From NCBI GenBank assembly GCA_900546745.1, contig URDT01000002.1:466-64465 (forward strand): a stretch of DNA of 64,000 bases. The letters are read 5' to 3'. Position numbers and translations under genes: made by a program. Below, piece after piece: positions 1 through 64,000 of this stretch. How positions within the stretch are numbered: the first letter of the stretch is position 1; each line of letters opens with the position of its first letter. The DNA comes from an uncultured Mycoplasmatota bacterium. Its GTDB lineage: Bacteria; Bacillota_I; Bacilli_A; RF39; UBA660. The notes beneath the pieces are model-generated. The model saw only the letters and a program-made list of their open reading frames with translations. It had not been told where the DNA came from and did not search any database.

Positions 1-473
1 AATATAGTATCTTCACCAATAATGTAAGCTATCATATTGGTAGAAATAACTTCGTCTTCTAAAGCAGAAATATCACTGTCATTTCCAACAAGATTATTGG
101 TTAAAATTTCTGTGTATCCAGCATTTAAAGCACGAAATTTATCATTTTTATTAAATCCTGTATACTCACCATTATTCGTAATCATGTTTAATATTTCAAA
201 CATTAAAACATGTTTCATGTCATATCCTTCATTTATCTTTTCTATATTTAATTCCAAAGTGTTTGTTAAATGATTATATTTAGAAACTCTCTTATTTACA
301 AATTTACTAGATTTTTCTATTTTTAAAGTTTTTAAAAGATTACATAAATTTGTTAAGTCAATATTAGGATACTTTTCATGGAAAAGGCAAATTAGGCTAT
401 AAAAATGATCACGAATTTCATCTGTTAAATTAGAATTACTGTCAAGCGCTACTTTAATCTCTTCTAGACTCAT
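1..473 (-). CDS. hypothetical protein; C-terminal part runs off the left edge of the window
   Basis: Hand translation from ATG at 471-473 (MSLEEIKVALDSNSNLTDEIRDHF...) stays open to position 1. AAGGTGA RBS lies just upstream. No family recognised. Confidence 0.4.
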   Translation of the reverse strand, partial: MSLEEIKVALDSNSNLTDEIRDHFYSLICLFHEKYPNIDLTNLCNLLKTLKIEKSSKFVNKRVSKYNHLTNTLELNIEKINEGYDMKHVLMFEILNMITNNGEYTGFNKNDKFRALNAGYTEILTNNLVGNDSDISALEDEVISTNMIAYIIGEDTI

Positions 474-533
474 ACTATCACCTTTTATCATTTTAACATA
501 GTTTTAATTGTTTGGATAGTGATTTTTTTCATT

Positions 534-1301
534 TTACTGAAAAAATAAACAATAGATTTTAGAAAATATTACTTGACTACAGGGTGCTCTATAAATAAAT
601 CTAGGATGCTTCGAATCAATACAATTGATAATTTTAAAAACAATAGAATTTAAGTTCTTTTTTTCAATCCATCGGTGTATAAAATCTTGACTTTTGTTAA
701 TATATTCTTTGATTTCTTTAAAATAAAGATCAATATCTTTATTATCGAACATTACTTGGTTAAACCCCGTATCATAAAATCCTGGTTCAATTAAACAGAC
801 ATCAATATTACTAATCATTTTTAATTCTTGTTTCAATGTTTCTGTTAATTTAATAATTGCTGATTTACTTGCTGCATAACTTCCGATGAAAGGAATTGGA
901 ACAATCCCTGCTAATGAAGCAATATTAATAATTTTTCCACTTTGTTGTTGAACCATTTTTTGGACAATTTTTTGTAATAATTCAAAATTAGAAAATACAT
1001 TTACTTCAAAGTTTTCTCTAACCTTATTCATATTCATATCGACAATACTGCCACCATATCCTATAGCAGCATTATTAATAAATACGTCAATTTCTAAGTC
1101 TATTACTTTTTTACGATCGGATTCCTTCGTTACATCTAAAACGAAACAGATTATATTTTTTTCTTTATCATATCTCTTTTTTAATAATTCAAGCTGTTTT
1201 TCAGTATGAACTGTAGCGTAAATGAAATATCGATCTTTTATATTTTCGATAACAACACGCATAAGTCCGCCACCAGCTCCTGTTATTAATACTTTTTTCA
1301 T
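534..1301 (-). CDS. short-chain dehydrogenase/reductase (SDR) family oxidoreductase
   Basis: N-terminal TGAGGGLM Rossmann motif, NNAAIG motif, catalytic YAASK (YxxxK). Confidence 0.8.
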   Translation of the reverse strand: MKKVLITGAGGGLMRVVIENIKDRYFIYATVHTEKQLELLKKRYDKEKNIICFVLDVTKESDRKKVIDLEIDVFINNAAIGYGGSIVDMNMNKVRENFEVNVFSNFELLQKIVQKMVQQQSGKIINIASLAGIVPIPFIGSYAASKSAIIKLTETLKQELKMISNIDVCLIEPGFYDTGFNQVMFDNKDIDLYFKEIKEYINKSQDFIHRWIEKKNLNSIVFKIINCIDSKHPRFIYRAPCSQVIFSKIYCLFFQ

Positions 1302-1347
1302 ACTATCACCATTTTTATTATTTTCGAGTTTTATTTATTTATTCTTT

Positions 1348-1356
1348 TGATATAAT
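1348..1356 (+). promoter_or_regulatory. extended -10 promoter element (TGaTATAAT) for fhs
   Basis: TGATATAAT at 1348-1356, about 20 nt upstream of the AGAGGTGA RBS. Confidence 0.5.
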
Positions 1357-1374
1357 GAAATAGAGGTGATAACT

Positions 1375-3003
1375 ATGACTGACATAGAAATTTCTAAAAA
1401 GTTTTCAATGCTTCCAATTGAAAAGGTAGCTGATTCATTAGAAATTGATAAAAAAGATTTAGAATGCTATGGAAAATACAAAGCTAAAATTAATTATAAA
1501 AAATATTTCAATCAAAAAAAAGGAAAATTAATTCTTGTTACTTCTATTCATCCAACACCATATGGAGAAGGAAAAACAACTTTATCGATTGGAATTCATG
1601 ATGCCTTAAGAAAGTTAAATTACAATAGCATTGCAGTATTAAGGGAACCTTCTTTAGGTCCTGTCTTTGGAATAAAGGGTGGCGCTACAGGGGGCGGATA
1701 CTCCCAAATTATGCCTATGGAAGATATTAATCTACATTTTACTGGTGATATGCATGCTATTACTTCTTGTAATAATTTATTATGTGCAATGATTGATAAT
1801 CATATTTATCAGGGAAATGAATTAGAAATTGATCCAGATACTATTTGTTTTCATCGATGTCTTGATATGAATGATCGAGCATTACGAGAAATTCAATTAG
1901 ATAACAGAAAAGAACATTTTTCTATTACTGCTGCAAGTGAAATAATGGCAATTTTATGTCTATCAAAAGATTTCAATGACTTAAAAACACATTTATCAAA
2001 TATTTTAATTGGATATACTTATCAGGGAAAAGCTATATTTGCTCGTGATTTAAATTGTATTGATAGTATGGCAATTCTTTTAAAAGATGCTATGAAACCA
2101 AATTTAGTACAAAGTTTAGAAAATAATCCTGTTCTTGTTCATGGTGGACCATTTGCTAATATTGCTCATGGATGTAGTTCATTAATTTCTATTAATCTAG
2201 GTCTTTCTTTAGCAGATTATGTTATTACAGAAGCTGGTTTTGGAGCGGATTTAGGTGCTGAAAAGTTTTTTGATATTCTATGCAGAAATGATATTCAGCC
2301 AAATTTAGTAATTTTAAATGCAACAATTAGATCATTGAAATACAATGGTGGTTGTCCTAAAGATGAAATAGATAGATCTTCATTAGAATATTTGAATAAT
2401 GGAATTTGTAATTTGGAAGCTCATATTCACAACTTAAAAAAATTTACAAATCATATATTAGTGGTGTTAAATCAATTTTCTACAGATACGAAAGAAGAAA
2501 TCGATTTTATTAAGAATTTTGTATCTAAATTTGATTGCGAATTTGAAGTATGTAACTCTTATCAAAATGGAGGTTTAGGCGCTATAGAAGTAGCAAAAAA
2601 AGTAATTCAAATTTCTAAACAACCAAATGATTTTAAATTTTTATACTCTTTAAATGATAATATTATTAACAAAATTGAAACAATTTGTAAACAAATATAT
2701 CATTCTAATAATATTATATATAGTGAGGAAGCAAAGAAAAAAATTGAACAAATAAATAAATTAAATTTAAATCATTTACCTGTTTGTATAGCTAAAACCC
2801 AATATTCATTTAGTGATGACCCAAAGAAATTAGGAAATCCAAGTCAATTTTCTGTTACAATTAAAGATATTGAATTAAAAATTGGGGCTGGATTCATTGT
2901 TGTATTTTTAGGAAGTATTATCGATATGCCTGGTCTTCCTAAGAAACCAAATGCAATTCATATAAAAATAGATGATAATGAAAATATAAGTGGATTATTT
3001 TAA
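1375..3003 (+). CDS. fhs: formate--tetrahydrofolate ligase
   Basis: Full-length family-typical sequence including PTPYGEGKTT nucleotide-binding motif. The GTG at 1366 lies inside the RBS, so ATG 1375 (MTDIEISKK) is preferred. Confidence 0.93.
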   Translation: MTDIEISKKFSMLPIEKVADSLEIDKKDLECYGKYKAKINYKKYFNQKKGKLILVTSIHPTPYGEGKTTLSIGIHDALRKLNYNSIAVLREPSLGPVFGIKGGATGGGYSQIMPMEDINLHFTGDMHAITSCNNLLCAMIDNHIYQGNELEIDPDTICFHRCLDMNDRALREIQLDNRKEHFSITAASEIMAILCLSKDFNDLKTHLSNILIGYTYQGKAIFARDLNCIDSMAILLKDAMKPNLVQSLENNPVLVHGGPFANIAHGCSSLISINLGLSLADYVITEAGFGADLGAEKFFDILCRNDIQPNLVILNATIRSLKYNGGCPKDEIDRSSLEYLNNGICNLEAHIHNLKKFTNHILVVLNQFSTDTKEEIDFIKNFVSKFDCEFEVCNSYQNGGLGAIEVAKKVIQISKQPNDFKFLYSLNDNIINKIETICKQIYHSNNIIYSEEAKKKIEQINKLNLNHLPVCIAKTQYSFSDDPKKLGNPSQFSVTIKDIELKIGAGFIVVFLGSIIDMPGLPKKPNAIHIKIDDNENISGLF

Positions 3004-3026
3004 GAAACATTGGTTTCTTTTTTTTT
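3002..3026 (+). terminator. rho-independent terminator of fhs
   Basis: AGAAAC...GTTTCT hairpin followed by a T-run immediately after the stop codon. Confidence 0.7.
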
Positions 3027-3153
3027 GACACTTTTTACTCTTTTAATTTTATTATGTAATTACATTTTTATCCACAAAAAAACCTCTAAAGATTTTTCTA
3101 AATAATTTTATTGTATTTTTATTTAGTATAAACTTTAAAGATTTTATAATTTT

Positions 3154-6100
3154 TTACCAACTTAAATTTTCATCTGTAAAGAAGTATGTTGTATATCCAC
3201 CTCTTATTGTTTTTCCAGAAGAATCTTTATCTCCTGATTTTCGTGATCCTATTTGTTTTACTTTAATAGTAGTATCATTTTTAACATTAATTTTACAATC
3301 ACTATCACCAGCTTTACAACTTTTAGTCTTAATTTCTGTTACTTGTTTTTGGATTCCTTTCTCTGTAATTTCATAAATATCAGTATATGTATAATTATTG
3401 CTAATTGGTGGGTCTGAAGATAAAGCATATGTATATAAATATTGGTATCCTTGTTTATTTTGTAATGTATATTCTCCAGCCTTAGACAAATCGTGATATC
3501 CAAAATTAGCTTTTTGTGTTTGTTGATAAGATATATTTCCACCAGCATCTTTAACAACAAAGTAACAAGGTTTATTATCGCATATGATATTAAGATTTTT
3601 CATGTTAACAAATCCTCTAGCTAATGAAATTGTATTTTCTGAATATGATTTCCAATCACTGGAACTTAATTCAGAAGGCTTTTTCTCTCCCCAATAATAT
3701 GCACTAATTCCTGACCCATTCTCAGTAATAGAATATGTATGTTTAATATAAATATTCTCTTTCCAATTATCATTTGCATCTTTTGGATTAGCATATAATC
3801 CATGTTTTGCTACTGATACTGAATTTTGTTTTATCTTTGGTGCTGTTTTATCTATTCTTACTGTTTGATTAGATGGACATGTTGTTGAATTTCCAGCATT
3901 ATCTAATACTGTTCCTGGTGATAATTTTGTCCAATTTCCTTCCCAATTGATATACCAAATAGCGCTTCCTTGACATCCACTTTCTGAATCATTACATGTT
4001 CCTATTAAAGTTCTACTATCATTTGTCCAGTTATTATTTCCTCCACTACTTGTACAACTTGGATTTTTCGTATCAATTTTAATATTGACTGTATTACATG
4101 TTGTTTCGTTTCCAGCATTATCTCTTACTATTCCTGGTGATACATCTTCTCCATTTGTATCTTTATATCTTGTTTTAGATACATTTCCTTGACATCCACT
4201 TCCTGTATCATTACATGTTCCTGTTATTGTTATTGGGTTACTTTTACTTGTTCCTTTTTTATACCAGCCATTAGATCCTGCTGTTCCTCCACTTGTTGTG
4301 ACACTACAACTTGGCGCTGTTTTATCTATTTTTACTGTTTGATTAGATGGACATGTCGTTGCATTTCCAACTTTATCATATACTGTTCCTGGTGATAAGT
4401 TTATCCAACTTCCTTCCCAATTAATATACCAACTAGCATTTCCTTGGCATCCACTTCCTGAATCTCCACACGTTCCTATTAACGTTCTACTATCATTTGT
4501 CCAACTATTGTTTCCACCACTACTCGTACATGTTGGAGCATCATGATCTACATATACGTTTACATTATTTTTTGAGCATGTATTTATATTTCCTGCTCTA
4601 TCTTCTATCTGAATATTTCCAATATTTTCTGTTTTTATAGTTCCTGTTTTATACTCTTTTGCCGTAAATTGATTTGCTGTACATCCACTTACTGAATCAC
4701 TACATCCAACTTGGATTGTTCTTACGTTTCTTGTCCATGTTGTACTTTCTCCCGTCCAGCTTCCACAAGATGGTTTTGTTTTATCTATTTTTACTTGTAT
4801 GTTGCAAGTTCCTACATTTCCAACTTTATCTTCTACTTTTCCTTGTATTGTTATGATTCCTTCTTGCGTTACTGTTGGTCTATCTATCTTTTGTATCTTT
4901 ACTCCACTTTGGGTATCATTCACTTCAGCAAATCCTATTTTTATATCACTTCGATACCATCCATTTTTTCCTAATGTTCCATTTATTACTGTTAATTTAC
5001 ATGTTGGTGGTTCATTATCTACTTTATCTATTATGATTCCGGCTGTTTCTTTACAATTATTATGATTGTATTCTTCTATACTTTCACATATTTTATACTT
5101 AGTCGTTATATTTCCTAGTTTATCTCTTACTGCTAATTGTACTCTGACACCATTATTTGAATAAATTCTCTTTGAATTATTTGTCCATTTTTTACCACCA
5201 TCATAACTATAAGCTTTACTCATTAATCCACTTCCAGTATCTATTGCTATGACACTGATTTGTTTCTGTTTCTCCCAGTTATTATTCATGATTACATATA
5301 CTTCTGGTCCTATTGAATCAATTCCTATTACTGTAATTTCACTTTCTATTTCTTCACTTTCCGTTTTTACATAGGCCTTTATGATACAATTTTCTTGTAT
5401 TTTTAATGTTGTATCTCCTTTTACTATTTCGGTTTTCTTAGTATTTTTATCTTCTATATCTCTTATTTCATAACGATACTCATAGTTTCCTTCTGGATAT
5501 ATGATTGTTACTTCTTTACTTCCGGAATATCCAGTTCCTGATACTTTAAATTTAGCTGCTTCTACTCCTTTTGTTGTTGCTTCTATTTCTTGGGTTGTTT
5601 CTGTTGTATTTGCATCATATCCTTCTTTTCCACTATTTTCATTCTTTACAGTGACTTTAATTTTATAAGTTTTATTTGACTTCAATTTCGTAAATGTATA
5701 ATGGTTTTGATTTATCTCTTTACTACATTCATCTCCTATACAGTATTGATAGCTTTTTATTTCTGTTTCATCTTTTGCTATGGCTACTACTGTTATACTA
5801 CTATTTGTTACATTATTTGCTTTTACTTTCAAACTTGGAGGTGTTATATCTAACTTCCCACATTCTGTTTCATTCGTTACTTTTGTTACTACAAGACTAT
5901 TTTTACTTCCTGATGCACAATATGTTCCGTTATAAATATTTTCTGCTACGATTACTCCTTCTTCATTTCTTTTTACTCTTCCGCTAATAATCTTTCCATC
6001 TATTTTTTCTTCTATTTTCTTTACACTGATTCCTGTTTCTGGAAAATCATGATTCTCTTCTTCTTTTGCAACGTATTCTTTCGCTACTTCTATTACGTTC

Positions 6101-6234
6101 TCCACACTTATTCTATAGCTTTCTACTCTTGATTTCTCTATATAACTTGTCGCTATTGGTACTGTTATTATTCCTATTACACTAATAATCACTATTACTG
6201 CTAGTAATTCTACTAATGTATATCCCTTTTTCAT
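3154..6234 (-). CDS. giant type IV prepilin-like protein with at least 6 Cys-rich Ig/OmpL47-like repeat modules
   Basis: N-terminus MKKG|YTLVELLAVIVIISVIGII is a class III (prepilin peptidase) signal with Glu at +5. The rest is repeated D-x-T-x-P-x-C ... SGC ... (A/V)GN-x-x-x-C modules. Confidence 0.75.
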   Translation of the reverse strand: MKKGYTLVELLAVIVIISVIGIITVPIATSYIEKSRVESYRISVENVIEVAKEYVAKEEENHDFPETGISVKKIEEKIDGKIISGRVKRNEEGVIVAENIYNGTYCASGSKNSLVVTKVTNETECGKLDITPPSLKVKANNVTNSSITVVAIAKDETEIKSYQYCIGDECSKEINQNHYTFTKLKSNKTYKIKVTVKNENSGKEGYDANTTETTQEIEATTKGVEAAKFKVSGTGYSGSKEVTIIYPEGNYEYRYEIRDIEDKNTKKTEIVKGDTTLKIQENCIIKAYVKTESEEIESEITVIGIDSIGPEVYVIMNNNWEKQKQISVIAIDTGSGLMSKAYSYDGGKKWTNNSKRIYSNNGVRVQLAVRDKLGNITTKYKICESIEEYNHNNCKETAGIIIDKVDNEPPTCKLTVINGTLGKNGWYRSDIKIGFAEVNDTQSGVKIQKIDRPTVTQEGIITIQGKVEDKVGNVGTCNIQVKIDKTKPSCGSWTGESTTWTRNVRTIQVGCSDSVSGCTANQFTAKEYKTGTIKTENIGNIQIEDRAGNINTCSKNNVNVYVDHDAPTCTSSGGNNSWTNDSRTLIGTCGDSGSGCQGNASWYINWEGSWINLSPGTVYDKVGNATTCPSNQTVKIDKTAPSCSVTTSGGTAGSNGWYKKGTSKSNPITITGTCNDTGSGCQGNVSKTRYKDTNGEDVSPGIVRDNAGNETTCNTVNIKIDTKNPSCTSSGGNNNWTNDSRTLIGTCNDSESGCQGSAIWYINWEGNWTKLSPGTVLDNAGNSTTCPSNQTVRIDKTAPKIKQNSVSVAKHGLYANPKDANDNWKENIYIKHTYSITENGSGISAYYWGEKKPSELSSSDWKSYSENTISLARGFVNMKNLNIICDNKPCYFVVKDAGGNISYQQTQKANFGYHDLSKAGEYTLQNKQGYQYLYTYALSSDPPISNNYTYTDIYEITEKGIQKQVTEIKTKSCKAGDSDCKINVKNDTTIKVKQIGSRKSGDKDSSGKTIRGGYTTYFFTDENLSW
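3838..4062 (-). repeat. near-identical ~75-aa repeat module, copy B, inside the pilin-like gene
   Basis: PSCTSSGGNNNWTNDSRTLIGTCNDSESGCQGSAIWYINWEGNW...CPSNQTVRIDKTAP is closely similar to the module at about 4315-4540. Boundaries are approximate. Confidence 0.8.
4315..4540 (-). repeat. near-identical ~75-aa repeat module, copy A, inside the pilin-like gene
   Basis: PTCTSSGGNNSWTNDSRTLIGTCGDSGSGCQGNASWYINWEGSW...CPSNQTVKIDKTAP. DNA similarity to copy B is visible by eye. Confidence 0.8.
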
Positions 6235-6313
6235 ATCATCACCTTAGTTTCATTTTACCATATTACTTCTCTTTTTACTAAAAAAATCTACTTTTTTTGT
6301 AGATTTTTTCATT

Positions 6314-8035
6314 CTAATCTTCTTCTATCGAATATAATTGAAGCAATTTATCATAAATTCCCTTTTCCACTCTATTTAAAGAATTAATTGTAATTTCTAA
6401 CGATTTTTGATATTCTCCATTATAAAACAACTTTTCCGCATAAGTTAAATATTTATCTAAATCATCTTCATCACTACGATAACGATTTCCATATACAATA
6501 GCCATCTCTGCAAATTTTGCTGTTTTTAACATTTGTTTTGTTGTTTGATAAAGCTTTAATACTAAATCTCTAGCTGTATCAACTCTAGTATTTAAGACAC
6601 TTACTGTAATTGGTTTTTTATCTAACTCTTTTATAATCTCTTTAATTGCTACTTGAGCCTCTTTTAGCTCAACAAAGTAGTGTTGAGGAATCACTGGCAA
6701 ATTATATTCTCTAATTTTATTTTTAGAATCTCTTAAAATTACTTTAATTTCTTCCAATTGTTGACGAGCTCTTACTTCATCATCTTTCATATTTCCAATA
6801 GAATCCAAAATCATATCTACTTTTTCTTCGATATTTGCTAAACGAACAGATAGTCCTTCTATTTCTTTAGTTAATTTAGAATAAGCAAATGTATTATTTC
6901 CTGTATGTTCTATCAATACTTGATAATCATCATTTAGAGTTACTAAGTCTGCACGAACACCTTCTAAAATTTTGATATCTTCGTCTGATAAATTATATAA
7001 ACTTCTAATTTCATCTAATTGATTGAACATTTCTTCTAGAATATGATTATTTTTCTTTAATTTTTTAGAAAATACCTTATTTGCTTCTTCATACGTATTA
7101 CGATTAATCTTTTCTTTTTCAAAATCTGTAAATAAAGAATCAAAATAATCTGATAAAACTTTTAATTCAAATAGACTGTCTTCCAAATTCAATACTTTAC
7201 TTCGATCTTTAATATCACTGATTTTCTTTTTTGCTTCTTCTACGTTATATTCTACATTTAAATAATCTAAAGGAAATCCCTCTTCAACCATTGTATTATA
7301 TTCTTCCATTGCCTGATCAATTTTTTTTGGCAAAATACTACTAGTCATTAAATAGATACTTGGCATTTCTTGAATAACATTTTCCATATGTTTTAACATT
7401 TCATCCAACGATTTAATAATATTGGGTATTTCCGTATAATCATTGTTTTCCATTGTAGTTTCAAATGTTTCAAATCTCTTAGCAATATTTTCAAATTGCA
7501 AATCAATAGATTCTACAACATCACCAAAAGAACCTTTATCTTCATTATATTTTTGGTACAAATCACGATATTTTGATTTTAAATTAGTAATAATTGCTCG
7601 ATTTCTTTCTTCACTTGAAGTAATTTCTTTAATTTCATTTAATAAAAAATCAGAGTTCGTTCTTACTTTATAAATTTCCATTTCCAATTTTGCTATTTTA
7701 TAAATTGTACTCTTATAATCTTGCTTTGATAAAGAATAATCTGCATCTAATAACATATCCGTAATTTTTGGAATTTGATTGGTTCTAATCACATCCAAAC
7801 GTTCTTTCCAATTGTTATACATGGCATCTAGTTTTTCATTCTTGTTTAAAGATTCTATTTTAGTTAATTCTGGTACAATTGGAATGCTATCAATTTTGTT
7901 TTTTTCAATTTCAAGATTTTCCAATTGCTTTTTTATTCCCTTTTCATTCTTCTTTTGAATAGCAACTAAAACACCAATGACTAATATCATTGTTACTATA
8001 GAAAGTAAAACAACTGATATAACAATAGTGTTCAT
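6314..8035 (-). CDS. ezrA: septation ring formation regulator EzrA
   Basis: Single N-terminal TM helix followed by about 540 aa of coiled coil; size and architecture are typical of EzrA. ATG 8035 follows a GAGGTGG RBS, and the GTG at 8044 sits inside that RBS. Confidence 0.8.
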   Translation of the reverse strand: MNTIVISVVLLSIVTMILVIGVLVAIQKKNEKGIKKQLENLEIEKNKIDSIPIVPELTKIESLNKNEKLDAMYNNWKERLDVIRTNQIPKITDMLLDADYSLSKQDYKSTIYKIAKLEMEIYKVRTNSDFLLNEIKEITSSEERNRAIITNLKSKYRDLYQKYNEDKGSFGDVVESIDLQFENIAKRFETFETTMENNDYTEIPNIIKSLDEMLKHMENVIQEMPSIYLMTSSILPKKIDQAMEEYNTMVEEGFPLDYLNVEYNVEEAKKKISDIKDRSKVLNLEDSLFELKVLSDYFDSLFTDFEKEKINRNTYEEANKVFSKKLKKNNHILEEMFNQLDEIRSLYNLSDEDIKILEGVRADLVTLNDDYQVLIEHTGNNTFAYSKLTKEIEGLSVRLANIEEKVDMILDSIGNMKDDEVRARQQLEEIKVILRDSKNKIREYNLPVIPQHYFVELKEAQVAIKEIIKELDKKPITVSVLNTRVDTARDLVLKLYQTTKQMLKTAKFAEMAIVYGNRYRSDEDDLDKYLTYAEKLFYNGEYQKSLEITINSLNRVEKGIYDKLLQLYSIEED

Positions 8036-8136
8036 GTATACCACCTCGCTATTATAATTTTACCACAATTCGACTTTTTTTTACACCTTTTTTTGATTTT
8101 TATTCATTTTGATCTAGAAAAACAAAGGTTTATGTA

Positions 8137-8165
8137 TTGACTTCAAAGGAAAAGAATACTATAAT
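8137..8165 (+). promoter_or_regulatory. consensus sigma-A promoter of rpsD
   Basis: TTGACT (8137-8142), 17-nt spacer, TATAAT (8160-8165). Confidence 0.8.
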
Positions 8166-8332
8166 TATAACTGCGAATTCATCTAGCAGCATTATTTTGA
8201 AAATAATAATGTGTTTATTACCTAACGGGTTATTGTGTAACTTTTAGCTGCAAAGCGAAGATATTAAAATAGACACCCTATTATTTGACAAAATAAGCCT
8301 TGATGTTTTAGCTAGAAAGATTGAGGGAAAGT
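8166..8332 (+). promoter_or_regulatory. long 5' leader of rpsD (possible S4 autoregulatory leader)
   Basis: About 165 nt lie between the consensus promoter and the rpsD start. S4 genes in Firmicutes are known to be autoregulated through their leaders. Structure not verified here. Confidence 0.4.
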
Positions 8333-8932
8333 ATGTCAAGATATGTAGATTCTGTTTATAGAAAATCTCGTCGTTTAGGATTTTCTATTCTAGAAAACGG
8401 AAAAGAATTAGTAAAAAAGCCTTATGCTCCTGGACAACATGGAACAAGTCGTAAGAAAGTTTCTGATTATGGAACTCAATTACAAGAAAAACAAAAAGTT
8501 AGATTCATGTATGGATTAAACGAAAAACAATTTAGAAAGACTTTTGAAGAAGCTGGAAAAATGAAAGGTGTTCATGGTGAAAACTTCTTAAGATTACTAG
8601 AAAGTCGTTTAGACAATTTAGTATATCGTTTAGGTTTTGCTACTACAAGAAGAGGTGCTAGACAATTAGTAAATCATGGTCATATCACTGTAAATGGTAA
8701 AAAAGTTGATATTCCATCTTATAGAGTAAAACCTGGAGATGTTATTGCTGTTAAAGAACAATCAAAACAACATCCTATGATTAAAGCCTCTTTAGAAGCA
8801 ATTCATAATCGTGTTGAATTTGTTACTTACGATGAAGCTAAAATGGCAGGTACTTATGTAAGATATCCTGAAAGAAGCGAACTTAACGCTGACATCAACG
8901 AATCATTAATCGTTGAATTCTACAACAGATAA
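8333..8932 (+). CDS. rpsD: 30S ribosomal protein S4
   Basis: [17 protein letters not shown]... with a C-terminal S4 RNA-binding domain. The TTG at 8321 lies in the GAGGGAAAG RBS, so ATG 8333 is used. Confidence 0.95.
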
Positions 8933-8953
8933 GATTTCTTATCTGTTTTTTTT
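8925..8953 (+). terminator. rho-independent terminator of rpsD
   Basis: ACAGATAAG / CTTATCTGT hairpin followed by T7. Confidence 0.85.
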
Positions 8954-8956
8954 ATC

Positions 8957-8985
8957 AAAAAAAAGATGTGTTTTCTCACACATCT
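8957..8985 (-). terminator. rho-independent terminator of pheT
   Basis: AGATGTGT / ACACATCT hairpin followed by a T8 run on the minus strand, starting at the pheT stop codon. Confidence 0.8.
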
Positions 8986-11365
8986 ATTTATTTCTAAGTT
9001 CAGCAGATAATTTCGTTTCTACTTCTTCAATCATTTTATTAAAGATATTTGTTACTTCTTCATCTGTTAAAGTTCTTTCATTATTTTTAAATACTAAAGA
9101 ATATGCTAAAGATTTTTTATTAGAATCAATATTTTCTCCTTCATATAAATCAAAAACATCAACACTTTCTAATAGTCTTCCACCTACTCTTTTTAATATT
9201 TTCATAATTTCTTCTGATTTGATATCCTTATTTACAATAAAAGCAACATCTTTATTCACACTAGGATATTTAGAAATTTCTTTATATTTAATTTCACGAA
9301 CTTTCTTTTTCATAATCTTGTCTACAGAAAGTTCAAAAACATAAATATCTTTATTCGTAATCGTTGGATTAACTTTTCCCATATATCCAATAATTTCATT
9401 ATCTATTTTAATAGAACAACTGATTCCTGGATGGTATTCATTTAGAGTTTCTTCCCCAAAACTATATCGATTATTATATCCTAAATATAATAACAAATTT
9501 TCAATTACACCCTTCATAAGGTAAAAATCTACTTTTATTACATTTCCTTGCCACATGTTTGTTAAGTACTCACCAGAAAGTAATCCTGCAACTTTGCTTT
9601 CTTCTATGTAATCATCTTTCTTATAATAAACTGATCCTGTTTCAAAAATATTAATATTTTTTATATTTCTAGAAGCATTATATTGATATACATTCATTAA
9701 AGATGGAATTAATGATTTTCTCATTTCTTTCTTATCTTCACTCATTGGATCAGCAACAACGATAGAATCTCCCTCTTCCATTACAAATTGATGATTTAAT
9801 TCTTCACTAGTAAGCGAATATGTCATTACTTGTTGAAGTCCCAATGATGTTAAACGGTTTCTAATTTCACGAACCATATTTGCTCTAGGAGATCTTCTAC
9901 CTGTCTTTGTTTGAAGTAATGGTAATGTTCCTTTTATTGTATTATAACCATAAATACGGCCAATTTCTTCAATTAAATCTTCTTTAATATTAACATCTAA
10001 TCTTCTAGTTGGAACATGAACAGTAAATACAGTATCATTTTCGACATAGGCAAATTCTAATTTTCCAAATACATCTTTTACTTCTTCTACAGTTAACTCA
10101 TATCCTAAAACATCATTGATTTTTTCTAAGGAAATTTCTATTTTTTTACTTTCTTTTTCAGACTTATCGTACGTTAAGATATCATCTGTTACTTCCCCAG
10201 AAGCATATTTATTTAACAAATAACAAGCACGATTTAAAGCTTCTTCTGTACGATTTGGATCAATTCCTTTTTCGTAACGGTTACTTGCTTCACTTCTTAA
10301 AATACGTTTAGAAGTATAACGAATATTAATTGGATTAAAAATAGCTGACTCAATAAATATATTTTTTGTGTCATTTTCTACTTCAGTATCTAATCCACCC
10401 ATAACACCAGCTAAAGCAACTGCTTCTTTTTCATTAGCAATTACAATATCGCTATCCATTAAACTACGTTTTATTCCATCTAAAGTTGTAATTTCTTCTT
10501 GGGCATTAGCTTTTCTAACAATAATGTGATTTCCTAGTTTATCAGCATCAAAGAAATGTAAAGGTTGACCATACTCTAACATTACATAATTACTAATATC
10601 CACAACATTATTAATAGGACGAATTCCACTTGCCATTAATCTCGATTTTATAAATTTTGGACTTTCTTTAATGGTTACATTATGAACTAGTTTACCTAAG
10701 TAAATAGAACAATCACTTGTTTTTACATCTAATTGATATTGATCATTAATATTTTCTTTTGTAGCTTCATAAGTCGTATCAGGAAATTTAATTTTTCTAT
10801 TATAAATAGCTCCTACTTCATAAGCCATTCCCATAACACTTAACAAATCAGCACGATTTGCAGTAAGTTCAAAATCAATAATTTCATCATCTAATTCTAA
10901 ATACTTTAGAGGATCTTCTCCTACGATTGCATCATTTTCTAAGATATGAATACCATTTTTATCTTCTTCTGTTAAATATTTAGAATCTAGTCCTAGTTCT
11001 GCTAAAGAACAAATCATTCCTTCTGATTCTGTTCCAGCCAAAGAAGTTTTCTTAATCGTAATTCCTCCTGGTAAGGTAGCTCCTTCTTTCGCTACAATTA
11101 CTAAAATACCAGCTCTAACATTGGGAGCACCACAAACAATTTGCTTAATACTATCACCAATATCTACTTGACAAATATGTAAATGATCAGAATCAGGATG
11201 ATTTACACATTCTAATACTTTTCCAATTACTAACCCTTGAGCATTACATAATTTTGATATACTTTCATATTCATTCCCAGCAAATACCATTTTTTCTGCT
11301 AAATCAGAATACTTGATATCAGAAATATCCACATAATCATTTAAAAATTTTTTACTTAATTTCAT
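8984..11365 (-). CDS. pheT: phenylalanine--tRNA ligase beta subunit
   Basis: 793 aa with the tRNA-binding, B3/4, B5 and FDX-ACB domain order typical of PheT. It overlaps the pheS stop. Confidence 0.93.
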
Positions 11366-12422
11366 TAGAATTACCTCCTACTCGGTTAAAATCATTTAAG
11401 AATCTCATATCATTGGTATAAAAACTTCTAATATCAGTAATACCGTATTTCAACATAGCAATTCTTTCAATACCAATTCCTATAGCAAATCCTGTATAAA
11501 CTTCTGGATCATATCCACAATTTCTAAGAACATTAGGATGTACTTCACCAGAACCTAGTACTTCTATCCAACCAGTATCTTTACAGATTGAGCATCCTTT
11601 TCCACCACATTTAAAGCAAGTGACATCTACTTCAAAAGATGGCTCTGTAAATGGAAAAAAGCTTGGTCTTAAACGAATTTCACGGTCTTCTCCAAATAAT
11701 TTTCGAATGACTTCTTCTAAAGTTCCTTTTAAATTTGCTACACTAATATTTTTATCTACGACTAAGGCTTCTAATTGCATAAATTGATGAGAGTGTGTAG
11801 CATCATCATCATCTCTTCTATATACTTTTCCTGGACAAATAATTCTAATAGGTCCTTTTTCTGTATTCGCATCCATTGTTCTAGCTTGAACACCTGAAGT
11901 TTGAGTTCTAAGTAAGATTTCTTCATCCTCAATATAGAATGTATCTTGTGCATCTCTTGCTGGATGACCTTTTGGTAAGTTTAATTTTTCAAAGTTATAT
12001 AAATCTTGTTCTACTTCAGGTCCTTCTACTACATCATATCCCATAGACATAAAAATATTTTCTATTTCTTCTACAGTACGAATTAATGGATGAATTCCTC
12101 CTACTGTTAATTTTGTGGCAGGAAGAGTAATATCTATTTTTTCTTTTTCTAGTTTTTCTTGTAATTCTTTTTGTTTTAAATATTCTTCTTTTTCATTGAT
12201 TAAATTTGTAATTTCTGTTTTAAAATCATTTAATGCTTTTCCAAGTACTTTTTTATCTTCTATAGATAACTCTTTCATACTTTGAGATAGTTCATTAATT
12301 GGTCCTTTTTTTCCTAAATAAGTAACTTTAATGTTTGTTAATTCTTTTAATTGTTCAATAGTTTCTAATGATTCTGTAATTTCTTTTCTTATATTTTCGA
12401 TTTTTTTCATTTTTTCTTTCAT
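11352..12422 (-). CDS. pheS: phenylalanine--tRNA ligase alpha subunit
   Basis: N-terminal coiled coil plus class II aaRS core ([29 protein letters not shown]). Confidence 0.93.
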
Positions 12423-12431
12423 AAAGTCCTC

Positions 12432-13145
12432 CTATATTACACTTTTTCTAGTTATGCTATAAAGCATTTTAGAAGAAATATAGCGATATATATAATTCGT
12501 AATTTCTTCTTTTTTCAAACTTTTAAAGACTTGATGTCTTACATTTTTTACTAGTAAAATATCTTTTTTACAGTTTAATTGATGATAAACAAACTCACTT
12601 GATTTATATGAAATAACATTGTCTTCCATTCCATGGATTAATAATACTGGACAAGTAATTTTAGAAATACAAGGTTTTATTTTTTGAGCCATTTTTAAAT
12701 ACTCTATCATAACTGATTTAGGAACTTGAAAAAATTTAGTAAGTGCACCCTCAAAACCAGTTCCTAGATTTTGATCTACTTTTCTTTGTATCAATCGATA
12801 AAAATCTTTTTTATTTTGTTCAAAGTTTCCAAAAACAAATGCTGAAGATAGTAATACTAAACTTTCTATTTGTGGATATTTAGAAGCTAAGTAAACAGCT
12901 ATAATAGTTCCCATACTATGAGCAACAATTTGTACTTTTTTATGTTTCTTTAAGATTTGTTTTAGTTCTTCTTCTGCCTTATTTAACCAGTCTTCATATT
13001 TCACTTTCGTCATTTTATTATTTTCATGACCGGGTAATGTAAAAGTAAACAGTTGAATGTTAGAATATTGACTCATTTTATTGATAAAGTACTCATTATC
13101 TTCTTTTTGAGCAGATAATCCATGAATAAATAACACTGCTTTCAT
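12432..13145 (-). CDS. alpha/beta hydrolase (esterase/lysophospholipase-like)
   Basis: HGLSA oxyanion motif, AHSMG nucleophile elbow, and late Asp (HGMEDNV) and His (VRHQV). It lies 9 nt upstream of pheS. Confidence 0.75.
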   Translation of the reverse strand: MKAVLFIHGLSAQKEDNEYFINKMSQYSNIQLFTFTLPGHENNKMTKVKYEDWLNKAEEELKQILKKHKKVQIVAHSMGTIIAVYLASKYPQIESLVLLSSAFVFGNFEQNKKDFYRLIQRKVDQNLGTGFEGALTKFFQVPKSVMIEYLKMAQKIKPCISKITCPVLLIHGMEDNVISYKSSEFVYHQLNCKKDILLVKNVRHQVFKSLKKEEITNYIYRYISSKMLYSITRKSVI

Positions 13146-13158
13146 AAAAACCTCCCAT

Positions 13159-13370
13159 AAAAAAAACTCATCCTATGTTAAGGACGAGCTTTGCCGTGGT
13201 ACCACCTTATTTGATTATCAATCACTTATTCACTATAACGCGTTACCGGATATGATTAATATCACTCAAAAGGTGAATTCATAAGCTGTTATTCTTAGTT
13301 TACACCAACCACTAAGTCTCTATTAATAACATTTCTTATTACTACTCCTTCGTCTTTGTTTTAAAAACTA
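13159..13370 (-). promoter_or_regulatory. T-box riboswitch leader, Phe specifier (UUC)
   Basis: Minus strand shows the stem I AGACGA..AGUA K-turn region, a GAA-UUC-A specifier, the conserved T-box GGUGGUACCACGG (plus 13194-13206), and a terminator CTCGTCCTT/AGGATGAG followed by T8 (13159-13188). Confidence 0.85.
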
Positions 13371-13375
13371 TATGT

Positions 13376-13405
13376 AGTATATCACAATATTATTATTTTT
13401 TTCAA
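13376..13405 (-). promoter_or_regulatory. promoter of the T-box/pheST operon
   Basis: Minus strand TTGAAA, 18-nt spacer, TGaTATACT (extended -10). Confidence 0.55.
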
Positions 13406-13407
13406 GA

Positions 13408-13791
13408 TTATTTTATCATCATCCAAAGAATTGCTGTAGAAAGTCCTCCCATAAAACCAGTTACTAAAGCCATTACTAGAGCATCTACATAGCCAGCTCT
13501 TTTTTGATTTTTCAAAACTAATACTTTTTTAGATGTCAATGAGTCTATATTTGTCACAGTTGGTTGTTCTGGTTTATATTCTCTTCCCTGTTGAATCGCA
13601 TTCATTTCTCTTTTACTACTAGATTGTAATAATTGTGTAATTTTATTACGTAGATTGGGATTTTCTTTTAAAGCTTGATTTACTTTTGAAATCAATTTTA
13701 CTTGTGATTCATCTAAACGGTAGTCATTTCCCATTTCTTCTTCACGAATTGTTAATACATAACGTTCTAATTCTTGATTTGTTATTTTCAT
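13408..13791 (-). CDS. hypothetical C-terminally membrane-anchored protein
   Basis: 127-aa ORF with one C-terminal TM helix (GYVDALVMALVTGFMGGLSTAILWMMI). No family recognised. Confidence 0.5.
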   Translation of the reverse strand: MKITNQELERYVLTIREEEMGNDYRLDESQVKLISKVNQALKENPNLRNKITQLLQSSSKREMNAIQQGREYKPEQPTVTNIDSLTSKKVLVLKNQKRAGYVDALVMALVTGFMGGLSTAILWMMIK

Positions 13792-13868
13792 AGTATCACC
13801 TATTTTTGATTATAGCATTATTCAAATGAAAAAAAAAGATTTACTGATATAAAATCTTTTTTTTGACA

Positions 13869-15191
13869 TTATTGTTCACCTTTATTTTTAAATTGAAGAA
13901 CAATTGGTGTTCCTTCTAAAGGAAATGCTTCTCTAATTTTATTTTCTAAGTATCTCTCATAAGAAAAATGAATTAGTCCTTTACTATTGACTTGAATATT
14001 AAATGTTGGTGGACATATATTAGCTTGGTTAGAAAAGTAAATTTTTAAACGTTTTCCTTTATAAGATGGAGGTAAATTCAATTGATAAGCTTCCATAATT
14101 ACATCATTTAACAAACTTGTTTTAATTTCTCTATGACTATTTTCATAAACTTTTAAAATTTCTGGAAGTAAAGTATGAATTCTTTTTTTAGTAAGGGCTG
14201 ATAGGAAAACAACAGGGGCATAGGAAATAAATGAAAATTCAGTTTCAATCAACAATTTCCACTTTTTCATTTCTGCATCTTTATTTTCAACAGTATCCCA
14301 TTTGTTCACAGCAATGACAACGGCTTTTCCTGCTTCTATAGCATACCCAGCAATATGTTTATCATGTTCAATAATTCCTTCTTCAGCATTAATTACAATC
14401 ACACAAACATCAGAACGATCAATAGCTTTCATAGATCTAAGTAGACTATATTTTTCTACTTTTTCATAAACTTTTCCTTTTTTTCGCATCCCAGCTGTAT
14501 CAATTACTACCATATCTTGGCCATGGTAAGTGAATGGAGTATCAACAGAATCTCTAGTTGTTCCAGCAATATTAGAAACAATTGCTCTATCTTCATTTAA
14601 AATAGCATTTACTAAGCTGCTTTTTCCCACATTTGGTCTTCCAATAATTGAAAATTTAATAACATTTTCTTCATATTCTTCTTCGTATTCTTTAAAGTCG
14701 GATGTAGCTAAATCTAATAAATCGCTAATTCCAATATTTTGTTCTCCACTAACAAAGACATAATGTTCAAATCCTAATTCATAAAAATCATATAAATGTT
14801 GTTTTGATTCTTTTGAATCCATTTTATTAATTGCTACAATTACTTTTTTGGTAGAACGCATTAAAATATTTCTAACTTCATAATCATTAGCAGTTAGTCC
14901 TTCTTTACCATCTACTACAAAAATAACAGTATCTGCTTCATCAATCGCTAATTGAGCTTGTATTTTAATTTCTGTATTAAAAGAGGCATTTTCTAAGTCA
15001 ATTCCTCCTGTATCAATTAAATAAAAATGATGATTTTGGTATGTAGCATTTCCATAAATTCTATCACGTGTTACTCCGGGAGTATCTTCAATGATAGAAA
15101 TCCTTTTTCCAATCATTCGATTAAAAATAGTGGATTTTCCAACATTCGGCCTTCCTACTAATGCAATCGTTTGTTTCTTCACTAGAATCAC
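13869..15191 (-). CDS. der: ribosome biogenesis GTPase Der (EngA)
   Basis: Two tandem GTPase domains (GRPNVGKST and GRPNVGKSS P-loops, two DTAG/DTGG motifs) plus a KH-like C-terminus. Confidence 0.93.
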   Translation of the reverse strand: MILVKKQTIALVGRPNVGKSTIFNRMIGKRISIIEDTPGVTRDRIYGNATYQNHHFYLIDTGGIDLENASFNTEIKIQAQLAIDEADTVIFVVDGKEGLTANDYEVRNILMRSTKKVIVAINKMDSKESKQHLYDFYELGFEHYVFVSGEQNIGISDLLDLATSDFKEYEEEYEENVIKFSIIGRPNVGKSSLVNAILNEDRAIVSNIAGTTRDSVDTPFTYHGQDMVVIDTAGMRKKGKVYEKVEKYSLLRSMKAIDRSDVCVIVINAEEGIIEHDKHIAGYAIEAGKAVVIAVNKWDTVENKDAEMKKWKLLIETEFSFISYAPVVFLSALTKKRIHTLLPEILKVYENSHREIKTSLLNDVIMEAYQLNLPPSYKGKRLKIYFSNQANICPPTFNIQVNSKGLIHFSYERYLENKIREAFPLEGTPIVLQFKNKGEQ

Positions 15192-15221
15192 CTCTTCAGT
15201 TAGTAGTATTATATCATAAAT

Positions 15222-15710
15222 TTAGGTAGAATAAAGTATTTTTTTACCAGAGCAAAGGATATTATCTGTTTTATAACATATCTCTCCCATTTCATTTAAT
15301 ATGGAGTGTTCTATTGTGTTAATTTCTTTTTTTGGTTCTATATAAATTTTATTATGATAATAATATATAGTTTGATAAGGAATATTCTTTGCCATAAATA
15401 TATCTGGAATTTCATATAAAAAAGTTGCATCATGGGAAATTATTCTCATATCAATTTCATTATCATAGTAATCGATATATTCTAAATCTTCTTTTTTCAA
15501 TTCAATTACAACACCACAATATTGGTCTAAATAAATATCAATATTATATAGTCCTGTAAAAGTGATATGAAAGATTTTTTTTAATTTTAAAAATAGATTT
15601 CTAAAATAAGTTTCTAATTCATCCATATTTTTAAAATCAATTTTTGGAATATCATTAAGAAAAACTTTTATAATTTGTCCTTCTTGTATTATTTTCATAA
15701 AAAAACTCAC
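15222..15710 (-). CDS. hypothetical protein
   Basis: 162-aa ORF between der and engB, same strand. No family recognised. Confidence 0.45.
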   Translation of the reverse strand: MSFFMKIIQEGQIIKVFLNDIPKIDFKNMDELETYFRNLFLKLKKIFHITFTGLYNIDIYLDQYCGVVIELKKEDLEYIDYYDNEIDMRIISHDATFLYEIPDIFMAKNIPYQTIYYYHNKIYIEPKKEINTIEHSILNEMGEICYKTDNILCSGKKILYST

Positions 15711-15744
15711 CTAATCTATTGTATGTGAGTTTTGTCTATTTGTT

Positions 15745-16326
15745 TTATACAATTCTTTCTATTTTTTCGTATACTTCTGATTTTCCAGCCTTTGTAATAT
15801 TTGAAAATACTACAAAATCATCTCCAACAACTAAATCAAGATCATTCATTAATAAATTTCTTTGAGCTTGATGTTTTGTAATTCCTATTTTATCTGATTT
15901 TGTAGCAACAATTGTAACAGGAATTTTATAATATTTTAAGAAATTATACATCATAATATCATCGCTAGATGGTTTATGTCTAAAATCTACTAACATAAAG
16001 ACTTGTTTTAAGTTTTCTCGATTTGTTAGATAATCTTCCATCATAAGTCCAAATTTTTTCTTTTTTGCTTTTCCTAGTTTAGCAAATCCATAACCTGGAG
16101 CATCTACCAAGTAAAATTGATCATTCACTAGGTAAAAATTGATAGTTTGTGTTTTCCCTGGACTAGATGAAGTTCTAGCATAATTTTTACGATTAATTAG
16201 TGTATTGATAAAGCTACTTTTCCCTACATTTGATCTTCCTACTAATAAAAATTCTGGTTTATTATCTGTAGGATATTGGCTTCTTCTAACTGCACTAATA
16301 ACTAAATCTACTTTATTTATTTTCAT
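15745..16326 (-). CDS. engB: ribosome biogenesis GTP-binding protein EngB/YsxC
   Basis: GRSNVGKSS P-loop, DAPGYG, ATKSDK motifs; size about 193 aa. Confidence 0.9.
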   Translation of the reverse strand: MKINKVDLVISAVRRSQYPTDNKPEFLLVGRSNVGKSSFINTLINRKNYARTSSSPGKTQTINFYLVNDQFYLVDAPGYGFAKLGKAKKKKFGLMMEDYLTNRENLKQVFMLVDFRHKPSSDDIMMYNFLKYYKIPVTIVATKSDKIGITKHQAQRNLLMNDLDLVVGDDFVVFSNITKAGKSEVYEKIERIV

Positions 16327-16352
16327 ATCATCACCTTTTAATTATAAACCCC

Positions 16353-16973
16353 TTAAAATTTTTTATCACCATCACCATGTTTTACTCCAGAATCACTAGT
16401 ATGGGTTGTACTTTTACCGGAATCTTTATTTGTATCTTTATTATCATAAAATTTTTTACTTCCTCCACCGTTTTCTACTCCAGAATCACTAGTATGGGTT
16501 GTACTTTGACCAGAATCTTTATTTGTTTCTTTATTATCATTATTACTAGTACTTCTTTCAGGGCAGGCCTTTGTTTGACAATTTCCACTAACAAAACATG
16601 ATACACAATTTAAAGAAGAAGAGGCGTCATTCCCAACAATATTGAATGCTGTTTTGACAATAGCAACCACTAAAAATATACTAACTCCTGTAATTAAACT
16701 ACGGACGAAAGCACTATTTGCTTCTTTAGCAGTTTTATCATCACCACTAGTAACTACTTTGAAATATCGTATCATAGCCGTTATGATAATAATAATTGGT
16801 ACTGATATTTGCGCTAATGTAATCAATTTTGAAATAAACAATGGTATTTTAACAGGAATTGGCAAGGCATCAGAGCCACATACAGCACAATTATTAGCTG
16901 CTAAAATAGGACTCATTCCTATAAATAATAATACTAAGCTAAATAATATATATTTAAATTTTTTCATAATCAT
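16353..16973 (-). CDS. secreted/membrane Cys-rich protein with two internal TM helices and a duplicated 31-aa C-terminal repeat
   Basis: Signal peptide (..SPILA|ANN), CxxC motifs, two TM helices (a VirB2/TrbC-like topology, family not verified), and a tandem NK(E/D)TNKDSG.STTHTSDSGV repeat. Confidence 0.55.
   Translation of the reverse strand: MIMKKFKYILFSLVLLFIGMSPILAANNCAVCGSDALPIPVKIPLFISKLITLAQISVPIIIIITAMIRYFKVVTSGDDKTAKEANSAFVRSLITGVSIFLVVAIVKTAFNIVGNDASSSLNCVSCFVSGNCQTKACPERSTSNNDNKETNKDSGQSTTHTSDSGVENGGGSKKFYDNKDTNKDSGKSTTHTSDSGVKHGDGDKKF
16383..16540 (-). repeat. 93-nt-period tandem duplication (2 copies, 65-nt near-identical cores)
   Basis: TACTCCAGAATCACTAGTATGGGTTGTACTTT... occurs at 16383 and 16476 with 3 mismatches in 65 nt by eye. 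Confidence 0.85.
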
Positions 16974-17026
16974 ACCCCACTTATACTATCATTATATACA
17001 ATTCGTTTCTTTTTTTCAAGAACATA

Positions 17027-17869
17027 TTAAAGGAAGATTCCTAAGAAATCAAGGAACATTCCAATTACAACCCCTGAAGAGTATAAAATTGTTAGTATTT
17101 TTAAATTTTCCTTTAAATTTTTATTTGTCTTAAATAATACTAATAAAGCAATTCCACTTCCTGTTAAAAGACCAGCCATCATAGCACCAAAAGTAATTGT
17201 ATGGTTTAAATATAATTCTGTAACTACTACACTAGCCCCACAATTAGGAATTAATCCTATCAATCCTGTTAAAAAGGAACTAAAAGGATTATTATTTAAG
17301 AATAATTTCTTAATTGTATTTTCTCCTAAATAAGAAAATCCTACATTTAAAAAGAAAGTTGTGATTACAATAAAACATAATATGTGAAGAGTATGTTTCA
17401 TAGAAGACTTTAAAATTCCATGTTCACAATGACAGTGTTCATTATGACAAAATTCTTCAATTTCTGTCTCGTTATCCTTAGGTTTTATAATAGTATCAAT
17501 TAAAATTCCTATTATAATTCCAGCAAGCACTTTAATTATAAGAATTTGAATGATTAAACCAATGGATATCTGTTCCGAAATTAAAATGGGCAACATTTCA
17601 TCGGATGTGGATAAATAAACTGCTATTAATGTTCCTAAGGTAACCATCTTTGTAGCATATAAGTTTGTTGCTGCTACTGAAAAGCCACATTGTGGAAAAA
17701 TACCAAGAAAAGAGCCAATAATTGGCCCTAATTTTCCTGACTTTTCTACAATCTTTTTAGTATGATTGCTTGTTTTATGTTCCATGTATTCCAATAGTAC
17801 AAAAGTAATAAAAAGAAATGGAAGTAATTTTAGAGCATCTATTATAGTATCTATTATAATTTCCTTCAT
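17027..17869 (-). CDS. putative metal permease (ArsP_2 / putative manganese transporter-like 10-TM family)
   Basis: Polytopic membrane protein with a PQCGFS motif, STSDE motif and a His/Cys-rich loop (HNEHCHCEHG). Family assignment is from memory of these motifs. Confidence 0.5.
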   Translation of the reverse strand: MKEIIIDTIIDALKLLPFLFITFVLLEYMEHKTSNHTKKIVEKSGKLGPIIGSFLGIFPQCGFSVAATNLYATKMVTLGTLIAVYLSTSDEMLPILISEQISIGLIIQILIIKVLAGIIIGILIDTIIKPKDNETEIEEFCHNEHCHCEHGILKSSMKHTLHILCFIVITTFFLNVGFSYLGENTIKKLFLNNNPFSSFLTGLIGLIPNCGASVVVTELYLNHTITFGAMMAGLLTGSGIALLVLFKTNKNLKENLKILTILYSSGVVIGMFLDFLGIFL

Positions 17870-17880
17870 ATATCCTCCTG

Positions 17881-18816
17881 CTATTTTTTGTGATTTAATT
17901 TATATTGCTTTACTATACTTTGATATTGTTGTTGATTTTCTTTTGTGTAACCCATTAATACATCTGTTTTTAATTCTTGTAATCCTGTTTCATTTTTCAT
18001 TGGAAGAACAATATTATCTCCATTTTCAAAGCATAAAACAATTGATTTATTTACTGTAATACCATATTTCTTAGTATTTTTTTGATAAATCCATTTAACA
18101 GAATCGACTTTATAAACTTTGAAATCAAAGAATTGATTTATCAATATATAATGATCTGTAATTGTCATTTGCTTTGATTGATAATGTAGTGTAGAATTTA
18201 ACTCTTGATTAATTTCATCTATTTTATCAGAAAACTGATTTTTAAATTTTATTAATTGAACTGCTTTTTTGATACCAAATATTGTAAAAATGAATATAAG
18301 CGCTAATATAAAAATCATTGCATATGCTTCTCCGTTAATATCATAATTACTAAATTGAATTGGTAAAAATTGTGCCTCAATATTTTGTTGATTATAATAG
18401 GCTTTAATTTGTAAAAGAGCATCTGCGTGAGTATCTTCAAATTGGATTAATTTTCCTTCCATATATTTTTGTTTTCCGTCTAATACTTTTTCAGCTGTTT
18501 CTTTATCTACTAATGAAATCAAACTTTTTCCATCTAAATCAATATCTAAATAATAAGCTACTGTATTATCATGTTTTTGATAAACATAAGTGGTTGAATA
18601 AACTTTCGTTAAATTAATTTTTACATAACTATTTTGTTTTTGACATTGATATAAATCACTTGTATTACTAATAGAGCATTTTGTTGTAAACATTCCTGTA
18701 ATTGTTTTATCTTCATTAGAAATAAAAAATATAATGATTCCAAAGAAACATAACAAAATAGAGAATATAATTAAACGAATTCCTTTCTTTTTTTGTATTT
18801 GTCGTAAATCTTTCAT
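17881..18816 (-). CDS. hypothetical membrane protein (2 TM helices)
   Basis: 311-aa ORF with an N-terminal TM helix and a mid-protein TM helix. No family recognised. Confidence 0.45.
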   Translation of the reverse strand: MKDLRQIQKKKGIRLIIFSILLCFFGIIIFFISNEDKTITGMFTTKCSISNTSDLYQCQKQNSYVKINLTKVYSTTYVYQKHDNTVAYYLDIDLDGKSLISLVDKETAEKVLDGKQKYMEGKLIQFEDTHADALLQIKAYYNQQNIEAQFLPIQFSNYDINGEAYAMIFILALIFIFTIFGIKKAVQLIKFKNQFSDKIDEINQELNSTLHYQSKQMTITDHYILINQFFDFKVYKVDSVKWIYQKNTKKYGITVNKSIVLCFENGDNIVLPMKNETGLQELKTDVLMGYTKENQQQYQSIVKQYKLNHKK

Positions 18817-18867
18817 TCAAACTCCCCCTAATTAAATATATTATAACACGAAAAACTAGTATTCCTA

Positions 18868-19965
18868 CTAGTTTTTTTTCTGAATCAAATTTTCTAAGAT
18901 GATCTGGTTATTTTGAATTCTTTCATTATTTGGATTTATTTTTAAAGCCATTTTATTATATTCTAGACTTTTTTGATAATCTCCTAATTCATAATACGAA
19001 ATAGCCATCATATCATAAATGGTTTCATCATAACTAAAAGGCTCATTCATATAACTTTTAGGATGTTCTTTGATTTCTAATGCCTTACTACCATATTCAA
19101 TTACTTTTTGATAATTTTTTAATTGATATTCTAATAATACTCGCTCAGCGTAAGGTTCTCTTAAATAAGGAGCCTCTATAATTGCTTTATCTAACCACAT
19201 TTTTGCTTCTTCATATCTCTTTAAATTTTTATAAGATCGAGCGATAAAACGCATGGATGCACATCTTTCATCTTTCCAAGTAGCTGAATTCAATTGTAAG
19301 TGCTTTATTAAGGTATCAATGCAATCATTCCATCTACCATAATACATATATTCTCTTCCTAAATAGTGCATATTACGATCATCTTCGGGATCTTCTTTTA
19401 CAGAAAGTTCTAATAATGGTAAATAACTACTTCTGGATTTACTTCTATCTGGGTAATGATTTAATACAATTTTATCGGTCACTTTCAACTCTTCTTTCGT
19501 CGGTCCTAAATAAGTGAGAACTTCATGAACAGGATGTGTCCATTGATAGTTTTTTCGACTATGAATTTTATCACTGTAAAAACTAATAATAGGTTGATTT
19601 TGTTCATCTAAACTCCAATTATATTGATAATAAAGACGATTTATATTGGAATCCCAAATGGTTTCTAGTTTTTGGCGCCAACCTTTTTCCAATACTTCAT
19701 CCAAATCTGTACAAACACAAATATCAAAATCGTCGGGTACTAATTTTAAAGATTCATTTCTAGCCATGTCAAAACGCCAAGGTTTTATTTTCTTTTTCTT
19801 TACATGAACTCCTAATTTTTTTAATTTTTTTACTGTTTTATCTGTTGAACCAGTATCTAAAACATATATTGCATCTGCTTCTTTCATAGAATGAAACCAT
19901 CTATCTACAAATTTTTCTTCATTTTTACAAATTGTATATACACATATTTTATATTTATTTTCCAT
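18868..19965 (-). CDS. family 2 glycosyltransferase fused to TPR repeats
   Basis: N-terminal CVYTICKNEEKFV...YVLDTGSTDKT GT-A signature; C-terminal TPR-like repeats (YEEAKMWLDKAI, YQKSLEYNKMALKINP). Confidence 0.7.
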   Translation of the reverse strand: MENKYKICVYTICKNEEKFVDRWFHSMKEADAIYVLDTGSTDKTVKKLKKLGVHVKKKKIKPWRFDMARNESLKLVPDDFDICVCTDLDEVLEKGWRQKLETIWDSNINRLYYQYNWSLDEQNQPIISFYSDKIHSRKNYQWTHPVHEVLTYLGPTKEELKVTDKIVLNHYPDRSKSRSSYLPLLELSVKEDPEDDRNMHYLGREYMYYGRWNDCIDTLIKHLQLNSATWKDERCASMRFIARSYKNLKRYEEAKMWLDKAIIEAPYLREPYAERVLLEYQLKNYQKVIEYGSKALEIKEHPKSYMNEPFSYDETIYDMMAISYYELGDYQKSLEYNKMALKINPNNERIQNNQIILENLIQKKN

Positions 19966-19977
19966 AAATTTCTCCTA

Positions 19978-20667
19978 TTAAGAGCCTTGTCTTCCTAAGT
20001 ATTCTATTGCTAAAGTTACTAATGAGTTAGTAAAATAAGATTGCGATTGAATATTTTTAATATCTGGGCTATTTAAATTTATTGTTTGTTTACTTGTATT
20101 TACTAATTCATAAATGTTAGATGAATCCTCTACAGCAATAATTCCATGTGCTGAAATTTGTCTTGCCACTTCATCTTGTGACCACTCGCTAGCTCCTATA
20201 TAAATATTATCTGTTCCAACTTTTCTGAAACCAAAAGAAACAAAATCTTTAGTAGGATCAAAATTTACATCTGTTTTAGATGAATAAGCTGATATTATAA
20301 TATGAATAAAGTAGTAACCTTTTACATTAAATTGAATCGTTTTTTCGTTAGAATCTAAATTAACCAATTTGCTAATATCTAACTCTACTCTATTCATGGG
20401 TAATCTTTCTCCAGAAGCAATGGAAAGTAATGTTCCATCATTAAATGTTACTAAATAAGCATTTCTCATTAATTGTGGCCCTGTAGGACCCATTTCACCC
20501 TGTGGACCTGGTGGTCCCATTTCACCCTGTGGACCTGGTGGTCCCATTGGTCCTCGAGGTCCTGTTGGACCAACGTAACAAGTTGGTTTATAGGAAGAAT
20601 CTTTTGCTATTTTTTCATAGGCTTTTTTTAAATTTTTTCCACATTTATTAAATGGACAATTATTCAT
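19978..20667 (-). CDS. collagen-like (GXY)11 protein with globular C-terminal domain, BclA-like
   Basis: [33 protein letters not shown] triple-helix repeats after a 32-aa Cys-containing leader, then a beta-rich C-terminal domain. Confidence 0.75.
20549..20667 (-). repeat. duplicated 5' gene segment (copy 1) shared by the two collagen-like genes
   Basis: A 119-nt block is roughly 90% identical by eye to 21204-21322. Confidence 0.8.
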
Positions 20668-20743
20668 AGAATCACTCCTCTCTAAACATCATATGATAAA
20701 AAAAAGAAAAGTAATAATTCAAAAATATTACTTTTCTTAGTAA

Positions 20744-21322
20744 TTAACTAATTTTTACGATAATTAACTCAGTATTATAAAGACTACTTTCGTTTAATTG
20801 AATTCCTGAATCTGATCGATTTACAAAAGCATAAGTTGCTCCAGCAGGTGATTCAAATATAGCGTTTCCATGAACTGCTGAAGAACTATTTTGTTGTACT
20901 TTAACACCAGTTTCAGATTCTCCAATAGATGCTGTATCTGGTGAGACACGTTCTAATTCTATAGTTACTTCTTGTTCAACATTAGTATTTGTAAATAAAA
21001 CATGCCAAGCAGCTAAATAAGTTCCTGCTTGTTGAATAGTAATTGTACTATCTGCTGAATTATAAGTAATATTCTTTGAAAGAGGAACTTCATCAAATGT
21101 AAAATCTGTATCCGCATTTACTGTAGTTGCCTTTGTTTGAACAGCTCTAAAAAAAGCTGATGTAATTGTTGGAGCAGGTCCAACTGGTCCAGTTGGACCT
21201 ATCGGTCCTCGAGGTCCTGTTGGGCCAACGCAACAAGTTGGTTTATGGGAAGAATCTTTTGCTATTTTTTCATAAGCCTTTTTTAAATTCTTTCCACATT
21301 TATTAGATGGACAATTATCCAT
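20744..21322 (-). CDS. collagen-like (GXY)6 protein with BclA/C1q-like C-terminal domain; paralogue of 19978-20667
   Basis: Same N-terminal leader ([27 protein letters not shown]), [18 protein letters not shown] repeats, and a divergent C-terminal domain. Confidence 0.75.
   Translation of the reverse strand: MDNCPSNKCGKNLKKAYEKIAKDSSHKPTCCVGPTGPRGPIGPTGPVGPAPTITSAFFRAVQTKATTVNADTDFTFDEVPLSKNITYNSADSTITIQQAGTYLAAWHVLFTNTNVEQEVTIELERVSPDTASIGESETGVKVQQNSSSAVHGNAIFESPAGATYAFVNRSDSGIQLNESSLYNTELIIVKIS
21204..21322 (-). repeat. duplicated 5' gene segment (copy 2) shared by the two collagen-like genes
   Basis: See 20549-20667. Confidence 0.8.
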
Positions 21323-21390
21323 ATTTACACTTCCTTTCTGCTATATCATATGAGAAAGAAAAAATTAGAATTAATTTTACTATCTATTTT

Positions 21391-21993
21391 TTATTGATTC
21401 TTCATAATTTGTTCATTCGCAAATTGAAAATCAATGATAGAAAAAAAGTTATCCATATATTCTGATTTATTATTTTTATAATTCAAATAATAGGCATGTT
21501 CCCACATATCTAAAGCAATTAATGGAATATATCTATAATAATAAGGATTTTCTTGATTTTTTAATGTTACAATCTTTAAATTAGAATTATCTAGTACTAA
21601 AAATATATACCCTGATCCTTGTAATAAAAGTGCTTGTTCTTTAATTTTCTTTTTTAAATTATCTACAGTTTCAAATGTATTGATAATTAATTGATTCAAT
21701 AAAATATTAGGTTCTATATGATTAGGTGACATGCTACTAAAATACAAATTGTGATTTAAAACACCACCTAGATTAAACATAATTTGTTCTCTGTCCTCAC
21801 TATTAAATTCTAAGACATGGTGTGATAGTTCCTCTATTGGATACCTAAAATCATAATGATTTTTCAGTAATAGTTCATTTAATTTATTCAAATATCCTTG
21901 TTGATGTTTATTATGGTGAAGTCCTAATGTGTGGGTATCTATAAATGGTTCTAATTCATCATATTGATACGGCAATGGTTTTAATTGATACAT
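21391..21993 (-). CDS. sodA: Fe/Mn superoxide dismutase
   Basis: LPYQYDELEPFID..HHNKHQQGY and DMWEHAYYL metal-ligand motifs. Confidence 0.92.
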   Translation of the reverse strand: MYQLKPLPYQYDELEPFIDTHTLGLHHNKHQQGYLNKLNELLLKNHYDFRYPIEELSHHVLEFNSEDREQIMFNLGGVLNHNLYFSSMSPNHIEPNILLNQLIINTFETVDNLKKKIKEQALLLQGSGYIFLVLDNSNLKIVTLKNQENPYYYRYIPLIALDMWEHAYYLNYKNNKSEYMDNFFSIIDFQFANEQIMKNQ

Positions 21994-22037
21994 AATATCC
22001 CTCCTATAAAATATATGATTTCAAAATTAAAACTACA

Positions 22038-24080
22038 TCAAAAATGTAGTTTTAAAATTCTAGTAGTATTCAAAATTGTAAGAAGAGTGACACCAGTATC
22101 GGCAAATACAGCTTGCCACATAGAAGCAACACCAAGTCCACTTAGAAGCAATACAACTATTTTAACAATCATTGCAAATATTAAATTTTGTTTGACAATA
22201 TGGGTAGTAAATTTAGATATTTGGATACTTGTAACAATTTTTTCTAAATCATCTGTCATAATAACAACATCGGAAGCTTCTATAGCAGAAGCACTACCAA
22301 TACTTCCCATAGAAATTCCTACATCTGCTAAAGCTAATGATGGAGCATCATTAATACCATCTCCTACAAATGCTGTTTTTTGAGTGTTTGTTTGAATTTC
22401 TTTTTCCAATAATTGATATTTATCGTCTGGTAATAAATGATAACTAACATCTTTTATTCCTACTTTATCTCCAATAGATAAGGCTATCTCTTTAGAATCT
22501 CCTGTAAACATTTTTACCTGAATTCCTAGTTGTTTTAATTTTTGAATAACAGATGGAGCTTCTTTTTTAATTCCATCTAATAAATTTAATTTTGCAACAA
22601 TATTATCGTCTATACTTAAATAAATATCTTTATCTTTTTCTGAAGCTCCAACAAAATGGGAAGATCCTATTTTAATTATTTGATTTTGATATTGATAAAT
22701 AATTCCCTTCCCAGCTAATTCTTTATAGTCTTCTACATCATCAGTTGTAGTATCTATAGGAAAATGATTTAAAATAGATTTTGCGATTGGATGATTAGAT
22801 AATTTTTCACCTTTGACATATAATTTTATAATTTCAGTTTCCTCTAAATTAGAGTCTAATACTTCTAAATGATATTGATTAAATTCTCCTGTAGTAATGG
22901 TTCCTGTTTTATCAAATATAATTTTTTTGATTCGGCCTAAAGCATCTAAATAATCGCTTCCTTTAATTAAAATTCCTTCTTTGGAAGCTTTACCAATTCC
23001 AGAAAAATAACTAAGTGGTACTGAGATAGCAATCGCACATGGACAAGAGATTACTAAGAATGTTAAAGCACGTTGAATAGAATCATTCCAAGATAAAGAG
23101 AAAATCATTGGAAATATAATAGCTACTAAAAGCGCTAAAATTAAAACAATTGGTGTATATATTTTAGCAGCTGATGCTACAAATGTTTCGGTTTTTGCTT
23201 TTCTATCAGTGGCAGTTTCTACCAAATCTAGAATTCTTGAAACTGTGCTATTTTGATAAAGATTTGACACTTTTAATTCTATTAATCCTTCTTGATTAAT
23301 AGAGCCTGATAAAACTTCATCACCAATTTTTACTTTTCTCAGTTTACTTTCTCCTGTTAAAGCCGAAGTATTTAAATTAGCTTCTCCTTTTATGATGGTA
23401 CCATCAAGGGGTACTTTTTCTCCTCTTTTTACAATTATGATATCTCCTACATGAACCATTTCTGGCTTTACTTCAACAGATTGATTTTCTTTTTTTAAAT
23501 TCGCATATTCTGGTTTGATATCCATTAATGAGCTTATTGATTTTCTAGAATGATCAATTGCCATTTCTTCTAATACTTTTCCTATTTCATAGAGAATTAT
23601 GACCATTAGTCCTTCTGAAATATTATCTGTAAAATAAGCTCCGATACAAGAAATCGTAATTAATAAACTCTCATTAATAGATTTTGATTTAATAAGTAGT
23701 TTAATTGCATTTATAAAAGTCTTAGATAGTAAAATAATATAACTTAAAATAATTAATACTTTTGAAAGGTTTCCTTTTAACAAAAAACCTAATGCTGCGA
23801 AAACAATTCCTATTATTAAACGAATAACATGGGTCCAAGAAATCTTTTTACTTTCTTGTTTTTCTTCTAAATCTAATAAATAGACATCCGGCTCAATTTG
23901 TTGAACAATTTTTTCTATATAATCTTTGACATGTTCTGTCATATTGGTTTCTACAGTAACTGTCAATTTTGAAAAAATTACATTTGCGTTAATAATATTA
24001 GAATCTTGTTTTAATTTACTTTCTATTTTATTAGCGCAACTAGCACAATCTAACTCTGTAAATTTATATTTATAATTCAT
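22038..24080 (-). CDS. cadA: Cd/Zn-type heavy-metal translocating P1B-ATPase
   Basis: N-terminal HMA (CASCANKIE), SCPCAIAISVP transmembrane CPC motif, DKTGTIT phosphorylation site, GDGINDAP. ATG 24080 (MNYKYKF) is preferred over 24125, which would overlap the regulator gene heavily. Confidence 0.88.
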   Translation of the reverse strand: MNYKYKFTELDCASCANKIESKLKQDSNIINANVIFSKLTVTVETNMTEHVKDYIEKIVQQIEPDVYLLDLEEKQESKKISWTHVIRLIIGIVFAALGFLLKGNLSKVLIILSYIILLSKTFINAIKLLIKSKSINESLLITISCIGAYFTDNISEGLMVIILYEIGKVLEEMAIDHSRKSISSLMDIKPEYANLKKENQSVEVKPEMVHVGDIIIVKRGEKVPLDGTIIKGEANLNTSALTGESKLRKVKIGDEVLSGSINQEGLIELKVSNLYQNSTVSRILDLVETATDRKAKTETFVASAAKIYTPIVLILALLVAIIFPMIFSLSWNDSIQRALTFLVISCPCAIAISVPLSYFSGIGKASKEGILIKGSDYLDALGRIKKIIFDKTGTITTGEFNQYHLEVLDSNLEETEIIKLYVKGEKLSNHPIAKSILNHFPIDTTTDDVEDYKELAGKGIIYQYQNQIIKIGSSHFVGASEKDKDIYLSIDDNIVAKLNLLDGIKKEAPSVIQKLKQLGIQVKMFTGDSKEIALSIGDKVGIKDVSYHLLPDDKYQLLEKEIQTNTQKTAFVGDGINDAPSLALADVGISMGSIGSASAIEASDVVIMTDDLEKIVTSIQISKFTTHIVKQNLIFAMIVKIVVLLLSGLGVASMWQAVFADTGVTLLTILNTTRILKLHF

Positions 24081-24363
24081 TGATATGTTCACACCCCATT
24101 CTAAATATTTTTTCCACATGATCATCTGCTAAAGAGTAGTAAATCATATTCCCCACTTTTCTATAATTTACTAATTTTGAACTTTTTAAAATTCTCAGTT
24201 GATGAGAAACAGCAGATTGACTAACATTTATTTTATTAGCAATATCATTTACACATAATTCTTCATCTAATAAAATATTAATAATTTTTATTCTAGTAGA
24301 ATCTCCAAAAATCTTAAATAATTCTGATAAATCAATAATTTGATCTTCATTTAATTGTTTCAT
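24070..24363 (-). CDS. cadC: ArsR/SmtB family metalloregulator (CadC-like)
   Basis: wHTH ELCVNDIANKINVSQSAVSHQLRILK. ATG 24363 (MKQLNED) has an AGGAGGA RBS; the longer start at 24393 falls inside the operator palindrome. Confidence 0.85.
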   Translation of the reverse strand: MKQLNEDQIIDLSELFKIFGDSTRIKIINILLDEELCVNDIANKINVSQSAVSHQLRILKSSKLVNYRKVGNMIYYSLADDHVEKIFRMGCEHINEL

Positions 24364-24374
24364 AAATCCTCCTG

Positions 24375-24396
24375 TATATGAATAATTGTTCATATA
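24375..24396. promoter_or_regulatory. 22-nt imperfect palindrome, candidate ArsR/CadC operator
   Basis: TATATGAATAATTGTTCATATA has 10 of 11 symmetric pairs and lies directly upstream of the cadC RBS. Confidence 0.6.
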
Positions 24397-24440
24397 TTAA
24401 TATTATATGTTAAAAAAATAATTTATGTCAATAACATAAA

Positions 24441-25124
24441 CTATTTTTTCAAAAGTTTTTTGATTGTAAAAAAATCATTTGAACTTTCTTCTATGCATCC
24501 CTTTTCTTTATTGATTACAATTGGTGTTACAGTTTGAATATTCCATCCATTTTCAATGTATTCTGCTAATTCTATTTCATAATTAAAGCAACTTGTAATA
24601 ATTGTATTTTTCGAATTAGAATCAATTTTATGTAATCCACAGCATCTTACTAAGATATCGGAAATATCATCTTTTGTTATTTCACGTATTTTTTCTAACT
24701 CTTCTTGTGGATTTTTCGTGCTTTCCACTAATTCTTCAAAAAATTGAAGAAAATAAGCATGTGCCATGGTTATTCCAATAGCCATATCAATAATATGTTT
24801 TTCCCTGGTTATTGGAATTCCATCAATAGTATCCAAATAAGCTGGTTGACTAATATAGTTAAAATATACTTTAAATTGACCAGCCGTTATATATCTTCTC
24901 CCCTCTATATCATGAGCAATTTTAAAATATCCTATTGATGATTTTTTATTAATATCTATTTTATTTTTAGAAATATTTTTTTTCAATTGATTATAATCAA
25001 ATGTAAAATCGCATCCTTTATGTCCATCTTTTCCTGGATTATACAAATACCCATTTGGTGTTATAAACCAGGAATCAGGTAAATAAATATTATCTACTTT
25101 GTTAGGGACATAATAGATAGTCAT
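24441..25124 (-). CDS. hypothetical protein
   Basis: 227-aa ORF whose start overlaps the upstream gene stop by 4 nt (ATGA). No family recognised. Confidence 0.5.
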   Translation of the reverse strand: MTIYYVPNKVDNIYLPDSWFITPNGYLYNPGKDGHKGCDFTFDYNQLKKNISKNKIDINKKSSIGYFKIAHDIEGRRYITAGQFKVYFNYISQPAYLDTIDGIPITREKHIIDMAIGITMAHAYFLQFFEELVESTKNPQEELEKIREITKDDISDILVRCCGLHKIDSNSKNTIITSCFNYEIELAEYIENGWNIQTVTPIVINKEKGCIEESSNDFFTIKKLLKK

Positions 25125-25579
25125 AAGATAGTCATAATTTTGTCTAAATCTTTCTGAGCTTCTTTTAAAGTTATATTTAATTTTTCATAATATTCTTTAT
25201 TTCTAGGAATTAATTCAATTAATAAAAATGATATTCTCTTAATTAAATTAAAATATCTTTCAATATTTTTTGATCGAACGCCTATTTTCTGGTATTCCTC
25301 TAGTACCCATAATTCTTCTTTTATACTATCAAATTCATCCCATAAAGAACAAGCTTTTTCATAATCAATAAAACTATTTTCTTTGAACCATTTATAAATA
25401 TCAAAATTTTTATAAATCATAATTAAAACTTCTGAGTTTTTAAAAATATTTTGATATTTTTCAATAAATGACATAGGAAGTTGATAATCATCAAGCTCTT
25501 TTTTTCCCCTATCATCTTGATTAATAAGTGGTAAATAGAAGTTTCCTTTATTCTCTAGTTCTTTTAAATATCTGATCAT
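25121..25579 (-). CDS. hypothetical protein
   Basis: 152-aa ORF, helical-looking, translationally coupled to 24441-25124. Confidence 0.5.
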   Translation of the reverse strand: MIRYLKELENKGNFYLPLINQDDRGKKELDDYQLPMSFIEKYQNIFKNSEVLIMIYKNFDIYKWFKENSFIDYEKACSLWDEFDSIKEELWVLEEYQKIGVRSKNIERYFNLIKRISFLLIELIPRNKEYYEKLNITLKEAQKDLDKIMTIL

Positions 25580-25672
25580 ATTCTTCCCCCCAAAAAAAAA
25601 TCTAAAATATAATAAATTATTTACTATTATTTTTATTTAAAATAGTAATATTATCGGTCATACACATATCGT

Positions 25673-26946
25673 CTAATTTTTATTAAACTTTTTCTTGCTT
25701 AAGGACAAAATTTTTTGTAATTCATTTATATCTTCTGCCATAACATTAAAACCAGATTCTATTATATTGCTATTTAATAAATCAATATTAAGTATTTTTA
25801 ATAAGTCTAATGAATATTGACTACTTCCAGATGATAAAAACCTAATATAATCTTCTTTTGATAATGATTTTTTATTAACTAAAGAATCGGTAACTATACT
25901 TGCCATTAATAATCCTGTAGCATATTTATATGGATAATAACTCCATCTATATAGATGTCCAAGTCTAGTCCATTCAACATGAGCTATTTGATCACAGGAA
26001 ATATTATTACCATAATATTTCTTTAAAATGTTATAGTATCTCTCACATAAAATTTCCGATGTTAGTTCATAATTGGTTCTAACATTATATAAATCATTTT
26101 CAAATTCAGTATACATTGTTTGTTTAAATAGTTTTGAATAAGGCCTAAATTATTATTTACTGATTCAATTAATTTACTTATAATTTCAGGATTAATATTT
26201 TCTTCAAACAATATTTTTTCTAAAACAGAATTATATTTTTCTAAAATTGAATTTTCTATTCTACAACCATAAATTCTATTTAATAAATTTGCAAAATTAT
26301 CTTTTTCTTTTTGGAAAGCATTATTAACAACATAATATGTTTGTTTTCTCGTATCTCGGTCTCTAGATGAAATATATTTTACAAAATTTGATGATGTTAT
26401 TTTGATTTTTTCACCATTCACATTTATAATTCCATATTCAATATCCCTAAGTAAATTATTATATATACTTAATTGTTCATTTATACTATTACAATTTTCT
26501 TTTATTTTTTGACTTATTTCATCTGGTTGTATATGTTCTTCAAGTCTAAATAAATTATGTAGTGATAATTTATAAATCTCTAATTTTGGATTTTCAATAA
26601 TAAAATTAGAAACTTTTTTAAATCCTAAATCTAATATTTTTCTATCAACAAATTTTAATGTAGTACTTATATCATTATTAAACGCTTCTGCCACTCTTTT
26701 TAATTCAATACATTCGGTATCATTAACATTTTTATAATACATTAGAGAACCATAAATTAAAATATTATCACTTATTTCTTTTATTTTCTATTTTTTATCT
26801 AGCGAATTTAATAGTAAAGTAGAATCTAATTCAGCTTCTTCGTACTTTTTGATGTCTTCTATCAATTGCTTTACATTATTTATCTCATCATAAAACGCCT
26901 GATTATTAACAAATATTTCTTGTAAATTCCATTCTAATTTAGTCAT
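25673..26946 (-). pseudogene. pepF: oligoendopeptidase F (M3B) pseudogene in at least 3 fragments, catalytic core missing
   Basis: Three fragments read as PepF N-terminus, N-terminal half and C-terminal domain: MTKLEWNLQEIF...(26946 downstream, stop after 52 aa), 26062-26742 and 25673-26116. No HExxH motif anywhere; summed length is about 425 aa. Confidence 0.7.
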
Positions 26947-27084
26947 TATTACCCCTCCAAGAATAATCTAATACTATTATATCATAATCTTTTGTACTTT
27001 TTGCTTATATAAAATTTAAAAGAATAAGTCTTTTTACACATATTAATTGGTATGTCAATTTTCAAGTGTGTTATTAAACTCCCA

Positions 27085-27126
27085 AAATAAAACTACTTTC
27101 AATTTAATTTGAAAGTAGTTTTTATA
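27085..27126. terminator. hairpin terminator downstream of tRNA-Thr (bidirectional shape)
   Basis: AAACTACTTTC / GAAAGTAGTTT stem flanked by A/T runs. Confidence 0.6.
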
Positions 27127-27158
27127 TTACCTCGAAAAATTCGAGTTTAGTATCAATC

Positions 27159-27232
27159 TGGTGCCGGTAGTAAGAATCGAACTTACATCTAATCATTACG
27201 AGTGATTTGTTCTACCATTATACTATACCGGC
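27159..27232 (-). tRNA. tRNA-Thr (anticodon CGU)
   Basis: 74-nt cloverleaf read by hand: GCCGGTA acceptor stem, GTTCGATTC T-arm, anticodon loop CTCGTAA, encoded CCA. Confidence 0.88.
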
Positions 27233-27302
27233 ATAATTAAAGTATACCATCATATAATGTGATAGTCAAAGAAAAAAATAAAAGAGGTTAAAACCTCTCT
27301 TA

Positions 27303-27452
27303 TTAACGAACAAACGCTCCTAGTATGATAGCAAGTAATATATATAATACAATGATACAAACATATCCATTGTATCCATATCCTCCGCAACTACTTTGAT
27401 TATTACATTGCGTTGTTTGTTTACATTCACTGTTAGAATTTGGACAAGACAT
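27303..27452 (-). CDS. tiny Cys-rich membrane protein, YjcZ-like (sporulation-associated tiny TM family)
   Basis: MSCPNSNSECKQTTQCNNQSSCGGYGYNGYVCIIVLYILLAIILGAFVR with an AAAGGAGGTG RBS. The GGYG + hydrophobic tail pattern fits the YjcZ family. Confidence 0.6.
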   Translation of the reverse strand: MSCPNSNSECKQTTQCNNQSSCGGYGYNGYVCIIVLYILLAIILGAFVR

Positions 27453-27471
27453 TTTTACACCTCCTTTTGAC

Positions 27472-27555
27472 CTAAATGTAGGCCCCAAGTATAATAATTA
27501 AAAGAATAAATAATACTAGTACGATTGCAGCACCTGATACTCCAGTATTACACAT
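27472..27555 (-). CDS. 27-aa tiny membrane protein, YjcZ-like (not in the ORF track)
   Basis: Hand-translated MCNTGVSGAAIVLVLFILLIIILGAYI with an AGGAGGAATG-type RBS. It sits in tandem with 27303-27452. Confidence 0.5.
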   Translation of the reverse strand: MCNTGVSGAAIVLVLFILLIIILGAYI

Positions 27556-27699
27556 AAAGCATTCCTCCTTTTTATCTTTTCACATTATTGTATGGTGTTT
27601 TTCTAAAAATGTGTATATTTAAAGGTGAAAATATTGCAATTTTCTTGTTTTTTTTATACAAAAATGATAATATTGTTTATGTACAAGGAGGATTTAAGT

Positions 27700-28956
27700 A
27701 TGGCAAATAAAAAAAGCACTTCAAGTGATAGTACAAAAACAACAAAAAAAACTACTAGTAGCACTAAAAAGACTACAGTAAAGAAAACAGGTACTACAAA
27801 AACAACAAAACCTGTTACTAAAAACGTAAAAGCTGAAGAAAAAACGAAAACAACTGTCAAAAAGGTTGAACAACCAAAAGCTGAAATGAAAAAAGTAGAA
27901 GCAACTGTTAAAAAAGAAACAAAAAAAATAGAAACACCTAAAAAAGAAGTAAAAAATACTCAAAAAACATTTAATGTAAAAGATAACTTGAATGTAATTG
28001 GTGGAGCTATTATCATTCTTCTTTTAGCTATTAATATCATTCTAATTATAAATGGTCACAAAGTAAAACTATCTGATGGTAAAGAAATTATTGCTAGTAT
28101 AGATGGTAAAGATTTTGTTGCTGATGATTTATTTGATGAATTAAAAGAACAATATGGTTCTAATAATTTATTAAATATGGTAGATAAATATATTATTAGT
28201 AAAGAAGTGAAAGATGATTCTGATGCTAAAACGAAAGCTAAAGAAAATTTAGAAAGTATTCGTTCACAATATGAATCTTCTGGTTATGAATGGGAAACTG
28301 TTTTAACTCAATATGGATATTCCAATGAAGATGAATTATTAAACGAACTTACTACATCTATTCAAAAAGAAAATGTTGCTAAACAATACTTAAAAGATAA
28401 TTTAACAGATGCTGAAATCAATGAATATTATGAAAATCAAGTTTATGGTACTTATACTGTAAAACATATTTTAATTAAACCAGCTACAACTGATAGTATG
28501 ACAGATGAAGAAAAATCTGCTGCTGAAGATGCTGCAAAAGCAAAAGCTCAAGAAGTTATTGATAAATTAAATAATGGTGAAGATTTTACTTCTCTTGTAA
28601 AAGAATATTCTGAAGATACTGGTTCTGTTGATAATGAAGGATTAGTAGAAAACTTCACAAAAGGTGATGTTGATGATGCTTTCTTCACTGAAACAAACAA
28701 TCTAAAAAATGGTGAATATTCTAAAGAACCTGTCAAGAGTTCTTATGGATACCATGTTATTCTAAGAGTTAGCTCTACAGATAAAAAAGCTTTAAAAGAT
28801 ATTAAAGATGAAGTTATGGAAAAAATTGTTGAAAACAAATTAAGTGATGATTCAACACTTTATACAAAAACTTGGGTTGATATCAGAAAAAAATATAACT
28901 TTACAATTAATGATACTACACTTAAAAATGCTTATGAAAAAACAATTAACAGTTAA
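27700..28956 (+). CDS. prsA: PrsA-like foldase / parvulin-type peptidyl-prolyl isomerase, TM-anchored
   Basis: ATG 27700 follows an AGGAGGA RBS. Lys/Thr-rich tract, one TM helix, SurA-N-like region, and a parvulin domain (HILIKP...SSYGYHVI). Confidence 0.75.
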   Translation: MANKKSTSSDSTKTTKKTTSSTKKTTVKKTGTTKTTKPVTKNVKAEEKTKTTVKKVEQPKAEMKKVEATVKKETKKIETPKKEVKNTQKTFNVKDNLNVIGGAIIILLLAINIILIINGHKVKLSDGKEIIASIDGKDFVADDLFDELKEQYGSNNLLNMVDKYIISKEVKDDSDAKTKAKENLESIRSQYESSGYEWETVLTQYGYSNEDELLNELTTSIQKENVAKQYLKDNLTDAEINEYYENQVYGTYTVKHILIKPATTDSMTDEEKSAAEDAAKAKAQEVIDKLNNGEDFTSLVKEYSEDTGSVDNEGLVENFTKGDVDDAFFTETNNLKNGEYSKEPVKSSYGYHVILRVSSTDKKALKDIKDEVMEKIVENKLSDDSTLYTKTWVDIRKKYNFTINDTTLKNAYEKTINS

Positions 28957-28960
28957 TTAA

Positions 28961-28988
28961 AAGGTGATTTTGAAATCACCTTTTTTTA
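28961..28988. terminator. bidirectional terminator between prsA and recX
   Basis: AAGGTGATTT / AAATCACCTT hairpin followed by T7. Confidence 0.75.
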
Positions 28989-29744
28989 TATTATTTGATT
29001 GATATCATCTGAAGAAAAACCTTTTTGGTATAATCTATTTTTTATTTGATACTTCAATTCTTCTCCTTCGTATTTTTTACATAATTTACGAAATAAACGA
29101 TCATATTCTTTTTTTATAATTAAATTATTATCACCTTTCGTGTGATCTAGTTTTTGTATAATTGAATCATAATCATATCCCAAATTAATCAAGTAATTCA
29201 ATAATTTTTGTTTCATAGCAAAAATAGATTTTGTTTTATTACATGCCATTTTCTTTTGAATTAATTTTTCTAATTTTTCTTCAAATATTTTATCATCATA
29301 TTCTTGTAATATCTCTTCTATTTCACTCTCTTCCATTTTATACTTTAATAATTCATTTTTTATTTTATTGGGTCCATCATTTGATAAATGCACTTTATCA
29401 CTAATAAAAGATTTTATAAATAAACTATCATTTAATAAATTATTCTTTTCTAATTTTTCTAAAATTTTATTTTGATCTTCTATAGAGATATCCTGCTTTG
29501 TCATATATTCTTCAATTTCATATCTACTTCTCATTTTATAAAGCACATATTTTAATACTTTATAATAATTATAATAATAACTATTTTCTTTATCAATTTG
29601 ACTAAATAATTCGGAATCTATCTCTTTATGAAAAAGTAAATTATGATTCAATATAACTTCATCATATAATTGAATAGAGGTACCATCTTCTAATTCTAAC
29701 TTATATTTACCGGACTTTAATTTTTTTATTTTTTGTATTTTCAT
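28986..29744 (-). CDS. recX: recombination regulator RecX
   Basis: N-terminal KIxxI...Y.LELEDG pattern and three helical repeats with the RS..E(I/L)..(Y/K)(L/M) and GP..I...L signatures typical of Firmicute RecX. Confidence 0.65.
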   Translation of the reverse strand: MKIQKIKKLKSGKYKLELEDGTSIQLYDEVILNHNLLFHKEIDSELFSQIDKENSYYYNYYKVLKYVLYKMRSRYEIEEYMTKQDISIEDQNKILEKLEKNNLLNDSLFIKSFISDKVHLSNDGPNKIKNELLKYKMEESEIEEILQEYDDKIFEEKLEKLIQKKMACNKTKSIFAMKQKLLNYLINLGYDYDSIIQKLDHTKGDNNLIIKKEYDRLFRKLCKKYEGEELKYQIKNRLYQKGFSSDDINQII

Positions 29745-29780
29745 ATTGTCACCAATTTAATTATACCAAATTTTTGTTCG

Positions 29781-30116
29781 CTATTCAATACTATCTTTTT
29801 TCTTGCTAGAAAGATATGTTACTTTTTCAGCAACAACTTCCAATATTTCTTTTTTGGATTCATCTGTATTAATTTTTCTTGATTGAATACGACCTTTTAC
29901 ACCTAATAAATCTCCTTTTTTACAATATTCCACTGTATTTTCAGCAATTCCTTTCCATAATACACAGGATATAAAATCAGTATCATATTCACCATTTACA
30001 TTTTTGAAACTTCTTGGAACTGCCAAGGTAATATTTGTAACTTTGTTTCCATTTTCAGTTTCATTCAACTCAGGATCTTTTATTAATCTTCCTACAATTA
30101 CTGTCTGATTTAACAT
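29781..30116 (-). CDS. ssb: single-stranded DNA-binding protein (short, lacks the long acidic tail)
   Basis: MLNQTVIVGRLIKDPEL..., an OB fold with FISCVLWKG..A. ATG 30116 follows an AAGGAGGG RBS. Confidence 0.85.
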   Translation of the reverse strand: MLNQTVIVGRLIKDPELNETENGNKVTNITLAVPRSFKNVNGEYDTDFISCVLWKGIAENTVEYCKKGDLLGVKGRIQSRKINTDESKKEILEVVAEKVTYLSSKKKDSIE

Positions 30117-30262
30117 TCTAACCCTCCTTTCCAATTACAATATAACCAATAAAAAAATAGAAAACAAATGAATGTTTTCTATTTTTAGATATATTTATTT
30201 TTTAAATTTTATTATTTTATTAACTCAAATTTTAGAATTCAATGTAATAAAATGAACATTTA

Positions 30263-31582
30263 TTAAAAATAGCTTTTTAATAAATTATTTAACTCTACTG
30301 CATACTCCATTGGTAATTCTTCACGGAATCGATCGATAAATCCCATAATGACTAATTCTTTTGCTTTCTCTTCATTTAATCCACGACTCATCAAATAAAA
30401 TAATTTTTCCTGACTTATTTTTGATGTTGTAGCTTCATGATTTAAATCAGAATTTTGATTTTCCACAATATTAGTAGGTATTGTATCACTCTTTGAATTG
30501 TCATCTAATATTAAAGTATCACATTTAATAATACTATTTGAATGTTCTGCTTTTTTAATAATGTGAACTGTTCCTCTATAAGAAGCATTTCCTCCTCCTA
30601 ATGAAACAGATTTATTAATAATATTACTTTTTGTATATGGCGCTAGATGGATCATTTTAGCTCCAGTATCTTGAATTTGATTTTCTTTGGCTACAGCAAT
30701 ACTAATACAATTTCCCTTTGCATATTTTCCATTTAAAATACAACATGGATATTTCATATTAATTTTAGAACCAATATTACCATCAATCCATTCCATTAAT
30801 CCATTTTCTTCAACAATTGCTCTCTTAGTTACTAAATTATAAACATCTCCAGACCAATTTTGGATTGTTGTATATCGACATTTAGCATTCTTCTTCACAT
30901 AAATCTCAACTACTGCTGCATGTAAGGAATCAGAAGTATATGTTGGAGCCGTACAACCTTCCATATAATGAAGTTCACTACCCTCATCTACAATAATGAT
31001 TGTTCTTTCAAACTGCCCCATATTTTTGCTATTAATTCTAAAATAACTTTGAAGAGGGCGATCAATTTTTGTATGAGGTGGAATGTATATAAATGTTCCT
31101 CCACTCCATACAGCACCATTTAAAGCAGTATATTTATTTTCATCATATTTTACTAAATTATTAAAGTATTCTTTGAATAAATCTGGATATTTTTTTAAGG
31201 CAGTATCTGTATCACAAAAGATAACATTCTTATCCATTAACTCTTGAATCATATTATGGTATACAACTTCACTTTCAAATTGTGCTCCCACACCATCTAA
31301 ATATTTTTTTTCAGATTCAATCAATCCTATTTTATCAAAAGTATCTTTTACTTCTTTATCTACTTCATTCCAATTATCTTTTACTTCATCAGCAACTCTT
31401 TTATAAAAATTGATACTATCAAAATCAATGTCTAGTTTTGGTCCAAAGTTAGGATTCTCTAGTTCTATAAATTTATGATAAGATTTCAAACGAAATTCTG
31501 TCATCCATTTTGGTTCCTTTTTTATATTGGAAATTTCTATTACTTTTTCTTCATTTAAAGTCTTACCTTCCATATTCATCAC
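30263..31582 (-). CDS. sufB: Fe-S cluster assembly scaffold SufB
   Basis: KKEPKWMTEFRLKSY N-terminal signature and a SufB/D beta-helix core. Confidence 0.85.
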   Translation of the reverse strand: MMNMEGKTLNEEKVIEISNIKKEPKWMTEFRLKSYHKFIELENPNFGPKLDIDFDSINFYKRVADEVKDNWNEVDKEVKDTFDKIGLIESEKKYLDGVGAQFESEVVYHNMIQELMDKNVIFCDTDTALKKYPDLFKEYFNNLVKYDENKYTALNGAVWSGGTFIYIPPHTKIDRPLQSYFRINSKNMGQFERTIIIVDEGSELHYMEGCTAPTYTSDSLHAAVVEIYVKKNAKCRYTTIQNWSGDVYNLVTKRAIVEENGLMEWIDGNIGSKINMKYPCCILNGKYAKGNCISIAVAKENQIQDTGAKMIHLAPYTKSNIINKSVSLGGGNASYRGTVHIIKKAEHSNSIIKCDTLILDDNSKSDTIPTNIVENQNSDLNHEATTSKISQEKLFYLMSRGLNEEKAKELVIMGFIDRFREELPMEYAVELNNLLKSYF

Positions 31583-31624
31583 CTTTTATATTATACTAAA
31601 ATTTAAAAAATAAAAAAAGTAAAA

Positions 31625-31990
31625 TTACTTTTTTACTTTTACTTTTTGTTTAAATTCATGCTGACTTTGTAATTTTCTTCTCATTTGAATTGCTTTTAGA
31701 TAAAGCATACAAGTTTTTTTATCTGTTAAAATACTATTTGGATATTCTTGCATATGAGAGACATAATCATTTCCTATAACAATTTCTTGATTTTGATCTA
31801 AATATAGAGAATCTTTTTTTCTTTTTAAAATAGGATATTGTTTCCCTGTTTCAATATCAACCATTTTATCTTCATCATAAATTGTATAAATATCTCTTAT
31901 ACTATTTTCATCAATGATATATTTTTTGCTGAAATCCCCTTGTTCAATTCTTTCAAATTGATAAATTGTAGTTGTATATATTTTTTCCAT
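31625..31990 (-). CDS. hypothetical protein between sufU and sufB
   Basis: 121-aa ORF starting 6 nt after the sufU stop. No family recognised. Confidence 0.45.
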   Translation of the reverse strand: MEKIYTTTIYQFERIEQGDFSKKYIIDENSIRDIYTIYDEDKMVDIETGKQYPILKRKKDSLYLDQNQEIVIGNDYVSHMQEYPNSILTDKKTCMLYLKAIQMRRKLQSQHEFKQKVKVKK

Positions 31991-31995
31991 ATCGA

Positions 31996-32421
31996 TTACT
32001 TCCTTACTTGATTAATTACTTTTTCTAGTCCCCACCATGGTAATAATGCACATTTCTTACGATTGGCTTGTTTATAAATATCATCATAAACAATTGCTTC
32101 TTCCAAGATATCACCATCATATTCTTTTTCATCAATCATATTTTTAAAATTATTTAAAACATTAATTGCTTCATCAATTGTTTTACCAATAATAGTATGA
32201 ATCATGATAGAAGTAGAACTTGTGCAGATAGCACATGCTTCCCCATCAAATCTAGCATCTTTTATAATTCCATTTTCTACTTTTACCATTAAGTTAATTT
32301 CGTCAATACAAGATTCATTATTGGTATTAACTAATATATAATCCCCATCATCAATTAAACCTTTATTTACTGGATTACTGTAATGTTCTAAAATAATGCT
32401 TCTTTTTAAATTAGAATCCAT
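31996..32421 (-). CDS. sufU: SufU/IscU-type Fe-S assembly / sulfur-acceptor protein
   Basis: NPVNKG, CIDEINL, GEACAICTSS, KCALLPW conserved Cys motifs. Start MDSNLKRS is preferred. Confidence 0.8.
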   Translation of the reverse strand: MDSNLKRSIILEHYSNPVNKGLIDDGDYILVNTNNESCIDEINLMVKVENGIIKDARFDGEACAICTSSTSIMIHTIIGKTIDEAINVLNNFKNMIDEKEYDGDILEEAIVYDDIYKQANRKKCALLPWWGLEKVINQVRK

Positions 32422-32484
32422 AGTGTCATCTCCTAATAAAAACTTCATATAGTATAACACTACATGAAGCATTTTTCAATACTA

Positions 32485-33024
32485 CTAATAATTCTCTTTT
32501 TTGATTTCGAAATAACTTTGTGGATGATTACATACAGGACAAACTTCTGGAGCTGATTTTCCAATTACAATATGTCCACAATTACGGCATTGCCAAATAG
32601 AATCTCCATCTTTTGTAAATACTAATTTATCTTCAACATTCTTAAGTAATTTACGGTATCTTTCTTCATGTTCTTTTTCAATTTTACCTACTTCTTTAAA
32701 TAAGAATGCAATATGATCGAATCCTTCTTCCTCAGCTGTTTTAGCAAAACTGTCATACATATCAGTCCATTCATAGTTTTCCCCATTCGCAGCATCTAAT
32801 AAGTTTTCTTCTGTTGAAGGAATAGCACCATTATGTAATAATTTAAACCACATTTTAGCATGTTCTTTTTCATTTTGAGCAGTTTCTTCAAAAATTGAAG
32901 CAATTTGTTCATACCCATCTTTTTTTGCTTTACTAGCATAAAAAGTATATTTATTTCTGGCTTGACTTTCTCCTGCAAAAGCAGTCATTAAATTTTGTTC
33001 CGTTTTACTTCCTTTTAATTCCAT
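32485..33024 (-). CDS. rbr: rubrerythrin
   Basis: Ferritin-like ExxH diiron motifs (EKEH twice) plus a C-terminal rubredoxin CRNCG...CPVC. Confidence 0.9.
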
Positions 33025-33026
33025 CT

Positions 33027-33392
33027 TTATTCTCCTTCTTTTAAACAGTTTTTACAAATACCTGTCATATTAATTTCATAATCCATTACTACATTTCCAT
33101 TAATTATTTTATCTATCTTATACTCCTGATAAATATCTATAATATTACCACATTTTGTACAAATAAAGTGAAAATGTTTTTGATTCATATTATCGAAATG
33201 ATTTATTTCTTTTCCTTTTATTTGTATAATTTTTTTGTTTTCTAATAAAACATTTAGGTTTCTATATACTGTTCCTAAACTAATATTAGGGAGTTCTTTT
33301 TTAGCTTCTTCATAAACTTCAAAAGCTGTTGGATGAGTATTACTATGATTTATAATATTCAATATTAATTCTTTTTGTTTTGTATTTCTCAT
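33027..33392 (-). CDS. perR: Fur family transcriptional regulator (PerR-like)
   Basis: [16 protein letters not shown] w[12 protein letters not shown]...CKNC structural Zn site. It lies directly upstream of rbr. Confidence 0.8.
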
Positions 33393-33467
33393 AGTTTCTC
33401 CTTAATAGTAACGATTACTAATTAAATTATAACACAATTTATATAAAAAAGCAACTAAAAAAGAAGC

Positions 33468-33728
33468 CTAAATAGCTTCCACAATTAATTTGATAGCAGT
33501 TCTTTCTTCTCCATCAATTACAATATCTGTAAATGCTGGAATACATACTAAATTTTTACCACTCGGTGCGACAAAACCTCTTGCAATAGCAATTGCTTTT
33601 ATTGCTTGATTCAGTGCTCCAGCCCCTATTGCTTGTATTTCTACAGAACCTTTTTCGCGAAATACATTTGCTAAAGCTCCTGCAACGCTATTTGGATTAG
33701 ATTTTGATGAAACTTTAAGTGTTTCCAT
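33468..33728 (-). CDS. spoVS: stage V sporulation protein S
   Basis: 86 aa: LKVSSKSNPNSVAGALANVFRE...QAIGAGALNQAIKAIAIARGF, matching SpoVS over its full length. Confidence 0.9.
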   Translation of the reverse strand: METLKVSSKSNPNSVAGALANVFREKGSVEIQAIGAGALNQAIKAIAIARGFVAPSGKNLVCIPAFTDIVIDGEERTAIKLIVEAI

Positions 33729-33785
33729 ATTTATTAAATCATTCCTTTCTACATTAAAATATATGAATTAACAAAAAAAAAATGC

Positions 33786-34862
33786 CTAAGCATTCTTTTT
33801 AATCATTAAATTATAAATCATTTTATCAAAATTATATAATTGAGTTAATTTATCATTAAGAAGCAAATCACAAGCCTTTTTTGTAAGCTTATTCATTTGT
33901 TGAATTTCATTATAGATTAATTCTGTTTTTTCATTATTTAATATTTTTTTTACTTCCTGTATTCTTTTATCTTGCATAAGATTATTAAAATATAAAACAA
34001 TTTCTTTTTTAGACAATTTTGTTTTTGTAAGATCACTGAACAAAATTGACAATTTTTCTATCATACGCATTGCCGCAATTTTTTTATATGTTTTTCGATC
34101 TTTCATAGAAAATTCTTTTGTGGATAGAAGTAAATTATAATATGCATAAATTGTATCATCTATTTTTTTCTTCACTTCTTCTTCTATTTTTTTTCTAGAT
34201 TGATAACTATGATTTGTATTATAAATATATAATTCATCTGGAATAAACAATATTGATTTCATTTGAGTATAAATTTTTAAATTACAAGCTAAATCTTCAC
34301 AATAATTTAAATTTTGATCTATTTCAGATATATTTTCTAATAATTCTTTTTTTATCAATTGTTTACAAATTGGATTGCAATAATTTGTACGATATAACAA
34401 ATCAAAAAATTGTGGTTCTAAATGTTCAACATCCATTAAAACATCACGATTCAAATTTGTTTTTGGAACGATAATTCGGTCATTTAAACATTTTCGATAT
34501 TGACAGCGTACTACATCAGCATCATATTCTTTTAAACGATCATACATGATTTGGATCATGTCTTTTTGAATCCAATCATCACTATCAACAAACATAATAT
34601 ATTTACCTTTAGCTTTTTTGTAACCTGCTAGTCTAGATTGATAAATTCCCTTATTTTCTTTTTTTTCTATGATTTTAATTCTTCGATCACGTTCTGCAAT
34701 TCTATGGATTTTATTAGAACTTTTATCTGTTGATCCATCGTTAACAACGATGACTTCTAATTTTTCATACGTTTGTTTTAAAATTGAATTTAAGCATTTT
34801 GTGATATATTGTTCCGTATTATAAACTAGAACAATTACACTAATCAGCTCTCCATTTTTCAT
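33786..34862 (-). CDS. family 2 glycosyltransferase
   Basis: ISVIVLVYNTEQYITKCLNSILKQTY..LEVIVVNDGSTD, DSDD motif. ATG 34862 follows an AAGAGGTG RBS. Confidence 0.8.
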   Translation of the reverse strand: MKNGELISVIVLVYNTEQYITKCLNSILKQTYEKLEVIVVNDGSTDKSSNKIHRIAERDRRIKIIEKKENKGIYQSRLAGYKKAKGKYIMFVDSDDWIQKDMIQIMYDRLKEYDADVVRCQYRKCLNDRIIVPKTNLNRDVLMDVEHLEPQFFDLLYRTNYCNPICKQLIKKELLENISEIDQNLNYCEDLACNLKIYTQMKSILFIPDELYIYNTNHSYQSRKKIEEEVKKKIDDTIYAYYNLLLSTKEFSMKDRKTYKKIAAMRMIEKLSILFSDLTKTKLSKKEIVLYFNNLMQDKRIQEVKKILNNEKTELIYNEIQQMNKLTKKACDLLLNDKLTQLYNFDKMIYNLMIKKNA

Positions 34863-34925
34863 ACAACACCTCTTTTTGACTGTTTCAGTCAAGTATTCAC
34901 TATTATACTGATTAATTTTATTTTG

Positions 34926-35579
34926 TCAAATTGAAAGATAAATCCAAGGTATAATGAATGAGGAAACAAAATTAATTACAATATGAAATAATATATTAGC
35001 TTTCATAGTTCTTTCTTTTAAATAAAACCTATTTAAGAAAATTCCTACAATAAAGGCATATAGAATTGAAAATATATTACCATGCATTATAGCAAATAAG
35101 AGTGTTGTTAAGTAAATTGATTTTTTTTCGCTATTAAATTCTAACAATTGATTAAATACAATTCCTCTAAATAAATATTCCTCTAAAATGGGGCCTATAA
35201 AAATGGTATTAATTAATAAGTAAATATTTAAATTTGCAGTCATTTCTACATTTAAGAATATTTTAATAATTAAAATTATTTCATTTAAAAAAGAAGAAAT
35301 TAATATGGCTATCAAAATAATAAAAATAGGATGTTTTAGTTTTTCTGTATAATTATTTTGATAATGCTGATATTTGTGATAAAAAAAAGGTAAAAAAATT
35401 ACTATATTTAAAATTCCTATAATATAGGAGTTTTCATTAATAAAATCACTAAAATTATCTAATGAATGATATTGACTATATAAAATTTCTACCAATAGCA
35501 ACAATAAAAATTGACCAATCCAAAATAGGACTGGCCAAACTAATATTTTTAAATATTTCGAAAAATTTTTATTTTTCAT
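34926..35579 (-). CDS. CPBP family intramembrane glutamic endopeptidase (CAAX protease-like)
   Basis: EEYLFRG, FAIMH and HIVINF motifs in a polytopic membrane protein. Confidence 0.8.
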   Translation of the reverse strand: MKNKNFSKYLKILVWPVLFWIGQFLLLLLVEILYSQYHSLDNFSDFINENSYIIGILNIVIFLPFFYHKYQHYQNNYTEKLKHPIFIILIAILISSFLNEIILIIKIFLNVEMTANLNIYLLINTIFIGPILEEYLFRGIVFNQLLEFNSEKKSIYLTTLLFAIMHGNIFSILYAFIVGIFLNRFYLKERTMKANILFHIVINFVSSFIIPWIYLSI

Positions 35580-36465
35580 TTTTATTATTTGTCATCATTT
35601 CTTTTATTGTAGTTCCAATTGTCGCTATATTTTGTAAATCAGATGGAACAATAATTTTTGTTGCTTGACCATTCGATAAATTTTCTAATGCTTCAAATCC
35701 TTTTAATGTTAATACTGAACTATCTGCTTTTGCTTCTTTTAATAATTTAATTCCTTCTGATTCAGCTTTTTTTATTTTTAATAAAGCTTCTGCTTCACCT
35801 TCAGCAATTCTAATTTGTGATTCTTTTTTTGCTTCTGCTCTTAAAATAGCACTTTCTTTTTCACCTTCAGCAATTAAAATACTAGATTTCTTCTCACCTT
35901 CTGCCTGAAGAATTTTTTCTCTTCTTTCTCTTTCGGCACGCATTTGTTTTTCCATTGCTTCTTGAATATCTCTTGGCGGAATAATATTTTTAACTTCTAC
36001 TCTATTTACTTTAATTCCCCATGGATCTGTTGCTTCATCTAGAATAGAACGCATTTTAGAATTAATGATATCTCTTGAAGTTAATGTTTGATCTAATTCT
36101 AAATCACCAATTAAGTTACGAAGTGTAGTAGCCGTTAAATTTTCAATCGCATTAATAGGCATTTCTACACCATAAGTATATAACTTAGGATCCGTAATTT
36201 GAAAATAAACAACAGTATCAATTTGCATTGTTACATTATCCTTTGTAATTACAGGTTGTGGAGCAAAATCTTTTACAATTTCCTTTAAAGTCACTACATT
36301 AGAAATACGATCTACAAAAGGAATCTTTACATGTAAACCATTTGTCCAAGTAGTGTAATATGATCCCAATCTTTCAATTACGTACGCTTTTGCTTGAGGT
36401 ACTACCTTTATATTAGGAAGTACAATTACTACAATTAAAATTAATAAAATTATTAAAATGTCCAA
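35569..36465 (-). CDS. SPFH/band 7 (stomatin-like) protein
   Basis: N-terminal TM helix, SPFH core, and a C-terminal Ala/Glu-rich coiled coil (AEGEKKS..AEGEKES..AEGEAEAL). Confidence 0.85.
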   Translation of the reverse strand: MDILIILLILIVVIVLPNIKVVPQAKAYVIERLGSYYTTWTNGLHVKIPFVDRISNVVTLKEIVKDFAPQPVITKDNVTMQIDTVVYFQITDPKLYTYGVEMPINAIENLTATTLRNLIGDLELDQTLTSRDIINSKMRSILDEATDPWGIKVNRVEVKNIIPPRDIQEAMEKQMRAERERREKILQAEGEKKSSILIAEGEKESAILRAEAKKESQIRIAEGEAEALLKIKKAESEGIKLLKEAKADSSVLTLKGFEALENLSNGQATKIIVPSDLQNIATIGTTIKEMMTNNKNEK

Positions 36466-36467
36466 AA

Positions 36468-36881
36468 TTACTCCTCCTCTACTTTAATTTTTGAACTATT
36501 TATTTCAAGTACTTTTACCGTACTATCCACCTTTATTTTTTTATCAGCATAAGCTGTCCATACTTTTCCGTCTACTTTAACAGCACCGTTATTATTCCTA
36601 TTAATTTCTTCCACTACAATTCCATTCATACCGATAATACGATCTAAATTGGTTTTAACATTTTTAGTATTGAGAAAAGTTTGTAAAAATTGTCTTGTGG
36701 TAATTAATAAAAATGTTCCTAGTAATGTAAATACAGCAAATTGAATTGTAAAATTATCAATAAAGAATGATAAAATAAGGGCAACTATACCACTTGCTAC
36801 ATACCAAATTGTTACTAAATTTATGGTCATAGCTTCTGCTATTGCTAACAAAATGATGATTGCTAACCAAATATAAAACAT
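36468..36881 (-). CDS. NfeD family membrane protein
   Basis: Three or four TM helices plus a C-terminal OB-fold (GAVKVDGKVWTAYADKKI). Classic NfeD-SPFH pairing. Confidence 0.8.
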   Translation of the reverse strand: MFYIWLAIIILLAIAEAMTINLVTIWYVASGIVALILSFFIDNFTIQFAVFTLLGTFLLITTRQFLQTFLNTKNVKTNLDRIIGMNGIVVEEINRNNNGAVKVDGKVWTAYADKKIKVDSTVKVLEINSSKIKVEEE

Positions 36882-36948
36882 TTTCCATCACCTATTTACA
36901 TTATACTATTTGAAGTATTATAATACAACAAAAAAATAAGCAATTTGC

Positions 36949-38046
36949 TTATTTTGTTTTTCCTTTAGAAAAAGCATATTCATCTGTTTCTACTATGTTT
37001 AAAGCTTGGAATCCACTTACAATACTATTTAATGATTTTATTGTAGAGTCTTTTTTCTCTATTTCTAATCTTAAAGCAGCATTTTCTTTTTCTTTAGCAG
37101 CTATAGAATCATTTAAACCATTAATTGCACTAGCTTGTTCTTTAATAGTAGCATCTTGATTTTGAACCATTTTTTCTGATTTATCCAAATTTGCTTGTAA
37201 CATACTATTTTTACTTTGGGTATTTGCTAAATCTTTTTGTAAGCCTATAACTAAATTATTTGCTTGTGCATAAATTAAATCAAAACTTTTACTGTAAAAA
37301 TCAGACTCTTCATTTCTTGAATTCTTAACATATGAAGCAATTAAATTTGATAAATCTGTTTGAAATTGATCATCTATTTTTTTCTTATCTTGTTCATGTT
37401 GTTTTTTTAGTTCAATAATCTCACTTTGTGTTGGATCTTCATTTTTTAATGTTTCTTGTGGTATAGGTTTTATTTCTTCTTGAGTTTCTTCCGAATTTAA
37501 GTTAGGTTGTTCTGCTGTTGGTTCTGTGTCTTCATTCATTGCTTCTCTATCAGCATAACTTTCTAAAGATTGTTCAATTTTTTGTTGATTAATTTCTACA
37601 TCAGGAATATCTTTTGTAGTTTCTGCTGCTGGCTCAGTTTCAACACCAGGAATATCTTTTGTGATTTCTACTGGTTTAGTTTCAACACTAGCATTTAATT
37701 CATCCAATTTTGCTTGAGCTTGATTAGCCTTATTTTGCGCCTCTTCTTTTTTTTCATTTAAATTGTTAAGTTCTAAAGCAGATTGATGTGCTAATTCTTC
37801 TGAATAGTTATCTGAAATTGCAAAGTTATCACTTGTTTCATCAATTTTTTTATCTATTTTTTCATATTTTTTTAAATTAAAGTCTCTTTTCCAAGTGTAG
37901 TATGCTTTTTTTATAGAAAATAGTATTCCTGTATTTGCTTTGCTACGATTTGCATCTTCTACACGAACTGACTCTAAGTCGTCATCATTTTCTGGAATTG
38001 CCATTTCTGATGCTAAAATAGATTCTAATTTAGATCTCATACTCAT
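36949..38046 (-). CDS. coiled-coil protein, unknown function
   Basis: Glu/Lys/Gln-rich heptad-like sequence. ATG 38046 follows an AAGGGAGAG RBS; the TTG at 38073 is rejected. Confidence 0.5.
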   Translation of the reverse strand: MSMRSKLESILASEMAIPENDDDLESVRVEDANRSKANTGILFSIKKAYYTWKRDFNLKKYEKIDKKIDETSDNFAISDNYSEELAHQSALELNNLNEKKEEAQNKANQAQAKLDELNASVETKPVEITKDIPGVETEPAAETTKDIPDVEINQQKIEQSLESYADREAMNEDTEPTAEQPNLNSEETQEEIKPIPQETLKNEDPTQSEIIELKKQHEQDKKKIDDQFQTDLSNLIASYVKNSRNEESDFYSKSFDLIYAQANNLVIGLQKDLANTQSKNSMLQANLDKSEKMVQNQDATIKEQASAINGLNDSIAAKEKENAALRLEIEKKDSTIKSLNSIVSGFQALNIVETDEYAFSKGKTK

Positions 38047-38050
38047 AATA

Positions 38051-38317
38051 CTATTCTCTCCCTTCTTTAACAACTTTATTCATAATTTGTTTTACTTTAG
38101 TCCAATCCTCTGGAGCAATTTTCTTAAATACTGTTTCTGTTCCTTCTTTTTCTACTAAAGAAGAATATAAAATAACCATACCATTTTCATCAGTTTCATT
38201 TAAAGTATAGATGACAAATTTTTTATTATCAAAACTAAAATATAGTACTACCTCTGCTTCTTTTGTAATGCCATCTTTATCTTTAATTTGAATTTTTTTT
38301 GTTTCTAATTCTTCCAT
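38051..38317 (-). CDS. DUF1292-like small protein
   Basis: 88 aa with an ITI.DEDG..E.EV...F....KEY...T-like pattern (IQIKDKDGITKEAEVVLYFSFDNKKFVIYTL). Confidence 0.5.
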   Translation of the reverse strand: MEELETKKIQIKDKDGITKEAEVVLYFSFDNKKFVIYTLNETDENGMVILYSSLVEKEGTETVFKKIAPEDWTKVKQIMNKVVKEGRE

Positions 38318-38401
38318 TCTTTAGCCTCCCACTATACTACATTGTATTATATCATAGTTAATAACTAATGGCAAATGTTTTTTTAAATAAAAAGAAATTC
38401 C

Positions 38402-38641
38402 TTATTTGTGAGGAATTTCTTTTATCTTAGTATATTTTCTTTCTACATCTTTTGTTTTTTCTTCAAAAGGTATCTCTTTTATTTTGATATATTTTCTTTC
38501 CATTATTTCTGAATCAAATGAATCATCACTTTGTTCTTTTAATTCTTCGTTTCTTTTTACTCTATTTAAATAAATCTTTAAAGCTCCTAATCCTATTAAT
38601 GCTCCTGATAGATACATCAATTTTTTATGATTTTTTTTCAT
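38402..38641 (-). CDS. small membrane-anchored protein with an internal 13-aa repeat
   Basis: N-terminal TM helix; ERKYIKIKEIPFE / ERKYTKIKEIPHK repeat. Confidence 0.4.
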   Translation of the reverse strand: MKKNHKKLMYLSGALIGLGALKIYLNRVKRNEELKEQSDDSFDSEIMERKYIKIKEIPFEEKTKDVERKYTKIKEIPHK

Positions 38642-38715
38642 ATAAGCCTCCTTATCTAACTTTCGTTAGACAAGATGTATTATAGTTCTATAATGTGTTT
38701 CTGTCAAATTGATAA

Positions 38716-39678
38716 TTAGTTAATAGAAGTTCTATTTACATATAATTTATAACCATTAAAATCAATATTACTATAACTAGTATCCTCATCTTCTAAACTA
38801 GTAATATAACTATCTCCAGTTAATTTTATAGTAGAATCTTTACTTAATTTTAATGAAATTTCTTTAGCACTATTATCTCCATTAATAGTACCTTCATAAT
38901 ATGATTTTGATAAATTCATCTCTAAAGTAGAAATAGAATCTACCACGATATTTCCAATTGCTGTTTGATTTGTCATATTAAATGTTACTTCTCTACCATT
39001 TGATCCTGTATTTCCCCAAGAATCTTTTTGAATTCTTAAAAGATTACCACTAGAATCATTGTTTGTAATAAAATTGTTTTCTAAGTTAATGATTGCTTTT
39101 GTATTTGTAACATAAAAAGTATCTCCATTATTTGTTGTTATAGAACTATTTTTTGCTGTGAATGTAGCACTTCCATCAGCAGCATCTCCACTCATTGATT
39201 GATATAAAAATATATTTTTATATGTTGTGGATTGTCCATTTAGTTTGGTATTACTATCAATTAATGTTGAATTTTCTATGGTTACTGAATTTTTTCCTTC
39301 TATTACAATTTCCTCGGAAGCCTTGGAAACGAGCTTTGCATTTTTTACTGTAATATTGGCAGTTGAATAAATAGTTGGAGAACCTTGCCCTGTTGTTGTA
39401 TAGGTTCCGCCATCAACATTAACAGTTCCACCACCTCTATCTGTTCTAATTGCAGCACTTGAAGTCCCTGCTGTTTGAATAATTAAATTAGAAGCATTCA
39501 TAATTCCTCCACCAGTAGTCATAATTCCTCCCGAATTGTCTTTCATAGTAGTAATGGAAGAATCACTAATTGTAATACTTGTTCCATCGCTAGAGGAATT
39601 ATTTGTAGTAGCACTTCCACCATAACTAAATATACCATTAGCTCCTGTATCATCAGTTGTAACAGTAATATTATTCAT
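38716..39678 (-). pseudogene. parallel beta-helix-like secreted protein, probably 5'-truncated by the adjacent IS relic
   Basis: Repetitive N/T/S/G-rich beta-strand repeats (ITVxNAxL, VTIENSTL, FTAKNSSIT). No signal peptide. The ORF is closed by a stop 6 codons upstream of its ATG, at the IS junction. Confidence 0.5.
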
Positions 39679-39689
39679 GGAATTATTTA

Positions 39690-40822
39690 AGGTCTAAAGA
39701 TATTAGAATTAATAAAATTTCTAATTATAATACTTAACTTGATAAGCAAAGATTTTATTGTAAGCATTGTCATCATACTTTTACTGCCAAAACTAACATA
39801 GTTGGATTTCATAAACAAATTTCTAATGATGTTGATTTTTCCATTAGGCAAGACTTAATGAATAAAATTAGTGAAAAAGATATTGCCAAAAGAAATAATG
39901 TTTCTTCTAATAAAGTTAATCATATTATGCATGAATTATCTAGAAAAACCGTATTACCTGGTACTCTTCCTACCGTTATGAACTTTGATGAATTTAAGGC
40001 CACTAAGGATACTATTGGTAAAATGGCTTTTATTATTACTGATACTAGGACTCATAAAACTTTTGATATTTTAGAATCTAGAAAAGCTAATTATTTAAAA
40101 AAATATTTTTTTAGATTTCCTAGAAAACAAAGACTTGCTGTTAAATTTATTATCATTGATTTATTTAAATTTATTTTCCCTAATACTACTATTATATCCG
40201 ATAGATTTCACGTTGTTGCTCAAGCTAATAATGCTTTTAAATGTACTAGAATACAAATTATGAAGAAGGATAAAAAAATTATAAAAAACTTAAAAATTTT
40301 TGGAAATTATTACAAAAGTATGAAGATGATTTAGATAATAAAAAGAAATCATATTCTAATTATTTTAAAAAAGAAATTTCGCAATATGAAATAGTTCAAT
40401 ATTTAATCAATACTAATCCAATTATTAAGGAAACTTATAATATTTATCAAGGTATTATAAAATCTATTAAAAATAAAGATTCTTCTTTGTTTATTAAAAT
40501 AATTGAAGGCTCACATAATAATATTTCTGATTATATGAAAACAACTTTAAAAACCTATAAAAAATTCAAATCAAATATCATCAATTCATTAAAATATGAT
40601 TACAATAACGGATTAATCGAAGGAACTAATAATTTAATTAAATGTATCAAAAGAATTTCGTTTGGTTTTAAATCTTTTAGTCATTTTAAAACTAGAATAT
40701 TACTTGTTACAGGTATTTATAAAATTTCATAATAAAAGATCAAAACTTGCGTTTTGACCTCTTATATTAAATTCATTTATCATTAGTTTTTGATTCCACC
40801 AACACTATTTGACAAAGAACCC
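39690..40822 (+). mobile_element. ISL3-family insertion sequence relic (transposase 5'-truncated and frameshifted; right terminal repeat retained)
   Basis: Zn-finger fragment YCKHCHHTFTAKT (about 39750), DRFHVV, and C-terminal NNGLIEGTNNLIKCIKRISFGFKSFSHFKTRILL. Frame breaks near 39850 and the A-run near 40280. Terminal sequence ..CACTATTTGACAAAGAACCC ends at 40822. No matching left end was found. Confidence 0.75.
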
Positions 40823-41653
40823 TTATTCATAGTCTTCTAAGAAACTTTTATATTGTCCATTTTTCTTTACACCTAATACACAATTTAAATTGACATTATC
40901 TAAGCTTTTAAAAATATTATAATCAATGTTTGGATTTAATTTTCTTAAATTCTTAATTAATTCTTTCATTTCTTTTCTTTTACTTGTTCCATCATTAATT
41001 AAAGAGCATCCCTCTGTAAATCGACAAGCACAATTAATAAATGTCAATTCATTAAATTTTTTCCAAGAAATGATGTCTTCTTCCTTGACTAAATAAAGGG
41101 GCCTAATTAGTTCTAATCCTTCAAAATGATCACTATGTAATTTTGGCATCATCGTCTTAATTTCAGAACCATAAAACATCGATAAAAGAGTTGTCTCTAT
41201 CACATCATCAAAATGATGTCCTAAAGCAATTTTATTACATCCTAATTCTTTTGCTTTACTATATAAATACCCTCTTCTCATTCTTGCACATAAATAGCAA
41301 GGACTTTTATCAATTGTTGCTACAACATCAAAAATATCACTTTGAAACATTTGAATAGGAACATTTAATATTTTCGCGTTATCTAAAATAAATTCTCTAT
41401 TATAATCGTTATATCCTGGATCCATTACTACATAAATTGCTTCAAAAGGAAACTTTCCGTGTCTTTGTAATTCTTGAATACATTTTGCTAAAAGAAAGGA
41501 ATCCTTTCCACCAGATATACAAACCATAATTTTGTCATTCTCTTGAATCATTTCATAATCTTGAACAGCTTTTACAAATTTGCTCCATATTTCTTTTCGA
41601 TATTTTTTTATAATACTTCTTTCAATTTCTTTATATTTTTCCATTTTCCTCAA
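40823..41653 (-). CDS. ttcA: TtcA-family PP-loop tRNA thiolation ATPase
   Basis: SGGKDS PP-loop and CYLCARMRRG plus a second Cys cluster (INCACRF). Confidence 0.65.
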   Translation of the reverse strand: MRKMEKYKEIERSIIKKYRKEIWSKFVKAVQDYEMIQENDKIMVCISGGKDSFLLAKCIQELQRHGKFPFEAIYVVMDPGYNDYNREFILDNAKILNVPIQMFQSDIFDVVATIDKSPCYLCARMRRGYLYSKAKELGCNKIALGHHFDDVIETTLLSMFYGSEIKTMMPKLHSDHFEGLELIRPLYLVKEEDIISWKKFNELTFINCACRFTEGCSLINDGTSKRKEMKELIKNLRKLNPNIDYNIFKSLDNVNLNCVLGVKKNGQYKSFLEDYE

Positions 41654-42764
41654 ACTCCTTCATCATTATATCAAAAATTTCTAAAAATTCATCTATTTCT
41701 TTTTCTTTTGTTAAATGAGAAATACTGATTCGAACGGAAGATGAGGAAATCCCTTTATCATGAGTTAAAGCATAGACTAGTTTAGAAGGAGTTTCAATGG
41801 GACAACAAGATGTTTTGGTAGATACATAGACTTGCTTTTTTTCTAGATATTCTTGAATAGAAAGAGCTTTGATTCCTTTTACACTAAAGTTAAGTGTATG
41901 TGGTATAGAATAATCTGTACTATTGATTCGTACATCAGAGTATATTTTGAAATGTTTTTTTATTTTTTCATTTAAACTTTTTATATACTGATATCTCTCT
42001 TTTGTCTTTTTTAAAGCAATTTCTAATGCTTTATCGCAGGCTATGATATCTGCTAAACAAGGGGTTCCACTACGATAAATAGTCGTAGATTTTCCACCAT
42101 TAATTTGTGGTTTTAATCCAATTATTTTTTTCTTGATTAACATTCCAAAACCATTTAATCCATAAAATTTATGAGGTGTAATGGTAATCAAATCAACATT
42201 TGTATAATCAATATTCACTTTACCAATAGACTGAGATGCATCACTATGAAAATAGCAATGTGGATATTCTTTTAGCATAAGGCCGATGTCTTCTATTGGT
42301 TGTCTCAAGCCAATTTCACTATCTACAGAACAAACACTCACTAGAATGGTATCTTCTCGAATCATTTGTTTTAATGTTTCTACTTCAATAAAACCTTGTT
42401 TATTAACAGGAATTAATTCTACTTCAAAGCCAAGCTCTTGTAAATTTGTTGCAGAAGAAACAATGGAATTATGTTCTAAGCTACTAATTAAAATATGCTT
42501 TCCATAATTTTTATATCGTTCACAAATTCCTTTTAAAGCTAAATTATTAGACTCTGAAGCACCACTAGTATAAATTACTTCTGAATCGTTTAAATTCAAA
42601 TTTTTTAAAATATTAGAAGTACTTTGATCAATCATATTTTTTTCTAATTTTCCTAATTGATGAGAAGAATTAGGATTTGCATAATACTTTTTTGTTGTTT
42701 CATAAAATAAATCTAATACTTGTTGATCTACTGGAGTTCCAGCAGCATAATCTAAATAAATCAT
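41631..42764 (-). CDS. cysteine desulfurase (NifS/IscS-like class V aminotransferase)
   Basis: MIYLDYAATP-like N-terminus, PLP Lys in TPHKFYG, active-site Cys region STKTSCC. ATG 42764 follows a GAGGT RBS. Confidence 0.85.
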   Translation of the reverse strand: MIYLDYAAGTPVDQQVLDLFYETTKKYYANPNSSHQLGKLEKNMIDQSTSNILKNLNLNDSEVIYTSGASESNNLALKGICERYKNYGKHILISSLEHNSIVSSATNLQELGFEVELIPVNKQGFIEVETLKQMIREDTILVSVCSVDSEIGLRQPIEDIGLMLKEYPHCYFHSDASQSIGKVNIDYTNVDLITITPHKFYGLNGFGMLIKKKIIGLKPQINGGKSTTIYRSGTPCLADIIACDKALEIALKKTKERYQYIKSLNEKIKKHFKIYSDVRINSTDYSIPHTLNFSVKGIKALSIQEYLEKKQVYVSTKTSCCPIETPSKLVYALTHDKGISSSSVRISISHLTKEKEIDEFLEIFDIMMKEFEENGKI

Positions 42765-42772
42765 ACTTACCT

Positions 42773-42949
42773 CTATTCTATTGGCCCATTCCAATTTTGA
42801 AATTTTGTTTTGAAACTTTCTACATAGTCTTTACTGATAATAATTTCATCATCTTTGGCTTCTACCATTATAAATTGATTTTCTATTTTTTTAGAACAAC
42901 CTGTTAATAAACTGAAAAATATAATACTCATTAAAATAATTTTTTTCAT
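42773..42949 (-). CDS. 58-aa lipoprotein (not in the ORF track)
   Basis: Hand-translated MKKIILMSIIFFSLLTGCSKK... with lipobox LLTGC. Its ATG overlaps the copZ stop (ATGA). Confidence 0.55.
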   Translation of the reverse strand: MKKIILMSIIFFSLLTGCSKKIENQFIMVEAKDDEIIISKDYVESFKTKFQNWNGPIE

Positions 42950-43176
42950 AATTCACCTATCATTTGATATCCTGATTCATCGATTAATTTTTTAATTTGT
43001 TCTAAGTCTAATGGTTCCTTACTGGAAATAATAGCTTCTTTTTCTTTTAAATTAACTTTTACTTTTTTGACACCTTTTATTGTTAATAAATTTTGCGAAA
43101 CTTTTTTTGCACAGTGTTCACAACTCATTCCTTCTATTTTAATTACTGTATTGATATTTTTTTCAAACATTTTCAT
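42946..43176 (-). CDS. copZ: copper chaperone CopZ
   Basis: HMA fold with GMSCEHCAKKV. Confidence 0.88.
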   Translation of the reverse strand: MKMFEKNINTVIKIEGMSCEHCAKKVSQNLLTIKGVKKVKVNLKEKEAIISSKEPLDLEQIKKLIDESGYQMIGEL

Positions 43177-45346
43177 TCCTCCTCAATTTGATTTTTTTTA
43201 GTCTTAAAGCATTTAGGATAACCGTTAAACTACTCATTGTCATGGCAAATCCTGCAACCATTGGATTCATATTCCAGTTTGGTATGACTCCAATCGCTAG
43301 TGGAATCATACAAATATTATAGAAAAAAGCCCAAAATAAATTTTGTTTTATGTTTTGAATTGTTTTTTTACTAATCATGATTAAATCAAGTAAACTCATT
43401 AAATCGTTATGAATAAGTAAAACATCTGCAGAATTATTTGCAATATCTGTTCCACTAGATACAGAAACCCCAATATTAGAAGTAGCTAAACTTGGAGCGT
43501 CATTGATTCCATCTCCTACCATCATTACCATATTTGTTTTCATAAATTCTTTGATTTTTTTTGTTTTTTCACTAGGCATTACATTTGAATAAAATTCTTG
43601 AATTCCAAGTTCTTTAGAAACGATTTCAGCAGTAGTTTCGTTATCTCCTGTCAACATAACAACTCTCTTTTTTAAATTTGTTAATTTTTTTATAACTTCT
43701 TTGGCATTATCACGAATAATATCTTTTACACCAATTAAAGCAATTACTGTTTCATTTTCAATTACATAAACAATACTATTTCCAGTAGTTTTTAATTTTT
43801 TTTCTTGTTCTAAATATGGATTTTGTAAATTATTTAGTATCTTATAATTTCCTAATTTATAATGGTTATTTTTGACATCTCCAGAGATTCCTATGCCTTC
43901 TAAAGTTTTATAATTTGTTACTTCTAATAATGAACTAGTTTTAAATGCCTTTGCAATTGGATGAGTAGATTTACTTTCTAAGCTAGAAACAATTTGTAAA
44001 AGTGTGTTTTCATCATAGGAGCTATTATTATAAATTTGACTAATCTTTAAAGTTCCATATGTTAAAGTTCCTGTCTTATCAAATACGATAGTATCAACTT
44101 TATGAGCATTTTCTAATACTTCACTCGTTTTTACTAGTATACCATTTTTTGCACACATTCCTTCACTAATGACAATTGCTAGAGGAGTTGCTAAACCTAA
44201 GGCACAAGGACAAGCTACTACTAGCACTGTTACAAAGTGAATAAGACTAGTAGAAATTGAAAATCCAAGTAATAGATAAATGAAAAAAGTAAATATAGCA
44301 ATCAGCATAATACCTGGTACAAAAACACCACTAACTTGATCAGCTAATTTAGAAATTGGTGCTTTTGTATTAGTTGCTTCTACGACTAATTTTACAATTT
44401 CTGAGATGGTAGAATCTTTTCCTATTTTAAGTGCTTTATATTCAATAAAACCATCTAAGTTATAGCTTCCTGCTACTACTTGATCCTCTTCATTTCTTTT
44501 TATTGGAGTGGATTCTCCTGTGATAAAAGATTCATCTAAATGAGCATTTCCTTTTGTAATGATTCCATCCACAGCAATTTTCATACCTGTTTTACAAATT
44601 AGAATATCTCCCTTTTTGATTTCATCTATGGTGACTTCTTTTTCTCCTTGTTCTGTCTTTAAAATTGCTTTATCTGGAGTAATTGTTACCAACTCTTGAA
44701 TTACTTCTTTTGTTTTTTCTTTGCTTTTTGAGTCAATATATCTGCCAAGTTTAATAAAAAATATAATAAGGCAAGCAGATTCAAAGTACAAATTTTCTAC
44801 ATATTTATGATTTCCATTTAAAATCATAATGAGACTAAATACACTATAGAAAAAACTAGATGCTACACCAATCGATACAAGGGTATCCATATTAGGAGTT
44901 TTATGAATAATATTTTTATATCCATTTTTAAAAATATCGAATCCATAAATTAAATATGGAATGGTTAGTAAAAATAAGCAAACAGAATAATGAATAGGAT
45001 GTTTTTGCATATGCAAGAATGGAATTACAGGCAAATGAACCATATGAGACATTGAAATATATAAAACTAATAAAGAAAGAAAAGCAAAAAGTATTAATAC
45101 TATTTTATGATCTTGTTTTTTTTCTATCTTTTGATTATAAATTCCTAAGCTTTTAAATCCTGCTTTTTTAATCATTTGATTGATATCTTGTATCGTTAAA
45201 GAATCCTCATATTCAATTAAAGCTTGGGATAAAACTAAATTGACGGAAGCACTAATTATTTTTTCTTGGTGATTTAAATATTTTTCTAGTCCTGTAGAAC
45301 AAGCACTACAACTCATTCCTTCTATTTTTAAGTAAATCTTTTTCAT
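43163..45346 (-). CDS. copA: copper-translocating P1B-type ATPase
   Basis: N-terminal GMSCSACSTGLE HMA, CPCALGLATP, DKTGTLT, GDGINDAP. Confidence 0.92.
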   Translation of the reverse strand: MKKIYLKIEGMSCSACSTGLEKYLNHQEKIISASVNLVLSQALIEYEDSLTIQDINQMIKKAGFKSLGIYNQKIEKKQDHKIVLILFAFLSLLVLYISMSHMVHLPVIPFLHMQKHPIHYSVCLFLLTIPYLIYGFDIFKNGYKNIIHKTPNMDTLVSIGVASSFFYSVFSLIMILNGNHKYVENLYFESACLIIFFIKLGRYIDSKSKEKTKEVIQELVTITPDKAILKTEQGEKEVTIDEIKKGDILICKTGMKIAVDGIITKGNAHLDESFITGESTPIKRNEEDQVVAGSYNLDGFIEYKALKIGKDSTISEIVKLVVEATNTKAPISKLADQVSGVFVPGIMLIAIFTFFIYLLLGFSISTSLIHFVTVLVVACPCALGLATPLAIVISEGMCAKNGILVKTSEVLENAHKVDTIVFDKTGTLTYGTLKISQIYNNSSYDENTLLQIVSSLESKSTHPIAKAFKTSSLLEVTNYKTLEGIGISGDVKNNHYKLGNYKILNNLQNPYLEQEKKLKTTGNSIVYVIENETVIALIGVKDIIRDNAKEVIKKLTNLKKRVVMLTGDNETTAEIVSKELGIQEFYSNVMPSEKTKKIKEFMKTNMVMMVGDGINDAPSLATSNIGVSVSSGTDIANNSADVLLIHNDLMSLLDLIMISKKTIQNIKQNLFWAFFYNICMIPLAIGVIPNWNMNPMVAGFAMTMSSLTVILNALRLKKIKLRRNENV

Positions 45347-45645
45347 TTTATTTTTCCAAACAAATTAATAATATCATCAATTACTTCTAGATTTCCTTTA
45401 TGAATATCTTCTACCATACAAGATTTCATGTGACTCTTTAATATTTCATTTCCTAAGCTTTTTAAAGCATTTGTCGTAGAAGCAATTTGTAATAATACAT
45501 CATCACAACTGTAGCGATCATATTCTATGATCTGTTGTAATTCGTTTACTTGTCTTGCTATAATTTTTAATCGTCTTGTTAAGTCTTTTTTTTCTTCTTC
45601 TGTTCGATGTTTCGAACGAGTACAATTTTCACAAACTTTTTTCAT
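45343..45645 (-). CDS. csoR: CsoR family copper-sensing repressor
   Basis: RLKIIARQVNELQQII..D..C.DVLLQI...NAL, a DUF156/CsoR pattern with Cys/His ligands. The start (45645 or 45654) is uncertain. Confidence 0.85.
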   Translation of the reverse strand: MKKVCENCTRSKHRTEEEKKDLTRRLKIIARQVNELQQIIEYDRYSCDDVLLQIASTTNALKSLGNEILKSHMKSCMVEDIHKGNLEVIDDIINLFGKIK

Positions 45646-45662
45646 TGATATCACCTGTAGTC

Positions 45663-45692
45663 ATTATAGGGAGTAGAGGGTATCTCTGTCAA
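45663..45692 (-). promoter_or_regulatory. consensus promoter of the csoR-copA operon
   Basis: Minus strand TTGACA, 18-nt spacer, TATAAT. The G/C-rich spacer GATACCCTCTACTCCC is a possible CsoR site. Confidence 0.7.
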
Positions 45693-46004
45693 GAAAAAAT
45701 AATAAAAAAGATTCTATATTTTTTAGAACCTTGTTTTTCTTTTTCAAATGCTTTAAAAAATTATTTTTAATAAAGATCCATTTCTTGAACTAATTGACTA
45801 CTTCCTAATTTAAAAGTTAGGTAACTATCATTTATAAAGTTAGAAGTTAAAGGACTACAAATAATTATAAAAGTATTGAAGAAAATGTTCAATCTAATAT
45901 ACCAAAAGAAATTTTAAGGCTGATAAACCTAATCAAAAATGAATATTTCATACATTTAAAAACCTATAAAATAGAATTAATCTAATTTATAGATTACTTA
46001 ACAT

Positions 46005-46754
46005 TTAATTATTATTATGTTTTTTTACTTTACATATAATAATTATTAATATAATAGAAATTGCAACTATAACATATATACATTTGTTATATTCTTTTTT
46101 TGAATCTTCCAATAATTCAGAGGGTTCTTTTTTATTATCTATCTTATCATTAGTTTGCTTATTATCTGAATTTTCTTTATCAGTTTTAACTTTATCTTCA
46201 TTATTAGGTTTATCTATTTTATTACTAGTATTGTCATTTTCGCCATCATTATCTATTTTTCCATCAGTTTTATTATTTTTGCTATCATTATTACCTACGA
46301 TAGTATTACTAATATTAATTATAGTTGAGTTATCATTTAAGTTTATTTTTTTATCACTTGATGTGGCTGCAGTTATTTGTTTTATTTTAATCTCTGTACT
46401 TCCTTTAATATTATTTTTGATTTTAAATTTAAATGTCACTATATCAGATGGTGTTATTACAGAATCAGATTTTATTAATATTGTGAATTTACCGTTATTT
46501 TCATTATATAAGGGTTCTTTTAATTTATTATTTGCCCTTTTTACTTCTACAAATTCTAATTTAGATGTATCATATTCTATTTTCCCTGTTAAAGCATCAA
46601 TACCTTCATTTGCTTTTTTTACATTCAAAGTAACTATTACATTTTTGTCATTTACACTTGAATTTAATGTTGTATCTATATTACTTAATGCTTTTACATT
46701 TATTGAATAAAATATTAACCCCACAATAATACTTATTAATATATTTTTGCACAT
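46005..46754 (-). CDS. cohesin-like domain protein with Asp/Asn/Lys-rich linker and C-terminal TM anchor
   Basis: Signal peptide, a ~130-aa beta-sandwich with LTGKIEYDTSKLEFVEV and TFKFKIKNN..GSTEIKI cohesin-like strands, a low-complexity linker, and a terminal TM helix. Confidence 0.55.
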   Translation of the reverse strand: MCKNILISIIVGLIFYSINVKALSNIDTTLNSSVNDKNVIVTLNVKKANEGIDALTGKIEYDTSKLEFVEVKRANNKLKEPLYNENNGKFTILIKSDSVITPSDIVTFKFKIKNNIKGSTEIKIKQITAATSSDKKINLNDNSTIINISNTIVGNNDSKNNKTDGKIDNDGENDNTSNKIDKPNNEDKVKTDKENSDNKQTNDKIDNKKEPSELLEDSKKEYNKCIYVIVAISIILIIIICKVKKHNNN

Positions 46755-46781
46755 ATTTTTCCTTTCTTAAGTTAAGATAAC

Positions 46782-49052
46782 TTATTTGTTAATTTTCTTA
46801 TTTAAAATTGATAAATCCACAATATCTATTTTTCCATCTTTATTTAAATCAGCAGCAATTAACCATTTAGAATCAATAATTCTTTGAATTTCGGTTAGAT
46901 GTTTATTTAATATTGTTAAATCTACGATATCAAAAACGCCATCTCCGTTTATATCTCCTTTTATTATTTCTTCTATTTCTTGTTTTTCTTCAATCCATGT
47001 TACTTTTGCTACTATTTCACCAATATTTCCAGCATTATCTCTAATTTTGAATGTATATTCTCCATTTTTAGTAAATATGTATGTTCCATCTGAACCATCA
47101 ATTATTGTAACATTTTTCTTAGATATATTTTTTAATGTTGCTTTTACTTGAAATTGAGTTTCACCTGTAACATCATATTCTACAGTAGCTGTTGGTATTA
47201 TTTTATCTATCCATGTTACTTTTGCTATTAATTCTTTTTCTTCACCATTTACATCTTTATATTTAAATGTGTACATACCATTTTCTGTAAATGTATGGCT
47301 GTTTTTTCCAATAGATGTACAACCATAGGTAAGTTTTATTTTAGCTTCTACATCTTTGTTTGTTATTGAATTTATTGAATATTCAATTTCAGGTTCTTTA
47401 AATTCTTTTGTTGTATCTTCATAGTAATTAAATCTTGTTCCACTTACATACTTATTTGGTCCTTCATGATTTCCATATGTTTCTGTGGCTTCTATTTTAA
47501 CAAATCTTGCTGCAACGGACTCATCTAATTTGATATATTTCCTATTTGTATCATTTGCTAAAACATTTGAATTTTTAACTAAATTCCATTCGACACCATC
47601 TAAACTTGTATAGATTTTTGCTGTTTTAATTCTACCATTTAATCCAGCCGGATCATATGATATTTGTGATAGGTATTTAGCTTTATTAAAGCTTATCACA
47701 TATGTTTTATCTTGTGCTACTTCACCCCATTTAGTATGCCATGAAGTGAATGGACTTCCATCAATCATGTTTTCAGGAGCAAATCCACCTTGGAATGAAC
47801 CAGATTGAATATAATTAATATTTTCTACATAAACGTATTCTAATGTCTTATCATCATTTTTAGTAAAATGATATTCTCTGATTTCTCCATTTAAAGTTGT
47901 ACCATGTGATTTATATCTTACTTTAATTTTTTCTTTTGTTTCAAATCTTTGATTGTTATAATCATTCCACGAAATACCATCATTTGAACTATATTCTAAA
48001 TAATCCGTTTTACCAATAAAAATATTTTCATCATCATTCATATTTAATGTTAGATCATCTACTGTTTCTCCATTTGTAATATCTATAGTAAATATTTGAC
48101 TTGATCCACTAATTTTTACCTTTATGTCATCTTTTGAATTAATACTTTTAACTTGCTTTTTTGTTAATGTTATAACATGATTTAAAGTTGCTATCCATGT
48201 ATTTCCACCATCTAAAGAGTATTGTACTTGGAAATCATAATTATCATATTTTGAATTCATTACAATTTTATTAGCATTTTCACCATCAAATGAGAATGAT
48301 GCAAGATCTACTTTACTTGTTCCTAGTAGAACTTCTGCTATTTCAGCTGTTGCATCAGGTTGTATTGTATCTTTATTTGTTGCTGTTTTTTTAGCATCTG
48401 CAGCTATCTTTAGACTTTCTGTTTTTAACATGTCAATTTCAATTACATCAGTATTATCTAAGTTTGGTTCTATCAATTTTAATAAATCTACCATTGCCAT
48501 TGGATAATAAGTGTAAGCATCTATTATTTTTTTTGCAAGATTTTTCCAATCTGTGCTAGTTTTATTACCAATTTCTTTATAAATTGTAATTAATTTATCG
48601 TAATCATCTAAGTTTATATCTAAAATAGATAACGATTTATTATAAATTTCTTCTTTTTTATTTAAATCAGAATATGAATTAGCAATCAAATAATAAAAGT
48701 AAGATTCTAAATATTTATCATATTCATTTAATGCTGCTTGTCCAAGTAATTGGTATCCAGCACTATTTCCTGCTTTTGAATCATTAGCTGTTTTAACAGT
48801 AAATGATTTATTATTCCAATTAAATAATAAACGTACAACATTACCACCATACCATGATGTCGAACTTTTCCCCCATCCGAAGATATTATTTCCTAATGAC
48901 CAAATTCCTTTTTTATCAGAATTTAACGAATAATTTAAATATGCTTCATGAGCTGGTTGATATACTCCAACAGATGGAATTCCATGTGTTTTTGCTAAGT
49001 TTTGACCTAATCTTGATATATTCCAACATATACCCCCAGCTTCCATTACCAT
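46782..49052 (-). CDS. dockerin-bearing multidomain protein (transglutaminase-like Cys/His core, F5/8 type C domain, Ig-like repeats, type I dockerin); likely the 3' part of a split gene
   Basis: GGICWNISRLGQNLAKTHGIPSVGVYQPAHEAY (Cys...His core), discoidin-like MIDGSPFTSWHTKWG block, and a C-terminal DINGDGVFDIVD ... DLNKDGKIDIVD dockerin duplet. It has no signal peptide of its own. Confidence 0.7.
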   Translation of the reverse strand: MVMEAGGICWNISRLGQNLAKTHGIPSVGVYQPAHEAYLNYSLNSDKKGIWSLGNNIFGWGKSSTSWYGGNVVRLLFNWNNKSFTVKTANDSKAGNSAGYQLLGQAALNEYDKYLESYFYYLIANSYSDLNKKEEIYNKSLSILDINLDDYDKLITIYKEIGNKTSTDWKNLAKKIIDAYTYYPMAMVDLLKLIEPNLDNTDVIEIDMLKTESLKIAADAKKTATNKDTIQPDATAEIAEVLLGTSKVDLASFSFDGENANKIVMNSKYDNYDFQVQYSLDGGNTWIATLNHVITLTKKQVKSINSKDDIKVKISGSSQIFTIDITNGETVDDLTLNMNDDENIFIGKTDYLEYSSNDGISWNDYNNQRFETKEKIKVRYKSHGTTLNGEIREYHFTKNDDKTLEYVYVENINYIQSGSFQGGFAPENMIDGSPFTSWHTKWGEVAQDKTYVISFNKAKYLSQISYDPAGLNGRIKTAKIYTSLDGVEWNLVKNSNVLANDTNRKYIKLDESVAARFVKIEATETYGNHEGPNKYVSGTRFNYYEDTTKEFKEPEIEYSINSITNKDVEAKIKLTYGCTSIGKNSHTFTENGMYTFKYKDVNGEEKELIAKVTWIDKIIPTATVEYDVTGETQFQVKATLKNISKKNVTIIDGSDGTYIFTKNGEYTFKIRDNAGNIGEIVAKVTWIEEKQEIEEIIKGDINGDGVFDIVDLTILNKHLTEIQRIIDSKWLIAADLNKDGKIDIVDLSILNKKINK

Positions 49053-49096
49053 CCATGTTTTTGGAGTTTTTGTTTCATCATCATTTAAGCCATATT

Positions 49097-50407
49097 TTAT
49101 ATTATATTTTCTAATAAGTATTTTTCATTAAATTGTTTTTCGTTTTCTTTAGAATATAATCTATCTTGATTATAGTTTGGATGAATATAATTCATATAAT
49201 TATAAGGATTTAAACGTTTATTTAAGTCTGCATACTTATATTCTGCATATTCTCTCAACCAATTTAATTCATCATTTGCAATAGAATTATTCATTATAAA
49301 TCTTAATAATTCCATTTCATAATTTTTAAAATCTTCTTTATATAAAATTAAATTATTATCATAAAGATTTTTTACAAGATCAAATCTTTTGTTTATATCA
49401 TAGCTTGCCATAGGAGAATTAAATGTTAGTGGTGTTGCTGGGAGATCAGAACTATAAGCAAATGCTAAAGCTATTAACATTTTTTTATAAATTAATCCAT
49501 CTTTATCATCGCCAATGATTTTTTTATTATTTGTATATAGATTATTTAAGGCAATTAAAAATTTTTCAGAATTATTGATATTTCCAGATTCTATAAACAA
49601 TTGTAAATTTTGCATATCATTTAGTAGCCAAGTTAAGGTTTCTTTCATTGTTTTAGTTGAATCATCTTTCACTGCAGTTTGTATGTTCCAATAACCTAAT
49701 CGATTAACTAACTCTCTTTTGAAAACTAACTCAAGATTATCTTTATAATTTTCTTCTACACTATTTTTATTTAAAATATTATCATAATATGAAAGCGGTT
49801 CTATTTCATTAAATAGTTCTGTTTTAATATTGTAATTTTCTTCGACTAATCTAGCATCTGCATAAACAGCATGGTCTACAGCATTTGAGCCGTTTTGATC
49901 AGCATATAGTCTTAAATATTTATAGTCTTTGATATTTAAATCTATCTCAAGTGCATTACTTTGAGATGTCACAGGATCAGATTTATATATTTCTTTCCAA
50001 TCTTTCCCATCATTAGATACTGATATTTTGAACCAAACATCACCAAGGCCATTTTTTGAACTATCAACACCAAGTTTTGCAACAAATCTTGTATATTTGT
50101 TTGAATATGTTGATATATCGTATGTAAGTTGACTAGTTGCGTGAACTCCCATTCCTTTATTAAAAAATACCTTTTCTCCATCAACTAATAAACTTATTTT
50201 ATTTCCTTCGATGTTCTTGTCTTTTTTTATTTCTCCCCAACCTACATAAGACCACTTATTTTCAGTTATATAGTCCATATCAGAAATATAATAATAATTT
50301 TTTGTTGGAACATCTATTGCATAAGATTTTATTGGTAACATTAATTGAACTAATAATAAAAGCATTAGTGCAATTGACATAATTTTAAATTTATCTGTTT
50401 TTTTCAT
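49097..50407 (-). CDS. secreted NPCBM-domain protein; likely the 5' part of the same split gene
   Basis: Signal peptide and an NPCBM-like module (YISDMDY...GWGEIKKDKN...GMGVHATSQLTYDI...VDHAVYADARL). The downstream ORF frame stays open across this stop. Confidence 0.65.
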   Translation of the reverse strand: MKKTDKFKIMSIALMLLLLVQLMLPIKSYAIDVPTKNYYYISDMDYITENKWSYVGWGEIKKDKNIEGNKISLLVDGEKVFFNKGMGVHATSQLTYDISTYSNKYTRFVAKLGVDSSKNGLGDVWFKISVSNDGKDWKEIYKSDPVTSQSNALEIDLNIKDYKYLRLYADQNGSNAVDHAVYADARLVEENYNIKTELFNEIEPLSYYDNILNKNSVEENYKDNLELVFKRELVNRLGYWNIQTAVKDDSTKTMKETLTWLLNDMQNLQLFIESGNINNSEKFLIALNNLYTNNKKIIGDDKDGLIYKKMLIALAFAYSSDLPATPLTFNSPMASYDINKRFDLVKNLYDNNLILYKEDFKNYEMELLRFIMNNSIANDELNWLREYAEYKYADLNKRLNPYNYMNYIHPNYNQDRLYSKENEKQFNEKYLLENII

Positions 50408-50730
50408 ATTTACCTCACATTTTTTATTAAAAAAGATTAAAAATTATATGGGAAATTATATCCAAAAAATTAATATAGATAATTAATTGGAATACCACTA
50501 ATTGTCTTTTTAATTTTTGATTTTAAAACATTTTTATTATGTCTTACAAGAATTTTTTCTAGTGGAACAATTTTATCATTTTTTTTATATTTTTTCAACA
50601 CTTTTTGTAAAAAATTTCTTTATAAAAATTTCAAAAAAATATAAAATTCAGGAAAATTCTTTTTTTTAATTTGAGTACCTAAATGAGGGTATAAAATTAC
50701 TTAATAGTTATAAAAGCATTTAATATAAAC

Positions 50731-50759
50731 AAAAATGAGAGCTTTCGCTCTCTTCAGGG
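50731..50759 (+). repeat. island-flanking direct repeat DR1, left copy (terminator-like hairpin)
   Basis: AAAAATGAGAGC-tttc-GCTCTCTTCAGGG. Both 12- and 13-nt arms are identical to the right copy; the loop differs. Confidence 0.75.
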
Positions 50760-50865
50760 TGAAAAAGAATACCCTATTTTTTTGTCATATTTTTCATTAT
50801 TATTGATTTATCACTTGCTATATTTCTCGTAAATAGCCATATTTTACCTATTTTGCTCTATGTAG

Positions 50866-50888
50866 TTGTTCCCCATTTGTTCCCAAGA
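50866..50888 (+). repeat. island-flanking direct repeat DR2, left copy (tandem TTGTTCCC motifs)
   Basis: TTGTTCCCcatTTGTTCCCAAGA matches 62361-62383 at 20/23 positions. Confidence 0.75.
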
Positions 50889-50915
50889 AAAAATAGAACT
50901 CATTTTTAAGTTCTA
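50889..50915 (-). terminator. terminator of the RM operon
   Basis: Minus strand AGAACTTAAAAATGAGTTCT hairpin followed by ATTTTTT. Confidence 0.75.
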
Positions 50916-50926
50916 CTTTATCTACA

Positions 50927-53467
50927 TCATGAATCCCTTCTATTCGCCAAAAATTCCAATAATCTTAATGCCTCATTTAATTTTAATTCATAATCACTGC
51001 CAAATAAATATTTTGCCCAGATAATATCTATATTTCTTATTTTAGGATTTTTTAAATCTAAAAACTCTATATTTGATTTTTCATTATTAATTTCTTCTAT
51101 CATGTTAGAATTAATTTTATTTATTTTTGGAACAAAAGTTTTTTTAATATCATTTACTTCCATTTTTCTCATTCCTTCTTGATCTTTTGAAGAAACTTCA
51201 CATAATAATTGATAAAAAATTGTGGTCATCCAACTTGATAATACCAAAGCTGAATTGTAGTCTTGCATAGAGCACACTACAAAGTTTGTTGAAACAAAAG
51301 ATGTTTCATTTGTTAAATATACTTTTCCAGATTTTCTAATTGCACGAGGAATTAAAACAGAATTTGCAGATACTGCATTTCTACTTTCACTATTAAGAAT
51401 AGCTATTAATTCTTCATAACTTTTTTGGGTTCTTTGTTGTCTTCCTTCCCTAGCTGGCAAAGATAAATATAAATTTACTATTTCAGAAGTTATTTGTGGT
51501 TCGTTATTTGAAATATTATAAAACTTTGAATCACCATTAGTTATTTCATAATTATCCATAAAAGCATTTCTAATACCTATAGATGTATTTACCCCAAGAT
51601 TTGAAACTGAGCTCCAAAAGTCATCTCTTGAGTCAATAAACAACAAATCACTTCCTCCTGAATTTCCAGCTTGACCTCTTCTAAAAATTGTATTTGATTC
51701 TTCAAACATCTCAAGTTTATCAGAAGTTTCTATGTTCTCTTTAACATATTCTATTGATTCTATCATTTCATTATTAAGTTGTCTCCATCCATCATCTATA
51801 GAATTCTCTAATTCATCTTTGCTAACCTTTTTACACATTATACCTGGCATATATGACTTAAACTCATTATCAAATTCATTTTTTAAAACATTTTCAAATA
51901 AATGTATATCAATGTCTGGTATATTATCATAACTTGATATTATTTCAATCTCATTATTATCTTGTTTTGAACTTCCCACTAAAACACATGTGTCCATCAT
52001 AACATCATTAAATATTCCCTGTCCTGGATACATGAATACCTTTTTTAGTCCAAAATTATTTAATAAATATTTTCGTATTGCCTTTGCTTCTTCACCTCTA
52101 GCCATTAAATGTGTTTTTGGAAAAACACAGGCAATAATTGTTCCTGTAGAAACCAAAGTATTTATTAACTCTAAAAACACACCTTCTAATGACATTTGTC
52201 CAACATTTAAAATTGCTCTACTACCTTTAATTTCCTCTATAGCTGAATATAATATATTTTTCCTGTCTACACAATTAATCCCCGCTACGAATGGTGGATT
52301 CATTAAAATAATATCTATAGTATTAAAAAATTTTCTTTCGAAATTTGCTATATTTCTATTATATATTTTAGGTGAGTTTTCTTTATTAATAATATTTGCA
52401 TATTTTAATCCCAATCTTAAAGAAAGTAATTCTAATAATTTTATATTTACATCATTTACTATTATTTGATTAGGCTTTAAAGAAAAAATATCAATTGCTG
52501 AGCTTATTAAGTTTCCACTTCCAGCAGCTGGATCACAAATTATATTATCATTCTTGTCAGTCATTGATTTTGCAAGTACTGACACCAATCTTCCTAATTC
52601 CAAGTCCGTAGGAACTTCCCCATAGTGTTCACGACCAGTTGATACAATTTGATGTAATATATCAGCTATTGTATCACCATTTATATTTGTCTTTCCAAGT
52701 TCATATAAATCTATTAAAACATTATTTGGTATTTGAACATCAGGGGCAAAATTATCTGAATCATAAGAAAATATATCTTTAAAATTAACTCTTGATGCTT
52801 CATTACATATTCTAGAGATATTATTGTTGAATACCCTAATATCATGCAAATCATTTCTTCTAATAAAATCAAATGAGCCTCTAATATATTCATAGAGCAT
52901 CAGTGCAAGTGAAGATTTCCATTCTTTATGTTTTTCCTTTACTGAAGTTGCAATATTTGCAAATTCATCAAATGTAATTAAATAATCATAACTATCATTA
53001 AAAAAACTTTGTAATTTTTCGATATAAAAATCTGTTAATAAATCTATAAATTCTTCTTCTGTTGTATCTTTAAACAAAGCAATCTTACATAGACCTGGCT
53101 TCAATATTTGTTGAAAAACTTTTTCTTTAGAAGGATCATATCTTAGTAAATATGCATATTCTAAATTTGTAATAATATAAAAAGGTTTTTCAGTAATTCC
53201 ACTATTCATTTGAACGTAAGACATTGCTTGATATTGATATCTAGCACTGTTAACATCAGCTGGTGTTCTTTTAACTTCAACTACACATGCATACTTCCCA
53301 GTTGACTTATTTTTAATTACAAAATCCATCTCTAGACTTCCCGTATATTGATGGTGTATTACTTCATATTGACTATCCATTTTTAAATTCTTAATTGCTC
53401 TATTAAGAGCTTTTTCACAAATTGGATGAAATCTTCTTACTTCAGAATCTGAATATGATATCCACAT
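50927..53467 (-). CDS. type IIG-like fused restriction endonuclease / N6-adenine DNA methyltransferase
   Basis: N-terminal PD-(D/E)xK (D48...E64-V-K66: EMDFVIKN..VVEVKR), motif I DPAAGSGNL, motif IV NPPF (52289-52300), and a long C-terminal specificity region. Confidence 0.7.
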   Translation of the reverse strand: MWISYSDSEVRRFHPICEKALNRAIKNLKMDSQYEVIHHQYTGSLEMDFVIKNKSTGKYACVVEVKRTPADVNSARYQYQAMSYVQMNSGITEKPFYIITNLEYAYLLRYDPSKEKVFQQILKPGLCKIALFKDTTEEEFIDLLTDFYIEKLQSFFNDSYDYLITFDEFANIATSVKEKHKEWKSSLALMLYEYIRGSFDFIRRNDLHDIRVFNNNISRICNEASRVNFKDIFSYDSDNFAPDVQIPNNVLIDLYELGKTNINGDTIADILHQIVSTGREHYGEVPTDLELGRLVSVLAKSMTDKNDNIICDPAAGSGNLISSAIDIFSLKPNQIIVNDVNIKLLELLSLRLGLKYANIINKENSPKIYNRNIANFERKFFNTIDIILMNPPFVAGINCVDRKNILYSAIEEIKGSRAILNVGQMSLEGVFLELINTLVSTGTIIACVFPKTHLMARGEEAKAIRKYLLNNFGLKKVFMYPGQGIFNDVMMDTCVLVGSSKQDNNEIEIISSYDNIPDIDIHLFENVLKNEFDNEFKSYMPGIMCKKVSKDELENSIDDGWRQLNNEMIESIEYVKENIETSDKLEMFEESNTIFRRGQAGNSGGSDLLFIDSRDDFWSSVSNLGVNTSIGIRNAFMDNYEITNGDSKFYNISNNEPQITSEIVNLYLSLPAREGRQQRTQKSYEELIAILNSESRNAVSANSVLIPRAIRKSGKVYLTNETSFVSTNFVVCSMQDYNSALVLSSWMTTIFYQLLCEVSSKDQEGMRKMEVNDIKKTFVPKINKINSNMIEEINNEKSNIEFLDLKNPKIRNIDIIWAKYLFGSDYELKLNEALRLLEFLANRRDS

Positions 53468-53468
53468 A

Positions 53469-54557
53469 TTAATCCTCCTCTACATATTTTTTTAATTGTT
53501 CAGCAATTATATTAGCCAATAATGGTGGAACAGCATTGCCAACAATTAAATTTTTTCCCTGTTTACTACTTGAAACTAATACATAATCTGGGAATGATTG
53601 TAACCTTAATGCCTCTCTTACTGTTATTAATCTATTTTCCTTATAATGTATATTGCATCCAACATTAGGTCTATTAAAATAAGTATTTATTGTGTAAGAT
53701 GGCAATTTAGGGTCTAATCTACCGTAACAAGTTGTATGTCCACCACTTTTTTGTAATCTTCTAATTCTTTGAGAATTTATATTTGATGGAATATCCATAT
53801 AATTTCCACCTGGTTTAACGCTATTTACTATTATTTTATCTAGCTCACTCATTTGTGGCATTATATGATCTGTAACTACTTTATTGTTATTTCTCACCAA
53901 TTTTTGATAATCATTTTTCGGTTTATATTTATATTCAATTTTTCCATCAATAATATTTGGTAAATCCTCTAATGCATCCTCCACACTAACATATTTTTTT
54001 AATCCATTAGTTCCATCTTCGTTATGAGTTGGTGATGGGAATTCGAAAGAATCATTCATCAATCCTACAATAATAACCCTTTTCCTTCTTTGTGGAACTC
54101 CATAATCAGCCGCATTTAATACCTTAGTATTAATTACATACCCAATTTTTCTAAATTCATTTTTTAGTAAATCTAAAATTTTTTCTCCTGCACTATTTTT
54201 AGCAGAAAGAATACCAGTAACGTTTTCAAACACAAATGCTTTAGGTTTGATTTTATTAATTATTTTTAAATATCTCCAAACCAATTGACCTCTAGCATCT
54301 TCAACATTCCTTTTACCTGCTAATGAAAAAGATTGGCAAGGCGGACCTCCAATTACAATATCACCATTTGGTATTTCATTTAAATCTATTTTGTTTATAT
54401 CACCTAATATAATATGATTTCCAATATTTTTTTTATAAGTTTCTACCGCATTTTTTTCATTATCTATAGCCCAAATGATATCATATCCAGCTTGCTTAAA
54501 TCCTAAATCTAAACCGCCACCACCTGAGAATAAACTGACAACTTTATTTTTAGACAT
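53469..54557 (-). CDS. dcm: DNA (cytosine-5)-methyltransferase
   Basis: Motifs I SLFSGGGGLDLGF, IV GGPPCQSFS, VI ENV, VIII QRRKRVIIVG, X GNAVPP. Confidence 0.92.
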   Translation of the reverse strand: MSKNKVVSLFSGGGGLDLGFKQAGYDIIWAIDNEKNAVETYKKNIGNHIILGDINKIDLNEIPNGDIVIGGPPCQSFSLAGKRNVEDARGQLVWRYLKIINKIKPKAFVFENVTGILSAKNSAGEKILDLLKNEFRKIGYVINTKVLNAADYGVPQRRKRVIIVGLMNDSFEFPSPTHNEDGTNGLKKYVSVEDALEDLPNIIDGKIEYKYKPKNDYQKLVRNNNKVVTDHIMPQMSELDKIIVNSVKPGGNYMDIPSNINSQRIRRLQKSGGHTTCYGRLDPKLPSYTINTYFNRPNVGCNIHYKENRLITVREALRLQSFPDYVLVSSSKQGKNLIVGNAVPPLLANIIAEQLKKYVEED

Positions 54558-55986
54558 CTTGGGCCTCCAATCTATTTGCTTTTATTAAATTATATATTTC
54601 TATTATTTTTTCAAATTCCATATTCATATATTTACTTAATATAAATGAAATTTTTTCAATGCCATTTTTTTCTTTTCCGTTCATTATATTTTCAGAAAGT
54701 TCAATTAATTTTTTCTTATCACTATTCGTAATTATTAATGGATTCACAATATTTAAATTATTAAAATCGTATTTTTGAATCTTTAATAACCCATTACCAT
54801 ATTTTTTACCTGTCTTTTCAAGTTGATAATAAATATAATAATTATTTAAAAGTGCAAAAGCTAACTTTTCATCAATATTACAATTTATTATATAAAAATT
54901 ATCTCTAACTATTTCAAAGTTTTTATTATATATAAATCTAATATCATTTCTAATAAAATAATTAAATATTATTCCAGTACAATTAAATGTTTTTATTTGA
55001 TACCATTTTTTATTATTTTTAATTTTATTATAAAGAGTTTTCGGTTTACCTTCTTTAAGTATTCTATTTTTAACATTTAATAAATATTTACTACATTTTT
55101 TTTCATTATCTACGATCAAAATATTATCATATTTAGAATTATTGGTCGTATATCCCAATATTTGTTTAGGTGTTGAAATAATTTTTTTTAAGTTTTCTTC
55201 ATTCTTAATAGAAGGATTTATGAACGCATCATTATATCCAGTTGTTATACCTCTTTTAATTTTAAAAACATTATCAAACTTAACACAGCTTCCAGATAAA
55301 TCCTGATATTCAATGTTATCCTTATAATAAATTCTGTTATTTTTGAAAACTACATTATATGCTTTATATTCATTTTTATCATTTAAGTTCTTTTTTAATC
55401 TCATTATTACAACATCAGTTAAAACATTATCTTCAAATACATCTCCATGAACATTAATAATTTCTTCAATTCTGCACGTGTTATTTATTTCCTTTATAAA
55501 TTTTTTACCAGAACTACTTTTTTGCCAACTTCCAGGAAATATAACAACTAATTGTCCGTTCTTTTTTAAGAGATTAATGCTTTTAACAATGAAATACATA
55601 TACATATTGGCATTTTTAGGTAAATTTGAAAATATAGTTTTCTTTTGCATTAATGCTTTATTAATTCCATATTCTTGCAAATCATTTATTTTTTCATGTC
55701 TAATATATGGGGGATTCATAATTATCAAATCAAATTTTCTGTTAAATCCTTTTTTTAAAAAATCATAGCAATATAAATTATCATATTTTGAAGATATTCT
55801 ATTATATAATTTAGGATCCAACTCACAACCGCATATATTTCTATAACCTTTTTTATATAGTTCTTCTATAAAAACACCTGCTCCAAAACATGGATCTAAT
55901 ATATAATCATCAGGTCTAATTTCACATAATGATATCATAAATTGTGCAACACTGTTCTTTGTAAAAACTTGTCCTAAATCAGTCAT
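54550..55986 (-). CDS. gamma-class N6-adenine DNA methyltransferase (TaqI/Eco57I-M-like)
   Basis: LGQVFTKNSVAQFM, motif I DPCFGAGVF, motif IV NPPYIRH, and a C-terminal target-recognition region. Confidence 0.85.
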   Translation of the reverse strand: MTDLGQVFTKNSVAQFMISLCEIRPDDYILDPCFGAGVFIEELYKKGYRNICGCELDPKLYNRISSKYDNLYCYDFLKKGFNRKFDLIIMNPPYIRHEKINDLQEYGINKALMQKKTIFSNLPKNANMYMYFIVKSINLLKKNGQLVVIFPGSWQKSSSGKKFIKEINNTCRIEEIINVHGDVFEDNVLTDVVIMRLKKNLNDKNEYKAYNVVFKNNRIYYKDNIEYQDLSGSCVKFDNVFKIKRGITTGYNDAFINPSIKNEENLKKIISTPKQILGYTTNNSKYDNILIVDNEKKCSKYLLNVKNRILKEGKPKTLYNKIKNNKKWYQIKTFNCTGIIFNYFIRNDIRFIYNKNFEIVRDNFYIINCNIDEKLAFALLNNYYIYYQLEKTGKKYGNGLLKIQKYDFNNLNIVNPLIITNSDKKKLIELSENIMNGKEKNGIEKISFILSKYMNMEFEKIIEIYNLIKANRLEAQDV

Positions 55987-56146
55987 ATGAAATTACACCT
56001 CCAATACTATAATCTCCCTTATATAATTATACCATAATCATTACAAAAATTCCTTTGAATTAAGTAAAAATACAAATAATAATATTAATATTGTAATTAT
56101 TTGACTTATTTTTTGTTTAGAGTGATTAATACATACGGAGGTGTTT

Positions 56147-56470
56147 ATGTTAAGGAAATGTACTGATGAAGATATAAGCGATGAAGAATGCGAAAAGGTT
56201 ATTGATCCCTTTTATGAAAACTATGATAGTTATTTGAAAGAATATGTTATTCCTGAAGTTATAGCATTTTATATTGCTAGTTCTTTCTATAGAAATGCTA
56301 TGTGGGAAGCAACTTTCAAACAACATTTTAATTCTGCTTTTGATACATTTAATTTGATGTGTAGAAATTATAAAAAAATGAAAGCTGAAGTTATTAAGCT
56401 ACTCAGATTAAAATATTCTTTAGAAATAATAAGTGAGGATCCCTTGAACTTCAAAATAATTGAGTATTAG
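56147..56470 (+). CDS. hypothetical protein (island cargo)
   Basis: 107-aa ORF with a GGAGGTG RBS; the GTG at 56141 lies within that RBS. No family recognised. Confidence 0.45.
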   Translation: MLRKCTDEDISDEECEKVIDPFYENYDSYLKEYVIPEVIAFYIASSFYRNAMWEATFKQHFNSAFDTFNLMCRNYKKMKAEVIKLLRLKYSLEIISEDPLNFKIIEY

Positions 56471-56522
56471 TGATTGCTAATGCTTTTTTATTGTAGTAGT
56501 AATAATACAATAAAAATATATA

Positions 56523-56566
56523 TTCTTTTCTTATTCTTATTCTTTCCTTATCCTTATTCTTATCCT
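56523..56566. repeat. pyrimidine-rich short tandem repeats (CTTAT/TCTTAT units)
   Basis: TTCTTTTCTTATTCTTATTCTTTCCTTATCCTTATTCTTATCC. Confidence 0.7.
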
Positions 56567-56585
56567 AGGAGGTCATTGATTATTA

Positions 56586-56637
56586 TTTGATTTCAATTTG
56601 ATTATATTTTGATTTTTGTTTGATTTGATTTTGATTC
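56586..56637. repeat. TTTGATT iterons, four phased at 11 bp plus two closer copies: candidate island replication origin
   Basis: TTGA cores at 56587, 56598, 56609, 56620 (11-bp spacing), then 56625 and 56631. They lie about 130 bp downstream of the rep gene stop. Confidence 0.6.
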
Positions 56638-56762
56638 TATTTTGTTTCATAAATGATTTGCTTTCCAAAAAACTCACGGAAAATTTTAATTTGTGTGTAT
56701 TTAGGTGGCAGGTAGGTCTTGATTTTTCTTCAAATAAAAAGGGCTATCCCCAGGGGTGATGC

Positions 56763-57527
56763 TTAAAATATATCATCAAAATAATGATTATTTGTTTCAT
56801 ATTCATCATTCCAACATTCATTTTTAAACCAATTAGAACCATATTTTATATGAATATCAGGAGTACCCTCGTTCTTTAAATAATCTATATAGTTATCCAA
56901 CCCTTGTTCTATAAAATCAAATGATTCTCCATTTTTTATTGCTTGATTATAATAATATAAAGCTTCCTTTTTCCCAACTTTTTTAGGATATTTATTCCAT
57001 AAAAATTCAAATTGATTTATTATTTTTGGATCAATGTCAGAAACATCAAAAGTGCTATATTCCTCTTCTTTTTGTTGTTCTGAATTAAACTCTTCTTCTT
57101 TTTCCTCTTCTTCATTATTCTTTTTTCTTCTTATCTCATCTAAGGCAACCAATGGTAAACCATCTGGCAACCCCTCTTCATTATATAAGTAATATGTTTT
57201 GTTATTTAGATTTACTCCTATCATATTTTTTTCATTTTTAAAATAAGTTTCATGATATCTGTCATTTCTTATTTGATTATTAGCAAGCCAATGTCTTATT
57301 GCTAGTGGTCCTGAATCAAATAAATAAACAAATCCTTTATCAATTAATGTTTTAATATCTTCTTCAGTACATTCTGCAAACTTTGTTATTTTTTTAGGAT
57401 TACCAATAAAGCCATCATCATATGCTCTTGTTCCTAATTCATAGTAAAGTAATCTTGCAGTAGCTGGTAGATCAGTAAATTGATCTGAATCAACTATATC
57501 AAGACTAAACATTCTTCTTCTAGCCAT
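56763..57527 (-). CDS. phage-type replication / replisome-organiser-like protein
   Basis: N-terminal MARRRMFSLDIVDSDQF..LP..ARLLYYEL....DDGF pattern. Acidic linker. C-terminal FEFLWNKYPKKVGKKEA... resembles the conserved phage C-terminus (Phg_2220_C-like). Assignment is from memory. Confidence 0.5.
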   Translation of the reverse strand: MARRRMFSLDIVDSDQFTDLPATARLLYYELGTRAYDDGFIGNPKKITKFAECTEEDIKTLIDKGFVYLFDSGPLAIRHWLANNQIRNDRYHETYFKNEKNMIGVNLNNKTYYLYNEEGLPDGLPLVALDEIRRKKNNEEEEKEEEFNSEQQKEEEYSTFDVSDIDPKIINQFEFLWNKYPKKVGKKEALYYYNQAIKNGESFDFIEQGLDNYIDYLKNEGTPDIHIKYGSNWFKNECWNDEYETNNHYFDDIF

Positions 57528-57771
57528 TTATTGTTTCACCATGCTTGTAATTAGGAATATTAAAATAATCAAGAACCATATCCATTGGAACTAATCCATT
57601 TTGTACTTTTGACTTTCCATCATAAAACTGATTACTTATCACATTTAATACTTCTCTTGCTTTATTTCTACCAATTGCACCAATATCCATTATGTCTTTA
57701 ATACTAGCCCATTGATATTCTGCTATTTTTTCTATTTCTTCTTTTGTTAGCATTTTTCTTCTTTTTCCCAT
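57520..57771 (-). CDS. small DNA-binding protein, DUF3173-like (possible excisionase/RDF)
   Basis: 83 aa; LTKEEIEKIA....A...I......G....NGLVPMDMVLDYFNI resembles DUF3173 proteins found next to Firmicute integrases. Confidence 0.4.
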   Translation of the reverse strand: MGKRRKMLTKEEIEKIAEYQWASIKDIMDIGAIGRNKAREVLNVISNQFYDGKSKVQNGLVPMDMVLDYFNIPNYKHGETING

Positions 57772-57813
57772 AATAAAAATCCTTTCTATTGTATTTAATA
57801 TAATATTTATCTC

Positions 57814-57835
57814 TTTAAAGCTTCTCAGACTCTAA
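57814..57835. repeat. 22-nt inverted repeat, left arm, flanking the repressor/cro module
   Basis: TTTAAAGCTTCTCAGACTCTAA is the reverse complement of 58903-58924 at 21/22 positions. Confidence 0.8.
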
Positions 57836-58047
57836 TTTAATACTAATGCATTATCTTTTGCTGAATATTCAAATTTGCTAAATTTAGCATCATATAGTTT
57901 TAACATCTTATTTAGCATTTCCATATTTGGAATTGTTTTTTTAGTTTCATAACTTCTTAATGTAACTGTACTTATTCCTAATGCTTCACTAGCTTTTTCT
58001 ATTGTATATCCAGCATTTACTCTTAATGCTTTAAGTGTTATTTTCAT
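57832..58047 (-). CDS. Cro/XRE-type HTH regulator
   Basis: MKITLKALRVNAGYTIEKASEALGISTVTLRSYE. ATG 58047 follows a GGAGGAGG RBS. It is divergent from the repressor gene. Confidence 0.75.
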   Translation of the reverse strand: MKITLKALRVNAGYTIEKASEALGISTVTLRSYETKKTIPNMEMLNKMLKLYDAKFSKFEYSAKDNALVLN

Positions 58048-58144
58048 TGCTTCACCTCCTCCTATCTTCTTCTCCATTATAGGATAAACATTTCTGTTTG
58101 TAAATATCTTTTTATCATTTTCATCATTTTTCTTTGCTTTTGCG

Positions 58145-58173
58145 TTGACAAATTTATCATTTTATTTTATTAT
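58145..58173 (+). promoter_or_regulatory. promoter of the CI-like repressor
   Basis: TTGACA (58145-58150), 17-nt spacer, TATTAT. TTATCATTTT is repeated twice in the divergent intergenic region. Confidence 0.55.
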
Positions 58174-58192
58174 GATATTGGAGGTAGGAAAT

Positions 58193-58855
58193 ATGAATAA
58201 AGTAGAAATGAGAAAAGTCTTAGCTAATAATCTTGTAGCATTATTAGACTATAAAAAGATATCAAGAAAGAATATTGCTGATGATCTTAAACTATCTTAT
58301 ACAAAGGTATGTGATTGGACAAGAGCTAGAACTTACCCAAGTGAAATTGAATTAGGAAAGTTAGCTAATTATTTGGAGACTACTGTTGAACAATTAACTG
58401 ATGGAGATTCATTAATTAATGACAATGGTTTTGAACCTGAACAATCATCAAAAAAAGCCAAGATATCTGTAATAGATATTGGCTCTGAAGAATGGATTAT
58501 TCACCCTGTTGATTATGAATGGGTTTCTACTAAATACTTAACACCAGAAACAGGATATTTGATGTTTGATGTTGTTGATGATTTAATGTCACCTAAATAT
58601 GATATTGGCGATACTGTATTAGTTGAATTTCTAAATAATAAATCAATTAAAGAAGATGGTGATTATTTAGTTAAATTAAAAGAATATGATTCTTGGTTAT
58701 TCATTCATATTTATGTAAAAAAAGATGGCTACTTAGTTGCACCACTTAATAACAATAATTCAAAATCAATCTTGCCTAGATTTTATACAAAGAAAGAATT
58801 TACAGAAAGTGCTACACAACCTCATAAGGCTATAAGGGTTTCTAAAAATATATAA
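58193..58855 (+). CDS. CI-like repressor: XRE HTH plus S24/LexA-like C-terminal domain
   Basis: HTH ISRKNIADDLKLSYTKVCDWTRARTYP. The C-terminal VVDDLMSPKYDIGDTVLV...DGDYLV resembles the S24 peptidase fold. ATG 58193 follows a GGAGGTAGG RBS. Confidence 0.7.
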   Translation: MNKVEMRKVLANNLVALLDYKKISRKNIADDLKLSYTKVCDWTRARTYPSEIELGKLANYLETTVEQLTDGDSLINDNGFEPEQSSKKAKISVIDIGSEEWIIHPVDYEWVSTKYLTPETGYLMFDVVDDLMSPKYDIGDTVLVEFLNNKSIKEDGDYLVKLKEYDSWLFIHIYVKKDGYLVAPLNNNNSKSILPRFYTKKEFTESATQPHKAIRVSKNI

Positions 58856-58902
58856 AAAAAAATCTCGTACTGGAATACGAGATCAATCAGAAATACCGTT
58901 TG

Positions 58903-58924
58903 TTAGAGTCTGAGAAACTTTAAA
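58903..58924. repeat. 22-nt inverted repeat, right arm
   Basis: TTAGAGTCTGAGAAACTTTAAA; see 57814-57835. Confidence 0.8.
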
Positions 58925-59037
58925 CAAATAAACATTATATAAATACAATGTAATGGGATTTCCTAAATTAATTATACCATTTTTATATAATATTACAAGT
59001 TTTTAACGGTATTTCCTTTGTAGAAAGGAATTTTTAT

Positions 59038-60159
59038 ATGGGTGTGTATAAAGATAATAGGCCTACGAAAGATGGTAAAATATGGTTTTATAAGACACAA
59101 TATGAAGATATTGATGGTACTCATAAAACTAAGAAATCAGGTAGATATGCAACTAAAAAAGAAGCAGAAGATGCTGAGTTTGAATTTAAATTAAAACTAA
59201 GGGAATACGAAAATACTAATAATGTTACTTTTGAAGAAATGATTAGGATGTTTATTGATTTTAGAAAAGATAAAGTTAAAGAGAATACATTATATGGTTA
59301 TAATAACAAATTACCTTATTTAAAATCATTATATAAAGTTAAACTTAAAGATTTTAACTACCCTACTTTTGAAAGATGGCATGATGAAATAAATAGTACA
59401 CATCTTGCTACAAGAACTAAAAATGACATATATAAGTTATTAAAAACTATTTTGAATTATGCTACTGCATGGCATGAATTTAACTTCGCTAAGGTATACC
59501 CTAAAATGTATAACTTTAATGATCCTAATGAATTCCCTAAAGAGCAATTATTTTTCACTTATGAAGAATTTAAACAATTTCTTTCGGTTGAAACTGATAT
59601 CAAATGGATTGGTATTTTTGAGATATTATATTACTGTGGATTAAGACGTGGAGAGCTTAGAGGATTACAATGGAAAGATATCAATTTTAAAGATAGAACT
59701 TTGAGTATAACCAAGCAAATTAATGATCGTTGTGGATCAGTTAAAAATTGGCGATTCTCGGTTCCAAAAACTAAAAGTAGTATAAAAATATTAAAGATGC
59801 CACAAGTCCTCACAAATGACCTTAAAACAATGAAAAATGAGGCAGAAAAGTCACCTGGATTTAATAATGATTTCTTCGTAGCTGGAGATATGTTTCCTGT
59901 ATGTAGCAATACACTTACTAATCATAAAAATGTTAATTGTAAATTAGCAGATGTCAAACAGATTCGATTGCATGATTTCAGACATTCTTGTGCTTCTCTT
60001 CTGGTTAATAAAGGAGCTAATGTTCAAGTTGTAGCAAAATACTTAGGTCATACAAAAGTCGAAGAAACTTTAAAAACTTATTCACACCTATTTACAAGTA
60101 CTTTAGATGAAGTTGTTGCAGTAATAGATAATTTAGATAACAATAAAACCGAGGATTAG
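59038..60159 (+). CDS. int: tyrosine site-specific integrase with N-terminal arm-type DNA-binding domain
   Basis: N-terminal GKIWFYKTQYEDIDG..K.KKSGRYATKKEAEDAE (AP2/Tn916-Int-like). Catalytic GLRRGEL, HDFRHS, LGHTKVEETLKTYSHL. Confidence 0.9.
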   Translation: MGVYKDNRPTKDGKIWFYKTQYEDIDGTHKTKKSGRYATKKEAEDAEFEFKLKLREYENTNNVTFEEMIRMFIDFRKDKVKENTLYGYNNKLPYLKSLYKVKLKDFNYPTFERWHDEINSTHLATRTKNDIYKLLKTILNYATAWHEFNFAKVYPKMYNFNDPNEFPKEQLFFTYEEFKQFLSVETDIKWIGIFEILYYCGLRRGELRGLQWKDINFKDRTLSITKQINDRCGSVKNWRFSVPKTKSSIKILKMPQVLTNDLKTMKNEAEKSPGFNNDFFVAGDMFPVCSNTLTNHKNVNCKLADVKQIRLHDFRHSCASLLVNKGANVQVVAKYLGHTKVEETLKTYSHLFTSTLDEVVAVIDNLDNNKTED

Positions 60160-60177
60160 TCTTATCGGTTATTTTTA
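60147..60177. terminator. bidirectional hairpin between convergent int and nuclease genes
   Basis: AACCGA / TCGGTT stem with a 12-nt loop, followed by ATTTTTAT. Confidence 0.5.
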
Positions 60178-61614
60178 TACCTTAGAAATTATTAAATTTG
60201 TTTTTTCTTGAAGCACATTTAAAAATTCTTTATGTGCATGTTCATAACACTTTAATGCTCTGATAATATCTCCATCTTTTATAGGTAAAATCAACCCATG
60301 TTCATCTAGGTAAGCATCTGAACAACTATTAATAAACTTATCATATTTATTAATTGTCCTACATGATAATAAGCCTATTTGTCCTCTTCTTGTGCTAAAT
60401 CTTCCAAGTAACTGATCCAATTCTGGATTTTGCGGATCATTCTTATAGTTTTTACATTCGATTATTATTTGTGGACTTGTCATCTTAATCTTGTCTGATA
60501 TTACTGCAAAATAACCAGTTTCAGCTATATTCGAAAAGATAATATCTATTCTTTTTCTTCCATCATGGATTTTTTCCTCTTTTCGTGGATTAGATAAATC
60601 TGGATATGTTAAGAACTCATATATTCCTATCATTAAGTTATGATAATCAGAAGCACTATCTGTTCCAACTGGAATGGATTTTAATTTTTCTATCATGTAA
60701 TTACATACATCTTCATAATTAACCTCAGTCAATAGTTCTCCGTTCATACAATTAGTATTCTTGTTTTTGCTCTTAAAATTACAAAAAATTTCTGGATGTT
60801 TTATTGTAAAATCCAAGATATATTTTTTATCCATCACTGGTTCTTTTTCAATAATAGACTTTTTTGTAACATATCTTTCTTTTGTTGTTTTTCTAATTTT
60901 CACCAAAGATGTTTCGTTTTCAATATTTTCCTTTTGTAGAAAATTTAAAATAAAATGTTGTCTATATTTTGATGGTGTATATGTTTCACAAAAGCTTATA
61001 ATTGATTTTGGTACTAATAATACAGGTGAATTGTTTACTACTAACCTATCAATGTATTTATTTTCCCATTTGTGGGTTTCCATATTCCAATAATATCCTG
61101 ATGGTACATTTTTAGTAAGAGGAATATTATTTAATTCGCATTGTTCAATTGTATAATCTAAGAGTTTTATTCTGATAATATTTGTTATTAAATCTGATAA
61201 TTTATCTCTGTCTATATTTTCAATAAATATTCTCAAGTCTTCAATATTTTCTAATACACCATATTCGATAGCCTTACTATTCTTTAATTGCGTAAAAATA
61301 TCCAAGGTACCACTTTGTCCAATACCTTTCCCTCTTGATTTATTCTTTGATAATCCAAGATGTGTTTCATTTACTTCGCCTATTCTGGTACAAATCATTC
61401 TTGCTTTATCATCCATATTGTTTTTTAACAGACCAATTAAATATGAGAAGAAATCTTGTAACAAGTCGTTACATGCCACTGTAAAATCAGAGTTACATTT
61501 TGCTATTAACGTTGAATCAACAAATAAAGGAATATCTTTTTCAGTATCAATATTTACAAAATCTAATTCTAATTGTGTTTTATTCAAATTATAAATATTA
61601 CTAATTGTTGCCAT
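60175..61614 (-). CDS. large protein with C-terminal Mrr-like PD-(D/E)xK nuclease domain; N-terminal ~340 aa unassigned
   Basis: D357 (KRIDIIF), E386-x-K388 (IIIECKNY), followed by ELDQLLGRFSTRRGQIGLLSCR, a pattern like the Mrr_cat restriction endonuclease fold. Confidence 0.6.
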   Translation of the reverse strand: MATISNIYNLNKTQLELDFVNIDTEKDIPLFVDSTLIAKCNSDFTVACNDLLQDFFSYLIGLLKNNMDDKARMICTRIGEVNETHLGLSKNKSRGKGIGQSGTLDIFTQLKNSKAIEYGVLENIEDLRIFIENIDRDKLSDLITNIIRIKLLDYTIEQCELNNIPLTKNVPSGYYWNMETHKWENKYIDRLVVNNSPVLLVPKSIISFCETYTPSKYRQHFILNFLQKENIENETSLVKIRKTTKERYVTKKSIIEKEPVMDKKYILDFTIKHPEIFCNFKSKNKNTNCMNGELLTEVNYEDVCNYMIEKLKSIPVGTDSASDYHNLMIGIYEFLTYPDLSNPRKEEKIHDGRKRIDIIFSNIAETGYFAVISDKIKMTSPQIIIECKNYKNDPQNPELDQLLGRFSTRRGQIGLLSCRTINKYDKFINSCSDAYLDEHGLILPIKDGDIIRALKCYEHAHKEFLNVLQEKTNLIISKV

Positions 61615-61615
61615 A

Positions 61616-62242
61616 TTACCTCACTTTTGACCACTGACAATCATCATCTTCTGGAATTTGATCTATACTAGCAGGTCTTATTATTTCATTAACTTTATAT
61701 AGTTCCATTAACATATCCTTAGTTTCTTCAATGGAAATATTAAAATTATTAGCAATTTCTTTAGTAGTAGTAGCATAATTCATACAAATATATTTATATA
61801 TTTCATCTAAATTAACTATACTTGAACTAATTAACTGTGATTCCCCTGTTTCTAAATAATTCAAAAAATTAAGTGTATTGATTATGCAATTGACAACATA
61901 TAAAGATTCCTCATTTGATAAAACATTATTATCATGTGCATAACTTTTATTATTTCTTATATCATTAAACTTTTCAAAAATGGATATAGATTGTTTTAAT
62001 GCTTGAATACTAAATTCACTAATTTGATTTTCACTTGAATAATACTTTATTAGCATGCCCATTAAACTATGTAAAGGTAGTCCTTCATTTTTATCATTTA
62101 AAATATCAATATTATGCAATAAACAATAACTTCTAATTTTTTTGATAGTAAAAGTATGTAATCGATCTAATGCAAGTACCGCTTCACCATCTGCTAAAGA
62201 TTTTCTTATGTCTTTCTTTAATTTTTCCAATTGTGCATCCAT
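61616..62242 (-). CDS. HEPN (Abi_C-like) domain protein with C-terminal winged-helix-like region
   Basis: Helical N-terminal domain with R96-x6-H103 (FNDIRNNKSYAHD; DNA 61934-61957). C-terminal YATTTKEIANNFNISIEETKDMLMELYKVNEII looks like a wHTH. Confidence 0.55.
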   Translation of the reverse strand: MDAQLEKLKKDIRKSLADGEAVLALDRLHTFTIKKIRSYCLLHNIDILNDKNEGLPLHSLMGMLIKYYSSENQISEFSIQALKQSISIFEKFNDIRNNKSYAHDNNVLSNEESLYVVNCIINTLNFLNYLETGESQLISSSIVNLDEIYKYICMNYATTTKEIANNFNISIEETKDMLMELYKVNEIIRPASIDQIPEDDDCQWSKVR

Positions 62243-62263
62243 GTAATATCCTCCTTATAAAAG

Positions 62264-62293
62264 AAAAAATTCTATACTTTAAATTGTATAGAA
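62264..62293 (-). terminator. terminator/attenuator-like hairpin immediately upstream of the HEPN gene RBS
   Basis: Minus strand TTCTATAC-aatttaaa-GTATAGAA followed by T6, ending about 8 nt upstream of the AAGGAGGA RBS. Confidence 0.6.
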
Positions 62294-62360
62294 CTCTATG
62301 ATTACATTATACTACTTTATCTCTCAAATGTCTGCAATAATCATGCAATTTTAACAAAAA

Positions 62361-62383
62361 TTGTTCCCGAGTTGTTCCCAAGA
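62361..62383 (+). repeat. island-flanking direct repeat DR2, right copy
   Basis: TTGTTCCCgagTTGTTCCCAAGA. Confidence 0.75.
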
Positions 62384-62432
62384 ATTATTTTCAATTTTAC
62401 ATATGCCCGCAAACCCTTATAAAATGGGCATA

Positions 62433-62467
62433 AAAAATGAGAGCACGGTTAAATGCTCTCTTCAGGG
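62433..62467 (-). terminator. recG rho-independent terminator = direct repeat DR1, right copy
   Basis: Minus strand CCCTGAAGAGAGCatttaaccgtGCTCTCATTTTT; first hairpin + T-run downstream of the recG stop. Confidence 0.7.
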
Positions 62468-62563
62468 GGTTTTGGTATACACTCTCAACTGTTATCGTAA
62501 GAGTGTATGCGTGAATACCATCACGCTATTATCATTATAAATGCTTTGTCGTAAAAAGTCAAA

Positions 62564-64000
62564 TTAATCTAAATCAATGGAATTTTCAATATATTGAATT
62601 AGTTCTGTAGAATCATTATTCTTTAAATAAATTTCACTGTCTTCTTTTGCTTTTAGTAAAATAGGATAATCATTTTTTAGATTAGCTAATTTAAATACCA
62701 TATCTCCACTCTGTCTTAAACCAAATAAATCTCCACTTCCACGCAATAAAAAATCTTCTTCACTAATCTTAAATCCATCATTTGTTTTTGTTAAAATATT
62801 TAGTCTTTCTGTTTCTCGATTACTAATTAAAATACAATAAGATTGAAGTTTATTTCTACCAACTCTACCCCTTAATTGATGTAAAGCGGAAAGTCCAAAA
62901 CGGAAACTGTCAAAAATAACCATCATTGTGGCATTGGCTACATCAATTCCTACTTCGATTACAGTTGTACTAATCAATATTTGAATTTTATTTTCCTTAA
63001 AATCATTCATAATAGCTTCTTTTTCTGAATTTATCATTTTACCATGCAAAACGCCAATTTTGTATAGTTTACCAAAAGCTTTATTCATATTTTCTTCCAA
63101 TTCAAATACATTTTTTAAATCACTCTTATCACTCTCTTCTATTAAAGGAGCAATAATGTAAGCTTGATGTCCTTTCTTTAGCTCTCCATAAATACTTGTT
63201 AATACATCTTTCATTTCACTTTCTTTTTTCAAAGTTGTTATAATTTCCTTTTTACCATTTGGTACAGTTTTAATAGAAGAAATATCCATATCCCCATAAA
63301 GTGTTAAAGCATATGTCCTTGGGATTGGAGTAGCACTCATATATAAAATATCTGGTGTAATACCCTTATTTTTTAAATTACTTCTTTGATTAACACCAAA
63401 TCGGTGTTGTTCATCTGTAATCACAAGTCCTAAATTTTTATATAGAACTTCTTCAGAAAATAAAGCATGTGTACCTACTATAAAATCAATTGTTCCATCT
63501 TGTAATTTTTGATATAATTCTCTTTTTTCTTTTGCTTTTAATTTACCCGTTAAAAGTCCAATTTTAATATCATAATCTTTCAATAAATTTTTTAAATTTT
63601 CATAATGTTGGATAGCTAAAATTTCAGTAGGAGCCATTAAAGCACTTTGATATCCACTTAAATAATTAATAAACATACTAATAATTGCTACAATTGTTTT
63701 ACCACTACCAACATCACCTTGTAATAAACGATTCATTCTTTTTTCATTTATTAGATCATGATATATATCATCAATAGCTTTCAGTTGATCACTAGTTAGA
63801 GAAAATGGTAAAGAATTAATAAATTTTTGTACACTATCATAATCTACATTTCTTTGTAATCCAATTTTATTTTTTTTATTATTTTTTAAATAATTCATTT
63901 TTAACATAAATAAAAATAACTCTTCATATTTTAATCGATTAATAGATTTTTTAAATTCTTTGATATTTCTTGGATCATGAACATTTTCTATAGCTTTCAT
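62564..64000 (-). CDS. recG: ATP-dependent DNA helicase RecG, C-terminal ~478 aa (N-terminus beyond the window)
   Basis: Helicase motifs GDVGSGKT, DEQHRFG, SATPIPRT, QLRGRVGR and the TRG-like C-terminus. The Met at 64000 is coincidental. Confidence 0.92.
   Translation of the reverse strand: MKAIENVHDPRNIKEFKKSINRLKYEELFLFMLKMNYLKNNKKNKIGLQRNVDYDSVQKFINSLPFSLTSDQLKAIDDIYHDLINEKRMNRLLQGDVGSGKTIVAIISMFINYLSGYQSALMAPTEILAIQHYENLKNLLKDYDIKIGLLTGKLKAKEKRELYQKLQDGTIDFIVGTHALFSEEVLYKNLGLVITDEQHRFGVNQRSNLKNKGITPDILYMSATPIPRTYALTLYGDMDISSIKTVPNGKKEIITTLKKESEMKDVLTSIYGELKKGHQAYIIAPLIEESDKSDLKNVFELEENMNKAFGKLYKIGVLHGKMINSEKEAIMNDFKENKIQILISTTVIEVGIDVANATMMVIFDSFRFGLSALHQLRGRVGRNKLQSYCILISNRETERLNILTKTNDGFKISEEDFLLRGSGDLFGLRQSGDMVFKLANLKNDYPILLKAKEDSEIYLKNNDSTELIQYIENSIDLD

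Follow-up and report, generated by a model that had tools for sequence, protein, structure and literature searches.

Among the described elements, the Gram-positive phage-inducible chromosomal islands (PICIs), and especially the StCI islands (SatelliteFinder 'type C/D PICI'; PMC10085698, PMC13376191), come closest to the locus considered here. They span 7-20 kb between att direct repeats and combine an integrase, a divergent repressor/cro-type switch and a replication module with RM/Abi accessory slots beside int and at the far end, without structural or lysis genes. The StCI islands of S. thermophilus have the same gene logic and RM/Abi cargo, are induced by a virulent-phage protein, and can be transferred by competence alone (PMC13376191). 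The Prochlorococcus tycheposons (bioRxiv 10.1101/2020.12.28.424599) are tyrosine-recombinase islands with replication genes and adaptive cargo that accumulate as tandem arrays at a small number of RNA-gene attachment sites in small genomes. IMEs (PMC5704250) are small, site-specific, integrase-bearing elements, often in tandem with related elements at one att site. In the lambda-type Int/att system, a tyrosine recombinase with an N-terminal arm-binding domain acts on a short core common to attL and attR and on direct-repeat arm sites in both arms, which are unrelated in sequence to the core. The present locus shares with each of these systems the features of layout listed here.

Backbone genes and defence cargo

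In the window, that is, the whole 64-kb stretch of DNA that was analysed, the segment 50731-62469 is probably a single copy of an integrative island of phage origin, compact (~11.7 kb) and with defence cargo. The island belongs to a large, undescribed family in uncultured gut bacteria, and was compared with more than 190 related loci. Its 11 ORFs, searched with Pfam, PHROGs, NCBIfam and PADLOC, and the associated sites are arranged as follows.

50927-55986, minus strand: cargo slot 1, three R-M/methyltransferase genes
50927-53467, minus strand: BpuSI-like type IIG R-M enzyme (BpuSI_N 1.4e-66, N6_Mtase 4.8e-11, BpuSI_TRD 3.2e-86)
53469-54557, minus strand: C5 methyltransferase (Pfam DNA_methylase 6.2e-77)
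54550-55986, minus strand: Eco57I-like N6 methyltransferase (Pfam Eco57I 7.5e-20)
56147-56470, plus strand: orf109, conserved backbone gene
56521-56644, no strand: putative replication origin, phased iterons downstream of rep
56763-57527, minus strand: rep, DnaD-like phage replisome organizer (PHROG 8489 2.9e-44; PHROG 5708 5.6e-43)
57520-57771, minus strand: orf83, downstream of cro, its start overlapping the end of rep
57795-57835, minus strand: shared leader/operator ahead of the orf83-rep operon; first arm of a 41-nt inverted repeat
57832-58077, minus strand: cro-like HTH regulator (Pfam HTH_3 3.1e-11)
58193-58855, plus strand: cI-like repressor, N-terminal HTH and degenerate S24-like C-terminal domain (PHROG 4 (repressor) 7.9e-15)
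58903-58943, plus strand: second copy of the shared leader/operator, upstream of int
59038-60159, plus strand: int, tyrosine integrase with N-terminal arm-binding domain (Phage_integrase 3.3e-22; PHROG 1 6.4e-61)
60175-62242, minus strand: cargo slot 2, DUF8370/PDC-M36A and Abi_C pair
60175-61614, minus strand: DUF8370/PDC-M36A protein, 479 aa (PADLOC PDC-M36A 3.5e-44; DUF8370 from precomputed Pfam hits)
61616-62242, minus strand: Abi_C (HEPN-type) protein (Pfam Abi_C 7.5e-09)

The cI-like and cro-like genes are divergent, and a TTGACA-17-TATGAT promoter with TTTATCATTTT repeats lies upstream of cI. The Peptidase_S24 hit in the repressor is below the cut-off (E 0.0026), and motif inspection finds DDLM at the GDSM nucleophile motif (DDSM in the L038 homologue); the protein is probably unable to cleave itself. 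The two leader/operator copies pair as inverted repeat I1 with 88% complementarity, and TTAGAGTCTGAGAA..TATAT.AAATACAAT precedes both orf83 and int. In the integrase, Arm-DNA-bind_4 scores above the Pfam cut-off (6e-06; 26.2 bits vs 22.3), in line with the arm-binding N-terminal domain proposed in an earlier note on this DNA. The identical integrase protein occurs on seven contigs in at least two contexts. In some relatives (E1/E2, L117) int is frameshifted.

The rep protein is 28-47% identical to replication proteins of temperate Firmicute phages (tblastn). The phased iterons that the earlier note placed after rep are real, Tandem Repeats Finder giving 6.3 copies of TTGATTATAAT with a period of 11 nt at 56576-56644 and TATTCT x7.5 at 56521-56566. 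The label 'DUF3173-like' for orf83, in turn, was not confirmed, as no Pfam, PHROG or NCBIfam family matches and all 129 homologues are unannotated. Its AlphaFold2 model has four helices (pLDDT 80) and no significant match in the PDB, the best being the FtsK-gamma winged helix at E 0.27; by its position alone, orf83 is a candidate excision or DNA-binding factor. None of the 748 homologues of orf109 is annotated, and the AlphaFold2 model of this protein is poor (pLDDT 50).

The cargo on both sides had been called defence-type, which is supported by the R-M set on the left and the PDC-M36A/Abi_C pair on the right. The BpuSI-like enzyme (PADLOC REase_MTase_IIG 1.1e-167) is an R-M-S fusion with adjacent C5 and N6 companion methyltransferases, as in BpuSI-type IIG systems. 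No PADLOC model matched the Abi_C protein beside PDC-M36A, and we found no literature on PDC-M36.

The backbone of orf109, ori, rep, orf83, cro, cI and int is conserved in six complete relatives (11.3-16.1 kb) at 93-100% amino acid identity, with lower values for rep (59-90%) and orf109 (76-93%). In all six, the two cargo slots have entirely different contents. Slot 1 holds other RM systems and slot 2 unrelated one- or two-gene cargo, the proteins including type I, II, III or IIG RM, KAP NTPase, HEPN-like and PD-(D/E)xK-like ones. At the sequence level, the comparison shows two cargo slots that flank the backbone and exchange defence systems.

Classification and mode of transfer

No terminase, capsid or portal family (Pfam, PHROG, NCBIfam) matches any of the 11 ORFs, and no tail, holin, lysis or other structural family (Pfam, PHROG) is found among them. 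Head, tail, packaging and lysis genes are likewise lacking in all six complete relatives, and structural genes are absent from the recurrent gene clusters across about 190 loci. The absence of terminase, capsid-remodelling and packaging genes stated in the earlier note is thus borne out, orf83 and orf109 alone being unassigned. The searches of the island (Pfam, PHROG, NCBIfam) gave no primase or helicase, no terS and no cos-type or capsid-redirecting function, so that no packaging route is evident. A search of the 2.9 million contigs of IMG/VR gave no DR1 (the direct repeat bounding the island, see below) and no close relatives of int, rep or cI.

The term 'PICI-like' of that note fits the layout of the island: an integrase and att direct repeats bound an element in the 7-20-kb range, the cI-like repressor and cro-like regulator form a divergent module, and tail, holin and other structural genes are lacking. 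Strict PICI membership, however, fails because genes for a primase-replicase, terS and capsid are all lacking. Where the PICIs have a primase-replicase, the island, without a primase/helicase family, carries the DnaD-like replisome organizer and iterons as a functional analogue, and, as far as its genes alone tell, it has no small terminase (terS), capsid-morphogenesis or other packaging gene among the 11 ORFs (Pfam, PHROGs, NCBIfam). It differs from the PICIs also in having int internal, 2 kb from attR, and an sRNA terminator as attB. The head, tail, packaging and lysis genes of a prophage are absent, and so is the relaxase family of an IME, both from the island and from the recurrent clusters. 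The tycheposons differ in their unrelated hosts and proteins, tRNA targets and primase/helicase-type replication genes, whereas the cargo of the present island is almost entirely anti-phage.

We have also considered a phage-free integrative element that moves by conjugative mobilisation (IME-like) or natural transformation, its phage-like genes serving regulation and maintenance only. Such an element would agree with the lack of a packaging function in the island, with the presence in sister islands at the same site of TnpV, which is typical of mobilisable clostridial transposons, and with the movement of StCI islands by competence alone (PMC13376191). Unlike the IMEs, however, the island has no relaxase or recognisable mobilisation module; relaxase and coupling-protein families (Pfam, PHROG) and a recognisable oriT are missing from the 11 ORFs and from the recurrent family clusters. 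Its backbone of cI/cro switch, replisome organizer and iterons follows instead the typical induction-replication logic of phages and satellites. We therefore regard phage-free transfer as possible but rather unlikely.

A degraded prophage remnant, in which a lysogeny and replication module is no longer autonomous after deletion of the structural genes, appears less probable still. The same compact backbone, at 93-100% aa identity, recurs in at least seven complete 11-16-kb copies from different hosts and contexts, all of them with their att arms intact and with cargo that differs from copy to copy, and in none of the recurrent clusters of the about 190 loci are structural genes present; random decay would not repeatedly reach the same end point. 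This stands against the temperate Firmicute-phage type of int, cI, cro and rep, the clearly decayed island end to the left and the mutated attL core, all of which would suit a remnant. The compact integrative island is thus retained as the preferred explanation.

Attachment core, arm sites and the host sRNA gene

The features at and beyond the two ends of the island are the following.

50664-50730, plus strand: decayed right end of another island type (arm repeats and spacer), abutting attL
50731-50761, plus strand: attL, DR1 copy (50731-50759) with loop TTTC, core CTTCAGGGTG
50760-50926, plus strand: left (P') arm, tandem TTGTTCCC-CAT-TTGTTCCC at 50866-50888, then a hairpin terminator
62243-62432, plus strand: right (P) arm, tandem TTGTTCCC-GAG-TTGTTCCC at 62361-62383
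62433-62469, plus strand: attR, DR1 copy (62433-62467) with element-borne loop ACGGTTAAAT; sRNA terminator on the minus strand
62433-62562, minus strand: host sRNA gene, source of attB; transcript from about 62527 to 62433, ~95 nt
62564-64000, minus strand: recG (gene call), beside the right end of the island

DR1 (AAAAATGAGAGC-loop-GCTCTCTTCAGGG) has exactly two matches in the window, where none is expected (100 shuffles); the copies lie 11.7 kb apart and have identical halves of 12 and 13 nt. DR2 (TTGTTCCCnnnTTGTTCCCAAGA), for which likewise none is expected by chance, occurs at 50866-50888 and 62361-62383, and the nested order of the two repeats around the island, as first described, is confirmed with its positions.

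Comparison of related loci gives CTTCAGGGGG as the minimal core common to the family. In the attL junctions of 16 relatives, the part conserved among the elements starts directly after CTTCAGGGGG, and the sequence on the other side of this core is unrelated. The loci L005 and L006 hold the same island in another context (98-99.8% nt identity), and the homology with these independent contexts stops exactly at 62469. A crossover within CTTCAGGGGG, in the right half of DR1, and site-specific integration of an island bounded by DR1 are strongly supported by these junctions. The first model of the earlier note, with DR1 as the duplicated core, is in this way upheld by the comparison with more than 190 related loci. 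The check on related genomes suggested there confirmed the boundaries in independent contexts, but a species-specific junction scan found no attP junction or empty site of the same species. In the attL of this copy the core reads CTTCAGGGTG where the relatives have CTTCAGGGGG; the one G-to-T mismatch, present also in L001-L003, may reduce the excision of this copy.

The left arm is kept in 16 metagenome contigs with unrelated left flanks, DR2 being always 107 nt from the core, and the left-arm layout recurs in a distant relative of 5.3 kb (L047/L114). The right arm is 86-95% identical in nine of the ten representative genomes carrying it (76% in L020), and its 11-nt-phased tandem lies at -72/-61 from DR1 in 10 genomes. 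All four occurrences of TTGTTCCC in the 64 kb fall within DR2, one pair lying 107 nt in from attL and the other 48 nt in from attR, and more than 25 relatives carry two copies per arm at constant spacing. Other integrase lineages have tandems of TTGTACCTAAA, GGTACCTAA or GTGTACCTAAAA in the same region left of DR1. The type of arm motif follows integrase identity (95-100% vs 36-64%). Fixed spacing and a sequence that varies with the integrase lineage support the proposal, made in the earlier note, that the TTGTTCCC tandems function like arm-type sites, putative targets of the integrase N-terminal domain. A tyrosine recombinase with an arm domain, a common core and repeated integrase-specific arm sites correspond to the lambda-type arrangement. 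The differences are that the island shows one tandem pair per arm, that it has no defined IHF, Xis or Fis sites, that its target is a non-tRNA sRNA, and that one core serves at least four integrase lineages whose arm motifs differ.

The alternative model of the same note, in which DR2 is the recombination core and DR1 merely a duplicated terminator, is rejected as highly improbable: conservation of the element extends outward from DR2 as far as DR1 at 16 attL junctions and at more than 25 attR junctions, the flanks diverge only beyond CTTCAGGGGG, the DR2 sequence differs among integrase lineages with the same DR1 target, and contig L162, which would favour it by joining upstream of DR2-right to downstream of DR2-left via a single hybrid DR2, is better explained by a deletion between DR2 copies ~230 nt apart at a tandem junction.

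With DR1 as the core, the identity of the target can be addressed. The right DR1 had been taken for the recG terminator; it is indeed an intrinsic terminator on the minus strand (terminator scan), but it ends a separate sRNA with its own promoter. This promoter (-35 TTGACT at 62562-62557, -10 TATAAT at 62539-62534, spacer 17, 11 of 12 positions matching) starts just past the recG stop. The sRNA has a fold z-score of -4.6, compensatory changes in all five predicted pairs of hairpin 2, and no matching Rfam family; conservation of its gene extends over more than 55 species, in some of which other genes lie between it and recG. Judged by these features, DR1 terminates a conserved, unannotated sRNA gene that lies downstream of recG as a separate unit. 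More than 120 stretches of representative genomes contain the DR1 pattern, among the matches listed mostly gut Bacilli/Tenericutes-type MAGs, and recG adjoins the site in more than 45 loci.

On the other side, 50664-50730 aligns to a conserved 'type 4' right end, TTTAAATTTGTGTACCTAAAAGTGTACCTAAAATTACTTAATAG..AAACCCTTTAATAYAAAC, which stands beside DR1 in about 14 species; here its second arm repeat is mutated. By this alignment, the sequence left of attL is a decayed island end and not naive host DNA. Since the left DR1 abuts the decayed end of another island, the site is a hotspot with tandem arrays.

Integration and proposed life cycle

The comparison strongly supports insertion of the island by its tyrosine integrase at the 3' end of this sRNA gene next to recG; the N-terminal domain of the enzyme would read the tandem TTGTTCCC pairs as arm-type sites. 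Since the island brings its own copy of the other half of the terminator, the sRNA keeps a terminator after insertion, and the target gene regains its 3' end as in tRNA- and tmRNA-targeting elements. In the life cycle that we propose, the cI repressor would keep the island silent and, being probably unable to cleave itself, would release it only upon an outside trigger, for example a phage protein; we know of no helper phage for these uncultured hosts. Derepression would switch on the orf83-rep operon and int, which have a common upstream sequence, and the island would then excise and replicate as a circle from the iterons. It would spread via phage particles or another route, and its cargo would meanwhile protect the host.

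Limits of the island, crossover core and probable arm-type sites

The repeats on which the earlier note had based the island are confirmed. In this region of about 26% GC, the exact hairpin repeat DR1 (AAAAATGAGAGC-loop-GCTCTCTTCAGGG) occurs only at 50731-50759 and 62433-62467, the chance expectation being none, and the tandem repeat DR2 lies just inside both ends (50866-50888 and 62361-62383). The TTGTTCCC octamer is present four times in the window, each time within a DR2.

The integrase protein is identical on seven contigs, two of which, L005 and L006, have 98–99.8% nucleotide identity over the part from int to the AbiC gene and a different context. Their homology to the window ends at 62469, the last position of the right DR1 extended by GG, beyond which they carry another island with TnpV, NUDIX, an HTH protein and an integrase paralogue. 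Scanning metagenomes for the DR2 pattern gave 66 stretches, 16 of them left ends, and all 16 share AAAAAGAATACCC...GCTCTATGTAG|TTGTTCCCCATTTGTTCCCAAGA, beginning directly after the decamer CTTCAGGGGG. To the left of the decamer they are unrelated, with differing terminator stems, right ends of other islands, or no hairpin. The left ends and the homology limit of L005 and L006 together indicate that the island spans DR1 to DR1, with CTTCAGGGGG as the common core and DR2 internal. The islands supply their own left terminator half with a different loop, which assigns the crossover to the right half of DR1; the loop ACGGTTAAAT is found in 40 of 121 sites among the matches listed.

The attL of the window, CTTCAGGGTG, differs from CTTCAGGGGG by a single G-to-T change, also present in the related contigs L001-L003. 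The attL core (50758-50761) thus reads CAGGGTG, compared with CAGGGGG in the 16 relatives and in the island's own attR. The change falls in the presumed overlap region and may impair strand exchange or reduce excision. The junctions predicted after excision would be ...GGGCATAAAAAATGAGAGCACGGTTAAATGCTCTCTTCAGGG[G/T]GAAAAAGAATACCC... for attP and ...TAATATAAACAAAAATGAGAGCTTTCGCTCTCTTCAGGGGGTTTTGGTATACAC... for attB. Among the DR2-pattern matches in metagenomes there are no circular or attP contigs. We have also considered L162, a 2.5-kb contig with one hybrid DR2 (spacer AAT) at position ~86 that fuses the sequence upstream of the right DR2 to that downstream of the left DR2, without DR1 between them. 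It was rejected as an attP, being a DR2-DR2 fusion. The simplest explanation is that the stretch between the two DR2 copies of a tandem junction was deleted; a circle formed through DR2 is another possible reading.

In 10 representative genomes with the window-type right arm, the TTGTTCCC-nnn-TTGTTCCC tandem is located at -72/-61 from DR1, and the matching tandem in left arms lies 107–130 nt inside the core. Other islands at the same attB have different phased tandems in the equivalent region.

Alternative tandems left of DR1 at the same attB
TTGTACCTAAAT-TGTACCTAAAAT
GGTACCTAAAT-GGTACCTAAT
GTGTACCTAAAA-GTGTACCTAAAAT
TTCGTTCCCGAC-TTGTTCCGGAC (locus L114)

Grouped by motif type, the integrases are 95–100% identical to the window protein for TTGTTCCC, and 40–52%, 50–64% and 36–46% for the others. 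At least four integrase lineages, with the arm motifs TTGTTCCC, TTGTACCTAAA, GGTACCTAA and GTGTACCTAAAA, share one crossover core. At the level of sequence, the tandems and the Arm-DNA-bind_4 domain give the picture expected of arm-type sites. The proposal that DR1 forms attL and attR while DR2 carries the arm sites is strongly supported.

A predicted small RNA gene as the insertion target

A scan with the DR1 pattern over one genome per species yielded at least 120 stretches, which among the matches listed come mostly from gut "Bacilli / Tenericutes / Mycoplasma sp. CAG" MAGs, names that we take to be RF39-type; one DR1-bearing MAG, Candidatus Pelethosoma, is placed by NCBI in Mycoplasmatota. 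In more than 45 loci the DR1 site adjoins recG (51–79% identical). Directly past the recG stop, a minus-strand promoter, TTGACT-17-TATAAT, matches 11 of 12 consensus positions and is followed by hairpin 1, hairpin 2, a C-rich single strand (UUCAACCAAAACCCCCUGAA) and a terminator, GAGAGC-GAAA-GCUCUC-U5, which is DR1. Hairpin 2 has compensatory changes at all five predicted pairs among 36 species, and the fold has a z-score of -4.6. The promoter, conserved hairpins and terminator indicate that the 3′ end of an sRNA gene, so far without annotation, is the attB:

62433-62562, minus strand: predicted sRNA gene of ~95 nt with its own promoter; unannotated, conserved in more than 55 species

The conserved host flank is therefore more than a 3′ UTR. 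Some species have other genes between the sRNA and recG, or a divergent neighbouring gene. In the window, 3 nt are missing from the conserved UUCAACC motif. An Rfam search of the window, five related loci and the attB region (E up to 10) gave no RNA family at the site. tmRNA, tRNA and SRP RNA were rejected as targets, Rfam giving none and ARAGORN only a distant tRNA-Thr. Elsewhere, the window has a T-box leader (13177-13365, minus strand, 101 bits) and a tRNA-Thr(CGT) (27159-27232, minus strand), ordinary host features unrelated to the island.

The 108 evaluable DR1 sites comprise 37 that join an island arm to the sRNA, 31 that join an island arm to non-sRNA sequence, 21 with other sequence on both sides, and 19 with the sRNA and no recognisable arm. 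The 31 are junctions inside tandem arrays; most of the 19 are flanked by defence-gene remnants (e.g., Fic, Dam, a 195-aa membrane protein). The comparison with related genomes called for by the earlier note revealed a few naive-looking candidate empty sites in other species (e.g., loci L052 and L098) and none in the same species, where the NPCBM neighbour protein occurs only on island-carrying contigs and a 30-nt species-specific junction has no match in metagenomes. Loci L016 and L074 were rejected as empty sites, being right ends of another island type.

Directly left of attL, window 50664-50730 is a decayed GTGTACCTAAAA-type right end, with arm repeats, of a different island type, which places the island in what was once a tandem array; the DNA left of attL may itself derive from islands. 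In L079, from a related species, the conserved host genes are 3.3 kb from DR1 as compared to 8 kb in the window, with no homology between. The strain-variable block at 42795-50660 encodes a 727-aa ORF, a 249-aa low-complexity membrane protein, an F5/8-type-C plus dockerin protein and the NPCBM protein; since unrelated sequence replaces it in L079, it may be older island cargo.

In about 15 islands of the window type, the right end is a variant, ...CTTATAAACACTGGCTTAAATCAATTCTAATTTTTCGTTGGATGTGGCAGGGGG, which shares only CAGGGGG with DR1 and has no terminator copy.

Carriers of the variant right end
L140, L144, L149, L160, L170, L171, L173, L175, L176, L178, L179, L184, L194, L196, L200

It is often followed by GAAGAGAGC or other islands, and a search for tRNA genes beside it found none. 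The variant may represent another attB or a changed 3′ end of the sRNA.

Backbone, cargo and regulation

Gene calls and family matches bear out the gene order described previously. From left to right, the island encodes a BpuSI-like type IIG R-M enzyme, a C5 and an N6 methyltransferase, orf109, iterons of 11-nt period, a DnaD-like replisome organizer (rep), orf83, an HTH protein of cro type, a cI-like repressor, the integrase with its arm-binding domain, and the DUF8370/PDC-M36A and Abi_C proteins, before recG. No island ORF matches terminase, capsid, portal, tail, lysis or relaxase families, and no literature was found on PDC-M36.

Six complete relatives (11.3–16.1 kb) were rebuilt from adjacent metagenome blocks. 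Their amino acid identity to the window is 93–100% for orf83, cro, cI and int, 76–93% for orf109 and 59–90% for rep, and they have none of the window's cargo genes. By sequence inspection, the left slot is occupied by a type I RM system together with a GmrSD-like gene, or by RM systems of type II, III or IIG, and the int-proximal slot by KAP NTPase, HEPN-like, PD-(D/E)xK-like or RelA/SpoT-like proteins. Recurrent cargo in the wider family includes AAA_21+RloB, Fic, M78-Fic and AbiEi-like proteins, TnpV and methyltransferases. In the near-identical islands E1, E2 (L150+L147 and L141+L158) and L117, the integrase matches in two overlapping pieces, suggesting a frameshift that has probably immobilised some copies.

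The label DUF3173-like for orf83 is unsupported: neither DUF3173 nor Xis gave a family match, and a fold search was not significant. Its model is a confident four-helix domain with no significant structural match; that of orf109 is too poor for use. Sister islands at the same site (L005 5709-6379; L008, L014) have TnpV first and then a 103-aa orf109 homologue of 38–43% identity, so this gene family spans island lineages.

Rep and int are both of the type found in temperate Firmicute phages, yet distant from known phages (28–47% and 33% identity, respectively). The strong cI promoter, TTGACA-17-TATGAT, is accompanied by repeated TTTATCATTTT boxes. In cI (58193-58855) the S24-like domain is weak and the GDSM nucleophile motif reads DDLM, which, by motif inspection, makes self-cleavage unlikely; homologues with DDSM, DNTM or a fully degenerate motif suggest that self-cleavage was lost repeatedly. 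No S24 match was found for cI against PDB sequences.

A 41-nt inverted repeat (57795-57835 and 58903-58943, 88% complementary) brackets the cro-cI switch and sets TTAGAGTCTGAGAA..TATAT.AAATACAAT ahead of the orf83-rep operon as well as of int. Four of the six complete relatives have an exact TTAGAGTCTGAGAA in each of the two places, and the other two have it before orf83 only. The repeat could be a shared promoter/operator or, conceivably, an invertible segment. The same sequence before orf83-rep and int points to a joint activation of excision and replication.

Relation to known elements and significance

In the definition of SatelliteFinder, a PICI has five components, namely an integrase, a regulator, a primase-replicase, capsid morphogenesis and terS (PMC10085698). 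The island has two of these and an analogue of a third. "PICI-like" is a fair description of its architecture; PICI membership and a dependence on phage are unproven. Among described elements, the StCI islands of S. thermophilus come closest in logic: they are "type C/D PICI" with RM or Abi cargo, for which a virulent-phage protein acts as inducer and competence can serve as a means of transfer (PMC13376191). IMG/VR contains no DR1 match and no close relative of int, rep or cI, and the literature search gave no publication on elements of this sort in RF39. The island represents a new family of elements of a known kind.

Of interest are the sRNA target, arm motifs that differ by lineage and share one core, and the two slots for cargo exchange. 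Judging by MAG names, the hosts are presumably an abundant, uncultured, small-genome gut lineage of RF39 type, whose mobile elements and phage defences are, to our knowledge, essentially undescribed. We offer, tentatively and at rather less than even confidence, the joint reading that the sRNA terminator is a docking site common to an island superfamily, with lineage arm "barcodes" that let several tandem islands at one attB excise independently and without cross-reaction. With its two swap slots, the locus would then be the main exchangeable anti-phage arsenal of these gut bacteria with reduced genomes, and the C-rich conserved sRNA, absent from Rfam, a new regulatory RNA that receives a different 3′ end with each insertion.

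The islands offer a clean comparative case for arm-type sites, with one core for several integrase lineages and a separate arm motif for each, and a stable 4-kb backbone that keeps its sequence while the defence cargo on either side is swapped in two fixed slots. The new sRNA gene is a hotspot, and with a 25-nt pattern the site can serve to search metagenomes for islands and defence systems. If phage induction were shown, the island would possibly be a new satellite type of minimal design, without a packaging gene, and satellite biology would reach this clade.

Follow-up and report, generated by a model that had tools for sequence, protein, structure and literature searches.

Abi_C proteins of the SadR/AbiJ type usually measure 250-280 aa and have a variable (AbiJ-type) domain at the N-terminus, with HEPN at the C-terminus. 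They occur as single genes in defence contexts and on mobile elements. SadR, an Abi_C protein of 266 aa, protects as a single gene and requires its R/N/H motif to do so (PMC13590631). Mrr and other type IV restriction enzymes combine an N-terminal non-catalytic domain, for which known modification readers are Mrr_N, SRA and others, with a C-terminal PD-(D/E)xK nuclease domain bearing the residues D..ExK; they have no cognate methyltransferase and are found on mobile elements. PADLOC, in addition, lists the unpublished multi-gene candidate PDC-M36, the acronym PDC (phage defence candidate) being explained in PMC11811056 and PMC12881386. In HEPN-MNT toxin-antitoxin pairs, an HEPN RNase and a minimal nucleotidyltransferase, the antitoxin, form a tight two-gene operon. 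As to genomic location, defence hotspots have reportedly been described in P4-like satellites, in PICIs and as int-proximal morons of prophages (work attributed to Rousset et al. and Fillol-Salom et al., both 2022).

We analysed a stretch of 64,000 nucleotides from an uncultured Mycoplasmatota bacterium, hereafter called the window, in which two adjacent genes, A and B, resemble the first two of these groups. An earlier note had proposed that the pair constitutes an uncharacterised two-gene defence system. We favour a different reading, to which we give a probability of roughly 0.55: A and B would be two separable single-gene anti-phage modules, placed head-to-tail and co-transcribed from one conserved promoter and leader in the variable cargo slot of an integrative island. 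If this is true, the locus is an ordinary case of a small mobile island with stacked defence genes in its cargo slot, and it opens no new class of immunity.

The integrative island

A and B are located inside a predicted integrative island of about 11.7 kb, extending from about 50732 to 62467 (Table 1). A tyrosine integrase, flanking direct repeats and internal arm sites, the features by which such islands are recognised, were all found. The att core, CCCTGAAGAGAGC..GCTCTCATTTT, is present in exactly two copies in the window, where none is expected by chance, and the double GGGAACAA motif of the arm sites likewise has exactly two copies for an expectation of 0. The search for exact repeats returned mostly AT-rich chance matches, and it was through only two GC-containing 13-mers that the att structure was found. 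Since the repeats are ordered core-arm...arm-core, A and B fall within the island, between the integrase and the right att site.

The int-proximal cargo slot described in the earlier note thus stands, and so does the layout of the pair: both minus-strand open reading frames are present, and 1 nt separates the TAA of A (61616-61618) from the ATG of B (61612-61614). The final codons of A, GTG AGG TAA, supply the Shine-Dalgarno sequence of B, GAGG. On the other side, the integrase is convergent with B and lies 15 bp from its stop codon.

The island appears, from the repeats, to have integrated into the terminator belonging to a small-RNA candidate beside recG. The small-RNA candidate whose terminator forms the att core is conserved, and A homologues, too, are preceded by the right arm motif. 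Neither an empty site nor an excision junction was seen for the island. Pfam assigns families to int, to a cro-like HTH gene and to three restriction-modification genes of the island. A BpuSI-like restriction-modification system is among its cargo, and the methylases of the island are Dcm-like and Eco57I-like; a cI-like open reading frame (58145-58855) and three further ones are without Pfam match. Genes for a capsid, for packaging or for helper exploitation could not be recognised in the island, which for this reason cannot be called a satellite; no primase-replicase gene was recognised there either. With the P4-like and PICI hotspots it shares a small integrase-bearing island, a repressor/cro-type switch and a variable slot on the integrase side, occupied by different defence genes in related islands. 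It differs from them in its target, the small-RNA candidate terminator by recG, and in the conserved first gene, A, that heads the variable slot.

Table 1. Features of the island and of genes A and B, in window coordinates
Feature	Position	Strand	Basis and remarks
Left att core	50732-50759	minus	displaced copy of the terminator
Left arm-type repeat	50866-50886	minus	second copy of the double GGGAACAA motif
Tyrosine integrase of the island	59038-60159	plus	Pfam Phage_integrase E = 3.3e-22, Arm-DNA-bind_4 E = 6e-6
Gene B	60175-61614	minus	479 aa; DUF8370 family, PADLOC PDC-M36A-like; open reading frame, PADLOC, PHROG
B C-terminal PD-(D/E)xK nuclease domain	60178-60717	minus	D357 at 60544-60546, E386 at 60457-60459, K388 at 60451-60453
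B N-terminal domain, aa 1-~290	60745-61614	minus	conserved; candidate sensor or recognition module
Gene A	61616-62242	minus	208 aa; Abi_C-type HEPN (N-terminal) and winged helix (C-terminal); open reading frame, Pfam, AlphaFold model
A C-terminal winged helix-turn-helix, aa 142-208	61619-61819	minus	model, Foldseek, Pfam FaeA E = 0.016
R96-N-N-K-S-Y-A-H103, the HEPN RNase motif (R and a polar residue, then five residues and H)	61934-61957	minus	conservation in 36 homologues
Gene A Shine-Dalgarno, GGAGG	62250-62254	minus	read from sequence; invariant in leaders
Leader hairpin, 11-12 bp stem, 8-nt loop, then U6	62264-62296	minus	folding and comparison of leaders
Predicted A-B operon promoter, CAGACA-17-TATAAT	62306-62334	minus	consensus scan, 10/12
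Right arm-type repeat, TTGGGAACAA-N3-GGGAACAA	62361-62381	minus	putative integrase arm sites
Right att core	62434-62467	minus	also terminator of the small-RNA candidate beside recG (terminator-like by scan)

Gene A: an Abi_C-type HEPN protein with a winged helix

Residues 59-127 of A match Pfam Abi_C (PF14355) with E = 7.5e-9 and 36 bits, for a cut-off of 24. The sequence IRNNKSYAH, which had been read as an Abi_C-like HEPN motif, is confirmed as such: R96, N97, S100, A102 and H103 do not vary among 36 homologues, and the R-N-x5-H motif has the commonest spacer, of five residues (PMC13590631; HEPN survey PMC3710099). The residues of SadR equivalent to R, N and H of A are essential (PMC13590631). 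The AlphaFold model of A (pLDDT 83) has the all-helical HEPN fold, and Foldseek aligns it with the HEPN protein 2hsb with a probability of 1.00 (TM 0.62, rmsd 3.7 Å). The suggestion that the C-terminal ~65 aa form a winged helix was also correct. Helices at 145-154, 160-167 and 171-184 and two strands are present in the model, and the region matches S25e, PapI (2htj), MarR and CadC in Foldseek (TM ~0.6, rmsd 2.5 Å, 63 columns).

Compared with SadR and AbiJ, A is shorter (208 versus 250-280 aa), and its HEPN domain is N-terminal and followed by the winged helix, instead of following a variable N-terminal domain. Its relatives of 250-280 aa have an N-terminal extension and no winged helix. The 208-aa architecture is limited to about 27 clusters at 90% identity. 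It was not found in IMG/VR, and a scan of JGI metagenomes with A yielded no more than four A-type loci, most of the matches being generic Abi_C proteins. Among GenBank phages there was a single partial Abi_C match and no B homologue. Defence genes adjoining A homologues include AbiN-like and UzuA. No PADLOC model matched A at E<=1, as is the case for Abi_C proteins in general (PMC13590631), and NCBIfam has no model for either A or B.

A is best seen as a candidate for testing: an Abi_C RNase variant in which the winged helix takes the place of the usual N-terminal domain and probably serves in recognition or dimerisation. By analogy with other HEPN enzymes of the Abi_C/AbiJ/SadR type, R96, N97 and H103 would form a composite site in a dimer of A, which would cut single-stranded RNA upon infection, with an arrest of phage and host growth.

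The homologue P0124 is 99% identical to A in the HEPN domain and 52% identical in the winged-helix half, a pattern pointing to exchange of the winged-helix half by recombination. An association between the subtype of winged helix and the gene downstream of A was ruled out: in locus L208, a winged helix of the type seen with another downstream gene (gene C, see below) directly precedes B.

Gene B: a DUF8370 protein with a PD-(D/E)xK nuclease domain

The first ~340 aa of B had been left without a family in the earlier note. Their first ~290 aa in fact correspond to a catalogued, yet uncharacterised, candidate, Pfam DUF8370 or PADLOC PDC-M36A. Pfam PF28123 (DUF8370) is annotated on 120 of the 120 B homologues among the matches listed, one of which is 97% identical to B, and B is assigned to the family through this annotation of its homologues. 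B matches both component models of PDC-M36A, PDLC04597 (E = 3.5e-44, aa 4-249) and PDLC04598 (E = 8.7e-15, aa 128-471), as well as PHROG 27295 (E = 1.5e-75). The stronger PADLOC match, however, spans only the N-terminal 250 residues. No second component of PDC-M36 was found among the 25 families listed for 58 neighbours of B homologues, and A gave no PADLOC match. PADLOC classes a relative of B within this multi-gene candidate, which counts against independent modules.

The family is widespread: it is present in 449 species genomes from many phyla, and at E<1e-30 it falls into 310 clusters whose members are uniformly about 480 aa long. It is usually chromosomal, but plasmids and prophage contigs often carry it as well. 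No paper in the searched literature uses the names PDC-M36, PF28123 or DUF8370, nor did this literature contain a phenotype for PDC-M36, and the family is a candidate for testing.

The invariant residues of the N-terminal domain include D18, D27, E80, N82, S89, G95/97/99, E125, D126, D137, S140, D141, N145, W176 and W183. The domain carries many invariant acidic residues and is unlike the known modification readers of type IV enzymes, and it has no significant match in the PDB by sequence or fold search. The best PDB-chain profile match, a likeness of aa 62-124 to lambda repressor (E = 0.34), was rejected, the region being coil in the model and the similarity lineage-specific. The domain is joined to a different C-terminus (DUF8371) in one locus, L083, and is found stand-alone on small Bacillus plasmids, where it adjoins rep on small rolling-circle plasmids. 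DUF8370 N-terminal domains, for which there is no fold match, are seen with two different nuclease domains and also by themselves.

The C-terminal domain had been described as an Mrr-type nuclease core. It does have a PD-(D/E)xK core: D357 (in RIDIIF), E386 and K388 (in IIIECKNY) are invariant in 40 homologues of 45-87% identity, as are E333 and Q401. The topology of the model is also canonical, strands 340-345, 358-362, 382-388 and 413-418 and helix 396-403 forming part of an alpha-beta-beta-beta-alpha-beta core in which strand 2 begins with D and strand 3 bears ExK. The match to Pfam Mrr_cat (PF04471), with E = 0.066 and 13.8 bits, stays below the cut-off of 21 bits. The fold matches of the B model to restriction endonucleases are weak but consistent. 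The best ones in the PDB are all nucleases (MspJI, 4f0p, the best at E = 0.017, then Nt.BspD6I, FokI, Cap4 and EcoT38I, with E ~0.02-0.2), and BFVD matches named 'Restriction endonuclease' have a probability of ~1, but E values of 0.004-0.07. In UniRef, a homologue of 46% identity bears the name 'Restriction endonuclease type IV Mrr domain-containing protein'.

B has the general design of Mrr-like enzymes, with a non-catalytic N-terminal domain, a C-terminal PD-(D/E)xK domain, no cognate methyltransferase and a location on a mobile element. We propose that it may act as a stand-alone nuclease, in which a trigger, or some feature of foreign DNA, would be sensed by the N-terminal domain and the Mrr-like domain would cleave DNA without a methyltransferase of its own, as type IV restriction enzymes do. 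DUF8370 proteins of this kind join an N-terminal domain of no recognised fold to a restriction-type nuclease. We see no sign that they need a partner.

Association of A and B

If A and B formed a system, their homologues would be expected as neighbours in other genomes. An Abi_C gene was present within 6 kb of B at only 2 of the 80 best genome loci and at none of 24 viral loci; the reverse count gave B near a generic Abi_C gene at 1 of 80 loci. Neighbours of B are mixed (type I S subunits, type ISP, GmrSD, MADS, SLFN helicase, housekeeping genes), no recurrent partner of any kind was found in B-family neighbourhoods, and 44 of 71 B loci have no same-strand open reading frame within 50 bp of B.

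Seen from A, the picture is again one of separability. A-type genes either stand alone or are accompanied by B, by a third gene, C, by C and B, by a divergent relative of B (B2) or by a coiled-coil/membrane protein of 416 aa; at least five different genes, or none, follow A, and all combinations of A, B and C occur. Against separability, the next gene, whichever it is, always begins 1-17 bp from A. C and B without A are found beside the same integrase in two loci (L004, L011), while A outlives B in others, being intact (84-100% identity) where only a remnant of B is left (L175-178, L096). The two-gene system of the earlier note is not supported by these distributions.

Because each gene occurs without the other, neither can be the antitoxin of the other, and a toxin-antitoxin reading is ruled out, each gene staying intact when alone. 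The pair resembles HEPN-MNT in having an HEPN RNase in a tight two-gene operon, but B is not a nucleotidyltransferase, no such domain having been found in it, and A and B each occur singly.

It could still be that A and B cooperate in this lineage, A sensing infection or binding nucleic acid and licensing B, or the two adding DNA degradation to RNA degradation in two layers, even though each family can act alone elsewhere. The 1-nt gap and the Shine-Dalgarno sequence of B inside A suggest as much, and A+B is conserved in three loci (L003, L005, L208). In a divergent pair, an A homologue of 56% identity precedes another DUF8370-domain protein, B2, which is 27% identical to B in the N-terminal domain only, and at a distant B locus (L038) a DUF4145 HEPN-type protein is found 2 bp upstream of B. 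In L175 and L096, A is trailed by remnants of B. A DUF8370-family gene, intact or as such a remnant, follows A in about 6 of 12 distinct contexts of the small A-type family. This exceeds chance for a rare family, and some cooperation could underlie it. However, 78 of 80 genome loci of B and 24 of 24 viral ones have no Abi_C gene, the frame of A stays intact after loss of B, and B persists where C replaces A. A and B have also drifted unequally between the two pairs (56% for A, 27% for B, with a different C-terminal domain), which argues against co-inheritance as a unit, and the winged-helix half of A has been swapped by recombination regardless of the downstream gene. On balance, we find cooperation rather unlikely.

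A more specific proposal would be that HEPN-winged-helix proteins and DUF8370 nucleases make up a lineage-specific cooperative RNase/DNase system, the DUF8370 N-terminal domain being a new sensor or enzymatic module gated or complemented by A. The repeated pairing of A homologues and DUF8370 proteins (B, B2), divergent on both sides, and the B remnants would then be functional, and not an effect of a shared hotspot. This seems distinctly unlikely.

Both genes are inside a mobile element, and one may ask whether they serve the island rather than defence, for instance in its addiction or stabilisation or, through a nuclease, in excision, replication or competition between elements. Relatives of B reduced to the N-terminal domain do reside beside rep on small rolling-circle plasmids, and the B family is often found on plasmids and prophage contigs. 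Most of its members, though, are chromosomal and near restriction-modification or other defence genes, and they show no conserved association with integrases or with genes for replication. There is no antitoxin-like partner, A and B are each missing from otherwise similar islands, and Abi_C proteins have a demonstrated role in defence (PMC13590631). We regard a service to the island as very improbable. Two independent anti-phage modules remain our preferred reading. What the analysis shows is the identity of the domains, the conservation of their residues, the place of the genes in the island and their separability from genome to genome; the activities of the enzymes, their triggers and a phenotype in defence are inferred.

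The leader and the conserved first gene

The -10 and -35 boxes of the predicted promoter are kept in the aligned leaders of A homologues. The hairpin that follows has an energy of -10.8 kcal/mol (z = -4.2 relative to shuffles), and its U-rich tail is able to pair with the Shine-Dalgarno sequence. The earlier note had described it as a strong hairpin with T6 interposed between an upstream promoter and the ribosome-binding site. The hairpin is real, but it does not follow a distant promoter: it is predicted to form the 5' end of the transcript, at about +1, 8 nt past the conserved -10 box. Rfam gave nothing on 62200-62600, even at E<=1.

Regulators with a winged helix-turn-helix, such as BrxR/CapW, sit upstream of varied defence systems. 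By analogy, A could be a conserved leader gene, a regulator or shared sensor that, together with the promoter, the leader and possibly the winged helix, would control a swappable effector (B, B2, C or the 416-aa protein). The block made of att core, arm sites, promoter, hairpin, ribosome-binding site and A is indeed constant while the next gene varies, the junction with the cargo is always just past the stop codon of A, and A has a fold of DNA-binding type. Nevertheless, the invariant catalytic HEPN motif implies that A is an effector itself, and in four loci (L002, L095, L175, L181) A lacks the island block and is found by itself or behind unrelated genes. The hairpin, moreover, is the only conserved palindrome near the promoter and was rejected as an operator for the winged helix of A: the loop varies from 4 to 8 nt, and the stem in L179 is unrelated although A of this locus has a recognition helix near-identical to that of L091. 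A leader function of this kind looks quite improbable. Whatever the role of A, this island family shows a swap of cargo right after a conserved first gene, and it offers a natural series for testing whether adjoining defence genes interact.

Leaders were folded one sequence at a time, RNAalifold on a MAFFT alignment having misaligned the main hairpin and given only a trivial helix between the U-run and the Shine-Dalgarno sequence. In this way, an equivalent hairpin and U-run were found in 10 distinct leaders of A homologues, 8-11 nt past the -10 box, with compensatory changes among the stems and a wholly different stem in L179.

Organization of the locus and its island

Genes A (an Abi_C-type HEPN protein) and B (a putative DUF8370-family nuclease) are present in the window as the earlier note described, as two minus-strand ORFs with a gap of 1 nt from the TAA of A to the ATG of B. 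A ends in GTG AGG TAA, and these codons serve B as Shine-Dalgarno sequence; only 15 bp separate the stop codon of B from the convergent integrase gene (int). When the attachment core and the putative integrase arm-site repeat were counted over the window, exactly two copies of each were found, where none is expected by chance. Along the minus strand, recG is followed by core, arm, promoter, A, B, int, ..., arm, core. Integrated elements that have an arm-type site within each end are laid out in this way, and the integrase carries an arm-binding domain. We infer an integrative island of about 11.7 kb with putative limits at 50732 and 62467. The repeats flank A, B and int, so that A and B occupy, as the earlier note proposed, the cargo slot next to int in a small mobile defence island.

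The island encodes a cI-like ORF (without Pfam match), a cro-like HTH protein and, at 50927-55986, a BpuSI-like fused restriction-modification enzyme (846 aa), a C5 cytosine methylase (362 aa) and an Eco57I-like N6 methylase (478 aa). It is therefore predicted to methylate DNA, which is relevant if B is modification-dependent. At comparison locus L005 the left end of a further island abuts the core, so that islands can sit in tandem.

Features of the A-B locus and of comparison loci (L-numbers, loci with homologues of A or B)
Feature	Position	Strand	Remark
Gene A	61616-62242	minus	ORF, 208 aa
Gene B	60175-61614	minus	ORF, 479 aa
Tyrosine integrase	59038-60159	plus	left of A-B
recG	62564-64000	minus	right of A-B
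A-B promoter, predicted	62334-62306	minus	CAGACA-17-TATAAT, conserved
Leader hairpin	62296-62267	minus	then U6 to 62264
Core CCCTGAAGAGAGC..GCTCTCATTTT	62434-62467; 50732-50759
Arm motif, double GGGAACAA	62361-62381; 50866-50886
Small-RNA candidate	62431-62562	minus	~100 nt, between recG and island
Gene C	L087:5631-6395; L091:841-1599; L004:5225-5992; L011:5225-5992; L179:3601-4356
Stand-alone homologue of B N-terminal domain	L206:2500-3456		4.5-kb Bacillus cereus plasmid
Stand-alone homologues of B N-terminal domain	L209:6004-6951; L210:4995-5951		small Bacillus plasmids

Each gene belongs to a known type

Residues 59-127 of A match Abi_C in Pfam (E 7.5e-9, over the curated cut-off), and residues 146-189 give a weak FaeA-type winged-helix match. 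Throughout an alignment of 36 homologues, R96, N97, S100, A102 and H103 of RNNKSYAH are unchanged, and LDRLHT at 25-30 is invariant too. In the AlphaFold model (pLDDT 83), the helical N-terminal domain resembles the HEPN protein 2hsb (probability 1.00, TM 0.62), and the C-terminal unit of three helices and two strands resembles winged helices of the S25e, PapI, MarR and CadC types (TM about 0.6, rmsd 2.5 Å). Pfam, alignment and model thus bear out the domain assignment made earlier. The architecture is nevertheless unusual, since ordinary Abi_C proteins (250-280 aa) carry an N-terminal extension of about 120 aa and no winged helix, whereas A has 208 aa and a C-terminal one; only about 27 clusters of this 208-aa form were found in a 5.8-billion-protein collection. 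That A is a regulator or sensor we regard as quite improbable. One A homologue (P0124, L208:793-1419) is a recombinant, with 99% identity in its HEPN half and 52% in its winged-helix half, the break falling in the inter-domain linker; judged by sequence, A is mosaic.

When both proteins were checked against PADLOC, B matched the two PDC-M36A models (E 3.5e-44 for residues 4-249, E 8.7e-15 for 128-471) and A gave no match, which is consistent with PADLOC matching no Abi_C protein (PMC13590631). In the same 2026 paper, SadR, a single Abi_C protein of 266 aa, is reported to guard Staphylococcus aureus alone from phages and plasmids; it degrades ssRNA, and its function requires R, N and H of the RNEYGDAH motif (PMC13590631).

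For B, a PD-(D/E)xK domain had been read from D357, E386 and K388. These residues are invariant among homologues, as are E333 and Q401, and the model (pLDDT 84) places them on the canonical alpha-beta-beta-beta-alpha-beta core, which upholds that reading. Pfam Mrr_cat stays below threshold (E 0.066), and UniRef names a 46%-identical homologue a type IV Mrr domain protein. Foldseek matches were weak and without exception nucleases of this fold: MspJI, Nt.BspD6I, FokI, Cap4 and EcoT38I in the PDB, and several entries named 'Restriction endonuclease' in BFVD. PHROG 27295 covers B over its full length, and PF28123 (named DUF8370 in Pfam) is present in all close homologues. PADLOC PDC-M entries are unpublished multi-gene candidates (PMC11811056, PMC12881386), and our literature search found no paper naming PDC-M36, PF28123 or DUF8370. 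The family is large and uniform, with more than 3000 matches in a 90%-clustered protein collection and 310 clusters at 50% identity (E<1e-30), almost throughout about 480 aa long. Members were found in 449 of 185,579 species genomes, spread over Bacillota, Bacteroidota, Pseudomonadota, candidate phyla and others, and likewise on 40 plasmids and in 24 IMG/VR contigs.

The best-conserved part of B is the N-terminal ~290 residues, rich in invariant acidic and glycine residues, for which neither a sequence nor a fold match was found. The earlier note placed the first ~340 residues in no family, but the first ~290 fall in DUF8370 and PDC-M36A. Widespread, strongly conserved and with a fold matching none known, this DUF8370 domain is the most interesting loose end. 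On small Bacillus plasmids, homologues of about 315 aa stand alone, the nuclease domain being absent, and one such gene lies 156 bp after a rolling-circle rep gene; this suggests that the domain may work by itself. A divergent relative, B2 (L083:5645-7105, 486 aa), comes right after an A homologue of 56% identity. It has only the DUF8370 domain in common with B (27% identity over residues 4-268), and its C-terminus is another nuclease-like domain, DUF8371, with D..EFK.

One system or two modules

Among the 80 best genome loci of B, an Abi_C gene was found within 6 kb in two (L003 and L005), where B is 95-96% identical to that of the window, and in none of 24 viral loci. Conversely, one of 80 metagenome loci of Abi_C proteins contained a B-family sequence, a remnant. 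Same-strand ORFs within 150 bp of B (n=58) belonged to dozens of unrelated families, each limited to three loci at most; among them were type I specificity subunits, type ISP, GmrSD, MADS, a Schlafen-type helicase, methylases and housekeeping genes such as SRP54. B lacked a same-strand ORF within 50 bp at 44 of 71 loci. In L038 (5225-5992), from a Sulfurovum genome, a DUF4145 (HEPN-type) protein stops 2 bp before the B homologue; it is the only other HEPN neighbour among 41 upstream neighbours examined.

The genes following A are varied. B follows directly in the window, L003, L005 and L208; a third gene, C, stands between A and B in L091 and alone after A in L087-90 and L179-180; B2 follows in L083-86, and a 416-aa coiled-coil/membrane protein, then an integrase, in L092-94 and L097. 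In L002, L181 and L095, 190-600 bp lie between A and the next ORF, and no gene is tightly coupled to A. C and B adjoin the same integrase without A in L004 and L011. In L175-178, all that is left of B after an intact A (84% identity) is ~60 nt from its 5' end.

Since all combinations occur and each gene persists without the other, a toxin-antitoxin relation is excluded and an obligate A-B pair is unlikely on these genomic contexts. With B rarely beside Abi_C and A followed by varied genes, the earlier proposal that RNase and DNase form a new two-gene system finds no support; each gene is a variant of an already known type. We favour, with a probability of roughly 0.55, two separable single-gene defence modules under one promoter: A would be an Abi_C/SadR-like HEPN RNase bearing an atypical winged-helix tail, and B a stand-alone DUF8370 nuclease in the style of type IV restriction. 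Loose cooperation of A and B in this lineage would fit the coupling of A to its next gene, always tight (1-17 bp), and the DUF8370 genes or remnants that come after A in roughly half the distinct contexts of this small family, a divergent pair (A 56%, B2 27% identity) included; we hold it to be rather unlikely, however, as all A/B/C combinations occur and A and B are each kept where the other is lost.

Several of these contexts deserve description. In L096 (5629-6303), a deletion of about 4.2 kb has taken out B, int and the cI/cro-like genes, so that codons 1-28 of B now run into the counterpart of window 56763-57527, and A is 100% identical; by its sequence this is island decay with A retained. 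Gene C (~252-255 aa; 252 aa in L091) is tightly coupled to its neighbours, be it behind A, ahead of B or between the two, and gave no significant match in Pfam and PADLOC searches. In L179 it accompanies A at an unrelated polysaccharide locus outside any island; A and C may be a better candidate than A and B for a true pair. The 416-aa protein, from a related island (L092:5637-6887), has C-terminal membrane helices and weak SLATT, ZorA and LeoBC-like matches, and may be a membrane-acting effector. In L087 (3296-4644), the A homologue is separated from recG by AbiN-like and Uzume (UzuA, E 1e-77) genes immediately upstream of it, which marks the recG-adjacent site as a defence hotspot in this lineage.

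The leader hairpin and a small-RNA candidate

A hairpin followed by T6 had been noted ahead of A. It is real, but its place is the start of the predicted transcript: it begins 8 nt past the conserved -10 box, at about +1 to +4. A hairpin of 9-16 bp, then a U-run (-7 to -22 kcal/mol, z-scores -2 to -5.9), recurs at the same place in ten distinct leaders of A homologues, with compensatory changes and, in L179, a wholly different stem; base pairing of the U-rich tail with the Shine-Dalgarno sequence is possible as well. The hairpin is thus under selection. It is possibly a leaky early terminator that limits expression of a toxic operon, a stabiliser of the 5' end, or part of a Shine-Dalgarno-masking element. 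An operator for the winged helix of A is unlikely, for the L179 stem is unrelated although the recognition helix is near-identical to that of L091, and loop length varies from 4 to 8 nt.

The small-RNA candidate gave no match in Rfam. It has its own promoter (62562-62534, TTGACT-17-TATAAT, 11/12), three helices with compensatory changes in 14 of 24 pairs across six genomes, an invariant single-stranded ACC(A/G)AAACCCCCUGAA stretch and an intrinsic terminator. The right-hand core appears to be both this terminator and the attachment core of the island.
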